Source: a virus (Duplodnaviria > Caudoviricetes). Taken from it: a DNA stretch of 55,781 bases. Positions 1-55,781 of this stretch are shown one piece after another (positions within the stretch are counted from its first letter, which is position 1; each line of letters starts with the position of its first letter). A model generated the notes under the pieces. It searched no databases. It was not told the DNA's origin and saw nothing but the letters and a program-made list of their open reading frames with translations. Position numbers and translations under genes: made by a program. Where the stretch lies: positions 1 to 55,781 of IMG/VR virus record IMGVR_UViG_3300037847_002600; one strand, 5' to 3'.

Positions 1-100
1 AAACTGGTACTAGAACTTCAGTGGGATTGAGGAGCTTGGCTTTTCGCCATGGCCTTGTAGAGTCATCCTCACCTTTGCGTGCCCACGTGCCGTAGACCTT
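1..100. repeat. Terminal overlap, copy 1 (circular assembly junction)
   Basis: Matches 55682-55781 at 96/100 nt; mismatches at positions 32, 35, 37 and 77. Confidence 0.95.
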
Positions 101-694
101 CCAAATACGAGACGGATTGAATACTAGTTGGTCCACCTTGGCTCCGTCCTCGTTGCAGAGGAACGCCAGAGTGTCTAGGGCTTCGCGGATCATAGACGAC
201 GGGATGTCTTCACATCTGTACATGAGGTGGTAACCGTTGCCCGAATCGCCCATCAACGGCGCGGGCCACCCTCTTGTTGTCAAGACTTCTAGTACATTCT
301 GGCAGACACGCTCCGCTTCTGCCTTCTCCTCTGCCGTTGCGGACATACCGGCGGGGCGTTCGGGGTCAATGTCGATAAGTATCCACTTAACTTGTTGAAT
401 ATCGGCGTCATGCGCCTGTTCACCGCGTGAACATGGACCTACTTGGTTAAGACGGGCCGTTTTCGCGCTGTTCTTAATAGGATTGGGTGTAAAGTAGACT
501 CCCGACGCCCCTTTCTGCGATAATGCCCCGGCTGCTTGGGCAAATAGGTCCATATCGTCGTAATATCCGCTGAATGTGCGGTTAACGCCGTCGGCACAGG
601 GGACACGCAGGGCTCGAAGCTCTACGATCTGTCCATCTTCCACGATTGAGCGTAAGGCCGAAGCGATTTCGGCCAGATCTGTTGTATATGGCAA
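1..694 (-). CDS. AEP primase-polymerase N-terminal part of primase-helicase (continues across the junction at 55681)
   Basis: Manual translation from TTG at 694 (GGAGGGG RBS): MPYTTDLAEI...WILIDIDPERP...MGDSGNGYHLMY...VDQLVFNPSRIWKVYGT. Has AEP motifs DxD, SGxGxH and D..N..R, and is in frame with 53910..55681. Confidence 0.9.
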   Translation of the reverse strand, partial: MPYTTDLAEIASALRSIVEDGQIVELRALRVPCADGVNRTFSGYYDDMDLFAQAAGALSQKGASGVYFTPNPIKNSAKTARLNQVGPCSRGEQAHDADIQQVKWILIDIDPERPAGMSATAEEKAEAERVCQNVLEVLTTRGWPAPLMGDSGNGYHLMYRCEDIPSSMIREALDTLAFLCNEDGAKVDQLVFNPSRIWKVYGTWARKGEDDSTRPWRKAKLLNPTEVLVPV

Positions 695-704
695 GTTCCC
701 CTCC

Positions 705-935
705 CTAGAATAGGTTTAGCTGCTTGTGTGATTCGTCATATGGGTCGAACACCTCTTCGGGACGTAACATATGCTCGACTGCTAGGGGAGGGATACGTAG
801 TAAACCCCCCACACGGTAAGCCCTCAGCGTGCCGTTGCGTATCCAGCGTTGGATCGTGCGGATACTTACGTTCATATAAGTAGCTACTTCCCTTATACTG
901 AGCATCTGCTCGCCTAATCTGTCGTTGACTGGCAT
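705..935 (-). CDS. Excisionase/MerR-like HTH_17 DNA-binding protein with C-terminal QLNLF
   Basis: MLSIREVATYMNVSIRTIQRWIRNGTLRAYRVGGLLRI is the typical HTH_17 pattern; ATG at 935 follows GGAGG. Confidence 0.85.
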   Translation of the reverse strand: MPVNDRLGEQMLSIREVATYMNVSIRTIQRWIRNGTLRAYRVGGLLRIPPLAVEHMLRPEEVFDPYDESHKQLNLF

Positions 936-959
936 CGTACCTCCCTCAAGGTGCGACAA

Positions 960-988
960 ATGGTAACAAATGACGACACCCCCCGCAA
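960..988 (-). promoter_or_regulatory. Sigma70-type promoter for the HTH/primase operon
   Basis: Minus strand TTGCGG-N17-TACCAT with an extended -10 TG, 25 nt upstream of the HTH start codon. Confidence 0.65.
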
Positions 989-1008
989 GGAAAAGTCTGA
1001 TTTTGCCC

Positions 1009-1282
1009 TGCTACCGAACTGCTACCGAAGTTTGGTAGCACTACTATCTACTTAGAACCTAGCATATCCTCTGACTGCTACCTGCTACCGTTTTTTCCGG
1101 TATAGGCGCTGTATAAAAAGAGAAAAGTACGTTTACTATTTTCTATATTTAGTAGTTGTATATAGCTCTTATAAAGATGTTACCTGACTACCGGTAGCAT
1201 GGTAGCATGGTAGCATTACGTTTATATTATAGGTTTAACCTCGATACCTTACTGCTACCGAATGCTACCAAACGCTACCGAA
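1009..1282. repeat. Iteron array with AT-rich core, putative replication origin
   Basis: TGCTACC at 1009, 1020, 1076, 1083, 1253 and 1263; reverse GGTAGCA at 1034, 1193, 1201 and 1209; variants at 1178, 1186 and 1273. AT-rich core at about 1090-1180; non-coding. Confidence 0.75.
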
Positions 1283-1481
1283 CTAGCCTCAGCACGGGCC
1301 TGTGAGTACGCGATCGCATAGTAACTACAAGATATACTCGTTTGGTTCCCCTGCGAAAACGTTTACGCACCCCCACATCTATTGGGATTAACTAAAAGTG
1401 AAAAATAGTACGTCATGTTGAGCGCACATATCCGGAACGGATCCCCCTCCCCCCAAAGCGGGGGTGCCTCGCCACGCGCAC

Positions 1482-1517
1482 AAAAGCCCCGCGCACCGCG
1501 TGAGCGGCGCACGAGGC
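1482..1517 (-). terminator. Intrinsic terminator of the leftward early transcript
   Basis: Minus-strand RNA GCCUCGUGCGCCGC-UCAC-GCGGUGCGCGGGGC-UUUU forms a 14-bp stem. Its 3 G-U pairs only work on this strand. Confidence 0.75.
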
Positions 1518-1571
1518 GAGCGGCAACGCGTGACCCGTGCGACGTGCGCCGCAACGGGTGCCGCCTTCGCG

Positions 1572-2054
1572 CTACGAAGCGGTGGGCGGGTACACGCGCC
1601 AGTCCGGCTGCCGACGCGTACCGGCGACCAGCGCCCAGCCCTCCTCGACCGTGCAGCCGGTCGCCTTCGCGACACTACGCGCAGCAGCCACGAGCGTACG
1701 AACCTTGGCGGCCTCGACGGGGTCGAGCGGCTTGATATCCTCCCACGCGGGGAGTGCGTGCATCGGGGACGCGTAGGGCTGGTCAACGCACCCGTATGCG
1801 TTCAGGTCGAACCCTGCCTGCTCCACGTCCCATTCATGCTCTGCCGCCGCGATAAGCATCTCCCCCGCCGTGCGTAGCTGGCAGCGTGTGTGAATGCCCA
1901 CCACGAGCATAGGGCGCTTGATACCCTCTTTTACCCACGTTTGCGCCTCGTCGTCGTGCGCAATGTTCCAGTCGCGCTCCTGATACGCGAAGGTGACCTT
2001 TCGTAGCTTATCGTCTGTGTATACGTTGCTTTTTATTGTGACTTTCGTCTTCAT
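1572..2054 (-). CDS. Hypothetical protein (160 aa)
   Basis: ATG at 2054 after a GGGAGAG RBS; globular-looking sequence; followed by the terminator. Confidence 0.65.
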   Translation of the reverse strand: MKTKVTIKSNVYTDDKLRKVTFAYQERDWNIAHDDEAQTWVKEGIKRPMLVVGIHTRCQLRTAGEMLIAAAEHEWDVEQAGFDLNAYGCVDQPYASPMHALPAWEDIKPLDPVEAAKVRTLVAAARSVAKATGCTVEEGWALVAGTRRQPDWRVYPPTAS

Positions 2055-2330
2055 TTTCTCTGCTCTCCCTGCACCCGTGCCGAGTGCGTGTGCCCCGTAT
2101 GCGCGGGGCAGCGCGTCCGACGGACGACCCGCCGGACGAAGACAGAATAGCCCGAACCCCGCCCCGTGGTAGTTTTCGTGACATTCCGTGACAACTTCGG
2201 CGATATTCGGCGTTTGCCCGTGGTCCAGCTTCGAATGTCCAGAATGTGTCAAGCTACGCGTGTGTGTACCTACGAAGCGCACGCGTCGTGTGTGCGCCTG
2301 CGCGTGCGCATGTGTGCGCGGGCGCGCCCG

Positions 2331-2558
2331 TTACGTATCGCATAGTCGCACGGTCTCGTGGTACGTCTCAAGCGTACGGAACCTGAACGTGCACGCGTCG
2401 CAGCTACGCGTGCGTACTACGAAGCCCGTGCCATCGGGTACGCGCTCGCACGCCCAGCGTTGCAGGTATCGCACGCCCGCGTTGCTCGCGTAATGTATTC
2501 CCGACTTCGCGGTCTCGTGCACGCGTGTGCGTAATGATTTGCATTCCGGACATTCCAT
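2331..2558 (-). CDS. NrdR-like N-terminal zinc-ribbon protein (no ATP cone)
   Basis: MECPECKSLRTRVHET...VVRTRSCDACTFRFRTLE matches the NrdR ribbon pattern CPxC..T.V.....R.R.CxxC..RF.T.E; GGAG RBS. Confidence 0.7.
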   Translation of the reverse strand: MECPECKSLRTRVHETAKSGIHYASNAGVRYLQRWACERVPDGTGFVVRTRSCDACTFRFRTLETYHETVRLCDT

Positions 2559-2589
2559 GCGCGTGCGCTCCCCGTGCATACGTACCCCC

Positions 2590-2725
2590 GTATGGTGGGT
2601 CGGCTAGTTTGTCAAGAAAAGAGGCGAAAAAAACTTTTTTTGAATATTTTTTGGCCACCTAAACCCGCTGTTTATGCGGTTCTACAGCGATTCAACAAAA
2701 TATCCTGTTTGCAGCCACAAGCCAG
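2590..2725. promoter_or_regulatory. AT-rich divergent control region
   Basis: A/T tracts at 2617-2652 between divergent genes; minus-strand TTGACA at 2615-2610, but no clean -10. Confidence 0.4.
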
Positions 2726-2904
2726 CGGGGTATGTGGTCCCTGTCGGTCGTGCTTTGCGTCGCCACGGTGGCGGTGCGGGGCGCGGCTGACACGGGGCGC
2801 GTGCGCAATAGCGCGTATGCGAACCCCGTTTAATCCTTGCGCGTGTACGTTGTGTGCGTGCGCAAACCGTGGAGCGCACGAGACCCGTGCGCGTGGAGGT
2901 AGCG

Positions 2905-3342
2905 ATGAGTCCGAAAGAGAAACTAGCGCATGCGAAACAGGCGCTCGCTTGCTTGGTCGAGGCCGACAAGCTTATGAAGATTGTTAACAAGCCCGTGGAC
3001 AAGGGCGGGCACGGGTGCAAGCACCTCACGCATGGCTGGGGTAAGGCCCCGCAGTGCACACGCCGTGTCACGTGGGCGCGACAGAACGCCGTCAAGTGGG
3101 TGGCGCAGTGCGAAGCGGATTTGGCCGCGCACCAAGAGCGCGTGGAGCGTGAGGAGCGTGAGCGCAAAGCCTTAGAGAATCGCGAGGCACAGAAACGTGT
3201 GGAGCGCGTGCAGTTCAGGCGCACACGTGACTGGAACGCCAAGCTCGGGCACATTCAGAGCGCAATCGCGGACCTTGAGCGTCAGCGCGAGTGTGTACTA
3301 AACAACATGCACGCATACGGTGTGGAGGTGCAGGGTGACTAA
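2905..3342 (+). CDS. Hypothetical coiled-coil early protein
   Basis: ATG after GGAGGT; charged helical C-terminal half. Confidence 0.7.
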   Translation: MSPKEKLAHAKQALACLVEADKLMKIVNKPVDKGGHGCKHLTHGWGKAPQCTRRVTWARQNAVKWVAQCEADLAAHQERVEREERERKALENREAQKRVERVQFRRTRDWNAKLGHIQSAIADLERQRECVLNNMHAYGVEVQGD

Positions 3343-3493
3343 CGCCGAGTTCGCCCGTACAAACGGGCAGTTCCGCGCAGCGTGTGAGCGTGCAGGCATC
3401 GAGCCTACACGCCGACAGGCTAGCAAGTTTCGAAACAAGACAGGCGCAGCGTGGGCTGCGCGTAAGGGAGGGTCGAATGTTGAATCCGAATGA
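3335..3493 (+). CDS. Small basic hypothetical protein (52 aa, not in ORF track)
   Basis: GTG after GGAGGTG: MTNAEFARTNGQFRAACERAGIEPTRRQASKFRNKTGAAWAARKGGSNVESE; overlaps both neighbours. Confidence 0.65.
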   Translation: MTNAEFARTNGQFRAACERAGIEPTRRQASKFRNKTGAAWAARKGGSNVESE

Positions 3494-3692
3494 GTTGTGG
3501 TTGTGGCACACGCAGTCGCCTTCGGGCGAGCGTCTGCCTGTGTTCCGTGCGGCGACGCGTGACGATGCGGTCGAGTACTGCGAGCGCGTAGGTTGGACCG
3601 AGTTGCAGCACTTGCAGGGGTTCTGCCCTCGTGTGTACGAGGTTGACCGAGCGACGGGCGACGTTGTGCGTAGGGAGGTGTCCGATGCTTAG
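3477..3692 (+). CDS. Hypothetical protein
   Basis: ATG after GGAGG; part of the coupled early-gene chain. Confidence 0.6.
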   Translation: MLNPNELWLWHTQSPSGERLPVFRAATRDDAVEYCERVGWTELQHLQGFCPRVYEVDRATGDVVRREVSDA

Positions 3693-3942
3693 AGACCTCG
3701 TACGGAAACACGTGGACGAAGACCTCGTATGGGTGATCGTGATTACATGCGTGCCCATGCTGATAGGCTGTGTGGCTATCAAGCACGGAACACGCAGCGT
3801 CGCGCAACAACATGCGTACACGTGGGAGACATGCGCTCCCCTGTGCGTGATAGACGGACTGCAATACGAGCCTAGGCGGTTCGAGTCTGGTGAATGCTGG
3901 TGCGATATGCAGCGCGTTCGTATGGGGGTGACCGATGGGTGA
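3685..3942 (+). CDS. Small Cys-rich membrane protein
   Basis: ATG after GGAGGTG; hydrophobic LVWVIVITCVPMLIGCVAI followed by CxxxC...CxC. Confidence 0.6.
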   Translation: MLRDLVRKHVDEDLVWVIVITCVPMLIGCVAIKHGTRSVAQQHAYTWETCAPLCVIDGLQYEPRRFESGECWCDMQRVRMGVTDG

Positions 3943-4033
3943 GCTACTGTTCACAGGTTGGGACCTGTTCTTTTACACGTGCGCCATGTTCGCGCTCTAC
4001 GTCGGGTTCATGCTCGCAGGGGGTGACGCATGA
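3935..4033 (+). CDS. Micro membrane peptide (32 aa, not in ORF track)
   Basis: MGELLFTGWDLFFYTCAMFALYVGFMLAGGDA; GGGGGTGA RBS; exactly bridges its two neighbours. Confidence 0.55.
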   Translation: MGELLFTGWDLFFYTCAMFALYVGFMLAGGDA

Positions 4034-4302
4034 GCGCACACGACGAAGCGTATATCGCTAAGTTCCAGCCCGAGCCTAACGCGTACGTCATACACGCGGA
4101 CGACACGGGTGAGATGAAGTACTTCCCCACGGACGCTAGCCTGCGACGCTACTGCATGGGCAAGCGTGCGTGGTGCGGGTTTCGCATGGTAGATGACCCC
4201 AAACACAGACACCACGGCATGTATATGCGTGTGTATCCACGAGACGACGAACGCGTAGTCGAGGGTAAACCTGTGATTGCGTGGGATGGAGGTGAGGAAT
4301 GA
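4030..4302 (+). CDS. Hypothetical protein
   Basis: ATGA overlap with the upstream stop; RBS present; ends DGGEE. Confidence 0.65.
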   Translation: MSAHDEAYIAKFQPEPNAYVIHADDTGEMKYFPTDASLRRYCMGKRAWCGFRMVDDPKHRHHGMYMRVYPRDDERVVEGKPVIAWDGGEE

Positions 4303-4515
4303 ATAGAGACACGGTAGCCACATACCGCATAGGCACCCATACCATAGAGGTAGACCTGTGCTGGGAGGGCGAGGAGGGGGCGTTGATCGTCGGCATTCTC
4401 GATACGCAGGGCGCATGCATTAGTCAAGGCGACCCGCACTATGGCGACGTGAGCAAGCTCCTCGAAACGCTGAAAGAAGTAGACCGGATAATCGGGGATG
4501 GAGGTGAGGAATGAA
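4283..4515 (+). repeat. 21-bp direct repeat flanking one gene
   Basis: GGGATGGAGGTGAGGAATGAA at 4283-4303 and 4495-4515. Confidence 0.9.
4299..4514 (+). CDS. Small acidic hypothetical protein
   Basis: Strong RBS and ATGA coupling; ends DGGEE. Confidence 0.65.
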   Translation: MNRDTVATYRIGTHTIEVDLCWEGEEGALIVGILDTQGACISQGDPHYGDVSKLLETLKEVDRIIGDGGEE

Positions 4516-5602
4516 GATGCAACGAATGCGAAAGATGACATGGGAGCGGTTGCGTGCGTACCACGCGGTGGACTCGTGGGACACGGACGTGCACTCACAG
4601 TTTCGGCCCCACTTGCCGATGCTGCCTGCGTTGCAGTTCGTGCGTCCGGAGGTTGACTGGCTGAACATCACGAACGAGCAGGCGCTAGCGGCTATGGCGC
4701 TCACGCCCTCGGGTGCTGTGCGCCCGTTGCTCACCACGAACACGAAGACACGCAAGAGTACAGGCGTGGGTATGTCCACGATGCTGCTGCACCTGTCGCC
4801 CTCGACCGAGTCCGGCTTCAACACGTGCGGACATGCGACGGGCGTCAAGCGTGGCGTCATCACAGCGGGCGTCGGGTGCGCAGGTAACTGCCTTGTGAAC
4901 GCAGGCCAGATGATACTTGACACGTCCAAGGTCTCGCGCATACTCAAGACCGCGCTATACGTGCACTTCGAGCGTATGTTCCTGTGGTTGCTTGACGACC
5001 AACTAACGCGCCATTCGCGCAGCGTTGCGCGGTTGAACATGCGCGAGGCACGACACGGTACGTCGTACATCACAGGCGTACGCTTGAACGGTACGTCCGA
5101 CATACAGTGGGTGCGTCATCACCGATGGCTCATCGAGAAGCATGCGGACATTGTGTTCTACGACTACACGAAGTACCCGTACCAGTTCGCGAGCGCCAAG
5201 CACGTGGACAAGTACAACGTACGCAACTACCACACGACGTACAGTCTACCATCCACGCGCCGGTCACACCTGCGACGTGCGCGTGAGTGGATGCGGCGTG
5301 GTCACAACGTCGCCATCGTGCTGCGCACACGTGCACAGGTGGAGGAGTTGCTAGCCCGTGGTGAGTTCATGGGGCGGTACGTCATCGACGGCGACGAGTC
5401 AGACGCACGCCCGCTCGACAAGCACGAGCGCATAGGCGGCTGGGTGTTGCTGTATGCGAAGGGACATAAGGCGTGCGGCATCAACCGCGAGGATGATTTC
5501 TTTCTGGACCTGCATCGTGCGGAGTTGCCCACGTGGGAGGAGCGTACGTGGGTGCCGCTTCCCGCACAATACGAGCGAGAGGTGACACATGAGTTGCAGT
5601 AG
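4511..5602 (+). CDS. GP88-like protein (radical-SAM-like)
   Basis: Motifs LL..NTK..K, NTC...GCAGNCL, VRLNGTSDI, FYDYTK, NYHTTYS, VIDGDESDAR and LYAKG, recalled from the GP88 family. Confidence 0.7.
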   Translation: MKMQRMRKMTWERLRAYHAVDSWDTDVHSQFRPHLPMLPALQFVRPEVDWLNITNEQALAAMALTPSGAVRPLLTTNTKTRKSTGVGMSTMLLHLSPSTESGFNTCGHATGVKRGVITAGVGCAGNCLVNAGQMILDTSKVSRILKTALYVHFERMFLWLLDDQLTRHSRSVARLNMREARHGTSYITGVRLNGTSDIQWVRHHRWLIEKHADIVFYDYTKYPYQFASAKHVDKYNVRNYHTTYSLPSTRRSHLRRAREWMRRGHNVAIVLRTRAQVEELLARGEFMGRYVIDGDESDARPLDKHERIGGWVLLYAKGHKACGINREDDFFLDLHRAELPTWEERTWVPLPAQYEREVTHELQ

Positions 5603-5876
5603 ATGTCGCGCAACGTGGGACGACCCGCGTTGCAACTGCGAAGAGGAAGAGCGCGAGCGTCAGTACGACCTCGCGTGCGAGGACTACGAGCGGGAGGTGC
5701 GCGAGTACCGTGCCCGCATCATCGAATACCTAAACGCGTGGATAGTGTACGAGTACCAACTTCACGCGAACGTAGGTGACATACGGGAACCGGTGCTAGC
5801 GCCCGCACCGATACACCCAGACGACATGGAGGAGTGGATAGAGGCGCACGAACCGAGTGAAGAGATTCCGTTTTAA
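5589..5876 (+). CDS. Acidic Cys-containing protein ending in EEIPF
   Basis: CxxC..CxC at the N-terminus; about 25 D/E versus 10 R; GAGGTGA RBS. Confidence 0.7.
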   Translation: MSCSRCRATWDDPRCNCEEEERERQYDLACEDYEREVREYRARIIEYLNAWIVYEYQLHANVGDIREPVLAPAPIHPDDMEEWIEAHEPSEEIPF

Positions 5877-5914
5877 CAACACACGTGCGCGGCATGCGCA
5901 CACTGGAGCATAGT

Positions 5915-6199
5915 ATGGGTATATGTAAAGAGGTGTACGCAGGGTACATCGAGATTGACGTGGACTTTGAGGCCGACGAGCTTGTCGAGCACATGGCGGA
6001 TGCGGGCGTGAATATGGAGATGATTTGTAATCACATGCCCAACGACACCATCGTGCGTGGGTTGCGCGAGTACATGTGCGGGGACTGTGACGACCCCGTG
6101 GAGTACAGCATGCTCGAACAACTGGAGGAGCTGGTCAAGGATGCGCGTGCACAGCACGAGCGGGTGAGCGCAGCAGCGCAGGAGGTGAGCGATGGGTAA
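5915..6199 (+). CDS. Highly acidic hypothetical protein
   Basis: ATG after GGAG; about 23 D/E versus 6 K/R in 94 aa. Confidence 0.65.
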   Translation: MGICKEVYAGYIEIDVDFEADELVEHMADAGVNMEMICNHMPNDTIVRGLREYMCGDCDDPVEYSMLEQLEELVKDARAQHERVSAAAQEVSDG

Positions 6200-6431
6200 G
6201 GTAGAGAAGCTTGAGTCAGGAGCGATAGACGTGGGCGGTACGCACAGACCAGTGCACCTGTCCGTGTCGGGAGACGTGAGCGTGCAGGCGTTGGAACGTC
6301 TGTGCAAGACGATGCGTGAGTCGTGCGGAGACGCTGCCATAGCGTATGCGCACACGGATGCAGATGGGAACGAAACGATTCGACTATTCGGGTACGAGCC
6401 TAAGGCTACGGAGGTGAAGCATGGCGCATGA
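6192..6431 (+). CDS. Hypothetical protein
   Basis: GGAGGTGA RBS; coupled overlaps. Confidence 0.6.
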   Translation: MGKVEKLESGAIDVGGTHRPVHLSVSGDVSVQALERLCKTMRESCGDAAIAYAHTDADGNETIRLFGYEPKATEVKHGA

Positions 6432-7467
6432 ACTAGACATGAGCAACGGACGAGCGAACATGATGTATGCGGGTGCACGCCCGTGGCACGGACTAGGTAA
6501 GTACGTAGGCGACCAGCCCGTGACTGCGGAGGAGGCAATCGTCGCCGCAGGTATGGACTGGGACGTGAACCTGCGCGAGATGTACACGTACCCGACGGAC
6601 ACCAGCCTCGCAGTGCAGGTGCCCGACCGGTTCGCGGTTACGCGTAGCGACACGCACGACGTGCTCGGTACGGTAGGCAAGGTGTTCACACCCTTGCAGA
6701 ATCGCGAGGCGTTCAAGTTCATGGACGCGGTCGCAGGCCCCGAGCGTCTCGTGCGCTACCACACGGCGGGTTCGCTGTTCGGTGGCGAGCAGGTGTGGTT
6801 GCTTGCCGAGCTTACGAACCTCGTGGCGGACATCGTACCTAACGACCCGTTGCGCCCGTACATGTGCCTTATCAACGGACACACAGGCAAGATGAACTTG
6901 CAGGTGTTCCCCACGGCTGTGCGTGTTGTGTGCAACAACACGAAGACGATGGCGATAGGCAAGGCGAGAGAGGACAAGGACACGAGCCCGTACGTGAAGA
7001 TACGCCACTCGCGTAGGATTCACGACAAGGTCGAGGAGGCGCGACGTGCGCTAGGCTTTGCGGTCGAGCGCGTGGAGTTGTTCACGGGGTGCATGCGTCA
7101 CCTCGCACGCAAGCCCATCACGTCTGCCCAGTGGAGCGACGTACTGGACCAGCTTGTCCCCGTGCCTGAGTTGCCCGAGGGTAAGGACTCCTCACGTGGA
7201 CGCACGATGGCGATGAACAAGCACGCACGACTCACGGAGTTGTTCGAGGCAGGCATCGGTACAGACATCCCCGGTGTGCGTGGCACGGGTTGGGGTGCGT
7301 ACAATGCGATCACGCAGTACACGACACACGATTTCGCTGTGCGTGCAGGCAACAAGGACGCGTCCGACTACCAGCAACGCAAGAGCGAGCGGTTGCTCGA
7401 CTCCTCGTGGTTCGGCGCAGGTGCGGACATGAACAAGCGTGGCCTGAAGCTACTGCTTGATGCATGA
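6421..7467 (+). CDS. DUF932 / phage-plasmid-like (TIGR03299-type) protein
   Basis: MAHEL...PWHGLG...AGMDW.V...LG.VG..F.PLQN.EAF...TAGSL.GG..VW.LA...RVVC.NT...IRH...GT.WGAYNAITQY. Confidence 0.85.
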   Translation: MAHELDMSNGRANMMYAGARPWHGLGKYVGDQPVTAEEAIVAAGMDWDVNLREMYTYPTDTSLAVQVPDRFAVTRSDTHDVLGTVGKVFTPLQNREAFKFMDAVAGPERLVRYHTAGSLFGGEQVWLLAELTNLVADIVPNDPLRPYMCLINGHTGKMNLQVFPTAVRVVCNNTKTMAIGKAREDKDTSPYVKIRHSRRIHDKVEEARRALGFAVERVELFTGCMRHLARKPITSAQWSDVLDQLVPVPELPEGKDSSRGRTMAMNKHARLTELFEAGIGTDIPGVRGTGWGAYNAITQYTTHDFAVRAGNKDASDYQQRKSERLLDSSWFGAGADMNKRGLKLLLDA

Positions 7468-7550
7468 TAGACGTGTCCGCTAAGCTGCTCACCCTGTGCG
7501 TGTGTGTGCTCACAGGGTGGTGGCTCTTCAAACAGTATGACTACAAGTGA
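7464..7550 (+). CDS. Possible micro membrane peptide (28 aa)
   Basis: MIDVSAKLLTLCVCVLTGWWLFKQYDYK, ATGA-coupled; overlaps a 9-bp hairpin at 7490-7519. Confidence 0.35.
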   Translation: MIDVSAKLLTLCVCVLTGWWLFKQYDYK

Positions 7551-7555
7551 GCCTT

Positions 7556-7585
7556 GCGCACCGGTGCACATGCCGGTGCGCCTTT
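7556..7585 (+). terminator. Possible terminator/attenuator hairpin
   Basis: GCGCACCGG-N8-CCGGTGCGC followed by CTTT (short U tract). Confidence 0.4.
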
Positions 7586-7597
7586 GGAGATACGTAG

Positions 7598-7867
7598 ATG
7601 ATTTGCAAACGATGTGGAGCAAACGCGTTGCGCGTGACGGACGTGACGCACAATAATGTGGAGTGCGCACCCAGTCGAGAGTACCTGCGACGCTGGGGTA
7701 AGCGCGTAGCCTTGGAGAAGTTCGCGTACCACGCACGTGTCCCGTGGACTGCGCGTCGCCTCGTGTGTGATGCGTGCGGTGCGCAGTTACGTACGATAGA
7801 GGTGACGGTGGACCACGTACCACGGAGGTGGACGCGGAAGGTGTCGGAAGGAGAGGAGGAGGAATAG
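7598..7867 (+). CDS. Second NrdR-like zinc-ribbon protein
   Basis: MICKRCG...LRVTDV...YLRRW...ARRLVCDACGAQLRTIE; paralog of 2331..2558. Confidence 0.65.
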   Translation: MICKRCGANALRVTDVTHNNVECAPSREYLRRWGKRVALEKFAYHARVPWTARRLVCDACGAQLRTIEVTVDHVPRRWTRKVSEGEEEE

Positions 7868-7888
7868 ATAGTAGGTTATGCTACGTGT

Positions 7889-8086
7889 ATGCATACGAAG
7901 CACATCGACCTAGACCTAGGCGTGGCTCCTGACTTCGAGGAGCGCGTGATATATCAGGTCGTATCTGATATGTTCGAGGTCGAGGTGTCGTTCGAGGACA
8001 CATCCGTGTGCATACGCGGAGACGCCCGCAACCTTACAGCGTGGATAGCCTTTCACATACTGCCCATGGAGGTAGTGGAGGCGTAG
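7889..8086 (+). CDS. Small acidic hypothetical protein
   Basis: Fills the gap in the + strand gene chain. Confidence 0.5.
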   Translation: MHTKHIDLDLGVAPDFEERVIYQVVSDMFEVEVSFEDTSVCIRGDARNLTAWIAFHILPMEVVEA

Positions 8087-8088
8087 AG

Positions 8089-8298
8089 ATGCCGATATAC
8101 GAGTACGAGTGCGACGCCTGCGGGCACCGGTTCGAGGTGCTGGTGCGCGATCGCACAGCAAAGAGCGCGTGCCCTGAGTGCGCCAGTGATAAACTAAACC
8201 GTTTGATAAGTACCTGCGCGTTCGCCCTCAAAGGCGGGGGCTGGTACGCAGATGGGTACAGCAGTGCCCAAGGAGGGGGAGATGAACCCGTGGGATAG
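8089..8298 (+). CDS. FmdB-family zinc-ribbon protein
   Basis: MPIYEYECDACGHRFE...CPECAS..L.RLIS...F.LKGGGWY is the family signature; GGAGG RBS. Confidence 0.9.
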   Translation: MPIYEYECDACGHRFEVLVRDRTAKSACPECASDKLNRLISTCAFALKGGGWYADGYSSAQGGGDEPVG

Positions 8299-9763
8299 AG
8301 CAGAGATACGCGAGCGCGTGAAGCCTTGGGTACTAGATGGATACTTAACAGAGTACCAGCGTGAGGCGTGGTCGTGGTCCGCTACGCGTGACGGGTCGTT
8401 CCTCTGGTGGGCATGCGGCGCAGGCAAGACACTCGGCGCACTGTTGTGGCTCGTGTCGCATAGTCGCAGGACACGCAAGGTGGTTGTTACGAAGGCTGCT
8501 ACTAAGCGTCAGTGGAAAGCGCAGGGCGCACAGTACACGGACATGCAGATGCTGGTGCTCGACGGGCAAGGTGGCATGGACATACCACAAGAAACAGAAT
8601 GCATAGTAATCTCGTGGGAGACGCTCATGCATTGGTACCCGTACATCCTGACGTGGAAGGGCATGCGTCCGCTCGTCATCGTGTGGGACGAGATACACAA
8701 GGGCAAAGCTTGGAAACGCAAGGAGAAGATACTCGACGAGGACGGCGACATCCAGTGGGTGTGGCTGGAGAACCGTGCAGCGTACGCTGCTAAGTTGAGT
8801 CGCATAGCAAGCGCACGCCTTGGGCTTACAGCTACACCGATACGTGACAGGCGACGTGACCTGTGGGCACAGCTCGACCTCATTCAGCCCGAGCAGCACG
8901 GGACAAACTGGAACTGGGTGCACCGCTTCTGCGCAGCAAAGCAGGGCGAGTACGGTGGAATCGACACCACGGGCGAGAGCAACTGCGCACAACTTAAACA
9001 TATACTTAGTCGCATAGTACACGCTGTGTCGTATGCGGAGATGGCTAGGAGCTTACCGCCCAAGCGGCGTCAGCTTGTGTACCTGTCACCGAGTGAGCAG
9101 ACGAAGCCCTCGGCGTTCCGAGACACACTGAAGCGTGCAGCCAAGATGGGCAAGCAGCATCTGTTCGAGGCGAACCTGTCGGTCGCAGCATCGACCAAGC
9201 GCAAGTGGATCGCAGACTCAGTGATGAGCTGCGTTGAAGCTGGACAAAAGGTAGCAGTGTTTACAGGTAGACGCAAGGACTGCGACGCCCTCGCCAAACT
9301 TATTAAGACACGCGTAAAGAAACTTGGTGCTCCTGTGTGGCATGGCCATGGTGGCGACTCTGTTAAGTATCGCATGGAGCAGGTCGCACAGTACGCAGCG
9401 GCCCAAGGGGCAGGCGTCTTTGTAGGTACGACCGACGCTTTCGGCGAAGCCATCGACGGGCTACAGCACACCGACGCAGTGTACTTTGCTATGTTGCCAT
9501 GGACACCGGGGCAGGTTACTCAGGCTGAGGGACGCTTCAGTAGGCACGGCTCAGACCGGCCAGTACTGTTGACCTACGTTGTATCTGAGGGTACTGTTGA
9601 CGAACATGTCGCAGATGTTTTGCTGGAGAAGTTGGAGGGTGTGTCGGGCGTGACAGGTGACGAGGATGCGACCGCACTGGCAGGGACACTTGCAGGTGAT
9701 GGTCATGAGGATGAGATAATGGATTCGATTTTAGATTTGGCCGCACTGGCCGGGAGTTTATGA
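8282..9763 (+). CDS. SF2 (SNF2/DEAD-like) helicase
   Basis: YQRE, CGAGKT, WDEIH, LTATP, GEAIDGL and QAEGR..R motifs. Confidence 0.9.
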   Translation: MNPWDRAEIRERVKPWVLDGYLTEYQREAWSWSATRDGSFLWWACGAGKTLGALLWLVSHSRRTRKVVVTKAATKRQWKAQGAQYTDMQMLVLDGQGGMDIPQETECIVISWETLMHWYPYILTWKGMRPLVIVWDEIHKGKAWKRKEKILDEDGDIQWVWLENRAAYAAKLSRIASARLGLTATPIRDRRRDLWAQLDLIQPEQHGTNWNWVHRFCAAKQGEYGGIDTTGESNCAQLKHILSRIVHAVSYAEMARSLPPKRRQLVYLSPSEQTKPSAFRDTLKRAAKMGKQHLFEANLSVAASTKRKWIADSVMSCVEAGQKVAVFTGRRKDCDALAKLIKTRVKKLGAPVWHGHGGDSVKYRMEQVAQYAAAQGAGVFVGTTDAFGEAIDGLQHTDAVYFAMLPWTPGQVTQAEGRFSRHGSDRPVLLTYVVSEGTVDEHVADVLLEKLEGVSGVTGDEDATALAGTLAGDGHEDEIMDSILDLAALAGSL

Positions 9764-10041
9764 TGGCAACGAAGATGATGTTGACAGACGACATAGAGGA
9801 AATGCTAGACCAGATGGCAGACAAGCACGGTGCACGTACCGTCGTCTCCGCACTGGCGGAAGCAACAGGCGAAACCCTGCGTCACTTTGAAGAGAAGTTC
9901 GGGCTGGACGAAGTGGCCGACACTTTTGAAGAAGAGATGATGTACTGGTACATGGGACACGGGCATGCGGGTGCGCGTGCCGAGCGACTACAAGAAGCAA
10001 CTGATGTGTGGATGTGGGCACAGGCTGCGGCTGACGCATGA
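9760..10041 (+). CDS. Acidic hypothetical protein
   Basis: ATGA-coupled; D/E-rich. Confidence 0.6.
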   Translation: MMATKMMLTDDIEEMLDQMADKHGARTVVSALAEATGETLRHFEEKFGLDEVADTFEEEMMYWYMGHGHAGARAERLQEATDVWMWAQAAADA

Positions 10042-10880
10042 AACATCTCATCGATCCGGGCCCGTCTCGCAAGGGATGGCACCGGTTACAGAAGGTACTC
10101 ACGTGCCCGCGTTTGTACGCGCTATCCTACCTGACCGACGCGCCGCCGGTCCGCAAGGGCGACCCGCCTGAGCCCCTCGTAAAAGGCTCGATGCTGCACG
10201 TCGCACTCGCACACCACTACGCCGACGGCATGGAAGAGTACGCAGACAAAGACCTGTACACTCCTACGGATGCGGTGCAGCAACTTGTCGAGCTACAGCC
10301 CAACGATGAGCGTGCCGCATGGCAGCGCCACGCCAAGCAGGTGTGCGCTACGTATGCAGACTACAACATGCACTGGGGCAAGGAACGCTGGAAGCCCATG
10401 GGTATTGAAACAGAACTGATGGTAAACATCTTCGACGAGAAGATGAACCGCACGTACCTGTACACGCAACGTGTTGACCTCGCATGGCGACACCCCATGA
10501 CGGGTAAGGTCTGGTTCGTAGACCACAAGACGACTGCACGCTGGACACCCCAGACACTTAGTAAGTACTCGATGAACGGACAGTTCCTTGGGTACCAGAT
10601 GATCGGGGAGAAGAAGTTCGGCGACGATTGGGGTGGCGTGCTGCTCAACGTCATCGAGTGGGGCAAGGGCGGAGGCTCGCCAACATTTAAGAGGATGCCG
10701 GTTGACCCAGCTCCGCACTCGGTTGAGCGGTTCCGCCAGTCCATTATTCGCGGGGAGCGTACGCTTCTGGAGTATGAAAACATGGAGCCCAAGGATTGGC
10801 CGGGGGCTCATCACGACGGTGCGTGCTGGCCGTATCGACAGTGCAAGTTCTATTCGACATGTCAGTGGGGAGGTAAATGA
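10038..10880 (+). CDS. PD-(D/E)XK Cas4/RecB-like exonuclease
   Basis: TCPR, G..LH, E.EL, RVDL, VDHKT, and C-terminal C....C.F...C Fe-S ligands. Confidence 0.85.
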   Translation: MKHLIDPGPSRKGWHRLQKVLTCPRLYALSYLTDAPPVRKGDPPEPLVKGSMLHVALAHHYADGMEEYADKDLYTPTDAVQQLVELQPNDERAAWQRHAKQVCATYADYNMHWGKERWKPMGIETELMVNIFDEKMNRTYLYTQRVDLAWRHPMTGKVWFVDHKTTARWTPQTLSKYSMNGQFLGYQMIGEKKFGDDWGGVLLNVIEWGKGGGSPTFKRMPVDPAPHSVERFRQSIIRGERTLLEYENMEPKDWPGAHHDGACWPYRQCKFYSTCQWGGK

Positions 10881-11782
10881 TGAGTGAGGAAGGTGTGTTT
10901 ATTATTGTGTACGGAGGCGCGAAGTCAGGCAAGACGCTGGCGACAGTCCGCGCATTCCCAGATGGGTTGTTCGTTACGCCGAAGGGCGGACTGACGTGCG
11001 CTCGGTGGATTGACTGGGAGCCCAAGGTTATCGAGACCGACGACAAGGGCTACGGCGTGCCGCAGATAACGGAGATGATCAAGCAGGCACAAGATAAGTA
11101 TCCTGCTATTATCATCGACGACTTCAGCATCATCCTCCAGCAGGAGCTACAGCGATGCAAGAAGAGTCACGCAGGGTGGACAGCGTTCGACGTGTTCAAC
11201 AACCGTGTGTATGCGTTGCGCGACGCTGCTCGCCTAGCCAAGTGCCACGTCGTACTGACGATGCACGAGCAGGCACCCAAGGAAGTTGGGCAGGAGAATG
11301 AGAAGCGATGGGTCCGAGGTTGTCCCATGGTACCGGGCTGGCAGTTGCCCGAGAAGTTACCTACACACGCAGACATTGTGGCACGTGTAATCTATGACGA
11401 GTCGGCGTTCGGTTGGCCGTACCTGCTACAGACAGGGCCCGACAACCAGTACGTCACGGGAGACAGGCTGGCGATCACACCCGAGAGGTTCCCGCTAAAC
11501 ATCCGTGAGGTGCTGTTGTTATCAGGACACACAGGTGTGAAGCGTCCTGACAAGTTGGCGTTCATGGACAAGTGGGTGTATGATATTTCGCAAGAGCTGG
11601 TAACTGAGCTTGACAGCAGACGACCCAAGGTTAAGGGGGTACTCGCCCCGTATGTTGAACGGTTGCAGAAGGAGGGAGTTAGGGACAGATGGATTCGGTG
11701 GATCTTCGCCGATGCCATAGATAGGGCGCAGATGACGCGCCATAATGATAGTTTGATTGATAACTTTTTAGTTTCATTGTGA
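10877..11782 (+). CDS. AAA_24/Sak4-like ATPase (recombinase)
   Basis: IVYGGAKSGKT, IIIDDFS, VVLTMHE and ADIVAR; lies between the nuclease and the SSB candidate. Confidence 0.75.
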   Translation: MMSEEGVFIIVYGGAKSGKTLATVRAFPDGLFVTPKGGLTCARWIDWEPKVIETDDKGYGVPQITEMIKQAQDKYPAIIIDDFSIILQQELQRCKKSHAGWTAFDVFNNRVYALRDAARLAKCHVVLTMHEQAPKEVGQENEKRWVRGCPMVPGWQLPEKLPTHADIVARVIYDESAFGWPYLLQTGPDNQYVTGDRLAITPERFPLNIREVLLLSGHTGVKRPDKLAFMDKWVYDISQELVTELDSRRPKVKGVLAPYVERLQKEGVRDRWIRWIFADAIDRAQMTRHNDSLIDNFLVSL

Positions 11783-11789
11783 GGATAAG

Positions 11790-12290
11790 ATGAGTATTGA
11801 CTTTGATTTTAGTGGAGTATCGCTGAACGAGAGCCCTGCCGAAGAGGGCATCTACCCAGTGGAGATCGAATACGTAGACGGCTACGTCACCAAGACAGGC
11901 AACAAGCGTGTCACCTTCAAGGCTAAGGTCTGCGAAGGCGAAGCCAAGGGCTGCGTCATCAAGGATGGCATCAACCTGCCGACCGTGAAGTCGCAAGGCG
12001 TCAAGAAGGTATGGCTTGGATTCTTCCGCTCGCTGGGCATGAGCCCCGCTGAGGTGGCTGACGTGTTCAGTGGTATGTCTGGCAAGGGCGACGAGAGCGC
12101 CGAGTTCTACGCCGAGTGCATCGGCAAGGTGGTCGTTGGTCTCAAGGGCTACTGCTACTACGCACCTGCGGTTGAGGAAGGCGGCTGGCCTACTCGCAAC
12201 TGGTTGACTCCGCAACAGGCACGAGCACAGGCGAAGACCCGTGCCAAGTCTGGAGGAGACGACGCGCTAGGTGATTTCATCAACGTCTAG
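11790..12290 (+). CDS. DUF669-like single-stranded DNA-binding protein
   Basis: IDFDFSGV..P.EEGIY.VEI...KTGN......KV.EGE.KG..I.D; position after the Sak4-like gene. Confidence 0.7.
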   Translation: MSIDFDFSGVSLNESPAEEGIYPVEIEYVDGYVTKTGNKRVTFKAKVCEGEAKGCVIKDGINLPTVKSQGVKKVWLGFFRSLGMSPAEVADVFSGMSGKGDESAEFYAECIGKVVVGLKGYCYYAPAVEEGGWPTRNWLTPQQARAQAKTRAKSGGDDALGDFINV

Positions 12291-12298
12291 TACGTTGT

Positions 12299-12347
12299 GG
12301 GTGCCTTGGACTAACACCAAAAATGCTTACACCAAGGCACCCTTTTT
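12299..12347 (+). terminator. Intrinsic terminator-like hairpin
   Basis: GGGTGCCTTGG-N22-CCAAGGCACCC-TTTTT directly after the SSB stop codon. Confidence 0.6.
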
Positions 12348-12356
12348 GGAGACGAT

Positions 12357-12533
12357 ATGAACTGTTGGCACTGCAACACAGAACTTATCTGGGGTGGCGA
12401 CCACGAAGCCGAGGGTAGCACGGTGTACACGATGGTGACGAACCTGACCTGTCCAAACTGCGACTCGCTGGTGCTGGTCTACTCTGGTGTACAGACGGAG
12501 CCCCCGGCTCGGATTGTGTTTGATGAGGAGTGA
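12357..12533 (+). CDS. Small Zn-ribbon protein (58 aa, not in ORF track)
   Basis: MNCWHCNTELIWGGDHE...YTMVTNLTCPNCDSLVLVY; GGAG RBS; a pattern I recall from aquatic phage genomes. Confidence 0.75.
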   Translation: MNCWHCNTELIWGGDHEAEGSTVYTMVTNLTCPNCDSLVLVYSGVQTEPPARIVFDEE

Positions 12534-12798
12534 CCTCACCGTTCCTGAGATAGATGCGCTAGAGCGTCTCATGAAAGAGTGGGAGGTCAAGCGTGCGGAC
12601 TGCACGCCGATGGAGAAGCTTGGCTTCCATCGCCTCAAGAAGAAGGGTCACGTACGCATCAAGAAGGGTACGTACTTAATGCCCTGTGATCTCACAGATG
12701 AAGAGTTCGATGCTTGGTTCTTCTGGCTGGAGGACGTGCTCGAACTCGCACCAAGGGAGGGTCCATTGGAGGTAGGTTCCGGCCATCCAGATGGCTAA
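12523..12798 (+). CDS. Hypothetical protein (possible winged helix)
   Basis: Overlaps the previous gene; FHRLKKKGHVRIKKGTY resembles a wHTH wing. Confidence 0.5.
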   Translation: MRSDLTVPEIDALERLMKEWEVKRADCTPMEKLGFHRLKKKGHVRIKKGTYLMPCDLTDEEFDAWFFWLEDVLELAPREGPLEVGSGHPDG

Positions 12799-12906
12799 AG
12801 GAACACTGATTGCTACATACGATAGTATGTAGATTGTGACTAATAGGGCACCGAGTTCTCTGTTATCCATTCTCATAACTATAACTTAGTCTCTAGGGAG
12901 GGACAC

Positions 12907-15381
12907 ATGACGACTAATCAAGTACGTCCACAAGATTGCGCCGACTGCGAGAACTGTCCGCTGAGGGTTCACTGGATGCGCGAAGGGTGCTGGCAACCCG
13001 TACCAATCCAGCATGCTACTGACCCCGACAACAGCATCGTGTTCGTGGGTGACGGTCCGACGAAGACCGCGTTCGCTGAAGGGCGAGCGTTCAGCGGCCA
13101 AGAAGGTATCTACTTACTTAACGAGGTCAAAGAGCTAGGCCACCAACGCAAAGACTTCGGCTGGGCGTACACCGTAGCGTGCCGCTGGCCCAACGATGAC
13201 CCGAGCGCGTACCTAGCCAAGCTACGGGCGAGCAACCGCAAGCGCGTACGCCAAGGCCAAGACCCTATTCAGTCGCCGGTCACCGCCTGCGCACCGTACC
13301 GCAAGTGGGCGCTCGAAGACTACCCTACAGTCGTCCCTATGGGCTCGCTGTCTACCAAGGTAGCCTTGGGTACCAACCCGTCACTAGAAGCTGTCAGAGG
13401 CGGTCCTACACGCGTTGGTGATGTCAACGTACTACCTACTTACTCTCCGTCTATGATGGGCAACAAGAAGGGCCACCTCAAGGAGGTGCTCACCTCGGAC
13501 ATCAGCAAGGCTATACGTCACCATGAGGACAAGCTGAGATGGACAGACCCCAAAGTTATCTATGTTCCTACAAGAGAGCAGGCGCTAGACTTCTTCTCAC
13601 GACACAAGGTACTGGCATACGACGTTGAGACCGATGGCGTGGACTGCCTCACAGCAGGGCTGAGGTGCGTAGGTATCGGAGCCGAGGACGAAGTACTAAT
13701 CATACCGTTTGATCTCATCGGTGGCGGCTCGTACATGAGCCCTGAAGATCGAGCGTGGTTCACAGAGCTACTGGCCAAGGTGTTTACAGACAAGACCATT
13801 ACAAAGGTGGGACACAACGCAGGGTACTTCGACCGCCTTGTCGTCGAGCAGCACTTCGGCGTGACGCCTGAGCCCTTGGTGGACACGTTGCTTCTACACA
13901 AGCTGGCTGCGTCTGAGCACAGGCATAGGCTAGGCTTCATCGGTTCGGTGATGACTGACGTGCCCGCATGGAAAGCTGACCACACAGGTGTACTCGCAAG
14001 GACAGACCAAGAGCTGTATGAGTACTGCGCTACGGACGTTGCGGTGACCGCACGTATCCGACGACCTCTGGAGATAACGGCTGAGGACCGAGAGCAGGAC
14101 CACCTGTACAAGACCGACGCCAAACTACAAGACATCTGCGCAGGTATGCGACGCATGGGTATCCGCATCGACGAGGGCAGACGACTTGCACATCACGCCA
14201 AGCAGACCGATGAGGTGCACAGGTGGCGCAGCGTCATCGAGGGCTTCAGCCCCGGTATGAACCCTAACTCGAATGCACAGGTACGTGACTTGCTGTTCGG
14301 TAGGTGGAAGCTACCTGTCCTAGAGTTCACCGACACAGGTGACGAGAGCATCAACGCTATGGTTCTGCGCTCTCTCGTTGGACACCCGTTGGTAGAGGAC
14401 AAGCACCGTAAGTTTATCAACGCACTTAGGTTCTATCGCAGAGCGCACAAGCTACTGTCTACCTATCTAAACAAGCTAGCCCCCGGAGCTGGGTTTGTCC
14501 GTGACGGCTATGTCTATCCTGATTATAACTCGCACGGCACAGTGACCGGACGATTGTCATCTAGCAATCCTAACTTTCAGAACATCCCGTTTGACTTGCG
14601 GGACATGTTCATCCCACCACCGGGCTGTGTGTTCGTTGGGGCGGACTACGATCAACTGGAGCTTCGCTTCGCCGCTGCCTTGGCAGGCGAGCAGCACTAC
14701 CTAGATGCGTTCGAGAAGAAGGAGATAGACCCGCACAACCTTACGGGTGACCTGATGTTTGGGGAGAAGTTCTGGGCAGCGCAAGGGGCCCCGGACACCA
14801 AGATGGGTAAGGGTAAAGGCGCGTTCAAACAACTACGCAACCTAGCTAAGACCATCTGTTTCGCCTCGCTGTACGGGGCGTCGGCCCCTAAGGTGTACGA
14901 GATCATCACTCGTGCCGAGGACGAGCAGGGCAACATGCTGTACGCAAACTACAGCCTCAAACAAATCAGGTTGCTACATAAGAAATGGCTGGCGAACGCA
15001 CCCGAGTTTAAGAACTGGTGGAAGAGAACACTGGACAGTTGCAGGGCCACTGGATATATCGAGGAGGTCGTCTTAGGGAGGCGGCGCTACTTCGCTGACG
15101 AGGACTACAACGCCATCCTCAACTTCGGCGTACAGGCAGGCGGCTTCGCTGTCGTTGGCCTGTCGATGATTGAGTTGGTAGAGCGGCACCTGCCGTTCGA
15201 CTTCGACAGGAAGCATGGCTTGGTAAATCAGTTACATGATGCGGTGCTGTTCGCAGTGCCGGAGGACAAAGCAGAGGAGACGAGAGACGTGGTAACAGAA
15301 GTAATGACAAGAAGTGTGCCGGGGTTACCGGTGACGTTTAGTGCAGAGGCAGAGATTGGAACAAGTTGGAGGGAAGTATGA
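12907..15381 (+). CDS. polA: Family A DNA polymerase with N-terminal UDG-family-4-like domain and 3'-5' exonuclease
   Basis: CxxCPL..VFVGDGP..AFSG..ACR..C (UDG-like); YDVET, HNAGYFD, YCATD (exo); TGRLSSSNPNFQNIP, DYDQLELR, KTICFASLYG (Phe at the 762-equivalent), QLHD. Confidence 0.95.
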   Translation: MTTNQVRPQDCADCENCPLRVHWMREGCWQPVPIQHATDPDNSIVFVGDGPTKTAFAEGRAFSGQEGIYLLNEVKELGHQRKDFGWAYTVACRWPNDDPSAYLAKLRASNRKRVRQGQDPIQSPVTACAPYRKWALEDYPTVVPMGSLSTKVALGTNPSLEAVRGGPTRVGDVNVLPTYSPSMMGNKKGHLKEVLTSDISKAIRHHEDKLRWTDPKVIYVPTREQALDFFSRHKVLAYDVETDGVDCLTAGLRCVGIGAEDEVLIIPFDLIGGGSYMSPEDRAWFTELLAKVFTDKTITKVGHNAGYFDRLVVEQHFGVTPEPLVDTLLLHKLAASEHRHRLGFIGSVMTDVPAWKADHTGVLARTDQELYEYCATDVAVTARIRRPLEITAEDREQDHLYKTDAKLQDICAGMRRMGIRIDEGRRLAHHAKQTDEVHRWRSVIEGFSPGMNPNSNAQVRDLLFGRWKLPVLEFTDTGDESINAMVLRSLVGHPLVEDKHRKFINALRFYRRAHKLLSTYLNKLAPGAGFVRDGYVYPDYNSHGTVTGRLSSSNPNFQNIPFDLRDMFIPPPGCVFVGADYDQLELRFAAALAGEQHYLDAFEKKEIDPHNLTGDLMFGEKFWAAQGAPDTKMGKGKGAFKQLRNLAKTICFASLYGASAPKVYEIITRAEDEQGNMLYANYSLKQIRLLHKKWLANAPEFKNWWKRTLDSCRATGYIEEVVLGRRRYFADEDYNAILNFGVQAGGFAVVGLSMIELVERHLPFDFDRKHGLVNQLHDAVLFAVPEDKAEETRDVVTEVMTRSVPGLPVTFSAEAEIGTSWREV

Positions 15382-16370
15382 TTAAGACACTGATTACGAA
15401 TGTGAAGGAAGAAGGCGGAGAGGATAGGCTGTATAGGTTCAAGAGTCCGTACGTGCTAGTGTACGGAAGGAACGGAGCGGGCAAGTCTTCGATCATGCAC
15501 GGACTGGAGCTAGCCTGCTTTGGTAAGGTGTGTGATGTCGTAGGTAAGGACATCAAGCTTAAACGATACATCGAGTACCTGTCGGCGGAGGGCTCGACAG
15601 TACACGCTCGGATTCACACATCGGATAACGGACGGCTGTCGTACCCCAAGCATGCAGGCGACACGGGTGAGGAATACCTGAACGCGGTGCAGCTTGCACT
15701 GGACGCCATCAAAGGAAGCAACGTCGCGTTCGCTAAGTTCTTACTTAAGTACTTAGAAAACGATGTAGAGTTGGACGTGCCTATCCACGGATGGGATGCA
15801 GTGGTTACGTCGTCGAAGAACCACAGGGAGGCCCTGTTGCGCGTCGAAGAGTCTACGGCGAAGCGACTACGCTCGCACCGTGCGAAGCTCAAGGAGCTGG
15901 ACATCGTAGCCAAGTACGCCGGTAGCGGTGTCACAGCAGCAGAACGGATGGACGTTGAGGAGGACGTGGACAAAGCGAAGCGTCACCTCAAGGCGATTCA
16001 TCGGGAGATGTTTAGGTTCGTCACAGAAGCTTGGGGTCCACTGATGGAGTACATGCGTAGGTTCCTGCCGGATGATATGCCTGATGCTGAGTTGATAGCC
16101 TCGGACTCTGACTTCACGTTGGGCTTCGAGAACCGGCCATACCCTTCGGGCGCGGAGACCGTGGCCCTAGCTGTGGCCCTCGCTGCTGCGGTGCTACCAG
16201 CGGAGCGGTCGATATACATCTTTCCTGATAGAGCGTACGATGAATACACGTTAGGTAGGCTTATGAGCGCAGTGCGCATTGTGCCTGCTGCGGGCGTGTT
16301 CGTTCAGAGCACGGTAATGCCAAGCTGTTACGAAGCGGAGAAGTTAGGATGGCAGACGCTCGGAGTTTGA
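15378..16370 (+). CDS. Short Rad50/SbcC-like ABC ATPase
   Basis: LVYGRNGAGKSS Walker A, short coiled coil, PSGAE signature, degenerate Walker B IFPDRAYD. Confidence 0.7.
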   Translation: MIKTLITNVKEEGGEDRLYRFKSPYVLVYGRNGAGKSSIMHGLELACFGKVCDVVGKDIKLKRYIEYLSAEGSTVHARIHTSDNGRLSYPKHAGDTGEEYLNAVQLALDAIKGSNVAFAKFLLKYLENDVELDVPIHGWDAVVTSSKNHREALLRVEESTAKRLRSHRAKLKELDIVAKYAGSGVTAAERMDVEEDVDKAKRHLKAIHREMFRFVTEAWGPLMEYMRRFLPDDMPDAELIASDSDFTLGFENRPYPSGAETVALAVALAAAVLPAERSIYIFPDRAYDEYTLGRLMSAVRIVPAAGVFVQSTVMPSCYEAEKLGWQTLGV

Positions 16371-16897
16371 CCCAACGTATCCTTCACGCCCTGCCATCAT
16401 GGGAGGGCTACAGCTACGGACACAAGGTGGACTTCCCATCTTGTGTCCGTGGCGCTCCCACGTCGCTGGTCGAGTCAGGTACTAAGCAGATAGACTGTTC
16501 GACGTTCACGTGGGGGCTGCTGTGTCAGGTGTACCCTGATGCGGACTGGAGCTTCGACAGGTACAAGAAGTGGCAGATGTGGGACCGTGACGACAAGTGG
16601 GGTCCGATCAGCCAAGCCCTGTCGATGGAGATCACGTCTAAGGATGACGGCGACGGTTGGTATCTATACCAAGTGTGGAAGGGTGAGTGGCGTGGCGGAC
16701 ACTCGTTCCTCGCATGCAAGGCAGGCGACGACCTGCTTGTGCTTGAAGCCACGAACGCTGCGAGACCAGTACCCGGTGTCGTCTGGCGGTACGTAGGCGA
16801 AGCTAGCACGAACGCGCTGCCACCTTGGCCCGTGTACACCGAGGAGGACGCAACCAAGGGCTACGTCTACTCCAAGGTTAAACTAGACGGGAGCTGA
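16349..16897 (+). CDS. NlpC/P60-like cysteine peptidase (endolysin candidate)
   Basis: Y.YG...IDCSTF...GHS...VLEA gives a Cys-His-Glu triad pattern. Confidence 0.6.
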   Translation: MADARSLTQRILHALPSWEGYSYGHKVDFPSCVRGAPTSLVESGTKQIDCSTFTWGLLCQVYPDADWSFDRYKKWQMWDRDDKWGPISQALSMEITSKDDGDGWYLYQVWKGEWRGGHSFLACKAGDDLLVLEATNAARPVPGVVWRYVGEASTNALPPWPVYTEEDATKGYVYSKVKLDGS

Positions 16898-17260
16898 CCC
16901 ATACAGCAAAGCGATGTCAACTGGATTCGCTGTTGCAGATGGTGTCCCTGTATTTACTTGGGTGGTTGTGACGATGTACGAGAAGTACCCAATCTCGGTT
17001 CCCGCAGGCATGATGATGTGCTGCTTCGTAGACCCCTCGACCTTCCAGATTTGAAAAGGTGCGTTACTAGCATGCGCAGGCGAAGCCGCGTTGTAGATCT
17101 TAAGAAACGTCACCGCCGAGTTAGCTGTGTTGTCTATCTCTAGCTGGTACAACGTGACCTTGGTGTCTGCCAAAGGGTTGTTGACTGCGGTAGCGTTCGA
17201 GACCGTAGCTGTGTAAACGAAGCCGCCGATGGGACCTAAGAGGGGTTGAATCTGCGCCAT
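16883..17260 (-). CDS. Small beta-rich virion-associated protein
   Basis: GAGGT RBS; FLKIYNA..P motif shared with the next gene. Confidence 0.65.
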   Translation of the reverse strand: MAQIQPLLGPIGGFVYTATVSNATAVNNPLADTKVTLYQLEIDNTANSAVTFLKIYNAASPAHASNAPFQIWKVEGSTKQHIIMPAGTEIGYFSYIVTTTQVNTGTPSATANPVDIALLYGSAPV

Positions 17261-17268
17261 AGTTTACC

Positions 17269-17646
17269 TCACTTAAAGACCATCTGGATGTCCAGATCGG
17301 CGGATGGACTACCGCCCGCCGCTGTACCGCCAGCGTTGCTTGCGTTGAAGGCTAGTCCGTTGTTGAACGTCAGTCCGTTGGGGAAGTGATAGATCTCCTT
17401 AGAGCCTGACTCTGCGGAAAAGATGTAGTCTGGAGCATCCGTACCTACAGTTACTTCTGCCTTAGTGTCGTACAGCTTCAGGTAGTCGAACACGCTTGTA
17501 CCTGACCCGTCATGGCCGATGTACAAGAAGTATAGCTTGCCGCTTTTACCGAAGACATCGTTGCGAGCCGTTGTGTCGCTCACGTTGTCTTCTTTCATCT
17601 GACTGTAGTCTATGCGAGTAGACTGTTTATTAACTGTTGTCGCCAT
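17269..17646 (-). CDS. Small beta-rich virion-associated protein (paralog)
   Basis: YLKLYDT..TVGT.AP; same 125-aa length as its neighbour. Confidence 0.65.
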   Translation of the reverse strand: MATTVNKQSTRIDYSQMKEDNVSDTTARNDVFGKSGKLYFLYIGHDGSGTSVFDYLKLYDTKAEVTVGTDAPDYIFSAESGSKEIYHFPNGLTFNNGLAFNASNAGGTAAGGSPSADLDIQMVFK

Positions 17647-17649
17647 CTA

Positions 17650-17829
17650 TCACCCCATCACTTCGTCGAGGTACGCGCTGACCTCGGACAGTAAGAGGGC
17701 GATGATCTCGTCTCGCTCGTCGGGTGTGATCTTCTGATCGTCCGACAGGGCCAACGTAATCTGACGGCCCACACGCAAGATGCGAGCGACAAGTGCGAAG
17801 ATGTTGAACTTCTTTTGTTTCTTAGGCAT
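17650..17829 (-). CDS. Small protein with basic amphipathic N-terminus (possible lysis accessory)
   Basis: MPKKQKKFNIFALVARILRVGRQITLAL...; GGAG RBS; coupled overlap. Confidence 0.55.
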   Translation of the reverse strand: MPKKQKKFNIFALVARILRVGRQITLALSDDQKITPDERDEIIALLLSEVSAYLDEVMG

Positions 17830-18982
17830 CTTTGTCTCCAATGAACTGTTTCCAGCCCGTCTCGAATGCGATGTGCTCTGCGGGGTCTTCGCCCTCAAAG
17901 ATTTGATTGTTGTAAACAAGCCGCCCGTTAGTGATCGGGAGTACTTGCATATGAACATCTTGACTGTTCTCATCAAGTATAGCAAGTCCAAGTCCTTGTT
18001 GCCAATCTGGAGTTAAAGAAACACCGGGCGTCGGACCCGGCACACGCACCAAGCATCCCGGCGATAAAGCTGTGATTTGCTGCGGTCCGTAGGGTCCGTG
18101 GAATGTCTTTTGTACTAACTCAACTTTATGTATGTGACCATATACTTCTGACCATCGTGAGGTCTTGGCGATCGCCGTGGCCGTAGAGCCTGCACCGGCA
18201 CGTACTTTGGTGCCGTGGTTGACACGGATGGGGGAGTTGGACTCTGGCCACAGCCACCAGTCGGCCCCGTACGGTCCGACGTAGTCAATGTCTAGCTTAT
18301 CAAGGTGCAAGAGATGCTGGAGACTGAGTACCGAGTTCTCCTCCAGCGCAGGGCTAACGTCCTGTGCTTCGGGTAGAAGCTCCACAACCGCACGGTTGAT
18401 GCGGTCCTCGTGGTTGCCAGCCATGTAAACTATCTTGCTAGAAGGGGAGGCGCTGCGGATCTCAGCTAGCCACCAGTGAAGCTCGTCGATCGCAGGCTGC
18501 GTGGTCTGCCTAAACTCTGGCTTCCTAGGAAAACGCGTAGACCATGGCGCGAGGTCGAGCATATCACCTAGCAAGACTATTATCTCTGGACGCACAGCAC
18601 GGACGAACCGAACCACAGTATCCATAGCTGTGCGATCGTGCATAGGATCTAAGTACGTATATCGTTTAGTCCACGCGTAACCGAGCTGGGTGTCAGGTAT
18701 GAAGCAGGCAGTCCGGAGCCCGTGATTGCGGGGCATACCTTCTACTCTAGGTATAAACTTGGGGGGATACGCAGGCTGGCGGTCGGGCTCAATCTTACGC
18801 TCTAGGTGTGCCTTGACCTGATAGAGCGTGATGGTAGCTTCGCCACCTTTAACACTCTGCTCCCATGAGTTGCACTTCCAAGAGGAGACACGCCACCGCT
18901 TCTTGTCTACGTTGGCATGACGTAGTAACTGCGCAAGCGTCCTGACGCGTGTACCTTGAGCACTTACAGTTAGTTCTTCCAT
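17822..18982 (-). CDS. Calcineurin-like metallophosphoesterase
   Basis: PDTQ, LGDMLD, GNHE, NHG and GHIH motifs. Confidence 0.85.
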   Translation of the reverse strand: MEELTVSAQGTRVRTLAQLLRHANVDKKRWRVSSWKCNSWEQSVKGGEATITLYQVKAHLERKIEPDRQPAYPPKFIPRVEGMPRNHGLRTACFIPDTQLGYAWTKRYTYLDPMHDRTAMDTVVRFVRAVRPEIIVLLGDMLDLAPWSTRFPRKPEFRQTTQPAIDELHWWLAEIRSASPSSKIVYMAGNHEDRINRAVVELLPEAQDVSPALEENSVLSLQHLLHLDKLDIDYVGPYGADWWLWPESNSPIRVNHGTKVRAGAGSTATAIAKTSRWSEVYGHIHKVELVQKTFHGPYGPQQITALSPGCLVRVPGPTPGVSLTPDWQQGLGLAILDENSQDVHMQVLPITNGRLVYNNQIFEGEDPAEHIAFETGWKQFIGDKDA

Positions 18983-19587
18983 TATCGGGGTTCAATCTCA
19001 AGCCGGAACTGCGCCGAGTGGTAATCATCTGACCAGTTTCTGGCCGCAGATACCCATGTAAAGTACATCGTTACGTTATCGCCGGATGGTCCAAGTTCGG
19101 TACTTAAATCGTAGTACAGCCCTGTAGGTCCACTGCCTTGGTTAGCTCGGGTTGTACCGGAGCCGATGGGCATCTGCGGGCTGAAGTCCAAGGTATACAT
19201 CGTACAGTACAGCGATAAGGGATACTCGTAGACGAGCCGCAACTTCCCGCCTTGTTCCGCACCGTACATACCGTTCATGATCGAGTGACCAAAGATGCTG
19301 TTTATTTGCGTGCTGCTCAAGGGGTTTGTCCCTGTACTTCCATCGGCAGGTCCGTCCGACAAGAGAAAGATGCACCCATCATCCTCATTCTTATTAAAGT
19401 CTGGGCCCCACGTCGTGTGGATAATGCGCATCTGCGCTCGAACGATGAAGCCCCGTGGTGGTACAGTCATTGTCCAAGTAAAGGAATCGCCTGCCGCGCC
19501 TCCGTCGCTTGCATTGCCGTTAGGAAACTTAGACGAATCTAAGTCTCGCTTAACGATGATGCGAGTGTCTTTGATGGAGCGAGGCAT
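18982..19587 (-). CDS. Hypothetical virion protein
   Basis: In the late operon; paralog of the next gene (YYD...YFTWVS...RLEIEP). Confidence 0.7.
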   Translation of the reverse strand: MPRSIKDTRIIVKRDLDSSKFPNGNASDGGAAGDSFTWTMTVPPRGFIVRAQMRIIHTTWGPDFNKNEDDGCIFLLSDGPADGSTGTNPLSSTQINSIFGHSIMNGMYGAEQGGKLRLVYEYPLSLYCTMYTLDFSPQMPIGSGTTRANQGSGPTGLYYDLSTELGPSGDNVTMYFTWVSAARNWSDDYHSAQFRLEIEPR

Positions 19588-19596
19588 CTCGGCTCC

Positions 19597-20220
19597 CTAG
19601 AAGCAGGGCTCGATCTCAAGCCGACAGGTGATCTGGTCAACAGCCGTACGGTAGTTCGTGGCGTCCGATACCCAAGTAAAGTACAACTCACCTGTGTTAT
19701 CGTTAGGTCCTTTGACCGTGCCCGACACGTCATAGTAGAAGCCCGTCTCGGCACCTACGTTGTAGCCTTGGTTCACGGCAACCGTGTCGTTACCCGCTGC
19801 GTTTGTAGACGTAAACGGAGCCGCAACGGTACCGATCGCAGTCATCGTCATCGGGCTAGCCAACCGCAGTGTCGGCATGTACACCGAGGCCGCACCCGAG
19901 TCGAACTGTTCGTGTGCGCCCGTGAGGAGGATACTGTTTAGGTCTAAACAGTACTGGGCTTCGACAGTACGCGCAAACTCGATGGTACCCGCGTTTACGC
20001 CCTCTGTGCCGCTAGTGTGTACCCAGATCGCATCATACTCATCGTGTTGCGTAATCGGAGAGGTATACACCATACGTAGGCTACAACGGTGGACGATACC
20101 TCGTACAGGTAGGCCGGTGGCTTTCCATGTAAGGGTGGCACCCGACCCGTTGGGTAGCAGTTGGTTGTTTAGGGTGACCTCGGAGATCACCCGTGATGGT
20201 CTGATGCGCGTGGCACCCAT
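19597..20220 (-). CDS. Hypothetical virion protein (paralog)
   Basis: P.RG.V.R..LR, YYDVS, YFTWVS and RLEIEP shared with the previous gene. Confidence 0.7.
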   Translation of the reverse strand: MGATRIRPSRVISEVTLNNQLLPNGSGATLTWKATGLPVRGIVHRCSLRMVYTSPITQHDEYDAIWVHTSGTEGVNAGTIEFARTVEAQYCLDLNSILLTGAHEQFDSGAASVYMPTLRLASPMTMTAIGTVAAPFTSTNAAGNDTVAVNQGYNVGAETGFYYDVSGTVKGPNDNTGELYFTWVSDATNYRTAVDQITCRLEIEPCF

Positions 20221-20230
20221 CTAAGCCCCC

Positions 20231-20689
20231 TTATGGGATTACAGCAAGGTTCTGAACGCCTTCACCACTGAAATGAACTTTGCCTGCTGTGGCTCCGCCG
20301 ACTACAACAACGGTTCCGACCTCTCGGATTACGTCGCCACTTGCCGAAGGTACAGTCAGGGTCAGCTCGCCAGCGGTGAGGGAGACATACACGGGGTCAC
20401 CTACTGCACCGGCAGAAGTGTCCATAGTCACGATCTTCCAAGGCAACGCCACTCCGTATCCGCCAGCGGGGATCTCGTGTTTCGCCACCAGCAACCGGCC
20501 TCGCGTAGTTGCAAGAGCGTCCGCATCTGTCTTCCCTACTTTTAGGAACGGACCAGAGGCACCCACACCGCAGAGGATAGTCTCTGCGGGCAACGCGTTT
20601 GCCGTGTCGTTGTTGAGGACCTTGACGCCCTCTGCGTAGTTAAAATCGCGACCTGCTTTGATTAGGCGCTGCTTAAGATTGCCAGCCAT
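20231..20689 (-). CDS. Putative capsid decoration/fibre-like protein
   Basis: G/A/V-rich; VGDPVYVS.TAG.LT...P...VG.V pattern seen in capsid fibre/cement proteins. Confidence 0.55.
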   Translation of the reverse strand: MAGNLKQRLIKAGRDFNYAEGVKVLNNDTANALPAETILCGVGASGPFLKVGKTDADALATTRGRLLVAKHEIPAGGYGVALPWKIVTMDTSAGAVGDPVYVSLTAGELTLTVPSASGDVIREVGTVVVVGGATAGKVHFSGEGVQNLAVIP

Positions 20690-20727
20690 TTCGTGTCTCC
20701 TATAGACTATCCAAAGATGATGTTAGT

Positions 20728-20756
20728 TGTATAAAGTACTTAGGGTACTATGTCAA
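20728..20756 (-). promoter_or_regulatory. Putative internal late promoter
   Basis: TTGACA-N17-TATACA ahead of a rare intergenic gap and GGAG RBS. Confidence 0.4.
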
Positions 20757-21042
20757 GGGTTGGACCTGCTAAAGCAGGGTTCATTGCAGTGTTCGCGAGC
20801 ATCATCGTATCGTGACCGAGTAGGCCTCCGACGAGTATGAGCCCGAGAACAATGGTTTGAGGGTTCTTAAGCGCGGTTCCCCAGTCAATCTGGTTACGCT
20901 TGTTAAGCTCGTGGAGCGAAGCTTCGATGCGGTCGAGTGTTTTAACAGAGTGCTTCTGTTCGTTCTGCACCATCGCAAGCGTCTCGCGGATGCCGCCGAC
21001 TTGATCTTCCAAGTTTGTTACTCGTTGATCGAGGGTTGACAT
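20740..21042 (-). CDS. Coiled-coil plus single-TM protein (holin/XhlA-like candidate)
   Basis: LDQRVTNLE... coiled coil followed by IVLGLILVGGLLG. Confidence 0.55.
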   Translation of the reverse strand: MSTLDQRVTNLEDQVGGIRETLAMVQNEQKHSVKTLDRIEASLHELNKRNQIDWGTALKNPQTIVLGLILVGGLLGHDTMMLANTAMNPALAGPTLDIVP

Positions 21043-21044
21043 TG

Positions 21045-24000
21045 CTAATCCTTTATCAAGGGCGCGGACGCTTGACGTTCCATCTTCTTAAGTTCTAGTT
21101 TAACTGCTTCCTTAGCTGTCTTCATATCATTTATTTGGTTATTCTCACCGTTGTAGAAGACAGTTCGTCCGATGTTGATGGTGTTACCTATATTATACAG
21201 CCGCATCTTTCTTGGGTCATCGTCAGCGAGCGCCTTGATTTCTGGACTGGTCAGCTCAGGAAACGCAATAGCCAGTGCTGTGCGGCTCCGGAGAAGCTCT
21301 GTTCGTAGGATAGAGAACAGCAGCTCGTTCATAATAGGCGGACCGGACAGATTAAGGCGTTTGACCCTTGGATCTTTCGAGTCTGGGTTGACTTCTACGA
21401 GGAAGTCTAGCCCCATGCTGCGAAGTGTCTGGATGGCGGCGAGGTCGCCGGGACGCAGCACGCGACCGTAAGGTGACTTGGGTCGCCGAGCATCGAAGAA
21501 GATAGCTTTGGCCATCTCACCATAGATGGGGTTGGCAATCGAATCGGCTAGCTCCTCGATCAGCCCTGTGGTGGCTGCTTTAGTGTTCACCGAGTACACG
21601 CTGTCCATACCCGGCATACCTGCCATCAAGATCGCACTGGTGTATGCGGCTATGTTTGCAGTAGAATGTGCGAACTCGACCGTTGTAGCCTTCGGCATAC
21701 CAAACGCGACGTGTTGTTTCCCGAAGCCTGCGGTCTCGATCATCCGACGATACTGGCGTGGGGTGACGGTCATCGAGCTTATCAACGGGTAATCAGCAAA
21801 GAAGCTCGATAGGTTACGTTCACCCACGGTGTCGCGCTGTTGTTGGGGGGTCAGATCTTCGTACGGGTCTACATACCCCGCGTACGGCGACTGGAACCTA
21901 CTAATCATCTGCATACGTTGGACTTTGGTCTGGCCCCGAGCGTACTTAGCAAGGTAGGCTTTAAGAGATTCGTCGGACGAGGCTTCAAACAACATGCGAT
22001 ATTGCTGGGCGAACCCGTTCTTTACAAGTGTATAGAAGAACGCGAAGTCTCCAAGCATCGCACGTTCCAGCCTTCCGACAGAGAAGGACCAGTCATACAT
22101 CGAGTCTAGAAGCATACGCCTCGCCACATCACGAGGCAGCTCTCGGTTGATGCGCAGGTGTGCGTATAGTAACAATCGTTGCCGTCGTGTAACTTCCCTT
22201 ATCTTTAGTTCAAGGATACGCTGATACCCACCGACGGTATCATAGACGTTGAAGAACGCATTTGGGTTGTTACGAATCTGCCGACGGGCCTCAGCTTCCA
22301 GAATCTCGCCGAAGTCGGCCCCACGCAGGAACTCGCCTACGCCGTCTTCCATGGCTTCAGCATAGAACTGCCGACCTGTGACGATCTGTTTGTCCTTACC
22401 GACGTACAGTGTTTCGTCCGACATACGCAGGATTCGATCGATCGCGCCGTTGAACGTCGCAGCGGTAGCCGTAGGCAGACCAATCTTACCCGGAGGTAGT
22501 TGCCGGGACATGGCATAGTAGCTGTTCTGTAACGACTTGCCCGCAAATGGGAACGAACCCAGAGCCCCTTGCATCGAGAGCGGTAGCGCCTCTAGGGGAC
22601 CAACCGCGTCTGCCATCTGTGCGTACTCGCCGAAGTGCATGTTTGAGAAGTAGGCGACACGTGGGTTCAGCAAGCCGTACAGGATGTGGCGTTTGAAGAA
22701 GCTAATGAATCCGTTAAAGACACGTATCGCCGTGGCTCCGACCTTGTACAGCGCAGGGTTCAGCATGGCTTCACTCATCTGCTCGCCGAACTCCTTAGAC
22801 AGTTTGTCCAAAGAGTTGTGAAAGCTGACCATGCTACCACGTGGAGTCATGAGTACGTTGCCTGCTTCGTCTACGCTGGAGATCACCATACGCTGATACA
22901 TGTCACGTACGACACCGAAGAGAGGCCGCATCTTCTCCCGGCCCATGGTGGTCATCATACGAGAACCGAGCAACGAGAACCCGTCAAGTGCGTCGAGCAT
23001 AGAGACACGAGTGTCCCGCAAGAACACATCTTCGAGCTTCACCGGGGGCTCGTCCGTGTTGAAGTGTGCCATGCCGTCTTCGATCTTGTTGATCCTGCGC
23101 GAGGGGCGACCAAGCACACCACTAAGCTTGTCCTCAACGAGAACAGACCGCACTTGCTCCCGCTTTTTCCCGGTGCGGAGCCCCGTGCGGCTCGCCTTTG
23201 CAGACTTGCGGACCAGCGCGTTCCAAGCGTCCATCTCCTGTCGGAGGATCACGTAGGAACCTACAGTCGGGGTCACGGGGATGTAGTCCGTAGATGCCTC
23301 GGTGCCGCGTCCCTGCATGCGGTTCATCGACCGACCAACAGTTTCGTTAAACCTTGCGCCAAAGATGCTGTTCCACTTCGCTGCGTACCTTGTCTGCAAA
23401 GCACCTAGGACAATAGCTTTTGAGAACTTAACGTTTGCAAACGCGGTCTCGTCTATCTTGATGTCTTCGACCTTCCGAAGAGCGGTAACGATAGCATTAC
23501 GAAGCGCCGCCATAGCGGTCTCGCCATCAGCTTGCAACAACGTATCTGCGTTCTTTAGTAAGATGCTGTCCACCAAACTTTGAATACGGGGATACAAATC
23601 ACTGTAGAAGTCTGCTGCTCCAACGATCGAGTCGTCCCGGATGAGGGCCGTAATCGCAGGACCTAGCGAATCGTCAGGCTTGAACAACGCACGGTCCGCC
23701 CCTTTTGCCGCCTTGCGCATCCGGGCGTCGTAGATAAGACCCTCGACCATGGTAGACGCTAGCGACTTGTCGAAGCCCGCGAGTGCGGTCATGGTGATTT
23801 TGGCTTTCGGGGTAAGAGGGAAGTTGTACTGGTACGGTAGATCTTCAAGCCTACCCACTGACGTTAGGATTAGGTTGATCGCTTCTTGCTTTGCCTCAAC
23901 ACCTCGGACGTTGTTTACCGCTAGGTTCATAGTATCTATGACATCCTGCGCCACACGGGCCATACCTTTGGCGGCTTCGTCTGCGTCCCGGCGGATCTGA

Positions 24001-27000
24001 ATATCGAGATAACGTACGTTGGTACGAAACACTGGGAAGCTTTCGAGTATATTATCTAGTTGGATTGTGCTTCGTATCGCCCACGCCAAGGGCTTCTGCC
24101 ACAGCAGCGCCTGCTGTTTGTGTGTCAGATTCACGTAACCTAAGGGTTCGCGGAACAGATTGACTAGGCCTTTGGCGGTCAGCACCGTATCGACGAACTC
24201 CTCATCGGTCATGTCGGCGATGCGAGGTGCCTCGTCGGCTATCGCTCGCATGGAGGCTACACGTACAGGCTCTGCCAGTAGGTCTTTGCGCATGCGCGGT
24301 CCGACCTGCTCGAACAGCTCTTCGTACTTAGAAGGTGGCAGTGTCAGTAGGTCTGTGCTGCCCTTGGTGAGGTCGCGAAGATTGTTAATGTACGAGATGT
24401 ACACGTTACGCGCCAAGGTATCGTCGCTCAGTTGTTCGCCGATTACGCGTTCGGTCTCTGCCTTATCGTACTTCTTTTTAAGTGCGTCTAGCTTCTTATC
24501 CAGTTCGGACGCAGCCTTTTGAACTTGAGCTTCGACACGAGCCAATCCGACAGCAGTCTCTCCGGGCCTGATCTTAGCCTTCTTGCCTAGGCCCCGGACG
24601 CCGATCATCTCTTTGTTGATGCGACGTACGAGGTTGGTTTGCAGCAAGCCAAGTTCGTCTTGAATCTGCTGCCTAGCGAGGCGTAGCCCTTGGACCTTCT
24701 TAACTTGCAGCTTCAACGCGTCCGCGATGGGCGACGACTTGGGCATGCTCGCCTTGATCAGTCCGTCGAGGCGACGCATAGTCAAAGATTTTGCAGTAAC
24801 GCCGCCGACTTTACCCGTCTTGTCCATGTTGCGTAGAGCGAAAGTCTTGATGTCCGTAAGGCCGGTTTTGACCCGGAGGGCGTCGAAGATCTGCGTAGGC
24901 GTCAGAGGTGCATCGTCCGACAGCTTCATGCCGCTGACCATCTTACGCATACCACTGAGTTCGCGGGTGCCTTGTTTCAGTAGACCGCGCTGTGTTTTCA
25001 GCAGTGCTTCTAGGGCGTCGGCCTCTTGCCGTGCTCCGGTTAAGATCTGCTGCAACGCCGTCAATCGCTGACGTTGTGCGTTTTGTTTGTTGCCCGCTTT
25101 GTTAATCTTGTCTAGCTTCTTCTGTGCAGAAACAAACTGTTCACGAGCTTTGGTCGCTAGGTCTTTGTAAAAGCGCAGCGCCTCTTCAACACCGGCACCG
25201 GAGGTCAAAGGGACGTTCAGTGAACTATCGGACGTAGCTTTGAACTGGGCCAAGTAGTCATATGCGTGCACGCCGCCCGTCTTGCTCTTCTTAAACTCAG
25301 CACGCAAGACCTTATTGAACTCGATCATTTGATCGGTATCAAGATCCTCTACGTTACCTACTTTCTCGGTGGCTAGCTCGATCGCCCGGTTCAGCAACGG
25401 CACGTCACTTGCGGTCATCTGTTGATACTCGGCACCTAGTGCCCGCTTCGCTCCGCGTACGGCAGGGCGTGCGCCCCTAGCAGCAACACCTATACCCATC
25501 AGAGCGTCAGGTGACAGCGTATACGCAATCAGCCCGCCGATCATACCGGCTGCGCGTCCGAGCGCCGGGTTGTTCTTACCGTACTCACCTAAAAGCGGGT
25601 TGATGAATACGTCACCAACCTCGTTCATAAAACGGGCTCCTAGCTTATCGCCTACTGCGATGCGGCGAATGGCCCGATCGGAGTCCATTAGCTCAAGGAA
25701 GTTACGAGCTACACCACCGGGCCTACCATAAAAGCTCCCGCCGGATTCGGCATAGTCGTCGTTTGCTAGTGTAAAGGTTGCAGCAATAGGCTCGAATGTA
25801 CTCAGACGGACCAGCGCATCGAGGAAGGTAGTCGGAGCATACTCACCCAGCAAAGGAGCAAAGAAGTCGCCTTCTCTGACGTAGCCCCGGTTGAAATCTT
25901 CCGACATCAAGATGCCTGCTGACGACCGAGGCAACGTAACCGCACCAGCAAGCTTGATATAGTCACTGATGAAGTCGTCAAACAACAACTTATCTGCGCC
26001 CAAAGTCACTACGTTGGCTGCAATCTGGAGCGCCTTAACGACATTGGCGCGGAAACCAACACCTTCGGTATAGTCTTTGGCTGCGCCGTACGGGTCTCGA
26101 AACGCGACCAGCGTGTTTCGCGACTTCAAAGGGGCAACAAGCTGACGGGCCTCGGCCTTGGCTTCGGCGGACAGCTTCTCTACTACTTCTCGTGGAGGAA
26201 TAGTGCCCTCGTACCCGGCGTCCCGTTTCTTCTTACGATACGCAGCGACGCGAATCCCGTTCTCGTACACAGCCATGTCCGCATAAAACCGACCAAACCT
26301 GTCTTGGTTCATCGGCACGTACAGCTCACTAGGCTTTCTGTCCTTCATTGAGTAGAACAGATTGGTCTTGTGCCTCGCTACATCTAGCGGGTCACCGAGG
26401 GCCTCTTGAATATCTGTCGTAGGAATGTCTGTGGCGTAGCCCTGTTGGACGCGCTGCATGACTGAGGGTGGTAAGTCGAAGTTGTAGATGAAACGCTCCA
26501 GAGCGTTACCAGAGGCGTCAGCAACTTGCTTGTTGGTTTGCTTATCGAACCGAGGCGCGGCGTCGAGGACTTGGGCCCCGGCTTCGGTGTCGAAGAAGAC
26601 AGGACGAATAGTGTCTCGGACCTTCTGGTCTTGCGCTCGCTGGGCAAACAGTTCCATGGCACGCTTGCGAAGCTCGGTCTGATGCTTGATGTCAGCACCG
26701 ATGTTCTTGACCATCTGCTCTGGAGACTCGTACTTCTTGTGTAGGTTCAGCATGGCCCATGTCTGCAACGCAGTCGCCGCATCCTCATCGACACGGTTGA
26801 TCTTCATCTGGTCGTACAAGAAGTTATCCGGCGTATAACCTGTAGTTTCACTGGCGCTCTCGACTAGCCCCTGCATGAGGGCCGCTCGGGCCTCTTCGGT
26901 ATCCTCGCGGTTACGGCGCTGAAGCAAGCGGCTGAGTGCGGCCTGTTGGTCATCCACCATACTGTACATGGGCAGGCCTTGGCCCCGGAAAGTGTCGAAC

Positions 27001-27242
27001 AAGGTTCGCTTGGCGTTAGCCTCTTTGCGTAGATCTTTCTGTGTCTGGACCGACGGAATCTCTTCGGCGATCTTCTTGATCTGCTCATCCAGCTCGGGCA
27101 TCGACTGGGGCGCGGTCTCCAACGGGTCCATACTGGACGCTAGGGGGTTGCCCTTGCGAAGCTCCTCACGTACGAGACTAGCCGCCTTGTAGGCGTCCTC
27201 GTAGATCTTCATGAAGTCCGCGTTGTTACTGGGCTGCGCCAT
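21045..27242 (-). CDS. Large internal virion (ejection) protein, 2065 aa
   Basis: Very long helical ORF, last of a small/medium/large trio after the tail genes, as in podoviruses. Confidence 0.7.
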   Translation of the reverse strand: MAQPSNNADFMKIYEDAYKAASLVREELRKGNPLASSMDPLETAPQSMPELDEQIKKIAEEIPSVQTQKDLRKEANAKRTLFDTFRGQGLPMYSMVDDQQAALSRLLQRRNREDTEEARAALMQGLVESASETTGYTPDNFLYDQMKINRVDEDAATALQTWAMLNLHKKYESPEQMVKNIGADIKHQTELRKRAMELFAQRAQDQKVRDTIRPVFFDTEAGAQVLDAAPRFDKQTNKQVADASGNALERFIYNFDLPPSVMQRVQQGYATDIPTTDIQEALGDPLDVARHKTNLFYSMKDRKPSELYVPMNQDRFGRFYADMAVYENGIRVAAYRKKKRDAGYEGTIPPREVVEKLSAEAKAEARQLVAPLKSRNTLVAFRDPYGAAKDYTEGVGFRANVVKALQIAANVVTLGADKLLFDDFISDYIKLAGAVTLPRSSAGILMSEDFNRGYVREGDFFAPLLGEYAPTTFLDALVRLSTFEPIAATFTLANDDYAESGGSFYGRPGGVARNFLELMDSDRAIRRIAVGDKLGARFMNEVGDVFINPLLGEYGKNNPALGRAAGMIGGLIAYTLSPDALMGIGVAARGARPAVRGAKRALGAEYQQMTASDVPLLNRAIELATEKVGNVEDLDTDQMIEFNKVLRAEFKKSKTGGVHAYDYLAQFKATSDSSLNVPLTSGAGVEEALRFYKDLATKAREQFVSAQKKLDKINKAGNKQNAQRQRLTALQQILTGARQEADALEALLKTQRGLLKQGTRELSGMRKMVSGMKLSDDAPLTPTQIFDALRVKTGLTDIKTFALRNMDKTGKVGGVTAKSLTMRRLDGLIKASMPKSSPIADALKLQVKKVQGLRLARQQIQDELGLLQTNLVRRINKEMIGVRGLGKKAKIRPGETAVGLARVEAQVQKAASELDKKLDALKKKYDKAETERVIGEQLSDDTLARNVYISYINNLRDLTKGSTDLLTLPPSKYEELFEQVGPRMRKDLLAEPVRVASMRAIADEAPRIADMTDEEFVDTVLTAKGLVNLFREPLGYVNLTHKQQALLWQKPLAWAIRSTIQLDNILESFPVFRTNVRYLDIQIRRDADEAAKGMARVAQDVIDTMNLAVNNVRGVEAKQEAINLILTSVGRLEDLPYQYNFPLTPKAKITMTALAGFDKSLASTMVEGLIYDARMRKAAKGADRALFKPDDSLGPAITALIRDDSIVGAADFYSDLYPRIQSLVDSILLKNADTLLQADGETAMAALRNAIVTALRKVEDIKIDETAFANVKFSKAIVLGALQTRYAAKWNSIFGARFNETVGRSMNRMQGRGTEASTDYIPVTPTVGSYVILRQEMDAWNALVRKSAKASRTGLRTGKKREQVRSVLVEDKLSGVLGRPSRRINKIEDGMAHFNTDEPPVKLEDVFLRDTRVSMLDALDGFSLLGSRMMTTMGREKMRPLFGVVRDMYQRMVISSVDEAGNVLMTPRGSMVSFHNSLDKLSKEFGEQMSEAMLNPALYKVGATAIRVFNGFISFFKRHILYGLLNPRVAYFSNMHFGEYAQMADAVGPLEALPLSMQGALGSFPFAGKSLQNSYYAMSRQLPPGKIGLPTATAATFNGAIDRILRMSDETLYVGKDKQIVTGRQFYAEAMEDGVGEFLRGADFGEILEAEARRQIRNNPNAFFNVYDTVGGYQRILELKIREVTRRQRLLLYAHLRINRELPRDVARRMLLDSMYDWSFSVGRLERAMLGDFAFFYTLVKNGFAQQYRMLFEASSDESLKAYLAKYARGQTKVQRMQMISRFQSPYAGYVDPYEDLTPQQQRDTVGERNLSSFFADYPLISSMTVTPRQYRRMIETAGFGKQHVAFGMPKATTVEFAHSTANIAAYTSAILMAGMPGMDSVYSVNTKAATTGLIEELADSIANPIYGEMAKAIFFDARRPKSPYGRVLRPGDLAAIQTLRSMGLDFLVEVNPDSKDPRVKRLNLSGPPIMNELLFSILRTELLRSRTALAIAFPELTSPEIKALADDDPRKMRLYNIGNTINIGRTVFYNGENNQINDMKTAKEAVKLELKKMERQASAPLIKD

Positions 27243-29508
27243 CCTGTTTGCCCTCGTTTAGCTGCTTCAACATATCACGTCTGAGTATGTCTTGTAGAGA
27301 TACATCTTGTAGAGATACAGCTCCACTATCTATGGCGCTGGCCGATTTACGTGTGGATGCAAGGGCCTTGTCTCGCTCGGTCAACGGGGCTCGTGGTTTG
27401 TAGGCGTCGGGCCGGGGGATGTCTACACCACGGGCGGCAGGTATGGGACCTTCGATGACCTCTTTGGCCTCTTGCTCCGCTTGATCTGCCGGTACGTCGA
27501 TGGCTCGCATGTTTTCAAGGTTGGCCTTAACCACGTCTTCCATACCTGTGTCTGGGAGTAGATCGACTTCCGCATCGGACAACACGGGGCCACCCTGAAC
27601 ACCGCCGCCTGCACGTCGTACGGTCAGATCACCCATGCGCGACTCTAGTTCCGCACGGTCCGCTTCATCTTGCGTGATCGCCCCCACTTTGACAAGGTGT
27701 TCCAAGGCACCGGGCAACATAGGCTGTGCACTACCGACTTGCCGGATTTCCTTAAGGGCTTGGCGTCCTTGTTTGCGTTGATCTCGTAACGCACGGCGAC
27801 CTAGAATCGCAGCCGCCTTCAGCTTCTGAGCAGGCGTACCGGGCATGTTGATGAAGTGAGGGCTCGACAGGATTTGTTGTTGTAGGTCCGCGAACTCTGG
27901 AGCATCAGGCCGACTAGACATGGCGTTTATCAACGCGAGCTTTCGTAACTCCAAATGATTAAGATACTCAGCCTCGGACGCTACTTTCTCTTCGGTAATA
28001 CCGTACATCATCTGTGCCATTTCCATGGCGGTACCTAGGTCCCTTGCCGCTAGGCCTGAGGCCAAGCCCCCGTACAGGGAGATCAACTTGCTAGCTGTTT
28101 CTTTATCGACACCCGCACGACGCTCAAACGCTTCTGCGAGTTGCTCCGACTGCATCAGCGCTTGTCCGGGGTTTGCCATCATAATCTGTTGAAACGCCGC
28201 ACCTACGTTATTGGTTACGCCGGGAAGCTGTCCGTAGATGCCCCGAACGTACTCGTAAATAACGTTCTCAGGGTAGCCACCTTCAAGGGTCTCACCTTCT
28301 ACTGCGGCAATACCGTCAAGGACCTCGCCTGCCACTTCAAGCACCCTAGGGTTAGCTTCTTGTGCCTGTTTCACAACAGAGACAACAGAGTCCATGTCAT
28401 ACTTTACGGCTAGCTCTCGAATAATAGTCTGCGGGTTCTCACCGGCTTCGTGAGCTTTGAGCACGTCATCTATAGCGCCGCGAGCTTCGCTTTGATCCAT
28501 ACGCTTAAGACCACCGCCACCGCCACCTACGAGGGCCTCGAAGAACGCAAGGTACTTGTCGTTGGCTTCGCGTCCCTTCTGCCGTTCGGCTGCGGCTAGC
28601 TCGCCGAAGATCTTACGCATCGTCAAACCAACTTCGGTACGGCGGTCCGACTGCTGTGTCCGCATGCGTTCGATGCTATCGTTGATCAACTTGATTTGGT
28701 TCTGGTAGCGTTGATTCTCTATTTGCTCAAGCTTAAGGTCTCGCATCGCATCGGCTTGTTGTTGCTGCGCAACCAGCCCGCCTGACAGGAAGTTGGAGAC
28801 AGCTTCGTTGACCTTGCGTTTTCTCGTTTGGAAGAACTGCTTGGCAAGCTCTGTCGGAGGCACAACAGTGACTGTACGCTCGCCGGTTTCGGGGTCAATG
28901 CCGCGCTCAACAAACTGATTTGGGTTCATCGGTTCCGGCATACTGATGCTGGGGTCTGCGGCACCTGCCGAAGCGACGTTAGCGGTAACACCCACAGGGG
29001 CCGCAAGCGAATCCACCGCGTCGCGGAATGTATCCACATCAACAGTAACCTTGTTGCCTCCGACACTGCCTAGAGGGTTGTTACCTTCTGCGTCAGGCAC
29101 TGCGGCGAACACGTTGCTCAAAGCTTTCATCAGAGGCGCAGGGTCGCCACCTTCGCTGATAAACGTCTTAAAAGCGTCTAGCTCGCTGATAAAGCTAACC
29201 GCCAACTCGTCCTGTAGTTCCTGACTGAAGGGCTGGCTCGTGTCGATGTTGTAGGTTTCGACCAAGCGACCGAGGGTCTCTGGGATAAACTGATACGCAC
29301 CTACCGCATACGCGTCGCCCTTCTGCTGGTCCATCACCTCTTGGACAGTCATCTCCGTAAGAGGCTTACCAAGCATAGCTTCGGAACCGCCGGGTGTATC
29401 GCCAGCGGTGCCTTGGTTGATCGCGTTGTAGCCGTCTGGACCGGACTCACCCTGTCGGATAATCGCCAGCAAGTCTTCAAAGTTTACCTTGGGGACTTCG
29501 ACTGCCAT
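27226..29508 (-). CDS. Internal virion protein with N-terminal lysozyme/transglycosylase-like domain
   Basis: I..GES...GYNA.N.G...LT.MT..EV..Q..AVGAYQFIP.TL...FS.E.QD.LA. Confidence 0.75.
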   Translation of the reverse strand: MAVEVPKVNFEDLLAIIRQGESGPDGYNAINQGTAGDTPGGSEAMLGKPLTEMTVQEVMDQQKGDAYAVGAYQFIPETLGRLVETYNIDTSQPFSQELQDELAVSFISELDAFKTFISEGGDPAPLMKALSNVFAAVPDAEGNNPLGSVGGNKVTVDVDTFRDAVDSLAAPVGVTANVASAGAADPSISMPEPMNPNQFVERGIDPETGERTVTVVPPTELAKQFFQTRKRKVNEAVSNFLSGGLVAQQQQADAMRDLKLEQIENQRYQNQIKLINDSIERMRTQQSDRRTEVGLTMRKIFGELAAAERQKGREANDKYLAFFEALVGGGGGGLKRMDQSEARGAIDDVLKAHEAGENPQTIIRELAVKYDMDSVVSVVKQAQEANPRVLEVAGEVLDGIAAVEGETLEGGYPENVIYEYVRGIYGQLPGVTNNVGAAFQQIMMANPGQALMQSEQLAEAFERRAGVDKETASKLISLYGGLASGLAARDLGTAMEMAQMMYGITEEKVASEAEYLNHLELRKLALINAMSSRPDAPEFADLQQQILSSPHFINMPGTPAQKLKAAAILGRRALRDQRKQGRQALKEIRQVGSAQPMLPGALEHLVKVGAITQDEADRAELESRMGDLTVRRAGGGVQGGPVLSDAEVDLLPDTGMEDVVKANLENMRAIDVPADQAEQEAKEVIEGPIPAARGVDIPRPDAYKPRAPLTERDKALASTRKSASAIDSGAVSLQDVSLQDILRRDMLKQLNEGKQDGAAQ

Positions 29509-29516
29509 GTTACCTC

Positions 29517-30155
29517 CTAGCCGGTGGTGGGCACGCCACCAAAGTTAAAGATACTCATCATGTCGTCTTGGAAATCAAAAGCTTGGGCCGCTGTCTGTTG
29601 GTTCATCTGATTAGCTTGGGCGTTGTACGCACGAGCCTGTGCCTCTACCGCTTTCTGCTGGGCCTCAGCACGCTCTGTATCCGCCGCATAGTTGAGTAGG
29701 TTCAGTACTTGATCTCGTTGTGCCTGTTGTGCCTTCGCAACCATCTGCGCCTGCTGGCCGACTGCGGCTTGTCCTGCCTGCTGAATGCTTGCCTGCATCT
29801 GACGCGCCATCTCTGGGTTCTGAGCCGCAGCAGCGTAGTCGTTAGGGTCTAGTGCTTGCGTCATCGCCGCGACGTTCTTAGCTTGCGTCTCTGGACTAAA
29901 ACCAGCGACCTCAGTAGGATTAGCTTGAATGCGTTCCGCTTCTTTACGGGCGAAGTAAGCTGCTCTATCTGCGTCAGTAACCTTGCCCCCGGAGATACCA
30001 CCTGAGATGCCCCCGATGAGGCCTCCGACAATCGCGCCCGGAGCGCCAAGCACAGAGCCGTACTGGGCCCCTTGCATAGCGCCTTGCCCAATGCCACTCA
30101 TAATGTCGTCGCCTTTCTGGTAACCCTCTGGACCCTTGCTTACTTTGTCTGCCAT
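29517..30155 (-). CDS. Small ejection/DNA-transfer protein
   Basis: Glycine-zipper hydrophobic segment followed by a Q/A-rich coil. Confidence 0.6.
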   Translation of the reverse strand: MADKVSKGPEGYQKGDDIMSGIGQGAMQGAQYGSVLGAPGAIVGGLIGGISGGISGGKVTDADRAAYFARKEAERIQANPTEVAGFSPETQAKNVAAMTQALDPNDYAAAAQNPEMARQMQASIQQAGQAAVGQQAQMVAKAQQAQRDQVLNLLNYAADTERAEAQQKAVEAQARAYNAQANQMNQQTAAQAFDFQDDMMSIFNFGGVPTTG

Positions 30156-30913
30156 TATGAATCTCCATACTTAAAGTATATATATTGCATCGACCGCGCC
30201 CTGACACGGGACTGTTTTATATCTTGGTGCTGACAGATGCGGAGTCCCGCTGAGTGGTACCCCGCAGACAGGGCAGGGATGCTACGTCCGTCGATCCAAC
30301 AATGTCCGGACCAGACACGTGATTTGTATCTGTCTTGTAGGTCATATTCAGTCTCACCTAAGTACACATCCCCTACGTACCTAGTAAAAGGGGTCGTGTT
30401 GAGATTATCTGATAGGTGATATGTAGTAGAGTCATCTATAAACAAAGCGACATCTGTCACTGCGTTCTGCACACCAAGTTGTGGGTCGATACCGGTAGAT
30501 AGCCCTGCGTTGTCGTTGGTCCACGTAATCGACCAAGTAAGCAGCACATACGCGTCAAACGGCAAGTAGAACTCTACGTTTGCTCCGGGAATAGGTAGGT
30601 ACCGCTTTGAGTTTAGAGGCGGGTAACCAACACCGGGGAAGTGCCCCCCACCACGCGACATGTAGTTAGGGTTGCCCGAGAAGTAGTCTAGGTTAGCTGT
30701 GCCTGCGGTGCCACCGCCACCGCTCAAAGCTCCGGGCTGGACGAAGTTATAGCCGGGAGGCTTGCCGCCAAAAGAGGATACCATATTCGTCGGGCCTAGC
30801 CGCCCGTTGATGACCTCTAAGCTATCCCCATTTACCTCGTAGAAGGTACGGTATAGGTCATCGGAGACCTCCATCGCGCCCGGTGGGAATGTAGGTGGGA
30901 AGACTTTTGGCAT
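30155..30913 (-). CDS. Putative tail-associated protein
   Basis: In the tail module; INGRLG..N anchor-like motif, beta-rich body. Confidence 0.6.
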   Translation of the reverse strand: MPKVFPPTFPPGAMEVSDDLYRTFYEVNGDSLEVINGRLGPTNMVSSFGGKPPGYNFVQPGALSGGGGTAGTANLDYFSGNPNYMSRGGGHFPGVGYPPLNSKRYLPIPGANVEFYLPFDAYVLLTWSITWTNDNAGLSTGIDPQLGVQNAVTDVALFIDDSTTYHLSDNLNTTPFTRYVGDVYLGETEYDLQDRYKSRVWSGHCWIDGRSIPALSAGYHSAGLRICQHQDIKQSRVRARSMQYIYFKYGDS

Positions 30914-30914
30914 A

Positions 30915-31724
30915 TCACACCTTGCATTGAATAGGGATGGCGCTCAAGGTTGCTTTACCTATAACGATGAAGCCGCCGTCGGACAAGAAGAAGCCGGGGT
31001 CGAGCGCGGCAGGGAAAAACTTTACCGAGCTGACTTGAAGCTTAATCTTGTTGATAGGAGCGTCATACTGCAAGTCTTCTCGTCGTATAACGGTTCGGAT
31101 AGCTACGTCTTTGAAGGAATCGTCGTCCGTATCAAACGTACAGACGTGGGACACTGCCCCGGCGAAGTTGAAAGTGGTGTTCTCTAGTTCGGAGATCGCC
31201 AAGCCGGGGGAGATGGTTCGGTTAGACTTTTCAATGTTATCATCAGTTATGCCAGAACCGACAGGCTCTACTGTAATCGAAAAGGTAACTTGGATAGCAT
31301 CTTCGATGGCGAAGTGCCCGAGTGTTGAAGGGGGCACGGTAAGTTTCTCCCCCTCTGAGTTCAGGAACCGTATTACCTGAATGTTGGCGAGTACCAAAAT
31401 CGCATTGACGCCTTGATCGGGGTCCGAGAAGTCTATCGGGGTAACAAAGTCGATAACTGGCTGCGGTAACAGTCCGCCTGCTGTTGTATGTGTTGCTGGA
31501 GGCACCCGCGCATCAGTACTCAAGCTACGGGTCAAAATCTCAGCCGCTGGACCGGCTCCCGCAGCACCGATTGGCGTGGGCACGTGCTCCGTTCGCAACG
31601 CTCCGAGGGCGAACTCCTCACGAGTCAACGCGTTGAGGGTGTCCGTAACAACAGTCGTACGTTGGTTCAAGACCGAAGCTACATACGGGGTACCGTCTTC
31701 GAGGTATTCAAACTTGATACTCAT
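30915..31724 (-). CDS. Putative tail-associated protein
   Basis: Tail-module position; beta-rich. Confidence 0.6.
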   Translation of the reverse strand: MSIKFEYLEDGTPYVASVLNQRTTVVTDTLNALTREEFALGALRTEHVPTPIGAAGAGPAAEILTRSLSTDARVPPATHTTAGGLLPQPVIDFVTPIDFSDPDQGVNAILVLANIQVIRFLNSEGEKLTVPPSTLGHFAIEDAIQVTFSITVEPVGSGITDDNIEKSNRTISPGLAISELENTTFNFAGAVSHVCTFDTDDDSFKDVAIRTVIRREDLQYDAPINKIKLQVSSVKFFPAALDPGFFLSDGGFIVIGKATLSAIPIQCKV

Positions 31725-32497
31725 TATCTAGTCAACTCCAACGCAAAAAGTTCACGCGACGAAATGGCTGCTACGTTTTTACCTATTCCGTTAGAGGACA
31801 GGATGTTCTGTACGGCTACGTTTACGGTGTGTTGGCCCGGTTCGAGATCGACCACTGTGTCTAAGACGATTGCGTTGACTGCACCCTGCACACCGCCGCC
31901 TCCCTTAGGATAAATCTTTATGCCAGCAGCGGTAGTGTCGCTAACATTACTCTCGTCGTTGTAGAAGTCATTGGTCGGGTCTCCGCTGCCAACCAGCGAC
32001 TCACTTAGTACCGAGCCGTCCAGTTGCAGCGCAAGGTTGAAGCCGAAGCCCTTGCGGTCCCTGTAGTGGTCTAAGATACCTCCCGCTGGAAACGGAGGAC
32101 TGTCCCGGTCAGCACCTACAGGGTGGTTGTGCAGAGTAAACGACGCACATAACCACGTAGGTCCTCCACGCGAGGTAAACGTCAGGGTTAGTCCGTCGGC
32201 GGAGAATGTCTGGTACGACGGGGTCGCCCGAATACGTACCCAGTTTGTAGGTAGTGACGCCCCCAGCTCAACGGTGTTGGTGCCGCTGTTTACGTCCTTG
32301 AAGCTGTAATATAAGCGCAAGGCGTAGCCGGGGGCGAGAGACGGACGTTCAACGATAAACCCGTCGCGGGCCGAGAAGTTGTGTTCATTTAGGTAACCAT
32401 TGGCCTCGTCTACCACGCTTAGGTAGTTCTCATTGACTGCGATGTTATCAACCACGTACTCTGCGGCGATAGGGTTTGGTGGGTATTTCCATGCCAT
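31724..32497 (-). CDS. Putative tail-associated protein
   Basis: ATG at 32497 after AGGAGG; ANGYLNEHNF anchor-like motif. Confidence 0.6.
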   Translation of the reverse strand: MAWKYPPNPIAAEYVVDNIAVNENYLSVVDEANGYLNEHNFSARDGFIVERPSLAPGYALRLYYSFKDVNSGTNTVELGASLPTNWVRIRATPSYQTFSADGLTLTFTSRGGPTWLCASFTLHNHPVGADRDSPPFPAGGILDHYRDRKGFGFNLALQLDGSVLSESLVGSGDPTNDFYNDESNVSDTTAAGIKIYPKGGGGVQGAVNAIVLDTVVDLEPGQHTVNVAVQNILSSNGIGKNVAAISSRELFALELTR

Positions 32498-32505
32498 CGT
32501 ACCTC

Positions 32506-34830
32506 CTAAGGCGGTGTCATCGCGCCGCCGCGATCTCGTGGGGCCACCACAAACTCTAGCCCGACGAACTCCCACAGACCTTCGCCGCTGATACGAAGCT
32601 TAAAGGTCTCGTTAGACGGTACGTAGATCTGCGCACGCGTCCAGTATGGACGACGATCAACAAACAACGCGTCGGGTGTGTCAAGAGGTGTCTTATCAAA
32701 GAACGTAGGCACGTCTTCGCTAGAGTAACGACGCGCTGTGGTAGTCTCGACAGTAGGGCTGCGCCAGTCTCGGAGTACCTCGATCTTCAGATTGGACGTG
32801 GTCGTCTCACGCAACCACAGGTTCACGACGTGCGCTGTCGTACGTATCTTAGACACCTGCCCCTGAATCCAGTTCGTCTCGATGACCGCTGTTCTGCGGT
32901 CTGCGAACTTCGTCAGTACGCCATCCTGACGGTTGCCACTGTGGTCAAGGACAAACACGCCGTTATGAAACTCATCATCCGTAACTTTGCCTGCGACGAC
33001 CATGTAGTTTCGGTGATCTCGCGTCGTACATACCGCCTGAGCTTCAACATCTGTACGTGTACGCCACCCTGTACCATCAAAGATGTAGCAGAGGTTGTTT
33101 GTTACCGAACCGTCTACGGACACCCAGCAGCGGTACTCTCGGGTCCGAACATCGTAAGCTGCAACTGCTTGTTGTCTACGTCCGGAGGTTAGTCGTCGGA
33201 GCTGCTTACGGATGCTTTCGGATAGGTACCGTACTTGGGAACCGTCATAGCTGTAGAAGCCGTCGTCGTTGAGCCACACAACAGTACCGTCTGCTAACGC
33301 CTTGATGGAACTAGGAGCGGAACAGCCGATTTCGGAAGACACGGGTGCGGACTGAAAGCTCTTACCGTCTTCAGAAGGAACGATGATAAACATACTCTTC
33401 CGTGTAAAGGCAAGGAGGCCCCGGTTGACGGCTTTGAGCCCTGTGATCTCGCCGCCAGCAGGATCAGGTGCGAAGTCCTCGCCCGCTGCGAACGTGCCCC
33501 ACCGGCCCACCAAAGAGGGCCTGAGCATGCTTGGGTCGTTCCTAAAGTTGCCGACCCACAGGCGTCCCATGGCGACTTCGCATATACGAAACGCAGGTAC
33601 TGGGTCGATCTCGCGTGCTTTAGCTGACAGGTACACGTCTGAGATGTTGTCGGGGTAGAACGAGGTCACGTTATCCGGTAGCGTTGCGAAAGCCGAAGCT
33701 ACGCCGGTGGCGTCTTGGGGAAGCGAGAAGTAGTCCGCCGAACCAGAGTTAAGTAGGTCTTTTGTACGGTACAGGATGCGGCCTCGGGTATGCTTCGGAC
33801 CCGATGGGATGTTAGTCCAACCGATTTGTTTGTGCATACGCGTAGCGGATACTAGGTCTACCTTGCCGTTATCGTTGTTTTTCGGGATGGCCGAGGGCTG
33901 AAAGTCAAACGTCACCGATGCCGAGGGTTCAGAGATAGCGGACAGGTTACCGAAGTGATCGACAAACTGGACACGGCAGCGATACTCACCGGGGTTGAGC
34001 CAACCTGTGTCGGCGGACTCGTTTTTAAGGTCTTCATCACCGTCGGTGTCTAGCTCAAACGCGGTAGCGTCAAACGTCAAAGGAGTAACCGTGCCCACGT
34101 GGCACTGACCGAAGCCTGCGGTCATACCAGAGCGGTAGTAGTTGCGTCCCGGATCGAAGTTGTTGTACCCGTACTTGGTACCGTCATGGGAGTAGGCCCT
34201 GTCGTTGATACCGCCACCATCAGACTCTAGCTTGTCCTGAGAGCTAGCGGGCCCCATACCTTGCGGTGCACCGGGCTTTTGTCGGAAGCCCAGAGGGCAG
34301 ATCTGTTTGCCGTCGTAGAAGTAACTACGGTAGTCTTGTGCGACGATAACAACCCCGTTGCCTGTCGCCACAAACTGCGTCGGAAACTGAGGTTGCGTCG
34401 TGTCCTTAAGGTCGCCACGTATGCCGATGCCTTCGGCGGGAGCAGAAATCAACTTACGCCAGTTGCGATCCCAGCCCGTGAACTCCCACAGCTCGTTGCC
34501 AGTGTGCAACAGTAGGATGTCACGGGCCCCGTTCTCGACAGTACAGTGGAAAATACCATGCATGTTCGCTTGATAGAGGATCGAAACACCAACACCACCT
34601 GCTGGTCGGTCGTCCGACGGAGGCCTACCATACGTGTCTAGGGTCAATCCATCAGAACCAGTCTTGTCGGCGTCAACCAGTGCCGCAGGGCCCACGACGG
34701 AACGCAGAGTACCTTCTTCCATAGGAACAAGGTTCTCGATCTTCTGGGCAACCTCGTTAGGCAAGATCAAGTTGCCCGCTTGGGCGCGTAGTATGTATGG
34801 CCCTAGGGTTTTCGATCCTGCCTTATTCAT
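32506..34830 (-). CDS. Tail nozzle / stabilization protein (T7 gp12, P22 gp10-like)
   Basis: 774 aa, beta-propeller-like; GGEITGL, SEIGC.AP.S, VWL..DGFY.YDG motifs; follows the adaptor. Confidence 0.75.
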   Translation of the reverse strand: MNKAGSKTLGPYILRAQAGNLILPNEVAQKIENLVPMEEGTLRSVVGPAALVDADKTGSDGLTLDTYGRPPSDDRPAGGVGVSILYQANMHGIFHCTVENGARDILLLHTGNELWEFTGWDRNWRKLISAPAEGIGIRGDLKDTTQPQFPTQFVATGNGVVIVAQDYRSYFYDGKQICPLGFRQKPGAPQGMGPASSQDKLESDGGGINDRAYSHDGTKYGYNNFDPGRNYYRSGMTAGFGQCHVGTVTPLTFDATAFELDTDGDEDLKNESADTGWLNPGEYRCRVQFVDHFGNLSAISEPSASVTFDFQPSAIPKNNDNGKVDLVSATRMHKQIGWTNIPSGPKHTRGRILYRTKDLLNSGSADYFSLPQDATGVASAFATLPDNVTSFYPDNISDVYLSAKAREIDPVPAFRICEVAMGRLWVGNFRNDPSMLRPSLVGRWGTFAAGEDFAPDPAGGEITGLKAVNRGLLAFTRKSMFIIVPSEDGKSFQSAPVSSEIGCSAPSSIKALADGTVVWLNDDGFYSYDGSQVRYLSESIRKQLRRLTSGRRQQAVAAYDVRTREYRCWVSVDGSVTNNLCYIFDGTGWRTRTDVEAQAVCTTRDHRNYMVVAGKVTDDEFHNGVFVLDHSGNRQDGVLTKFADRRTAVIETNWIQGQVSKIRTTAHVVNLWLRETTTSNLKIEVLRDWRSPTVETTTARRYSSEDVPTFFDKTPLDTPDALFVDRRPYWTRAQIYVPSNETFKLRISGEGLWEFVGLEFVVAPRDRGGAMTPP

Positions 34831-34832
34831 GG

Positions 34833-35075
34833 TTACGCCTTCTTCTTAGGACGCCCCACGTTAGGAGAGGCGGGACGCCCGATCAACTTAAACTGTGCCC
34901 ACCGGTCGGTGTCTGCAAGGACATGTTCCTCGGCAACTCCGCAAAAGCGAATAACGCCACGCTTCGTGCCGTTTAGTATAGTAACCGCTAACAGCACACC
35001 TTGCAGCGTGCGTCCTGCACTATCCTGAGTCTCGTATACACCACCACAGATCATAGGTGTGTTCTCTCTTGCCAT
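34833..35075 (-). CDS. Hypothetical protein with GRPKK tail
   Basis: GGAG RBS; lies between adaptor and nozzle. Confidence 0.6.
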   Translation of the reverse strand: MARENTPMICGGVYETQDSAGRTLQGVLLAVTILNGTKRGVIRFCGVAEEHVLADTDRWAQFKLIGRPASPNVGRPKKKA

Positions 35076-35084
35076 AACGTCTCC

Positions 35085-36842
35085 CTAGTTTGACGAGTTT
35101 GTGTACCATTTACGGTAGCTGTTACGCCGACGAACTGTACTCGTCGCCCGTGTCATACGACGTAACACAGGAACAGCGGGAGGTCGAAGGTCACCGTATC
35201 TTTTTGATAAGGTGAGAAGAGCTTCTCTGTACTTCTGAGTACACATTATGCTTTGCTGGGATTGACCTAGGTTTTCGTAAAACAGCGCCATCGCTTTCTC
35301 AAGCAAAACATTCATGGCTTCGGCGTGGAGTACCGGATTATCTGCGTCATCTACAAGAGGTTGCGGACGTGTCACGCAACGGATGTCCGTATGATACGCC
35401 TTGTCGGGCTTGGGGTAGAACTGTGCTGTCTGGTACCCGTTAATGGTATGCAGCCGCCGACTGTAGTCAGGCAGAAACGTGCCATTATCATAGAAGATAC
35501 CGTCGTTTAACGTATCGACTCTCATCTCTGCAAGGAGGTAAAACGCACTGTCTGTATCTAGCTGTGACTTATCCAGCCCCGTTGCAAGGTTAGGTGTATT
35601 ACCATACTCTTCCCACTTCGTAGCGATACGTCGGCGGTAGATACGGACATAGATACCACTTTGGTTGGCAGAGTGTCGAGTATACGTGGTTCCGCCTCGG
35701 GTAATCTTCATCATGTACCCAAGAGCGTACGTGATGTTAGGGAGCGAGACACGTATCGCTCCGTAGGGGGCAGCTCCGGTAGCACTTTGTTCCGCCGAGT
35801 ACGTCGTTGAAGCCGAGGCAGAGGCAGGAGACGGTGGCGACTCAAACCTAGGCTCCCTGTATCTGTTACGTGAGGCGTTGGCCCCTACCGTAGTTGAAGG
35901 CGGTGTAGAGGGGAATGTCTCTGTCGAGGTGTTCAAGAACTCGTTCGCAGTACCATCCCATTGTCCTAGCCCCGGTGCTTGCAAAGAGAGGTCCCGCTTA
36001 CCCCAAGTATATGTCACCTTGTACTCAAAGGTGCCCGGAGGTTCGGGGCCTTCCCAAGCAGCAACCCAACCTTCGTTCCCCGCAGCAGGGTGTGCCGTAG
36101 CTACTGGGGCGACACTAGGGCCTCGGAGGCTGACATGTTGTCGTCGGAACAGACACCTAGGTTGGCCTGATGCTACTTGGCTATCAGGTCCATCCAATAG
36201 AAGCTCTTCAGCTTCTTGCTGACCGTAGATGTCTAGAGGGAAGCTGCTTGCCTCGTCTCGCAGACGCACAGATCGGACCTGTACGATATTGTCAGGGAGA
36301 GCATACGCTTCGGTAAAGATGCGGTACTTGAACTTAGCGCCACCAGAGAACTTGGCGTCAGTCGCAGGCGTAGGCCGCACTACTGTGAAGTAAAAATAAC
36401 CATTAGGGGCGTCTAACCAAACAGATCTGATTTGATGCCTGTGAATCGTCCCATCATCCTCGATGATGTCGATCATACGACCGTCCCATCCGCGTGAATA
36501 GTCCCACAAGGTGAACTTGTCGGGGAGGGCTTGCTGTACTGCAAGAGAGTACGTCGTTCGCCACGTCCATGCATCCGCAGATACACCAGCAGGCAAGGTG
36601 TGATTACCTACCAACTGCACCTTATCAAAGACGCCGTTGTCAGGGTCACCTGCCTTGCTTTTAACGTCTGGTTCAGTGACTAGCTGAACCTTAGACTCAA
36701 AGAAGAGAAACGGGGCCTCCAAGGCCAACGTGTTGTAGGCCCGGTTGATGAAGCCGTTGACGCGGGTGATCGCTTCAGGCGAACTATTCGGTGAATAGTC
36801 CGCCTGAGCGAACATCGCATCCCGAATCTCTTTGAGATTCAT
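35085..36842 (-). CDS. Head-tail adaptor-like protein with large insertions
   Basis: MNLKEIRD...FINRAY..L at the N-terminus; YALP, FYPKPD..Y and PL..D.D.P at the C-terminus. Confidence 0.65.
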   Translation of the reverse strand: MNLKEIRDAMFAQADYSPNSSPEAITRVNGFINRAYNTLALEAPFLFFESKVQLVTEPDVKSKAGDPDNGVFDKVQLVGNHTLPAGVSADAWTWRTTYSLAVQQALPDKFTLWDYSRGWDGRMIDIIEDDGTIHRHQIRSVWLDAPNGYFYFTVVRPTPATDAKFSGGAKFKYRIFTEAYALPDNIVQVRSVRLRDEASSFPLDIYGQQEAEELLLDGPDSQVASGQPRCLFRRQHVSLRGPSVAPVATAHPAAGNEGWVAAWEGPEPPGTFEYKVTYTWGKRDLSLQAPGLGQWDGTANEFLNTSTETFPSTPPSTTVGANASRNRYREPRFESPPSPASASASTTYSAEQSATGAAPYGAIRVSLPNITYALGYMMKITRGGTTYTRHSANQSGIYVRIYRRRIATKWEEYGNTPNLATGLDKSQLDTDSAFYLLAEMRVDTLNDGIFYDNGTFLPDYSRRLHTINGYQTAQFYPKPDKAYHTDIRCVTRPQPLVDDADNPVLHAEAMNVLLEKAMALFYENLGQSQQSIMCTQKYREALLTLSKRYGDLRPPAVPVLRRMTRATSTVRRRNSYRKWYTNSSN

Positions 36843-36845
36843 CTA

Positions 36846-37343
36846 TTAGCTACCAGTACCGCAAAGCACCATGCCGGTTCCGTAGAACGGGCCTGCGCCG
36901 CCGATCTGTGCAGGAGCTGTGAGCATGTAGCCCAAGTTGCCTGCGACATCAGCCTCGTTAGCGAGGTTATTGATAATCGCCACGCCGTTAGCTGCGGTCT
37001 TGATTTGGTCAGCCGCACCGGGGCTAGCCGCGCTGGTGCTCAAGATCACCGGGCAGTAACCACGAGCGATCACGAACCCGTACGACCCGTTAGCAATATC
37101 GCTTTGCGCTACGCCGTAGACCTTCACGGCCTCCAAGTTAGCTCCAGCTTCGTCTACCACATAGGGGGCGGTAGTAGCTTGTGCCACCAACGCTCCTTTA
37201 GAGATAGCACCGTTTGCTTTGACATAGACCCATGTCTGAAGACCGTTGTCTCCGTCAGGTACGGTGAGGCGGAAGCCCAAGGGGGCTTGCTGCGTAGTAG
37301 TAACGGTATCTTTAGTGATACCTGCTGCTGTAAATCCAGACAT
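36846..37343 (-). CDS. Capsid decoration/cement-like protein
   Basis: Follows the MCP; PLG.R...WVYVKA..AI..G...GVAQ..IA...YG.V..RG. Confidence 0.6.
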   Translation of the reverse strand: MSGFTAAGITKDTVTTTQQAPLGFRLTVPDGDNGLQTWVYVKANGAISKGALVAQATTAPYVVDEAGANLEAVKVYGVAQSDIANGSYGFVIARGYCPVILSTSAASPGAADQIKTAANGVAIINNLANEADVAGNLGYMLTAPAQIGGAGPFYGTGMVLCGTGS

Positions 37344-37353
37344 GATCCCTCCT

Positions 37354-38481
37354 TTAAGGTGTGCCTGCGCCGGTGACGACGAAGTTAGAACGAAGTTGCG
37401 TACAGTGCATGCCCATCATGAGCACCAACTCGTAGCGGTAAATGTCCTGATCCGGAATACGGAACGGACCGCGAACTGCGAAGTCGCCCTTGGTCTCACG
37501 GCTTGCGTCGTGTCCGAGGGTGAAGAGGTGCCATGTCGGGGTCTTGAACCCGTAGATGATACCGTCAGCGCCATTGCCCTGTGCAGTGTTGCCTGTGGTG
37601 TTACCACCAACAGTGTACGCAGCAGACGCAATGTCAATCGCATCGTCGAGGAAGAAGTCGGCTTCCAAGAACTTGACGCCTTGACGAACCAGAGGCGGTG
37701 CCTTGTCGCCTTCAACCTTGACCACGCGGACTTGATCGTCCAAGTCGTCGATGTAGTTGAGGTACGAGGACTCATCACCGATCATCAAGTCAACAGGACC
37801 GGAGGTCTTGCCCTGACGTGAAGCAGCGAAGTAAGCCTTACGCATTTGGCTACGACCGTTGACAGCAAACGAAGAGATGTCCTCGTACTGGTTACCCCAG
37901 CCTGTGATAGCAGCAGCACCGCCACCGTTACAGAGCAGGTTGTGAACCGTGTTGTCTTGATCGGCGAGTGCCAAAGCGGACAGGAAGCCGTCACGGGTAG
38001 TACCGTCGGGCGAGAAGGAACGGTTACCGTTCAGGGTGCAGAATGCCTCGACACCGTCGCCGGTGATTGCCGAGTCGCCTGTACCAAGCTGACGGGAGAT
38101 CCGCTCGTGGAAGTCGGACAGAGCCAACTCTGGGTAGTGCTGAAGGATACGAGCGAGGTCCATCTCGCCGTTTGCTTCTGCAAGGTCTTTGCCGGGAACG
38201 TCAAACGCGTAGATGAGGCGAGGTGCTACGACCTTACCACGGTGTGCGTTTTGTGAACGACCGCCTGCGATGATCTCGGTGCCCGTCTGGACGTGGGTAA
38301 TCGTACCCGGTCCGTCTGTAACAACCGCGAACTCGCGCTCAGGCCCTTTGAGGCTTGCGCTGTCAAGGTTACCGTTAATCAAGATCTTTTCCATAAGAGG
38401 ATGGAACTTGACGAACAACTCACTGTACGACGGCATCAACTCATTGAGTGCAGTCGCCAGAACGTCTGGTGAAATGGCCAT
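37354..38481 (-). CDS. Major capsid protein
   Basis: 375 aa after the scaffold; strong AGGAGG RBS; composition and position typical of an HK97-fold MCP. Confidence 0.8.
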   Translation of the reverse strand: MAISPDVLATALNELMPSYSELFVKFHPLMEKILINGNLDSASLKGPEREFAVVTDGPGTITHVQTGTEIIAGGRSQNAHRGKVVAPRLIYAFDVPGKDLAEANGEMDLARILQHYPELALSDFHERISRQLGTGDSAITGDGVEAFCTLNGNRSFSPDGTTRDGFLSALALADQDNTVHNLLCNGGGAAAITGWGNQYEDISSFAVNGRSQMRKAYFAASRQGKTSGPVDLMIGDESSYLNYIDDLDDQVRVVKVEGDKAPPLVRQGVKFLEADFFLDDAIDIASAAYTVGGNTTGNTAQGNGADGIIYGFKTPTWHLFTLGHDASRETKGDFAVRGPFRIPDQDIYRYELVLMMGMHCTQLRSNFVVTGAGTP

Positions 38482-39350
38482 TAGGCCCTCCTAGTTTTCT
38501 TAGGTGTTAGTGCTCTACGCGCTGCTAAAGTACGAAAATCACGCAGCGACATTGCTCCCGTATCCGGAGCAAGCGGAGCCTGCTCTGGTGGACGAGCTGG
38601 GGTCGTCGCCCCTGCCGTAATCTGCGCCCCCGGACGAGGCTTTGCGGGTCGGCTCTTCGCCCCCTCAGCAAGACGAAGCGCGTAGGTTTCTGGAACCCCG
38701 TTTGACTTCGCCTCACGTGCTACTGCGAGAGCCGACTTAGGCAGGCGCGAGGCTACCGCTGCCGACTCCACAGACCAACCGTCTTCAAGCAACGCCGTAA
38801 AACGCTCTTTGAGTTCCCCATCCTCAAAGAGTTGAGGGTTGGCTTCCCTGAACGCGTTAGCGTACTGGTTGGCTTCATCCTCGATTGCTTGATTTACTAT
38901 CTTCTGATAATCTTTGTACTCGGTTTGCAGGGCGTTGAACTCCTGCTCACGAGTATTGTACTTGGTTTCCCAGTCAGCTATCTCTGTCTGGTACTTAGCC
39001 AAGCGGGGGTCTTCTTTGCCCCCCATGAGAGCTTCGTAGATCTCTTTGTTACGGTCGAGATCGTTGTTTAGCTCTTCCATCTTCTTACTGTAAAACGAGC
39101 CGATACGCTCGCCCCATGGCTGAAGTTGATCCGGAAACGACTCGTGTTTACCGTCCCATGTGTCCCAGCCGAACTCATCCGCAGAGGGAAAAGAGACGGG
39201 GGCCTCGGCTTCTGGCTGAGGATCTGGTTCGGCAGTTAGGGAGGACTCCACCTCGACAGACGCATCCGCTGCGGGCGCGGCCTCTACAGGCGCGGCTTCC
39301 ACAGTTTCAACGGTCTCAGGGGCCCCCGCCTCAAGAGCTTCTTCACTCAT
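38481..39350 (-). CDS. Scaffolding protein
   Basis: Acidic disordered N-terminus, coiled coil and basic C-terminal tail; immediately upstream of the MCP. Confidence 0.75.
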   Translation of the reverse strand: MSEEALEAGAPETVETVEAAPVEAAPAADASVEVESSLTAEPDPQPEAEAPVSFPSADEFGWDTWDGKHESFPDQLQPWGERIGSFYSKKMEELNNDLDRNKEIYEALMGGKEDPRLAKYQTEIADWETKYNTREQEFNALQTEYKDYQKIVNQAIEDEANQYANAFREANPQLFEDGELKERFTALLEDGWSVESAAVASRLPKSALAVAREAKSNGVPETYALRLAEGAKSRPAKPRPGAQITAGATTPARPPEQAPLAPDTGAMSLRDFRTLAARRALTPKKTRRA

Positions 39351-39690
39351 CTTCACTCTCCCTTTTCTTTTTGTCATCGGCCAAGGCGAACTTTGCTACC
39401 TTGATCCGCATCTTGCCCCGTCCTTTAGGGCTCAAATCGTTGCCTTCGGTCATAGGGGGCGGCAACATCCCCATAAGCTCGTCCATCTCGCCCATCGCTT
39501 CGGTGGCTTCAGCCTCGTCCATCTCTTCGACCGCACCGTCCACAGGTCCCATGTCTTCTGGAGCTTCGTCCATCATAGGCTCTTTCATCACAAGGTCATA
39601 CCCTGTAGTGTCGAGGATGGCACGTAACTCCATCTCGGTCTGAGGTGGGTTGTCTTGCAGTTGAGTCAATAGGTCATTCATGGCAGGCAT
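39343..39690 (-). CDS. Acidic Met-rich hypothetical protein
   Basis: AAGGAGG RBS; basic C-terminal RIKVAKFAL segment. Confidence 0.7.
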   Translation of the reverse strand: MPAMNDLLTQLQDNPPQTEMELRAILDTTGYDLVMKEPMMDEAPEDMGPVDGAVEEMDEAEATEAMGEMDELMGMLPPPMTEGNDLSPKGRGKMRIKVAKFALADDKKKRESEDE

Positions 39691-39708
39691 AAGGGCCTCC
39701 TTACAAGC

Positions 39709-39737
39709 TGATTAGTAAACATAAATATTCTTGTCAA
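39709..39737 (-). promoter_or_regulatory. Putative promoter for scaffold/capsid genes
   Basis: TTGACA-N17-TAATCA in a local AT-rich patch. Confidence 0.4.
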
Positions 39738-40128
39738 GTTTACCAGACTGTTTAGCTTTCTCTTTCTTACGCCGTTTCTTCTTATCTTCGAGGTCACGGT
39801 AGCCCATGCGGCGCGCTGTGGCCTCGGCCTTCTCGGCAGCGGCGTCCCTATGCTTCCTCCAAGCTGCGGAATCAGCCGATAGGATTTCGCAGTCTGGATT
39901 CTTGCGTTGGTACTCACGCCAGTCGGACCCGTTTTCAAATGTCTTGCCGACTTGCTTAACGACTAGAGGTTTTGAAGGCATGGGCCCGATGAGGGCGACC
40001 TCGCTGATGACCGTTTCCAGCTTCGCATTACACTCCGGGCACGTTGTCTTGCCGTGCTGTGCGAGCGGTACAAAGATGTCATTGAAGTACCCGCATCCGG
40101 CGGGGCACCTGAAATCATACATAGGCAT
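39712..40128 (-). CDS. FmdB-like zinc-ribbon protein with basic extension
   Basis: MPMYDFRCPAGCG...CPECN.KL..VIS. Confidence 0.8.
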   Translation of the reverse strand: MPMYDFRCPAGCGYFNDIFVPLAQHGKTTCPECNAKLETVISEVALIGPMPSKPLVVKQVGKTFENGSDWREYQRKNPDCEILSADSAAWRKHRDAAAEKAEATARRMGYRDLEDKKKRRKKEKAKQSGKLDKNIYVY

Positions 40129-40262
40129 CAGTACTTTCCCTTTTTCTTGCGCTTCGTCATGTTGATCCCTTGAGCAACAGCTTGCTTGCGCGGTTTGCCC
40201 TCCTTAAGGAGCTTCTTGATCTTGTCGCTAACACGTTCGTCTGATGACTTGTACTTAGCCAT
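40128..40262 (-). CDS. Small basic protein (44 aa, not in ORF track)
   Basis: MAKYKSSDERVSDKIKKLLKEGKPRKQAVAQGINMTKRKKKGKY; I..L..EG.P.KQAVA pattern recalled from phage head regions; TAATG/TGATG coupling. Confidence 0.7.
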   Translation of the reverse strand: MAKYKSSDERVSDKIKKLLKEGKPRKQAVAQGINMTKRKKKGKY

Positions 40263-40357
40263 TACTTCTCCTTACCCTTCTTCTTGCGGACCAAGGGGAC
40301 CACAAGACGAAGGACAGAGCCTACAATATCAAGAATCTTCTTAACAGGAACACGCAT
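40262..40357 (-). CDS. Cationic amphipathic micro-peptide (31 aa)
   Basis: MRVPVKKILDIVGSVLRLVVPLVRKKKGKEK fills the gap exactly; weak RBS. Confidence 0.45.
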   Translation of the reverse strand: MRVPVKKILDIVGSVLRLVVPLVRKKKGKEK

Positions 40358-40361
40358 CTTC

Positions 40362-40856
40362 TTAGCGGCCACCTTTGCCTTCGCCTCCGCCGCCGCCTGT
40401 TCCGACGGGCGTTTTTGGATCTCGGTCAGTTCCACCACCGCGTGGGCCACGAGCCTGCTTGAACTTCGGGTCTGTGTCCTGACCGCCAGCGAAAGGAGGT
40501 GCTCCTTCTCCCTTCTTAGAGCGAAACTCCTTCTTAGTGTCTGCCGTACCTTTAGATGGGGCCTTCCCGGACCGCTCAGAACCCTCTGCTGTACCACCGG
40601 CTGCGGGGCGTTGGCTCTTGGGCGCAGGTTGATCTGTACCAAAGGCCCTGTCTTCCGCTCTGGCCTTAAGCACGGCGGCCTTCTCGGCTCCGACCCTTTG
40701 TTCGATGCGACGAATAAGCGCCTTTGTCTTAGGGTGTTCAATACCATGCTCTTCAAGACTCAAGACAAGAGCTTTTACGTCTTCTTCGTCCATTGTATCG
40801 GATGCTACGTTGTTGACGTTAGGCATCTCAGTAGCACGTTCTATCATTCCGTTCAT
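40362..40856 (-). CDS. Hypothetical protein with G/K-rich disordered tail
   Basis: AGGAG RBS after the portal gene. Confidence 0.6.
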   Translation of the reverse strand: MNGMIERATEMPNVNNVASDTMDEEDVKALVLSLEEHGIEHPKTKALIRRIEQRVGAEKAAVLKARAEDRAFGTDQPAPKSQRPAAGGTAEGSERSGKAPSKGTADTKKEFRSKKGEGAPPFAGGQDTDPKFKQARGPRGGGTDRDPKTPVGTGGGGGEGKGGR

Positions 40857-40865
40857 AATCGACTC

Positions 40866-42680
40866 CTAAATAAATGGGTTGCCCGGTCCGCCCATGGGCG
40901 TGGGGACAGGTGATGGTTCTGTACCTGCGGGCAATGCGCCCGAGTTGAGTGTATCAAGGTTAGCGTTAGGGGGCAAAGGTCCCCCCATTCCGGGCATAGG
41001 CGGCATACCGGGCATACCGGGCATACCGGGCATACCCGGTTGAGGCGGCATGGCCGGTGGTGCCGTCGGTCCTTTCTGAACGGCAAGGACTTCGCGCATC
41101 TGTAGCAGGTCAAGCAGCTTCGTCAGTAGCTTCTCTTGGTCTACAACGGGAGATTGTAGGAGCAACGGCATATACTGCTGAAGTTTCTGGAGCTGCACAA
41201 GGCGATGGTTCTCCGTAGGTGAGTACGGAATAGCCTCGTAGTCATACTCAAGGGCTCGGTCTTCAGGGTCGCGCTCGCTAACGAACTGAAGCGAATCACG
41301 TGTCGCCGTCAGAACTTTTTGGCTGTCGGTCAGACGGATGGGCAAAAGAGAGTCCTCTGCAAGGAACTCTTCGTACAGAGATACGACCTTATCGGCCATG
41401 TCCCGTAGCATATCTTCAACCTGCTTTATTCGTCGTCCGTTTCTTGTTCGGGTCGCAGTGTCGGCAAGCGCGACCTCCGTAGCAACGTCCGCCACACCCA
41501 CAACCCCCCGACTATACTGAGGGATGCCGAGGATAAACTCAATGACCTGATTACATCTTGCGCGCATCTCCTTAAAAGATGGCGTGATGGATGGGATGGG
41601 TGTCTGTCCAATGATGTCTCCGAGAGGCGCGTTGGCCTTACCCTGAATCGCCACCATGGAGCCCGGTTGGTTCGCATCTGCGAGGGAGGTCATGATGTCT
41701 TCGGGGTTATCAACCAACGCTGTGTTGACAAGCATGACAGGCGTCGAAGTGTGTGCGTGCCATAGCTCAAGGGTATCAATCTCGTTCAGACGCTCTTGCA
41801 GGGACTGGATAAGCTTAATGTCCGACAGGCCCGCTAGGTTTGCCATGTTCTCGTTGAACGACAACAACGTAAACGGGTTTTTGGCGTAGCGGTATGGAAG
41901 CTCGCCAGCAAACAGGGGCTCCTCTACGTCCTCAAGGAAGTGGTAGTAGCGGCCCTTGCCCTGAAAGTCATACACCTCGTAGACCGTGACCCACTTGTAC
42001 ACGCTGCGCGAGGCCTCGTTAAGCATCGTCGAGTTCTTAGCGTTGTCCTTCAGCCATGTCGGAAAGCCTGTAAAGGTGGCCTTCTCAGCGACCTTTTCGT
42101 TGTACATCGTACCCCGACCTTGCTTCTTGGCTCGGCGTGTTTTGAACTCTGCCTCGGTCAGGACCGTCACCTCTACAAGGTAGCGAATGTCGTCCCACTT
42201 GGCAGCGGACATATCGAAGAACACGTAACGAGGGTCTACCTCGAAGATCTCAGCCGAACCCTTACGGAAGTTCCACACTGTCTTCGTGAAGGCTCTGCCG
42301 CAGATGGACGTGTTGATCGCGGTCTTCCACAGCTTTGCATGTAGCTTGTTACGGCGGAACACGTCGTTGATCAAAGCTTCGCGGAACTGTGCAGCAGGCC
42401 GCATCTTCTCTTGACGTGCAAGCACTGTCATCTGAGGGTTCTGCGGACAGATGTTGGCGATCATCGTGTCGATGAAAGCGTAGGGGTAGTTGGTCTCGAA
42501 GTTGATGTCCGCAGTAGGGTCATCCGCAATCGGGGTCGAACCTGACGGTTGGTCGGGCTGTGCTCCCCAGTACTCGGACACGTACCACGCACGCCACCGG
42601 TCCCAGTCACGTCTCTCTTGCTTAGACTTCGACTTGTGGGTTCTGATGATCCCCTGTATCTGTTTGCCTGTAAGTGCCAC
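40866..42680 (-). CDS. Portal protein (P22-like)
   Basis: 604 aa helical; VDP..VFFD, V.VYEVYD, NPF..L.F..GLSD, ATEV; PGM-repeat tail; position between TerL and scaffold. Confidence 0.85.
   Translation of the reverse strand: MALTGKQIQGIIRTHKSKSKQERRDWDRWRAWYVSEYWGAQPDQPSGSTPIADDPTADINFETNYPYAFIDTMIANICPQNPQMTVLARQEKMRPAAQFREALINDVFRRNKLHAKLWKTAINTSICGRAFTKTVWNFRKGSAEIFEVDPRYVFFDMSAAKWDDIRYLVEVTVLTEAEFKTRRAKKQGRGTMYNEKVAEKATFTGFPTWLKDNAKNSTMLNEASRSVYKWVTVYEVYDFQGKGRYYHFLEDVEEPLFAGELPYRYAKNPFTLLSFNENMANLAGLSDIKLIQSLQERLNEIDTLELWHAHTSTPVMLVNTALVDNPEDIMTSLADANQPGSMVAIQGKANAPLGDIIGQTPIPSITPSFKEMRARCNQVIEFILGIPQYSRGVVGVADVATEVALADTATRTRNGRRIKQVEDMLRDMADKVVSLYEEFLAEDSLLPIRLTDSQKVLTATRDSLQFVSERDPEDRALEYDYEAIPYSPTENHRLVQLQKLQQYMPLLLQSPVVDQEKLLTKLLDLLQMREVLAVQKGPTAPPAMPPQPGMPGMPGMPGMPPMPGMGGPLPPNANLDTLNSGALPAGTEPSPVPTPMGGPGNPFI
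41002..41036. repeat. Coding tandem repeat (GGCATACCG) x ~3.9
   Basis: Encodes PGM repeats in the portal tail. Confidence 0.85.
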
Positions 42681-42688
42681 GCGTCCTC

Positions 42689-44332
42689 CTAGTTAGCCCC
42701 GGCTTTTTTCTTTACTGCGTCTTGTACAAGTAGCACGTCCGCCAAGATCTGCATCGCTAGATCAGGCGTCAAGATCTGCGTACCCTCAATACCTGTCGGT
42801 ATGATACGTGCCAGTCCGATGGGACCTCCTTCCTCTTCGCCGAGCATGGCGACGATAAGAGGTTCAACGTCACGCGTGTAGTCTTTCTTGGCAAGGTCCA
42901 TGATAATAGCACGGTACAGGTCCGTCGGATTCACGTAGCCAGTGGCGGTTTCCTCACCTAGAGGGCTGCGCTCGGGCTGGGCAACGTAGTCAGGTCGTCT
43001 CTCTACAGGGGTAAACAACAACGGATCATTCGCGTCTAGCGGGCGGCGAGCCGTGCGGGCCATGTTAGGGAGCTGCTCTAGTGGGGTACCAAATAGTTGT
43101 CGTAACATCTGTCGAATGGCTACATTTGAGGCCTCAGTCGTAGCAAGAAGCGTTTCGGCGGGTGGCGACACAGCAGCCATGTTAAATACGCCCTGCCTAA
43201 TAGCTGCAAGCTTGGCCGCACGGGGCAACGCATAGAACGATTTGACTCCTGCCTCTACAGCGCCGGGAACCGATGCGATGCCAGAGGCTAGGGCCGAGCC
43301 GCCTCGAACCACAGCACCCGGCGCACCAAACAGCGCGTTCTTTAGTGTTGATGGAGCGTTACGAATCATCTCTTTAGCGCGACGAATAGCGGAAGCGGTC
43401 ACACTGTAGTTCAGGTCGTCTAGCGCAAACACCGGGCTGAGAGGGTCAACGCCCTCGTTAAGCGCCTTACGTGCAATAACACGAGCTATAACCGTACGCT
43501 CTACAGGTGCCAGCGTTTCGTCCACCGATTGGATCATAGCCTCAAGCGCCCGTACGCGATCGGCATCGTCCGAGGACAAATCAAACAGTAACATACTGCC
43601 CTTACTGCCGGGTTGCAGCCGTGGACCTGTCTCTGGAGGAAAGTCTTTTAGTCGTGCCTGCGCATTCTCTTTGGCTTGCGCTAGAATACGGGCCTCTTCG
43701 TTAAGGTCGTCCATCGTTAGAGTGTTAACGAGTTCAGCAAACTGATGCTGTTGACGGGTACGTGGCGCGGGGCCTTCGAGCAACTTCTGCCCTTGAGCGT
43801 TGACCTGAGCGTCGGGCAGGTCCATGTTGACGCGAGGACCGTCTATCTGGCTAGCCGCTCGGACACTCGGCACACGCTTCAGGGCCTCCTGCGCGATCAT
43901 CGTCTTGGTGCCGGGGCCTTCAGGTGTTGTGGCGTCAGTCCCGACGCGAGGCGGACGCTCTTCACCGGCCTTGGCGGCGTCCGCAGCAGCGTCAGCGGTA
44001 CCCTCTTGAGAGCGATCTGCTTGTTGTCTGCGGAGTTGTTCTTGCTCAGACAGATCAGCAGGGCCACCGATAACTGCGCCTCGTGGGGTCGCTGTGGTCG
44101 TCAGATAGTCATACAGGATGTTGCGTGGGATGTCGCCCTCGGGGACGCGTGCAGTCAGCCGTGTCGGCGCACGTTCGCGGCGAGGTTTCCCTACGTCCGC
44201 GCCAAGAGCTTCTAGGTACGAGCTAATGTCCTCGTAAGGGTAATCCACCCCTTCGACTTCAATCGGAGCAGCCTCCGGGCGTCGCTGTTGCTGGAGCATA
44301 TTGATACGGTCGGCTAGGCGTGTACGTCTCAC
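42689..44332 (-). CDS. Hypothetical protein (547 aa)
   Basis: GTG after GAGGAG; long Ala/Pro-rich ORF between TerL and portal. Confidence 0.7.
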   Translation of the reverse strand: MRRTRLADRINMLQQQRRPEAAPIEVEGVDYPYEDISSYLEALGADVGKPRRERAPTRLTARVPEGDIPRNILYDYLTTTATPRGAVIGGPADLSEQEQLRRQQADRSQEGTADAAADAAKAGEERPPRVGTDATTPEGPGTKTMIAQEALKRVPSVRAASQIDGPRVNMDLPDAQVNAQGQKLLEGPAPRTRQQHQFAELVNTLTMDDLNEEARILAQAKENAQARLKDFPPETGPRLQPGSKGSMLLFDLSSDDADRVRALEAMIQSVDETLAPVERTVIARVIARKALNEGVDPLSPVFALDDLNYSVTASAIRRAKEMIRNAPSTLKNALFGAPGAVVRGGSALASGIASVPGAVEAGVKSFYALPRAAKLAAIRQGVFNMAAVSPPAETLLATTEASNVAIRQMLRQLFGTPLEQLPNMARTARRPLDANDPLLFTPVERRPDYVAQPERSPLGEETATGYVNPTDLYRAIIMDLAKKDYTRDVEPLIVAMLGEEEGGPIGLARIIPTGIEGTQILTPDLAMQILADVLLVQDAVKKKAGAN

Positions 44333-44481
44333 TGGCCCTCCTCGGTCGTCTTCTTGAACTCAACAACATCGTCGTCAGGCTTCTCAAACGACGCATCGTA
44401 TTCGCTATCAAGCCGTTCTTTAAGTTCGCGTAAGACACGATGGACGTTGGACATAGGATTATATTTGGGGTCTTCTGCCAT
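44329..44481 (-). CDS. Small acidic protein (50 aa, not in ORF track)
   Basis: MAEDPKYNPMSNVHRVLRELKERLDSEYDASFEKPDDDVVEFKKTTEEGQ; AGGAGG RBS; TAATG coupling. Confidence 0.65.
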   Translation of the reverse strand: MAEDPKYNPMSNVHRVLRELKERLDSEYDASFEKPDDDVVEFKKTTEEGQ

Positions 44482-46187
44482 TATCGCCTCCTGTAACGGC
44501 TCCTACGCCATGATGCACGCTTACGATTCTTACCCTTGGTAGAGTCTTTTCGGTACTTCTCAACTTGATTGTATGTCATGTCCTTAAACAATAACACATT
44601 CTCAAGACCTTCGGGGGGTCCTGTGGTCTTGTAACGCCTCGGAGCGTACCTCGCCCCTAAACATGCAAGCTGAAGTGCGGATATTTTATCCCAGTGGTGT
44701 CGATCTCGTCGTTTACCGGGCTTGCCTGAGTGTAATATCTCAGACGCTGCGCTGCGTTCTGTCTGCTTGTCCTCTCGGTAGGAGCCCAGTTGGTCTACAG
44801 TGTCCTCGTCTCGGAGGATAAGCTCGTCGCGTAAGGCGTCTTGTAGATATGAAAGCATGATTGAGATGGACTTAGCGGTGGCTGCGACACCGGGCTTGTA
44901 GGCTTTTTCGTAGTAGAGATTTGGGTAGCCAGCATCTTCAAGCAAAGCCAGAGTAGCCACACCGACGCCGTTACTCTCAACGACCACCATTGCGTTGTTG
45001 TATTTAGATCCGACCTCGAAGATCTTACGCGCAAAGACAACCGGGTCCGTGGTGTCTCCAAAGGCCGCAACTTGGGTCCATTCTCCATCGTACACCTTCA
45101 ACACTTGGAATGACGCGTGGTCTCTCGCAGCATAACCCGCAGGGTCAACGCCCATCACATACGTCGCCCCGGCTTCGGGCTCCTCGTACTCCATGTACGG
45201 AGCCTTCCATGGGACAAGCACGCTGTTCTGATGCTTACGTAGTAGGTCGGCGTGGAACACAGAGCCCACAGATGAGATCCAACAACTCACATCATCAAAC
45301 GGATAGTACACCTTGAAAAGGTCGGGGTTACGCCGGATCTCAGCATCTGTCTCTAGCATGAGCCTGCGGAATGCGAGGTTCTCTTTCGTTAGCCCCTTGG
45401 GTCCGTAGCGGTTAAGGAGATCTATCTCCTCATTCTCTAGCGCCAACCCCTTCGGCCACTGACGTTTGTTGAGCTGACCATCCCAGAAAGGAAAAAACGC
45501 GTAGACCCAGCGACCAAGTCCCATCTTGGCATCGCGACACTGGTCACGCCACCATTCGGCGGAAGGCTCACTCATGGGCGAAGGCGTAGACTCTAGCAAC
45601 ACAAGTGATCGATCGCGGTTGATCATTGAGGGGTAGATCATAGAGAACTGATGACCTGCGTTACGCCAGTAAGGGAGTTCTGAGCCATGGAAGCTGTCCG
45701 GTGATTGACCAATACCTACTGCACCAGATTCTCCAGACAGCACGCGCATCTTCCCGCCGTGCTGAAAAGTCAACTGCCTTACCTCGCGGTTCGGTACCGT
45801 CGGTGCCCGGACAGGTTCTGGCCACCTGCTATGCGTTAAGTGGATACGACGGTGGAGGTATTCTGCCCGATCTCGATTATCAGCAATACAAACATGGTCG
45901 TGTCCGGGTGTGTATGCAGAACGGACATACCCACACAGTTCAGCGGTTAGGCTCTTCCCGCCCTGTCGATAACCAAGGACAGTCAACCACTTGGTCTGTC
46001 CAAACGGAGTTTCTGGTGGTTCGGAGTAGTACGAAACCACCGTCTCCTGAAGACGCTTCGTGATGGCAAACGGGTCGTAGGTGTGTTCCCGCCCTGTCTT
46101 CTGGTCGATAATACTGGCGTATGCCCTGAGGCTAATCGCAGGGTCTCCGAGCGCAGCCAACGCCTCTTCGTCGAGCGATGCGGTCAT
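44481..46187 (-). CDS. terL: Terminase large subunit
   Basis: YRQGGKS Walker A, FHGSE Walker B, LESTP, nuclease GVDPAG..D, VESNGVG and HWD. Confidence 0.9.
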   Translation of the reverse strand: MTASLDEEALAALGDPAISLRAYASIIDQKTGREHTYDPFAITKRLQETVVSYYSEPPETPFGQTKWLTVLGYRQGGKSLTAELCGYVRSAYTPGHDHVCIADNRDRAEYLHRRIHLTHSRWPEPVRAPTVPNREVRQLTFQHGGKMRVLSGESGAVGIGQSPDSFHGSELPYWRNAGHQFSMIYPSMINRDRSLVLLESTPSPMSEPSAEWWRDQCRDAKMGLGRWVYAFFPFWDGQLNKRQWPKGLALENEEIDLLNRYGPKGLTKENLAFRRLMLETDAEIRRNPDLFKVYYPFDDVSCWISSVGSVFHADLLRKHQNSVLVPWKAPYMEYEEPEAGATYVMGVDPAGYAARDHASFQVLKVYDGEWTQVAAFGDTTDPVVFARKIFEVGSKYNNAMVVVESNGVGVATLALLEDAGYPNLYYEKAYKPGVAATAKSISIMLSYLQDALRDELILRDEDTVDQLGSYREDKQTERSAASEILHSGKPGKRRDRHHWDKISALQLACLGARYAPRRYKTTGPPEGLENVLLFKDMTYNQVEKYRKDSTKGKNRKRASWRRSRYRRR

Positions 46188-46480
46188 TACTTCATACTCT
46201 TCTTGCCCTTGCACTTCCAACGCTTGCGCGACAGGTTGTTGGGCGTGTTAGGGTCATTCTGTTTCTCTTTCGAAAGGCGGCTCTTGATACCTGCCGAGCG
46301 AGCGCAGTAGGAGTCGCCCTTAGACGTACCGGGCCTGACACGAGGTCCGCCACCTTTCGCCTGCCCTGCTTGGCCGTAAGACACCTTCTTACCAGACGCG
46401 GTGCGCTTGACACGTGCCTTGCCCTTACGGGGCTTAAGTGCGTTACGTGCGGCCTTACGTCGTTTATCTTTAAGGGACAT
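46187..46480 (-). CDS. Small basic protein (DUF6321-like)
   Basis: KKVSYGQ...SYCARS...DPN.PN..SR.RWKC pattern. Confidence 0.7.
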   Translation of the reverse strand: MSLKDKRRKAARNALKPRKGKARVKRTASGKKVSYGQAGQAKGGGPRVRPGTSKGDSYCARSAGIKSRLSKEKQNDPNTPNNLSRKRWKCKGKKSMK

Positions 46481-49400
46481 CAGTTCTCCCTCGGAGGCTC
46501 TTCCTCTTTGTTCATAGCACGGCGAGCGGCTTCGCCTGCCATCATCGCAAACGGCAAGGCGTAGAGAGCAGATGGACCACCTCGGCCTGACAGGCTACCG
46601 TCAAAAGACTCAGCGTTAGGCGTTTCCTCTACAATGCCAGCGGTCAGGGCGGAACCTTCGGCGTTCATTTTAACACGTATCATGTCTTTAATCTCTTTCG
46701 TTAAGGGGATAATCTTAATATGACCGTCTTTGAGAGGCTCCCCCTGTACAGTAGCTTGTACGACAGGGAAGTCTGATACCTCTGCGTTTAAGATTTTCGC
46801 AAAGATGCTAGGGAGGAAGGTATCATACGAGGCCCTCACGCCCTTTGAGTTACCAAACTGGATGCCTATAGACGTTAAGATCGTTTCAGCGTTTGGCAGC
46901 GCGATAAAATCGAGGTCCGCAAGATACGCCTGACGTAACATATCATTTGCAATAAGACGTAACCGCTGGTTGACTGAAGTCATAACTGGAATCTGCGAAA
47001 CTTGATCTACGTGCGCATCGGTATTTTCAAACCATGAAAGGAACGCCCTAGGTGACGAGAGCGTACTCACACTCTTCTTCCCAGTCTGTGGATCTACAGG
47101 CACCGAGCCAGTATCATACTTAAAGAAATGCTTAAAGGTAGGAGGAAGTCGGTCGCTACTGACGTACTCACTGCTGGGCGTGAGTCCGTCGTAAAGAACA
47201 GAAAACTGTTCGGGTGGCCGACGAGCGGCCAGTTCATCGACTATACGCGTAACAATCTTCTCGGCCACTGTAGGTGATCGTGCGTCGAGCCTGTCGGCAG
47301 TACCGTAGATTATACTGGCTCCTAGCTCCTTAATCATTGCCTCCTGCTGCTTGTAATCTCTGAAGTTTTCCCTGATCGGTGCCGTTAGCTTTGCAAGCTC
47401 GTGGACTAGGTTAAGCGTCCGTTTAGAGATCCCCAGTCTTTCTAATCCTTCTAGTCGCCAGCTAATCTGCTCAAGATTAGGCTTTTTCCTAGCATACTCG
47501 GCTGCTAATGAGTAAGCATAGTTGGTCAACTTCTGCGTAGCATCTCTGCGCCTGAAGTCGGTCATCTCCGGGTTGGTGAATATATCATACGCTAGACTCT
47601 CTCGAAGCTCCGTGGCCAGAGGGTTAAGTTTTGTCTCTACATCCGCAAAGCGACGCAACGCCCTGTACAGCTTCGTGTCCGTCGTGGGTCCTCCTATCGC
47701 TCCCAAGTCGGCTACTCGCTGATTTATGTCAAACTGTTGTTCGATTAAAACTATGCCCTTGCCTTCAACTGGTGAGTTTTCGATCGGTCCGATGGTAAAC
47801 CTAGCGTGACCGAGGAAGTCATTAGCGGCAAAACCACCGGGTTTAGGGATATAACTCTCGCGACCAAAATGCGAGCTTGAAAAGTCACCCCACGGTGATT
47901 GTCCGCCGAGGCCTGACGGTCCTGACGTAAACGCATAAAACACCTCGCTGGCCTTGTCCAGCATGTCTTGCATCGGTTTGATCGCTTCAGGTGTAGAGTA
48001 ATCATCAAGCGTAGTGTTCACGATGTGCCGTATCTCTTCCTTACTATAAGGAAATACCAAATCTTCGATGCCGGTAGCGCGGGTAACAGGACGTCCTTTG
48101 ACTTTGTAGTTATTCAGACCAACAACCAGATCGTTCGTCATCTTGTGATGTATAGTATGAAGACTACTAAGATTCTCCACAATCGCATCTACCGCCTCTT
48201 TCGATGCGTAGGGTCTATCCAGCCTAGTATTTGTGGCCTCTCTGAAGAGGTCCGATATTTCCTTACCGACGTAGTTTCTTACTGCTTGCTGAGATCTTAA
48301 ACCTCGATGTGTTACTTGGGGTGTTTTCCAGAAATCTTGCATACTCTGCCAAGCATTTCGGGCCAACGCTAGTCGATCTGTTGTCGGTATGTAGTATAGG
48401 CGGGTACCTGTTGCGTCTTGGTTATTAAGCTGATCTACTTCAGGAACATACTTGTTGTAGCTGTGACTGTCGCCATGCACGTTGTCCAACGCGAACTTAG
48501 CACCTTTGTACTCTCCAGCTCCGATGAGCTGCCGCGTTTTATTACTTTGCATATGGTCATTCGTAGTGCCCGGTCCGTAGTAATCGAGAAGCGTCGTGGT
48601 CGCTATTACATTGTTATCTACGACTTGGTCTCCAATAACAGAAGGTAGGTACCCAGAGGACTGTTGTAGAGCACTCAGAACGTTTCGGGCTCTGAAACCG
48701 TCAGGATGCAGGCGCTCGACGTACTGAAGCGCAGGTTCTAATCGGGTACGTATTTCATCTTCGCTGACAAGGACACCTTTACCTTTGCTAGACAATGGTA
48801 GGAACTTTTGCTGGTCTTTATCAAACGCGAACCCCAGAGCTTTGAGGAACTGGTATCTCGCAGACGTACCGGGCTTCACCAAAGGCACAACTTCACCGTC
48901 AATCACACGTGTGCGCTGTTCACCTGTCTTCCTGTCGATCACAGGCATGTCTTCGGTCGTCGCAAATACACGCTCTGGATGTTTAGTGTTCAGCACATTC
49001 AGGGCCCTTTGGAGACGTGAGTACGTAGGAGGCTCGTCTACGTCCGATACGTTTAGGGCACGGGACGCCCCTTCAAGAAGTGCTCGTTCGGCAGCGTCGT
49101 ACCCTTGCACGACCACGGGAGGGCGCGGAGCAAGCGTCTCCACCTTGCTGCCCCAGTTTATAAGGTCGCTCACGGAAGGCTTGTCAGCGTCACTCAGCTT
49201 AAGGTTGTGCGTACGGTAATAATGGATAAGACCTGTTAGGAGATCACGCGAACGCTTCATCCTCGCTGCGTCGTCGGACGCGTTGAGGCCTGCGAAGATA
49301 GCTGGACCGAAGTTTTCAGGGTCGAACACAAACTTAGACATGTCCGGTAGCGAACGCGTCAATGAGTCGATAACGGTCTTCTTCTGGGCTGTATTGTGCA

Positions 49401-52332
49401 GGGGAAGCTGTACGTATTTAGAGTGCCAAGGTGTGTCTTCACCCGCCCCAAAGGGCGTCCAGTTCAGGTAATGCATTTTCGCGAGGTAGGGCTGGCCTGT
49501 TTTACTCGGTATGTCTAACACTTCCATAATCTCAGCGACCCGTGCGTCCGAAAAAACAGCAGCAGGATCATCGTGAGAAGCACGGCTGCTGATAGGAAGC
49601 GCGTAACTCGGCGTGCCTGCGTGGGTTAGGTCCGACTTCCCTTCCACGTTAAACGCGGCGCGACGCGTGTCTGCTTGACTCTGCTTAACAGCATACTTAA
49701 AGTAGCCCTGTAGTTCGGCTATGTCCGCAGGGGCACCGTTTTTGTCTGTCGTATAGCCGTTTGAGAGCCGCTTGAGACCTTCCAAAAATGACGCCGGAAC
49801 TTCTGCCGTATTCGTTGCGGTAAGCATAGGATCGCGGTCGATGATAGGATTAGAGCTGGTTGATGTTAGTCGTTTGCGGACTGATTCATTAGCGACCCGA
49901 CCTAAGCGAGTGTCAGAACCAAACAAAAGTTGTCCTGCATTCCTGCCGAGTTCATCACGGGTCATAGGTGCCGAGCCCGAGTTGTAGTTCAAGGCATATT
50001 TAAGTTCTTGAAAATCGAGGTTTCCTTGGTTCAGTGACTTGGGCAGGCGGTACAAAGGAAAACCCGTGAACTTCTCAAACGACTGGATAGCGTCTGTAAC
50101 GTCCCAAGCAGCGTCTTTACCAGCGGTTCGTGTTGTCTCAAAAACACGATCAAATAGTCTAGCTGCCCTGTTGCGGTATGCCGCGAAAGGCTCCTTTAGA
50201 ATGTCCTCTTGTACAAGTGGAGCCGCGAGAGGGGCATCTGGGTTCACAATCCTTGTATTTGTTGGGCCACCCGAGCCTAAAAACCGTTTGAGTATAGTGA
50301 GCTTCTCGCGGAGGGGTGCGGGAGACTCATGTAAAGCGGACATTACAGCAGCAGGAGCAAAGTCTTCTGCTCCACGGAGAACTTCATCTATCGCCTGTGC
50401 CACTATAGGTTGGTTTACGGCTGCTACCGTATCTTCCGTTGTGCCTCCTTCACTGGTAAAACGCGCCCGTATACCCGCATCTATGCCTAGGTCATCTAAC
50501 ATAGGGGCACTTAAAAAATGCAGCATGTCTGCGTTATGACTAAAAACAGGTTCGCCTGTTTGGTAATGATTAGCTACACGGATCATGGCAGACCCAAGGG
50601 CCCTCTGGTAGTCTGTGACAGCCGAAGTACTATCTTGAGTCTCTGTCAGGCCCGACAGTCGTTGAAAAGTGTTTATCGCGTCTTGCGGTGCAGACGTGCC
50701 GTCCGGGCCGGTGGATGCAGCTAGAAACGCTTCACGTTCCGCATCTGAGTACTCAAGTCTGCCACTCATCATAGGACGAATGGGTTCAACGACCTCTTCG
50801 ACCCCGTCATCTGCGAGAACCTCTTCTAGTCTAGTACCGGCAGGAGACGCATCGGGATCAACCGCATCCTCGTCTAAAGCAGCGTTTATCCGCTGTGTAA
50901 GTTCCTCTGAAAACGCGTCAATGACAGCGGCTTCGCCTATATCTCCAGAGAGTGTGTCAGGGTCAACTGAACTCTCAACCTCGGGACGAACTTCGCTAGG
51001 TGGGAGGCCGGTTTGAACCTCTGTGCGTTGCTCGGGGGTGAGTGAGTCAAGCCACGCTATCACAGTCGGATCGTTTGCGTGCTGTGCCAGTAAGTCGTCA
51101 GCCATGCTGTTAATAAACTGATTAGGGACCTCAGGTCGCTCTTGTGGATCAGGCGTCCGAGTCAGAGGCTGCGTGACCTCATCGTACATGTCCGTGGGCT
51201 CATCGGCTTCGGGCTCTGCACTAGCAGGACGTATACCACGATTAATAGCACGACTGACATCAAGCGTCCGCCGTGTCGCTGCGCTCGGCAGTCGGGACGG
51301 TGTAGTAAGCGTAGTAGGCGTAGTAGGCGTAGTAGACGTATCGGGGGGCGCTGTCGGAGCGTCCGGTGCAGGCTGGGGGGTTACGTCGGCCATGTCGCCG
51401 TAAGGCATACGACGACGCGGCGTGGTGCCCTCCATGAGGATCTCAGTACCATCATCTGTAAAACGATCAGGATGTAGCCGACGATAAACAGCGTCATCGA
51501 ATCTACGAGTAGCGTCCCCTACACGCTCTAGACCTGTGCGTACTCCCGAACTAAAACGCTGGCCTTGATCGCTACGAGCAAAGCGCCCTAGGCCCCGGAT
51601 GGCGGCTTTGGATGCGACTTCGCCTACGCCTTGTCCGATCGCCTCTGCTGCCGCAAAGGCCATAGGGTTCATCGTGTCGAGTGCCGTCTTCAGCTCATCT
51701 CTGTCTAGCTCGCCCCGTTGTGCTTGCCGTGCGAGTCCCTGCATCATAGCTGCTTGTTGCTCGGTCATCAGCCCTGATGCGAACGCCTGTCCTAGAACAC
51801 GTTGTGCTGTCTCTTGATTAGCAAGCATCTCGCCGAACTCGTCAACAGACATCGACCTTTCGCCGTACATCTCGCCGGGTCGAGCTTCTCGAACTGATGG
51901 TCCGTCGGGCATAGGCGGTAGGGGTTCTGCTGGTTGCTGTGCCAGCTTGGCCATGTACTCCGCCGCCGCATCTTCCGGTGTCGTTTGATACTGCGACATG
52001 TCCGGTTGCGTAATGCGGTCAGCGGCCCGCTGCGTCTCAGCTTGGAGTGCTTGGTGTCGGTCACTACCGGAGTACTTGGCTCTGCCCAACATCTTGATAG
52101 GATCGTAGTCCCCACGCACGGCACGCCGCATGGCGTCACCGAAGAACGTATTCTTGATCCCGTCGCCCGGTTCGTAGTCTCCCGACCGCTCTCGCTTGGC
52201 AAGCTCATCGAGTATCCGACGTTGTGGTGTACCGTACAGGTACGACTCCCACGCGTCACTCGCTTTGTTAGCGGCTGCGTCAAGAGGGCGGTTAAGTGCG
52301 GATAAGACGCTTTTGGGGTCCTTCGGATCCAT
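46480..52332 (-). CDS. Giant 1950-aa protein, probably head-packaged/polyvalent-type
   Basis: Long ORF with an acidic Pro-rich N-terminal third; C-terminal SHF..LGHARF..IEQQFD..LR.A....D.IA..YD..LP..K block recalled from large phage virion proteins. Confidence 0.65.
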   Translation of the reverse strand: MDPKDPKSVLSALNRPLDAAANKASDAWESYLYGTPQRRILDELAKRERSGDYEPGDGIKNTFFGDAMRRAVRGDYDPIKMLGRAKYSGSDRHQALQAETQRAADRITQPDMSQYQTTPEDAAAEYMAKLAQQPAEPLPPMPDGPSVREARPGEMYGERSMSVDEFGEMLANQETAQRVLGQAFASGLMTEQQAAMMQGLARQAQRGELDRDELKTALDTMNPMAFAAAEAIGQGVGEVASKAAIRGLGRFARSDQGQRFSSGVRTGLERVGDATRRFDDAVYRRLHPDRFTDDGTEILMEGTTPRRRMPYGDMADVTPQPAPDAPTAPPDTSTTPTTPTTLTTPSRLPSAATRRTLDVSRAINRGIRPASAEPEADEPTDMYDEVTQPLTRTPDPQERPEVPNQFINSMADDLLAQHANDPTVIAWLDSLTPEQRTEVQTGLPPSEVRPEVESSVDPDTLSGDIGEAAVIDAFSEELTQRINAALDEDAVDPDASPAGTRLEEVLADDGVEEVVEPIRPMMSGRLEYSDAEREAFLAASTGPDGTSAPQDAINTFQRLSGLTETQDSTSAVTDYQRALGSAMIRVANHYQTGEPVFSHNADMLHFLSAPMLDDLGIDAGIRARFTSEGGTTEDTVAAVNQPIVAQAIDEVLRGAEDFAPAAVMSALHESPAPLREKLTILKRFLGSGGPTNTRIVNPDAPLAAPLVQEDILKEPFAAYRNRAARLFDRVFETTRTAGKDAAWDVTDAIQSFEKFTGFPLYRLPKSLNQGNLDFQELKYALNYNSGSAPMTRDELGRNAGQLLFGSDTRLGRVANESVRKRLTSTSSNPIIDRDPMLTATNTAEVPASFLEGLKRLSNGYTTDKNGAPADIAELQGYFKYAVKQSQADTRRAAFNVEGKSDLTHAGTPSYALPISSRASHDDPAAVFSDARVAEIMEVLDIPSKTGQPYLAKMHYLNWTPFGAGEDTPWHSKYVQLPLHNTAQKKTVIDSLTRSLPDMSKFVFDPENFGPAIFAGLNASDDAARMKRSRDLLTGLIHYYRTHNLKLSDADKPSVSDLINWGSKVETLAPRPPVVVQGYDAAERALLEGASRALNVSDVDEPPTYSRLQRALNVLNTKHPERVFATTEDMPVIDRKTGEQRTRVIDGEVVPLVKPGTSARYQFLKALGFAFDKDQQKFLPLSSKGKGVLVSEDEIRTRLEPALQYVERLHPDGFRARNVLSALQQSSGYLPSVIGDQVVDNNVIATTTLLDYYGPGTTNDHMQSNKTRQLIGAGEYKGAKFALDNVHGDSHSYNKYVPEVDQLNNQDATGTRLYYIPTTDRLALARNAWQSMQDFWKTPQVTHRGLRSQQAVRNYVGKEISDLFREATNTRLDRPYASKEAVDAIVENLSSLHTIHHKMTNDLVVGLNNYKVKGRPVTRATGIEDLVFPYSKEEIRHIVNTTLDDYSTPEAIKPMQDMLDKASEVFYAFTSGPSGLGGQSPWGDFSSSHFGRESYIPKPGGFAANDFLGHARFTIGPIENSPVEGKGIVLIEQQFDINQRVADLGAIGGPTTDTKLYRALRRFADVETKLNPLATELRESLAYDIFTNPEMTDFRRRDATQKLTNYAYSLAAEYARKKPNLEQISWRLEGLERLGISKRTLNLVHELAKLTAPIRENFRDYKQQEAMIKELGASIIYGTADRLDARSPTVAEKIVTRIVDELAARRPPEQFSVLYDGLTPSSEYVSSDRLPPTFKHFFKYDTGSVPVDPQTGKKSVSTLSSPRAFLSWFENTDAHVDQVSQIPVMTSVNQRLRLIANDMLRQAYLADLDFIALPNAETILTSIGIQFGNSKGVRASYDTFLPSIFAKILNAEVSDFPVVQATVQGEPLKDGHIKIIPLTKEIKDMIRVKMNAEGSALTAGIVEETPNAESFDGSLSGRGGPSALYALPFAMMAGEAARRAMNKEEEPPREN

Positions 52333-52334
52333 GA

Positions 52335-52739
52335 CTACCCCCCGTAAGGATTATCAATAGACTTCTTATTTTTCCTAGAGGGAGGCGGTTGGTCGGGTGT
52401 GACTAGCGAACCGTCGGGCATGACAGGATCAGGGAACTCGTAAGGTTCGTCGGGCGGTACGTCTAAGATCTGAGGCTGCGTTGCTTGGTACTCCATCTCT
52501 GCGCGACGCCGGTCTGCTTGATATGCTTCTTCCTCTTCCGGGGAACGCATATCCATGTACTCTTGAGGAGCAGTAGGTGCGGGCATACCCTCAAGGAGCC
52601 CGTCGGCAATGTCCCCGCCAGCAGCACGCAAGGCTTCAATAGCGCGGCGGGCCGCATCACGTAAAGCTTGAAGGTTCTGTGGGCCACGGCTTGTGTCACG
52701 GTTATCGGCGAGGGTATCAAATGCTCTTTCGTCAGCCAT
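52335..52739 (-). CDS. Acidic Pro-rich hypothetical protein
   Basis: GGAGG RBS; coupled overlap; contains AARRAI. Confidence 0.65.
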   Translation of the reverse strand: MADERAFDTLADNRDTSRGPQNLQALRDAARRAIEALRAAGGDIADGLLEGMPAPTAPQEYMDMRSPEEEEAYQADRRRAEMEYQATQPQILDVPPDEPYEFPDPVMPDGSLVTPDQPPPSRKNKKSIDNPYGG

Positions 52740-53154
52740 TCTTGGCCTCCAGTACTACAGGTTCGGACTGCTCAATCTCTTCGGCGGTGAAGTAGTCACC
52801 ACGGAGCTGTTTGGTCTCTCGTTTCACTTGAACAAGTGCGGTAACTATATCCGTATATGCATCTTGCGGACTTCCTTCAACCGAGTTCTTAGTTGCTAGG
52901 ATAGTAAAGTTGAGTTCATGCCATGCCCGTAGCTCCTGTGCGATAACAGGTGTGATGCGCCCCTCGACCAGTGCGGCCATGATTTTACTGCTGAAACCTA
53001 CCAGATCGTCATACGTATCAATCTGAGCTTGGGCTACAAAGTCTGCGACCTCCTTACGTTTGTCCTTCGGGACCAACATCAACCAAGATGCGTAGTCCCC
53101 ACCAGCACTTGCGGGAGGTCTACGTGCGGGACTTGAGTTCTTCTTCTTTGACAT
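52732..53154 (-). CDS. Hypothetical protein (terminase small subunit candidate)
   Basis: Helical 140 aa upstream of the packaging genes; TerS assignment is positional only. Confidence 0.4.
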   Translation of the reverse strand: MSKKKNSSPARRPPASAGGDYASWLMLVPKDKRKEVADFVAQAQIDTYDDLVGFSSKIMAALVEGRITPVIAQELRAWHELNFTILATKNSVEGSPQDAYTDIVTALVQVKRETKQLRGDYFTAEEIEQSEPVVLEAKNG

Positions 53155-53917
53155 CTACAGCCTCTTTGGTTCGATGGACACGACAGCCCGGTGATATGCG
53201 GAGCTTCTTAGGTGTGCCTTTGATTAGATAAGGTAGGTACGCAGGATGTTCTAGCATCTGTTTGCAATATAACGTGTCTGCCAGAAAAGGATTAGACATA
53301 AGCGCCGCAAGGAACTTGCCGCGAGGACGTGTCGGCATCTTCCGTATGAATGGCGGTAGCATCGCTTTACGGAAGTCCGTAGCCGTCGCCCATAAGACGT
53401 ACTGTGGTATCTTCTGCCACTCGGACACAGCGAACGCCATGGCACGATACACTTCGTCCTCGGTGAGGTCGGTGCCCTTGGCTATCTGGATAGGCGTTAG
53501 CCCCATGCCGTAGAGCAGGACGACTAGGTGTGCCATGAACAACCTGTGAGGTGTCGTGTACTTATAGCACATGTTGACGTTGGTTATCTGAAACGGACTA
53601 GGTATCAGTCGATGACGGAACGCAGGTAGTACTTCGTCGGGCCAACGTGTGGGGGACACGAGGCACTTGTCAGACAGCACCCACTCATGCAGCACAGGAG
53701 TCGCTCTGATCCACCTACGGACGTTTTGATTGGACCGGGCGGTAACCTGTGGGTCCCAGTCGAGTGCACGGCCCCTGATGGCTTTCAGGCTCGCTACAAA
53801 CACACCCCATCGCTGACGCTGCATACGCCGCTCCGTCAAGATGGTACGGAGCGCGAGCATATGTGGGTCATGCCTACGGTGCTTGGCGTTTACTTGGAAC
53901 CTGCGGATCTCAGGCAT
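53120..53917 (-). CDS. Basic protein with sigma-region-4-like HTH
   Basis: VVLLYGMGLTPIQIAKGTDLTEDEVYRAMAFA. Confidence 0.55.
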   Translation of the reverse strand: MPEIRRFQVNAKHRRHDPHMLALRTILTERRMQRQRWGVFVASLKAIRGRALDWDPQVTARSNQNVRRWIRATPVLHEWVLSDKCLVSPTRWPDEVLPAFRHRLIPSPFQITNVNMCYKYTTPHRLFMAHLVVLLYGMGLTPIQIAKGTDLTEDEVYRAMAFAVSEWQKIPQYVLWATATDFRKAMLPPFIRKMPTRPRGKFLAALMSNPFLADTLYCKQMLEHPAYLPYLIKGTPKKLRISPGCRVHRTKEAVDVKEEELKSRT

Positions 53918-55781
53918 CTGCGATCCGCATGCTGATAAACGAGGGAGCAGCTACCTTATTGTCTTGGAGGCTGATGCCGTCCCAGCACTTACTGTTCTTA
54001 CCGTTGACACGAAGCACACGAACCTTGTAGTTGCGCTCCTTCATCTGCCGGTTGAACAAGCGGTAGTTCTGCGGACGTTGGTTCAGCTCGTCGCACCACG
54101 CAGCGTAAGCAAGGTACAGGTCCTTCAACGTCACACGCTGTCCCGTACCGATGATGCACTGCTCGTCCATGAACTCAGCGAGCACATCCATCTCCTCACG
54201 GTACTCGTCGGTAGCCAACGTGACGCGTGCCGGTGGACGGAGACCATCTTTCTGCCATGCCAGACATCCCTCGACGAGCTTGGCCAAGATGCCGGGGGCC
54301 TCATTACGTAGCTTCTCTAGGAGGAATGGGTCTTTCTTGTCTGACGAAATCTTTCTTGTCCAAGGGATACGGATGACTCGCCGCCAGATACCTTCGTCGT
54401 TGCCCTTGATGATTGGTCTGTGGTTGGCTGCGATACACAGCTTGTGTGTTGGCATGAACTGATAGAAGTCCTGACGCATCTTGCGAGCGCGGATAGGGTC
54501 GCTACCCGTCAACTGCTTGATGAGCGCCTCCGCAAACGGCTTACCTTTCTCCACCTCTGCGTTAGCTACGAAGCGTGCAGCCTCCAAGTCGGCAACCTCT
54601 GTCGGGTGAGATTCGCCTTTCTTCGCTAGCAATAGTCCGGGGGCACCTTGGATAGCATAGTCACCAAGGACATGCATCAGGGCAAGAAGCGCAGTCGTCT
54701 TCCCGTTGCCGCCTGTCCCTTCCATGAAGAGAAGGACCTGCTCAGTGACGAGTCCTGTAAGACAGTACCCAAAGAACCGATGCAGGAAGTCGATGACCTC
54801 TTGGTCTTCTTCCATCGAGTACGCGAGGAACTCGTCCCACACGGGACACTTGGCGTTCGGGTCGTAGACAACCGGGCTCGTCTTCGTGATAAAATCCATT
54901 CTGTCATGGTCTTGCAGCTTCCCGTTCTTTAGGTTTAAGGTGCCATTTGCTACGTTGAACAACCATGGGTCAGCGTCCAAACGAGAAGCTTCAACAGCGA
55001 TGTCGATTTCTGTGGACGCTAGTGTGACCATCGCGTTAAGAGCGCGAGAGCTTTCACTACGAAGCGCGTGGCGGTAGATGTCCGCCTGTTTGTTGGGGTC
55101 CGTTTCGGCCTCGGCCTCTGTAAAGATAGTGCCAACGGTAGCCTTGGCCATACGATGGACGCCGCCGTCCATATCGCGCTTCCATCGACAGTCATCAAAC
55201 AGATACCACATCCCATGCGTTGGGCAGTGTAGGAGATTCCCATGGAACATACGTACCATCCGCTTTGCATTTCCGAGATCAGTCAAGTTCGGGTTGTCAA
55301 CCGTAGACGGGGTCGTGCTCGACGGAGCACGGGCCTTCTTGGATTTGAATGGCACACCCACCAGTTCTTGCAGGCGCTTCCAGCCGAGATGCTTACCAGC
55401 CTTATTTGTCTCATGGCCCTTACAGTTGGCGTGCAGGCAACCGGCTGCAATCGCCCCGTTATTGAACTGGACGATGTAGGCGCTCCGATCGGTGTGCGAG
55501 GAATCCCATGGGCAAACGTCGAAGACCCAGCGGCGACCCTTCCCCTGCCATGACTTAGCTTCGCCAAGCTGTGGCAGGTTTTGCTTGATCCAGTTATCGA
55601 GGTCAGCGGTTGTGCCTGAACCACTGCGCCCACCTGTAGGCGTAGGTGAGCAGACGAGGAGTCCTTCTAGCTGCTGCTTTGAAACTGGTACTAGAACTTC
55701 AGTGGGATTGAGTAGTTCGGCTTTTCGCCATGGCCTTGTAGAGTCATCCTCACCTTTACGTGCCCACGTGCCGTAGACCTT
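53910..55781 (-). CDS. Primase-helicase C-terminal part: Zn-binding, D5_N, SF3 helicase, winged helix
   Basis: CPW..SH..GCLHANC, TDLGNA.R, FNVANG.L.L, GTGGNGKTT, IKQLTGSD.I.AR, NHRP, GIWRR. The frame stays open to the window end; 821 aa in total with 1..694. Confidence 0.92.
   Translation of the reverse strand, partial: KVYGTWARKGEDDSTRPWRKAELLNPTEVLVPVSKQQLEGLLVCSPTPTGGRSGSGTTADLDNWIKQNLPQLGEAKSWQGKGRRWVFDVCPWDSSHTDRSAYIVQFNNGAIAAGCLHANCKGHETNKAGKHLGWKRLQELVGVPFKSKKARAPSSTTPSTVDNPNLTDLGNAKRMVRMFHGNLLHCPTHGMWYLFDDCRWKRDMDGGVHRMAKATVGTIFTEAEAETDPNKQADIYRHALRSESSRALNAMVTLASTEIDIAVEASRLDADPWLFNVANGTLNLKNGKLQDHDRMDFITKTSPVVYDPNAKCPVWDEFLAYSMEEDQEVIDFLHRFFGYCLTGLVTEQVLLFMEGTGGNGKTTALLALMHVLGDYAIQGAPGLLLAKKGESHPTEVADLEAARFVANAEVEKGKPFAEALIKQLTGSDPIRARKMRQDFYQFMPTHKLCIAANHRPIIKGNDEGIWRRVIRIPWTRKISSDKKDPFLLEKLRNEAPGILAKLVEGCLAWQKDGLRPPARVTLATDEYREEMDVLAEFMDEQCIIGTGQRVTLKDLYLAYAAWCDELNQRPQNYRLFNRQMKERNYKVRVLRVNGKNSKCWDGISLQDNKVAAPSFISMRIADA
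55682..55781. repeat. Terminal overlap, copy 2
   Basis: 96/100 identical to 1-100. Confidence 0.95.

Follow-up and report, generated by a model that had tools for sequence, protein, structure and literature searches.

Two gene blocks that diverge within a 55,781-nt marine phage contig avoid adjacent pyrimidines on their sense strands. The raised purine-pyrimidine alternation of this region is the footprint of that avoidance, because the frequency of pyrimidine-pyrimidine (YY) steps equals the pyrimidine content less half the alternation (YY = Y - alt/2). Sense YY was down by 37% (a drop of 0.083) relative to the late genes, compared with a change of +0.003 in purine-purine (RR) steps, and the YY loss splits into 52% purine loading and 48% alternation. 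The stretch analyzed (the window) is the whole contig, whose two ends share about 100 nt, a few of them mismatched, and its start is therefore arbitrary. The genes of the biased region (1470-10000, the arm) are presumed to be early from gene content and order.

Extent and gene map of the alternating domain

The enrichment that a preliminary description had reported for the early arm is real; its terms 'early arm' and 'first-ejected' are conjectural. Alternation was 0.589 in 1470-10000 and 0.508 in the rest of the window, a difference that outlasted composition controls, and CUSUM change-points fell at 1469 and 10501. Windows of 1 kb gave 0.572-0.623 for 2001-9000, 0.54-0.55 for 9-11 kb and 0.43-0.56 elsewhere. 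Unbiased 60-nt lines averaged 34.8/59 alternating steps in 1470-10000 (n = 142) versus 29.8/59 in 16900-55700 (n = 646; Mann-Whitney p = 1.5e-30). The earlier hand counts were reproduced exactly (50/59 at 2281-2340, 45/59 at 5281-5340 and 24/59 at 47341-47400); these three lines are extremes relative to the unbiased means. Both alternating runs reported earlier are present, a perfect one of 22 nt (2299-2320) and one of 15 nt (7495-7509), and ACGCGT, GTGCAC, CACGTG and TGCGCA, described as abundant, occur at 1.4-2.0 per kb inside 1470-10000 versus 0.11-0.57 outside. The arm, 15% of the window, holds 21 of its 30 longest alternating runs. The features of the domain and its surroundings are as follows.

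1469-10501, no strand: whole raised-alternation domain, from CUSUM change-points and window and line statistics
1486-1517, minus: terminator-like hairpin of 14 pairs (11 G-C) with a T-rich tail, by consensus match only
1572-2051, minus: leftward gene with no family assigned, alternation 0.568, sense YY 0.161
2052-2330, minus: spacer inside the leftward unit, alternation 0.608, with runs of 15 nt (2255-2269) and 22 nt (2299-2320)
2331-2579, minus: NrdR-like zinc-ribbon gene with the strongest alternation of any gene (0.686)
2580-2904, no strand: gap between the diverging gene blocks, putative promoter hub
2905-9763, plus: rightward block of small ORFs and named genes, sense YY 0.143, purine 0.566
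4511-5602, plus: GP88-like gene, in the rightward block
6421-7467, plus: DUF932 gene, in the rightward block
7495-7509, no strand: 15-nt alternating run in the spacer 7468-7597, also found in strain L001
7598-7867 and 8089-8298, plus: zinc ribbons, in the rightward block
8282-9763, plus: SNF2 helicase, in the rightward block
9760-16897, plus: replication block (PD-(D/E)XK, AAA_24, DUF669, PolA and others), intermediate bias

The borders of the domain differ. Fading with distance, as first described, applies to the right side only, where per-gene alternation declines through 0.686, 0.625, 0.595, 0.560, 0.544, 0.535 and 0.496; the left border is sharp and coincides with the terminator-like hairpin, which probably closes the leftward unit. 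The gap at 2580-2904 presumably serves as the promoter hub. Its AT-rich core, at about 2550-2700, shows no raised alternation (0.49-0.51), and a 27-nt alternating tract with one break lies at 2838-2864. A sigma-70-like consensus scan gave zero matches within the gap, and the sigma-70 and terminator scans revealed no enrichment (9 found versus 6.9 and 10.3 expected, the latter for terminator-like sites in 600-17600). The phage carries no tRNA genes.

Strand orientation and synonymous-site controls

The bias follows the direction of transcription in both diverging units. Sense YY was 0.142 in the minus-strand arm genes (n = 2) and 0.143 in the plus-strand ones, rising to 0.189 in the middle block and 0.226 in the late genes, and the spacer 2052-2330 follows the minus sense strand (YY 0.158, RR 0.234). 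The arm is purine-loaded, with sense purine contents of 0.556 (minus) and 0.566 (plus) compared with 0.521 in late genes. All four YY dinucleotides stand at 0.60-0.67 of their late-gene values, CT and TT being depleted as strongly as the Rho-preferred TC and CC. Pyrimidine runs of at least 6 nt are 4.2-fold rarer in the arm (1.39 versus 5.88 per kb in late genes), whereas purine runs of at least 4 nt occur at 32.0 versus 34.0 per kb.

The rule shapes the nucleic acid rather than the proteins, acting at synonymous sites, codon junctions, spacers and, mildly, on amino-acid choice. The values of a12/a23/a31 were 0.530/0.607/0.620 in early genes and 0.462/0.513/0.543 in late genes. With amino acids fixed and late codon usage imposed, the expected mean for early genes was 0.528 versus 0.586 observed, and synonymous shuffling gave an a31 of 0.530 versus 0.620 observed (z = 12). 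NYR codons take the place of NYY in the arm, and ATA makes up 0.41 versus 0.17 of Ile codons. At four-fold sites, R3 after Y2 reached 0.678 in early, 0.601 in middle and 0.487 in late genes, and 0.43-0.54 in relatives; the bias of the replication block is mostly of this synonymous-site kind. Four arm spacers alternate at 0.57-0.61, so non-coding DNA shows the bias too. The GC control excluded GC content as the cause of the alternation, and no motif causes it, a first-order model accounting for the generic signal. The enrichment thus survived amino-acid, codon-usage, synonymous-shuffle and GC correction, under any of which it might have vanished. Extra RNA structure was looked for and was not specific to the arm.

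Phages are known to use synonymous codons differently in their early and late genes (PMC5683454), and the synonymous codons here likewise differ between early and late genes. In contrast to that known difference, the choice of third base in the arm is conditioned by the class of its two neighbors, the second base and the first base of the following codon, and the bias reaches spacers, favors the rare ATA and is absent from the relatives' orthologs; translational tuning is therefore not the explanation.

Once purine content is held constant, a loss of YY, a loss of RR and a gain of alternation become indistinguishable. In the SNF2 gene, purine content is the same as in its relatives and YY and RR drop together, and compared with orthologs Y3 after R2 is also up in 5/7 genes. 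Selection for alternation itself therefore remains a candidate.

Relatives and origin of the bias

The alternation bias is absent from the orthologous genes of 17 syntenic relatives (PolA 60-65% identical) and is common only to strains at about 91-97% DNA identity. The NrdR-like gene, at 0.686 here, has orthologs at 0.473 and 0.474 in L004 and L005, and DUF932, SNF2 and the downstream genes are biased although orthologous and syntenic with those of relatives. The bias thus does not follow gene ancestry. The early impression that it is positional holds in that the domain matches the two diverging gene blocks, but the same position in relatives shows nothing. In 2-kb windows over 174 other phage loci (2.11 Mb), none reached the arm level (maximum 0.585); 21 positions of the window exceed that value. 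These comparisons indicate that the rule probably arose within the present phage lineage. A counterpart of the region is missing from the relatives at 60-65% PolA identity, and the strains at 91-97% are too similar for a letter-change test. Strain polymorphisms showed a Ts/Tv of 2.3 in the arm versus 3.5 and 2.9 elsewhere (about 3.1 in a separate comparison), and gave no sign of ongoing constraint in the arm, the transversions splitting 9 to 8.

One alternative is import of the arm from a phage lineage with a genome-wide signature. The group is commonly mosaic: g20231 shares 99% identity with L090, a genome whose PolA is 61% identical, the genes at 2905-6431 mostly lack orthologs in L004/L005, and small arm genes are gained and lost among strains. 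However, identity comparison gave the arm from DUF932 onward the same affinity as its neighbors, with one closest subgroup (L004, L005, L085, L103) from DUF932 through g16349, common to arm and middle genes. The bias also declines gradually across orthologous genes, 0/174 loci offer a donor at arm level, and import only shifts the question to the donor. We consider it very improbable.

A proposed lack of Rho loading sites in early transcripts, and alternative explanations

The reading we prefer, to which we assign a probability of roughly one in three, is that Rho, or a similar pyrimidine-binding RNA factor of the host, finds nowhere to load on the early transcripts. The two blocks diverging from about 2580-2904 would keep sense-strand pyrimidines apart, about half of the effect coming from pyrimidines exchanged for purines and the other half from leftover pyrimidines spaced between purines, which is arithmetically purine-pyrimidine alternation. 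Selection on early transcripts presumably maintains the rule, which may spare them premature termination by the host. Rho loads on single-stranded, pyrimidine-rich RNA with C over G, and other host RNA-binding or RNA-cutting factors likewise favor pyrimidine or U tracts. Messages made before any phage countermeasure would then be intrinsically poor substrates, and antisense RNA of the same DNA an excellent one.

Descriptors of Rho loading ([(YC)N9-13]6 and C>G 78-nt windows) were adopted from PMC6144790. Neither sense strand of the arm (6859 and 1094 nt) contained a start of [(YC)N9-13]6 (0.0 per kb), compared with 1.3 per kb in the middle block, 2.8 in late genes and 14.7 when the arm is read antisense. 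The fraction of C>G windows was 0.45 in late genes and 0.25 in the middle block, compared with 0.14 and 0.32 for the arm's two sense strands. The arm is thus rut-poor, with few C>G bubbles and few spaced YC dimers on the non-template strand, and this absence of Rho-type motifs accompanies the observed composition, orientation and lineage specificity. We infer that selection rather than mutation is responsible and that Rho is the agent. Counting against Rho, the relatives' sense strands are already rut-poor without alternation (1.3-4.9 per kb), and the relatives manage without the bias. The depletion of CT and TT, equal to that of TC and CC, also does not single out Rho.

Rho silences foreign genes and phages encode anti-Rho proteins, as reported in PMC12360218; the strategies covered there and in PMC6144790 include P4 Psu and lambda N and Q. 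In the known phage strategies, a protein or an RNA element targets Rho or the polymerase, whereas the protection proposed here would lie in the composition of 8 kb of transcript, the arm sense strands being the inverse of a rut site (YC dimers scarce, G in excess of C, and spaced arrays of YC absent). It is a tentative and somewhat doubtful possibility that one lineage recently rewrote about 9 kb of early genes into transcripts with almost no oligopyrimidine, a composition-encoded protection against Rho or other RNA surveillance that replaces antiterminator or anti-Rho proteins. If so, purine-pyrimidine alternation would be a general, searchable footprint of 'stealth' early transcripts.

Several other processes could act on such a region. 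DNA that enters first or is exposed earliest might avoid host nuclease targets before anti-defence proteins exist. Restriction pressure is heavy genome-wide (AATT 0 versus 38-140 expected; nine 6-mer palindromes absent), and the arm shows stronger site avoidance than the rest of the genome, as a pre-early segment would: observed/expected ratios (order 2) in arm, middle and late regions were 0.24, 0.40 and 0.79 for GATC and 0.54, 0.77 and 0.88 for GGCC. The avoidance is palindrome-specific, graded and maximal in the arm, where non-palindromic RRYY words stand at 0.96 or above. The alternation, however, is generic and needs no motif beyond a first-order model, 20-40% fewer steps protect against nothing, alternating palindromes are 2-13 times denser in the arm, and PAM-like trinucleotides are no rarer than their dinucleotides predict. 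GATC and AATT avoidance also occurs in relatives without alternation, and a strand-oriented component is unexpected for duplex targets; nuclease avoidance is an unlikely source of the bias. We also rate as rather unlikely a neighbor-dependent mutation bias associated with transcription, arising where the exposed non-template strand is damaged or repaired, and acting without selection, although the bias follows transcription direction, weakens from early through middle to late genes and is seen in both coding and non-coding DNA. Context-free mutation cannot raise alternation above 2*R*Y (about 0.49), and the known context-dependent processes, deamination and UV damage, yield transitions, which never alter the R/Y pattern. 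Sense A exceeds T, opposite to C-to-T loading, four-fold sites (about 0.68-0.72) alternate more than spacers (0.57-0.61), the reverse of a purely neutral process, and relatives with identical gene order show nothing.

Selection might instead act on elongation, the avoidance of weak pyrimidine-RNA:purine-DNA hybrids keeping transcription processive, with fewer pauses, slips and intrinsic stops. The orientation and tract data given for Rho avoidance apply here too, pyrimidine but not purine runs being depleted, and terminator-like sites are not enriched in 600-17600. Transcription helps to pull the T7 genome into the cell, and processivity could matter, for instance, if the same held here. But the leftward 1.1-kb unit is also biased though unable to pull in the rest of the genome, and relatives lack the bias, which leaves this improbable. 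The preliminary description had proposed Z-DNA absorbing the supercoils of divergent transcription, flexibility for bending, and protection from UV. In favor of an effect on DNA shape, through Z-DNA, cruciforms or bendability, alternating runs of at least 15 nt exceed the local-rate model (10 versus 2.63, P = 0.0005), an excess that simple YY avoidance does not predict; the longest (2255-2269, 2299-2320, 2838-2864) adjoin the hub and consist of CG and CA/TG steps. Supercoil-driven Z-DNA at divergent promoters forms single tracts of about 40 nt, and the few tracts of 15-27 nt beside the gap resemble these. In contrast, the bias here is on a kilobase scale and mostly of short runs, with only 14% of arm bases in runs of at least 8 nt and 3 runs reaching 18 nt, and (CG)3, the best Z-former, is avoided (CGCGCG 0, GCGCGC 1). 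Non-coding DNA is not significantly enriched in the runs (6/21, P = 0.086), the bias reaches 8 kb from the hub, its purine-loading half is strand-specific and relatives have no counterpart. Z-DNA thus fails as the cause of the bulk signal, and the domain as a whole lacks the long uninterrupted CG/CA/TG tract of a Z-DNA-forming region; Z-DNA may still form in a few tracts close to the hub, where 2299-2320 (22 nt) and 2838-2864 (27 nt, one break) are weak candidates. If the DNA had to be flexible for tight bending, the effect should be equal on both strands and linked to a physical end, whereas the observed effect tracks transcription direction. DNA shape is quite improbable as an explanation. 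Dipyrimidine avoidance was a correct description for the sense strand only. Fewer photoproducts in genes needed first would agree with the sense-strand counts of YY+RR (0.413, down from 0.493) and TT+AA (0.066, down from 0.104), but in absolute terms only the non-template strand has lost dipyrimidines. Those on the template strand, which block RNA polymerase and appear as sense RR, are unchanged (0.270 versus 0.267), and this defeats the UV rationale; avoidance on both strands was rejected, and marine relatives lack the bias. We give UV protection almost no credence.

Szybalski's transcription-direction rule describes purine loading of sense strands, and the arm's sense-strand purine excess likewise flips with gene orientation. 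Unlike that rule, purine loading accounts for just 52% of the arm's YY loss, the rest being rearrangement at constant composition, and the effect is limited to a 9-kb domain and one lineage. T5 has a pre-early, first-step-transfer region and T7 a class I early region, neither of which, to our knowledge, is known for purine-pyrimidine alternation. The arm resembles them as a block of small early-type genes with avoidance of GATC and GGCC above that of the rest of the genome.

Organization of the contig

The window, 55,781 nt long, takes in a contig from end to end. Its ends (1-100 and 55682-55781) repeat one another over ~100 nt with few mismatches, and a primase-helicase ORF crosses the contig junction, the edge frames being one base out of register on simple joining. 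The end overlap and the ORF across the junction indicate a circular or terminally redundant assembly, in which coordinate 1 is arbitrary. Gene content and order suggest that the leftward and rightward blocks listed below are early.

Main features of the window
2579 to 1572, minus strand: leftward block; NrdR-like zinc ribbon, then a gene without a known family
1517-1486, minus strand: terminator-like hairpin, 3' of the leftward block
2580-2904: gap between the blocks, with an AT-rich core
2905 to 16897, plus strand: rightward block; small ORFs, GP88-like, DUF932, zinc ribbons, SNF2, then PD-(D/E)XK, AAA_24, DUF669, PolA
Rest of the window, minus strand: HTH, primase-helicase, terminase, portal and structural genes
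21045-27242, minus strand: giant ORF, 2065 aa
46480-52332, minus strand: giant ORF, 1950 aa

A promoter and terminator scan gave no enrichment, and no match within the gap. Searches of the window for known RNA families and tRNA genes found none. Neither giant ORF had a Pfam, PHROG or PDB sequence match, and a virion RNA polymerase was not found among them by these searches; counterparts of the 2065-aa ORF in relatives are merely 24-38% identical.

A megablast search of GenBank phages gave no match to the window, and among the matches listed PolA was at most 27% identical, none being close. At least part of the arm was present in 20 marine or seawater metagenome runs (17 studies); among the 24 runs listed, none of those holding the sequence was RNA. 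A search of bacterial assemblies found no relatives and hence no host signature for comparison.

Extent and ancestry of the alternation domain

The preliminary description had claimed that an early arm at about 1470-10000 is enriched in purine-pyrimidine alternation. Its hand counts of alternating steps (50/59 and 45/59 in two arm lines, 24/59 in a late line) were exact, and the alternating runs that it reported at 2299-2320 and 7495-7509 were present. The share of alternating steps was 0.589 in 1470-10000 and 0.508 in the rest of the window. Unbiased sampling of 60-nt lines gave a mean of 34.8 in 1470-10000 (n = 142) versus 29.8 in 16900-55700 (n = 646, p = 1.5e-30). CUSUM placed change-points at 1469 and 10501. 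The stretch 1470-10000 is 15% of the window and contains 21 of the 30 longest alternating runs; no alternation is seen in the AT-rich core of the gap. A comparison set of other phage loci (174 loci, 2.11 Mb) peaked at 0.585 over 2 kb, a value exceeded at 21 overlapping 2-kb positions of the window (maximum 0.612).

Relatives were gathered via DUF932 homologs and PolA, giving 18 syntenic loci on 17 contigs, whose PolA is 60-65% identical to that of the window. The bias was absent from their orthologous genes, with arms at ~0.44-0.55 per kb (L096 and L100 included) and isolated maxima of 0.567 and 0.576.

Alternation of window genes and of their counterparts in two relatives (window; L004/L005)
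Zinc ribbon: 0.685; 0.473/0.474
DUF932: 0.595; 0.499/0.509
SNF2: 0.560; 0.482/0.479
PD-(D/E)XK: 0.544; 0.507/0.504
AAA_24: 0.535; 0.481/0.484
PolA: 0.520; 0.490/0.489

The bias is common only to two close strains, L001 and L106 (~91-97% DNA identity; 0.55-0.61). At synonymous positions, PolA and its two downstream genes score higher than their 14-17 orthologs (for PolA, 0.545 vs 0.494 at codon steps 2-3 and 0.561 vs 0.520 at codon junctions), and at codon steps 1-2 they differ from them by at most 0.01; alternation in late genes is near that of their orthologs. The force thus belongs to this lineage and weakens in steps, from strong in the arm through mild in the replication block to slight in late genes. 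The domain is a real, strong, well-delimited, lineage-specific compositional feature. Import of the arm from a donor lineage is contradicted by its shared ancestry with the middle genes, as indicated by one and the same subgroup being nearest to the window by identity from DUF932 through g16349, and by the lack of a comparable signature in the 2.1 Mb of other phage loci.

The enrichment also outlasted codon controls. With amino acids fixed, early genes were expected at 0.528 under late-gene codon usage and at 0.555 under their own, compared with 0.586 observed. Codon junctions reached 0.620 in early genes versus 0.530 after synonymous shuffling (z = 12), and 0.543 versus 0.508 in late genes. 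Alternation is thus raised by amino-acid content, by synonymous choice and by codon context alike. Codons ending in pyrimidine-purine replace those ending in two pyrimidines (early vs late: GCG 0.44 vs 0.27, ACG 0.55 vs 0.30, GTG 0.55 vs 0.23, ATA 0.41 vs 0.17), and the four arm spacers reach 0.57-0.61, compared with 0.41-0.53 for spacers elsewhere. A force at the nucleic-acid level overrides codon preference (ATA supplies 41% of Ile codons) and shifts the amino-acid content of conserved proteins, which is relevant to gene finding in the arm and to synonymous recoding of phages.

Fully alternating hexamers make up 10.7% of the arm versus 2.8%, as a first-order Markov model predicts, and they do not figure among the most over-represented words; a single repeated motif was rejected. 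GC was rejected as a cause, since in L096 and L100 alternation is ~0.50 at an arm GC of 0.58-0.64. Early genes exceed late ones 4.4-fold in Cys and 2.6-fold in His; orthologs in relatives are equal in both, so this enrichment reflects protein type and is not DNA-driven.

Several local observations accompany these results. Of 159 window ORFs of at least 80 aa, 42 fall in 1388-9824 (15% of the length), many overlapping and on both strands; the excess arises because stop codons (YRR; YYR on the opposite strand) are rare in alternating sequence, and over-calling by gene finders is likely there. The opposite anomaly occurs at 38481-40856, where alternation is just 0.43-0.46; the three genes there are rich in purines on the sense strand (0.56-0.61), and one of them has weak coiled-coil-type Pfam matches and may encode a scaffold-like protein. 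At the contig end L005:1-2500, GC is high (0.63-0.65) and alternation mildly raised (0.53-0.58); this stretch showed no similarity to window proteins.

Avoidance of adjacent pyrimidines on sense strands

Whichever strand is counted, YY equals Y - alt/2 and RR equals R - alt/2, alt being the alternation, as was verified. Sense YY falls from 0.226 in late genes to 0.189 in the middle and 0.143 in the arm, and sense RR is near constant (0.267, 0.289 and 0.270). Raised purine content accounts for 52% of the arm YY loss and alternation for 48%. All four YY dinucleotides are down to 0.60-0.67 of their late-gene values in the arm, where pyrimidine runs of at least 6 occur at 1.39 versus 5.88 per kb and purine runs of at least 4 at 32.0 versus 34.0 per kb. 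Sense YY is alike on both strands (0.142 in the two minus-strand arm genes, 0.143 in the plus-strand ones), and the spacer 2052-2330 follows the minus strand in composition. Four-fold sites carry a purine after pyrimidine at a frequency of 0.487 in late genes, 0.601 in the middle and 0.678 in the arm, and pyrimidine after purine is steady there at 0.66-0.72. The simplest description is that two diverging units avoid adjacent pyrimidines in their transcripts, and sense-strand pyrimidine-tract avoidance is the best description of the domain, for which we infer a cause below. In SNF2, purine content is unaltered and YY and RR drop together; on this basis selection for alternation as such is possible. 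In the literature searched on phage early regions, we found no account of kilobase-scale alternation or pyrimidine-tract depletion.

Rho-dependent terminator descriptors given in PMC6144790 include C>G bubbles, spaced YC dimers, %YC and low %G, and arm sense strands lie at the opposite extreme for these. Motifs of the form [(YC)N9-13]6 were absent from arm sense strands (6,859 and 1,094 nt), and occurred per kb at 1.3 in the middle, 2.8 in late genes and 14.7 on arm antisense. C>G windows made up 14% and 32% of the two arm sense strands, 25% of the middle and 45% of late genes. Rho acts as a silencer of foreign and prophage genes, and anti-Rho proteins are among those carried by phages (PMC12360218). 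Because of these extremes and this known biology, we tentatively rank evasion of Rho or RNA surveillance first, at a probability of about 0.35. Several findings speak against it. Relatives that lack alternation are themselves already fairly rut-poor, CT and TT are depleted equally with TC and CC, and long alternating runs exceed a local-rate model. Strain polymorphisms in the arm, although an uninformative comparison, gave no sign of ongoing constraint and were counted against it. The fold of arm RNA is more stable than that of mononucleotide shuffles by 2.9 ± 0.7 kcal/mol per 120 nt, and this extra structure is matched or exceeded in non-alternating relatives (L005 -4.4, L090 -2.9) and is just -0.7 in the DUF932-AAA24 stretch of the window, so RNA structure was rejected as the selected property. 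If Rho or RNA surveillance is indeed evaded in this way, nucleotide composition alone would protect the first phage messages from termination or decay, and early transcription units and host-factor pressure could be recognised in uncultured phages from alternation together with sense YY. If this reading fails, there is still a well-delimited, lineage-specific compositional domain with no known cause.

The preliminary description had instead proposed UV protection through dipyrimidine avoidance, which is contradicted by unaltered dipyrimidines on the template strand, and Z-DNA, which could apply to individual tracts close to the gap (2255-2269, 2299-2320, 2838-2864) and does not hold for the domain as a whole. 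Avoidance of CRISPR PAMs was rejected, as any depletion of AAG, TTC, CC and GG is no greater than their dinucleotides account for.

Site avoidance and gene turnover

AATT does not occur in the window, against 38 (maximal-order Markov) or 140 (base composition) expected, and is also absent from 7 of the 14 relatives checked. Nine 6-mers are likewise absent (CCCGGG, CCGCGG, CGCGCG, CGGCCG, GCCGGC, GGCGCC, GAGCTC, GTCGAC and CAGCTG; 7.5-25 expected each). These palindrome absences represent strong restriction-site avoidance. Over 2000-9000, 9000-16900 and 16900-55781, observed/expected ratios were 0.24/0.40/0.79 for GATC and 0.54/0.77/0.88 for GGCC, whereas non-palindromic RRYY words are undepleted in the arm. 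Site avoidance is a DNA-level signal separate from alternation, and does not explain it, because relatives without alternation avoid sites too (GATC in L004/L005, 10/48 and 20/70).

The late gene at 20231-20689 encodes a protein 99% identical to its counterpart in L090, though L090 PolA is just 61% identical; judged from sequence, this likeness appears to reflect a gene recently exchanged across lineages. The genes at 16883-17646 and 18982-19587 differ (32-53%) even from L001, a strain that is nearly identical in other respects. Strains vary by gain and loss of small arm genes: contigs from 2025 seawater runs skip 3497-4011, 4180-4499 and 6019-6410, also 1581-1690 and 3170-3323, and the gene at 6192-6431 is missing from L106.

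Follow-up and report, generated by a model that had tools for sequence, protein, structure and literature searches.

The window, that is, the whole stretch of 55,781 nucleotides that was analysed, is an IMG/VR record that represents a complete 55.8-kb uncultivated phage genome. Its head-module genes and the terminal peptides found in them are listed in Table 1; all peptides named in the first-pass annotation were recovered where that annotation had placed them, on the minus strand. The capsid and portal proteins showed no match, and hence no cultured relative, in 50,697 phage records, and the closest cultured match of TerL is Roseobacter phage CRP-7, at 27% identity. No prohead protease family was recognised in the 17 window proteins scanned, out of 59 ORFs. 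The capsid protein is kept at 57–96% identity in 80 IMG/VR loci, which belong to a family of uncultivated marine phages with tagged accessory proteins beside the head genes. A sequence search with the capsid protein and the scaffold against solved structures returned nothing meaningful, and both proteins are assigned from gene position, weak profile matches and predicted folds. Variable islands sit between the fixed genes of the head module (TerL, portal and ORF 42689-44332).

Table 1. Head-module genes of the window and the scaffold-tail-like and other terminal peptides that they encode
Feature	Position	Strand	Remarks
Major capsid protein	37354..38481	-	Presumed docking partner; weak PHROG major-head-protein match, E 0.002
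Scaffolding protein gene	38481..39377	-	Directly upstream of capsid gene
Scaffold C-terminal tail, MSLRDFRTLAARRALTPKK	38552-38496	-	Core AARRAL 38508-38525, then TRRA and stop codon
o115 (ORF 39343)	39343..39690	-	Core acidic protein, just upstream of scaffold gene
o115 C-terminal tail, RIKVAKFAL	39382-39408	-	Core VAKFAL 39382-39399, then charged end
Portal	40866-42680	-	Fixed gene
ORF 42689-44332 (547 aa)	42689-44332	-	Island gene between portal and TerL; grouped with TerL and portal as fixed genes (40866..46220)
VIARKAL inside ORF 42689-44332	43460-43477 (core IARKAL)	-	Internal, residue 286 of 547
TerL	44481-46220	-	Fixed gene; called start TTG
o97 (97 aa)	46187..46480	-	Small, very basic; ATG overlaps stop codon of giant; 3' end overlaps TTG-called TerL start
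o97 N-terminal tag, MSLKDKRRKAARNALKPRK	46480-46424	-	Sole statistically secure second copy of scaffold tail in window
Giant (1950 aa)	46480-52332	-	
Giant C-terminal tail, YALPFAMMAGEAARRAMNKEEEPPREN	46483..46563	-	EAARRAM 46513-46533, core AARRAM 46513-46530
o134 (ORF 52335)	52335..52739	-	LRDAARRAI 52638-52664; core AARRAI 52638-52655, residues 29-34, near N-terminus
o134 second terminal motif, NKKSIDNPYGG	52338-52358 (IDNPYGG)	-	C-terminus

The scaffolding protein probably starts at the ATG at 39350, which gives a product of 289 aa, because its relatives start with MSEE..EAG. No Pfam family was found for the scaffold, and a fold search returned weak matches to proteins named scaffolding protein (E 0.04–0.9). 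In the AF2 model of the scaffold (pLDDT 76), the N-terminus is acidic and disordered and precedes a long helical hairpin; a disordered linker then leads to a C-terminal helix of 13 residues (269–281), and the protein ends in the basic sequence TPKKTRRA. The motif of the tail, [MT]S[LF]x[DE]xRxx[VA]ARxAL followed by a basic end, is kept in 80/80 related loci, and another 14 contigs have the tail as well. Over its final ~20 residues, the scaffold is predicted to form an amphipathic helix in which two basic residues are conserved and which is followed by a basic end. Because other scaffolds bind coat protein through their C-termini, this tail may, by analogy, serve as the procapsid-docking peptide of the family.

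To evaluate copies of the tail in other proteins, the 59 window proteins were searched with a profile HMM built on the scaffold tails of relatives (38 unique sequences). The N-terminus of o97 showed significant similarity to the profile (22.6 bits, E 1.7e-7 for the 59 window proteins) and still scored 22.3 bits after window-like tails had been removed from it; all remaining window proteins scored 6.2 bits or less. When a pan-proteome of 238,787 residues was shuffled 20 times, scores of at least 8 bits averaged 0.05 per shuffle. The third-best score in the window (6.2 bits) belonged to ORF 3298-3954, which was set aside because its composition looks non-coding. The scaffold tail and the o97 tag had been reported to agree at 12/19 residues with different codons, and this proved correct: 12/19 residues and 31/57 bases are identical, and the same codon is used at only 4 of the 12 identical residues, the ATG included; the likeness is kept in the protein sequence. 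A recent DNA duplication was rejected as the source of the o97 tag because the codons differ. Furthermore, the AF2 model of o97 places the tag in a predicted helix (residues 3–14) that stands apart from the body of the protein.

Among the o97 homologs in related loci, the tag is present in 5/7 and absent in 2/7. The o97 family as a whole comprises at least 1855 clusters, mostly of 84 aa and without the N-terminal tag. The body is modular: some homologs carry the tag, others a different N-terminal peptide, and others no such peptide at all. Its fold gave little to compare, with an AF2 pLDDT of 68.9 and an empty PDB fold search (best E 4.7). The label 'DUF6321-like', which the first-pass annotation had attached to o97, was rejected: o97 has no Pfam match even at E up to 10, PF19846 (curated cut-off 28.5 bits) gave 0 matches in the whole record, and the Pfam annotation is blank for all 120 o97 homologs among the matches listed. 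Only an Atlas lead (0.88) links o97 to DUF6321, by way of a cluster with DUF6321 in 12% of its members.

The core of the tail had also been described near the termini of the giant, o134 and o115 and in the interior of ORF 42689-44332. Individually, these copies lie within the noise range of the window and are not significant, because all window proteins other than o97 and the scaffold score 6.2 bits or less (o134, 2.9 bits; ORF 42689-44332, 2.7 bits; the giant, 1.4 bits; o115, no match). What stood of this claim is the terminal copies as a family pattern, which by the sequence counts given below exceed chance. The internal copy in ORF 42689-44332 is probably a chance match outside the system, and its IARKAL reads IARKAA in an 84%-identical homolog.

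Of the terminal copies, that of o115 has diverged from the scaffold tail. The o115 slot holds an ORF in 79/80 loci, the strict core lies within the last 30 aa in 23 of 49 unique versions of the protein, and a profile–profile comparison of the o115 tail with the scaffold tail yielded P 9e-6 (reversed control, 0.35). The copies in the giant and o134 amount to the six-residue core only. For the giant, no PHROG family was found and Pfam gave TMP_3 alone, at E 0.55. The tail of the giant is nearly identical in L002 and in P0122, whose last 500 aa as a whole show just 43% identity. As judged from these alignments, the tail is under much stronger constraint than the body. No homolog of o134 was found in the 80 loci. 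The terminal peptide is conserved in homologs of o97 (5/7 loci), the giant and o115, and the copy of ORF 42689-44332, not kept in its close homolog, falls outside this conservation.

The distribution of the tag was further analysed across the family. In the pan-proteome of the 80 loci (978 unique ORFs), the tail HMM gave 21 non-scaffold matches of at least 3.7 bits, compared with 0 in the reversed sequences and a mean of 1.5 (maximum 4) in 20 shuffles. In addition, the six-residue core was counted with the regular expression [VIAS]A[RK]xA[LMI], a core being terminal when it lay 30 residues or less from an end; the expression was picked after an earlier list had been seen and is circular for the window, but not for the contrast between upstream and downstream genes in relatives. 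In 216,459 residues, 55 cores were counted in the forward sequences vs. 13 in the reversed ones. Within 30 aa of an end lay 39 of the 55 forward cores (expectation 25%), and these 39 represent 21 sequence families. A terminal core was present in 37/431 proteins encoded upstream of the capsid gene vs. 2/440 encoded by that gene or further downstream (Fisher p 5e-10), and in six complete genomes it was present in 20/81 ORFs of the head module (the o265-to-scaffold region) vs. 1/347 elsewhere (p 8e-15). Equal frequency in non-virion proteins, named in the first-pass annotation as grounds for giving up its proposal, is contradicted by this concentration in the head module. The capsid of Roseobacter phage CRP-7 is a different one; in this phage, the motif is missing from the scaffold tail, the homolog of o97 has no tag and the core occurs in 0/36 proteins.

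Excluding the scaffold and o115, each of the six complete genomes encodes 0 to 4 tagged proteins. These proteins are unrelated to one another, range from 40 to 1950 aa and are highly variable among close relatives. In relatives, the tagged genes occupy three variable islands, one upstream of TerL, one in the TerL–portal interval and one that separates portal from the zinc-ribbon gene. A hold-out test on 14 new contigs, most of them short, pointed in the same direction (2/57 vs. 0/86, p 0.16), a comparison that is underpowered. A second scan, for distant capsid families, gave the same family plus those 14 contigs. Covariation of the tag with the scaffold tail of its own genome, which had been put forward as a check, was weak (mean percentile 0.63, n=19, related sequences that are not independent). 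Many homologs scored as 'untagged' hold looser versions of the helix, and the boundary of the motif is soft. Taken as the mark of scaffold-tail mimicry, a terminal helix with a short basic end after a flexible linker is present on the scaffold, and the same element recurs on unrelated proteins, namely o97, o115 and 21 families in relatives.

A second terminal motif, NK[RK][GS]IDNPYG, can stand in for the tag on the same o97 body. In three proteins it lies at the end opposite the tag, and their sequences suggest that proteins with both motifs may be adaptor-like, with two partners. The copies of IDNPYG vary at synonymous positions, which makes a DNA-level recombination site the less favoured explanation for the motif. 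Nine tagged or IDNPYG-bearing island proteins from relatives were searched, and no Pfam or PHROG family was found for them.

The pairing of the capsid protein with o97 was assessed by complex prediction. The predicted complex scored 0.45 (runs 0.50, 0.42 and 0.45), with 0.00 for the best of three controls, a result that the tool rates as 'weak support' and for which no interface was returned. The partner pLDDT was at least 64, and contacts agreed between runs in at least 67%. In the calibration of the tool, its mark was reached by 58/80 solved complexes and 2/110 mismatched pairs; at scores of 0.60 or less, only 7/80 solved complexes reach the mark, and both passing mismatches also fall there. 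The prediction thus lends weak support to the pairing and, since it came without an interface, does not establish the tag as the contact point.

These results are best explained, in our judgement with about an even chance of being right, by a scaffold-tail helix that has been copied onto the termini of head-module proteins as a capsid-loading address. The copies are set at the extreme N- or C-terminus of other head-module proteins and come in grades, clear on o97, diverged on o115 and reduced to the minimal six-residue core on the giant and o134; in relatives, ~20 more families of unrelated accessory proteins carry them. During procapsid assembly, tagged proteins would fill part of the sites that scaffold tails use on the inside of the capsid and would thereby be enclosed as low-copy cargo, which could reach the next host together with the DNA. 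This mechanism has three premises, each of which we infer: binding of the scaffold tail to the capsid protein, binding of the tags to that same site, and packaging of tagged proteins in virions, followed by their ejection. As a more tentative extension, one we are inclined to doubt, a small code of terminal peptides may bring an exchangeable protein set into the capsid: the copy of the scaffold helix, at either terminus and on proteins of 40 to 1950 aa, the giant included, and NK[RK][GS]IDNPYG, with two-motif proteins acting as adaptors.

The motif could also be a genuine shared docking motif whose partner is not the capsid protein but the portal, the terminase, the scaffold body, o115 or a host chaperone or protease, so that the tag marks another head-assembly or regulatory step. 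This reading, which we consider rather unlikely, is equally compatible with all sequence statistics; the clustering of tagged genes around TerL and portal, the complex prediction that returned no interface and the three proteins with IDNPYG at the opposite end, which suggest adaptors with two partners, are in line with it. However, the motif ends the scaffold after a disordered linker, the very position of the coat-binding element of 80alpha in the available text of PMC5644958, and the prediction for the capsid protein with o97, rated 'weak support', reached 0.45 vs. 0.00 in three controls. A different objection is that, outside o97, the recurrences are generic Ala/Arg-rich amphipathic helices with no common function, the o97 tag being a relic of an old recombination with the 3' end of the scaffold gene. 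Far fewer matches in the reversed and shuffled controls, the terminal position of 39/55 cores vs. 25% expected, the confinement to the head module (37/431 vs. 2/440 and 20/81 vs. 1/347) and the count of 0/36 proteins with the core in CRP-7 all argue against such helices, as do the giant's tail, far more constrained than its body, and the o97 and scaffold codons, which diverged while the peptide was kept. We therefore regard this explanation as improbable, although, within the window, the copies of the giant, o134, o115 and ORF 42689-44332 score 0–3 bits, the core is short (six residues) and of low complexity, the regular expression was post hoc, the hold-out was non-significant and the covariation was weak.

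Alternatively, the tagged proteins might be mimics of the scaffold tail that modulate assembly (capsid size, scaffold occupancy or timing, or interference with co-infecting relatives) and are not cargo. CpmB, the one natural, structurally proven scaffold-tail mimic, competes for the capsid-protein site, as described in the available part of PMC5644958, and o115 is a core gene adjoining the scaffold with a scaffold-like tail. The tagged proteins, on the other hand, are many, unrelated and variable among close relatives, which fits dispensable cargo better, and they are phage-encoded rather than satellite-encoded; modulation of assembly is accordingly a very improbable account of them.

Loading by way of a capsid-directed terminal peptide has several known counterparts. 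In encapsulins, short terminal peptides address diverse cargo into an HK97-fold shell; encapsulins have no scaffold, portal or DNA packaging, whereas the window encodes the head module of a tailed phage, TerL and portal included. The capsid targeting sequence (CTS) of T4 binds the scaffolding core and is removed by the prohead protease. It is N-terminal, in contrast to the tags described here, which are found at either end of a protein and look like the tail of the scaffold itself. The likeness is that the short terminal peptide of T4 IPIII sends unrelated proteins into the prohead, which are later injected, and that it can be transferred to foreign proteins (cited in PMC9024508, in the text available). 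In phage P1, the N-terminal 30 residues of DarB (250 kDa) suffice to target a reporter to the capsid, according to the accessible sections of PMC9024508. The same sections describe DarB as a giant encoded beside the portal gene and loaded via a terminal peptide, and the window giant likewise lies in the head module with a conserved terminal peptide; the DarB signal is N-terminal, whereas the peptide of the window giant is C-terminal. The N-termini of the P1 Dar proteins are without a consensus in those sections, in contrast to the consensus here, which is common to the scaffold and many proteins.

The closest parallel is provided by the 80alpha scaffold and SaPI1 CpmB, which have in common a C-terminal helix-and-hook that binds the capsid protein, as presented in the available text of PMC5644958. 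In both systems, the scaffold ends in a short amphipathic helix followed by a few basic residues (PMC5644958 for 80alpha), and the same element is found on a second, otherwise different protein; here the helix is predicted and the copies are on o97 and o115. CpmB is satellite-encoded and redirects capsid size, whereas the window copies are phage-encoded. Moreover, the candidate tags here occur on ~20 unrelated families, at the N- or C-terminus, and the tail bears no sequence likeness to the RIIK motif. In engineered P22 virus-like particles, cargo fused to the coat-binding part of the scaffold is encapsidated (PMC9962691, in the part available); that is an artificial design, and the tags described here would be its natural, evolutionarily mobile counterpart. 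A natural scaffold-tail tag on multiple proteins was not found in the literature searched, which gave the T4 and P1 signals, CpmB and engineered P22 fusions and is no proof of absence.

Which proteins a phage carries in its capsid and delivers to the host along with its DNA is known for only a few model phages and is not normally predictable from sequence. If the scaffold-tail helix is indeed a capsid-loading address, packaged and injected proteins would become predictable across a whole uncultivated marine phage family, and the hypervariable islands of orphan genes within an otherwise conserved head module would be accounted for. Scaffold-tail mimicry, known from one satellite protein (CpmB), would also be a general cargo address of the phages' own, and the tag would be a natural minimal one of ~15 residues, with which proteins could be loaded into phage capsids from either terminus. 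Should the code of terminal peptides prove true as well, the injected proteome of uncultivated phages would be readable straight from sequence.

The C-terminal peptide of about 20 residues of the scaffolding protein is repeated as a tag at the N-terminus of o97 (window proteins are denoted oN, N being their length in residues); 12 of 19 positions carry an identical residue, with the same codon at only four of these 12, and 31 of 57 bases match. The likeness is therefore kept at the protein level. Recent DNA copying of the scaffold tail as the source of the o97 tag was ruled out by this codon and base divergence. All the peptides for which the first-pass annotation had proposed a scaffold-mimic address tag, loading cargo proteins into the procapsid, were confirmed in place. 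For the tail profile HMM, 38 unique tails of 18 residues each were used, and 59 window ORFs were searched with it. The o97 N-terminus still scored 22.3 bits when window-like tails were removed from the profile, and o97 is the only secure copy among the window ORFs when each is taken singly. The third-best score fell to a 218-codon ORF (3298) with a high content of His, Pro, Arg and Cys and a non-coding look; the ORF lists used here therefore include spurious frames.

Window features, with the head module in transcription order, and their scores against the scaffold-tail profile
Feature	Coordinates	Strand	Assignment or position	Tail HMM (bits)
o265	53120-53917	-	first in head module	
o140	52732-53154	-	after o265	
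o134	52335-52739	-	after o140	2.9
Giant, 1950 aa	46480-52332	-	after o134	1.4
o97	46187-46480	-	after giant	22.6 (N-terminus; E 1.7e-7)
o97 tag	46424-46480	-	N-terminus of o97	
o97 body	46187-46423	-		
TerL	44481-46220	-	PHROG, E 2.6e-17	
ORF 42689, 547 aa	42689-44332	-	between TerL and portal	2.7
Portal	40866-42680	-	PHROG, E 2.1e-15	
o164		-	between portal and o138	
o138	39712-40128	-	zinc-ribbon protein, upstream of o115	
o115	39343-39690	-	upstream of scaffold	no match
Scaffold	38481-39377	-	position, AF2 model, weak fold matches	31.2
Scaffold tail	38496-38552	-	C-terminus of scaffold	
Capsid protein	37354-38481	-	PHROG, weak, E 0.002	
Second giant ORF, 2065 aa	21045-27242	-	tail module	
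ORF 3298	3298-3954	-		6.2
Left-end ORF	2-694	-	runs off record	
Right-end ORF	53910-55781	-	runs off record	

The record (55,781 bases) was rated complete by CheckV with its ends classed as linear, and minus-strand genes extend from about 16.9 kb through its right end. The ORFs running off both ends lie on the same strand and, were the genome circularly permuted, might belong to a single gene. TerL was called from a TTG at 46220, overlapping o97, with an ATG in the same frame 11 codons downstream (MTASLDEE). No cultured phage with a matching capsid or portal protein was found, and the best cultured match of TerL was Roseobacter phage CRP-7 (27% identity).

The scaffold was assigned from its position, its AF2 model and weak fold matches of this model to proteins named scaffolding protein. 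Its start is probably the ATG at 39350 rather than 39377, since relatives begin MSEE..EAG. The model (pLDDT 76) began with an acidic, disordered N-terminus and continued with a long hairpin of helices and a disordered linker, after which the tail formed a terminal helix (residues 269-281). In 80 of 80 homologs the C-terminus read [MT]S[LF]x[DE]xRxx[VA]ARxAL and then a run of basic residues, and outside the tail identity dropped to 32-50%.

In the AF2 model of o97 the tag was likewise a separate helix (residues 3-14), preceding a very basic body of 84 residues with two conserved cysteines. No recognisable fold match or Pfam family was found for this body, and the earlier description of o97 as DUF6321-like had no Pfam support and only a weak Atlas lead. 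In metagenomes, clustering at 90% identity gives the o97 family at least 1855 clusters, mostly of 84 residues and starting directly with MAKPRKGK; among the best 120 matches, about 14 carry a scaffold-like extension and five carry MSNKRGIDNPYG in its place. Homologs of the body with 50-70% identity were also found in unrelated marine phages, namely CRP-7, Vibrio phages and the cyanomyovirus S-TIM5. In CRP-7 the o97 homolog has no tag, the motif is missing from the scaffold tail and the core of the tag, [VIAS]A[RK]xA[LMI], is found in none of 36 proteins.

An IMG/VR scan with the capsid protein yielded 80 related loci (L001-L080; 57-96% identity), and a second scan seeded by the remotest locus contributed 14 more contigs, all still of the same family. 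The loci share the gene order o265, o140, TerL, portal, o138, o115, scaffold, capsid, and at three fixed points (o140/TerL, TerL/portal and portal/o138; 39.7-53.2 kb in the window) they contain hypervariable islands of orphan genes, whose size varies from about 50 bases to more than 4 kb among close relatives. The giant, which lies in a variable island, was found in one of the 80 loci (L002, a close relative of the window), ORF 42689 in three, and o97 in seven of the 36 loci covering TerL; o134 had no homolog among the 80. The giant stop codon overlaps the o97 start in the window, unlike in L002, where two additional small basic ORFs of 63 and 74 residues (L002:769-1181, plus strand) separate the two genes.

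The plus strands of the 80 loci hold 978 unique ORFs (238,787 residues), in which the tail profile gave 21 non-scaffold matches of at least 3.7 bits, compared with none in reversed sequences (best 3.4 bits) and a mean of 1.5 (maximum 4) in 20 shuffles; at 6 bits or more, the count was 14, and the shuffles averaged 0.45. Moreover, the core occurred 55 times in forward and 13 times in reversed sequences (216,459 residues, scaffold and o115 excluded), and 39 of the 55 lay within 30 residues of a terminus, against 25% expected (reversed, 7 of 13). Its spacing was stereotyped, either about 10-16 residues after the initiator Met or with its end one residue short of the stop codon, and the 39 terminal matches fell into 21 sequence families, one of them apparently a spurious ORF. 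Of the proteins encoded upstream of the capsid gene, 37 of 431 had a terminal core, compared with 2 of 440 from the capsid gene onward (Fisher p 5e-10). Among six complete genomes (the window and relatives G001-G005), such cores were present in 20 of 81 ORFs from o265 to the scaffold versus 1 of 347 elsewhere (p 8e-15), the sole outside match being the C-terminus of a 2396-residue tail-module giant in G005. The number of tagged island proteins per genome is four in one sublineage (L064-L067 and G004) and none to two in others. The 14 new contigs gave the same direction in an underpowered comparison (2/57 vs 0/86, p 0.16). The core pattern was picked after the first-pass list and is circular for the window, where all six matches are the six on that list; the upstream-versus-downstream contrast in the relatives is independent of this choice.

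On one main rival explanation, the weak copies share no function and are simply generic helices. The main pair is real and highly significant, and the weaker copies are meaningful only through the family-wide pattern. The core of ORF 42689, listed as an internal copy, is read here as a probable chance match because it is internal and lost in an 84%-identical homolog. In the giant, for which searches found only two homolog clusters among 5.8 billion proteins and no family in Pfam or PHROG, only AARRAM resembles the scaffold tail. The last 27 or so residues are almost unchanged in the L002 fragment and in the homolog P0122 (identity over the last 500 residues, 43%), and the giant tail is clearly a constrained terminal peptide. 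An ORF occupies the o115 slot in 79 of 80 loci, and 23 of 49 unique versions carry the strict core in their last 30 residues; the o115 tail profile matched the scaffold-tail profile over 28 columns (P 9e-6; reversed control 0.35).

In o134 the core occupies residues 29-34, and a second terminal motif, NK[RK][GS]IDNPYG, lies at the C-terminus (52338-52358, minus strand). The latter recurs at the ends of unrelated island proteins, being found also at the C-terminus of a 390-residue protein (L060:96-1268), at the N-terminus of an o97 homolog (L031:2525-2815) and of two other proteins (L033:2474-3226 and L033:3230-3490), and near that of another (L024:1915-2499), with variation at synonymous sites. 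Three proteins (o134, L033:2474-3226 and L024:1915-2499) carry the scaffold-like core and this motif at opposite ends. On the o97 body the two are alternatives, the second motif taking the place of the tag in some homologs, as would be expected of interchangeable address peptides. CRP-7 gp57 (L098:18983-19243, minus strand), a small protein just upstream of the scaffold, contains a similar GKDNPYL about 12 residues before its C-terminus, which could be coincidence.

The predicted complex of the capsid protein with o97 (alignments A1 and A2) scored 0.45 (runs 0.50, 0.42 and 0.45) against 0.00 for the best of three controls, with partner pLDDT of at least 64, at least 67% contact agreement among runs and no interface given. 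In calibration with 80 solved complexes and 110 mismatched pairs, 58 of the former and 2 of the latter reached the mark; of these, only 7 solved complexes and both mismatches scored 0.60 or less. The tool graded this binding as weakly supported, a verdict more often wrong than right unless binding is already likely. A further main rival is that the tags share a partner different from the capsid protein. Tags resembled their own genome's scaffold tail slightly more than other tails (mean percentile 0.63, n = 19, the related sequences among them not being independent). Binding, incorporation and ejection of the tagged proteins, which we infer, go beyond the sequence pattern, and the remaining main rival is that these proteins modulate assembly rather than being cargo.

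The 80alpha scaffold and SaPI1 CpmB have a common C-terminal helix-and-hook that binds capsid protein (PMC5644958), and T4 IPIII and the 250-kDa P1 DarB carry terminal capsid-targeting signals (PMC9024508). As in the former pair, a scaffold-tail element is proposed here on a second protein, where binding would be presumed; as in the latter, a terminal address peptide is proposed. Unlike these systems taken together, the tag of this family resembles the scaffold's own tail, stands at either terminus, occurs on many unrelated, rapidly exchanged proteins and is phage-encoded rather than satellite-encoded. We file it under capsid-targeting peptides and scaffold-tail mimicry. The scaffold-mimic address tag is the best available, if unproven, explanation; in its most economical reading, the scaffold terminal helix would dock the scaffold to the procapsid, and copies of this helix would bring further proteins of the head module there.
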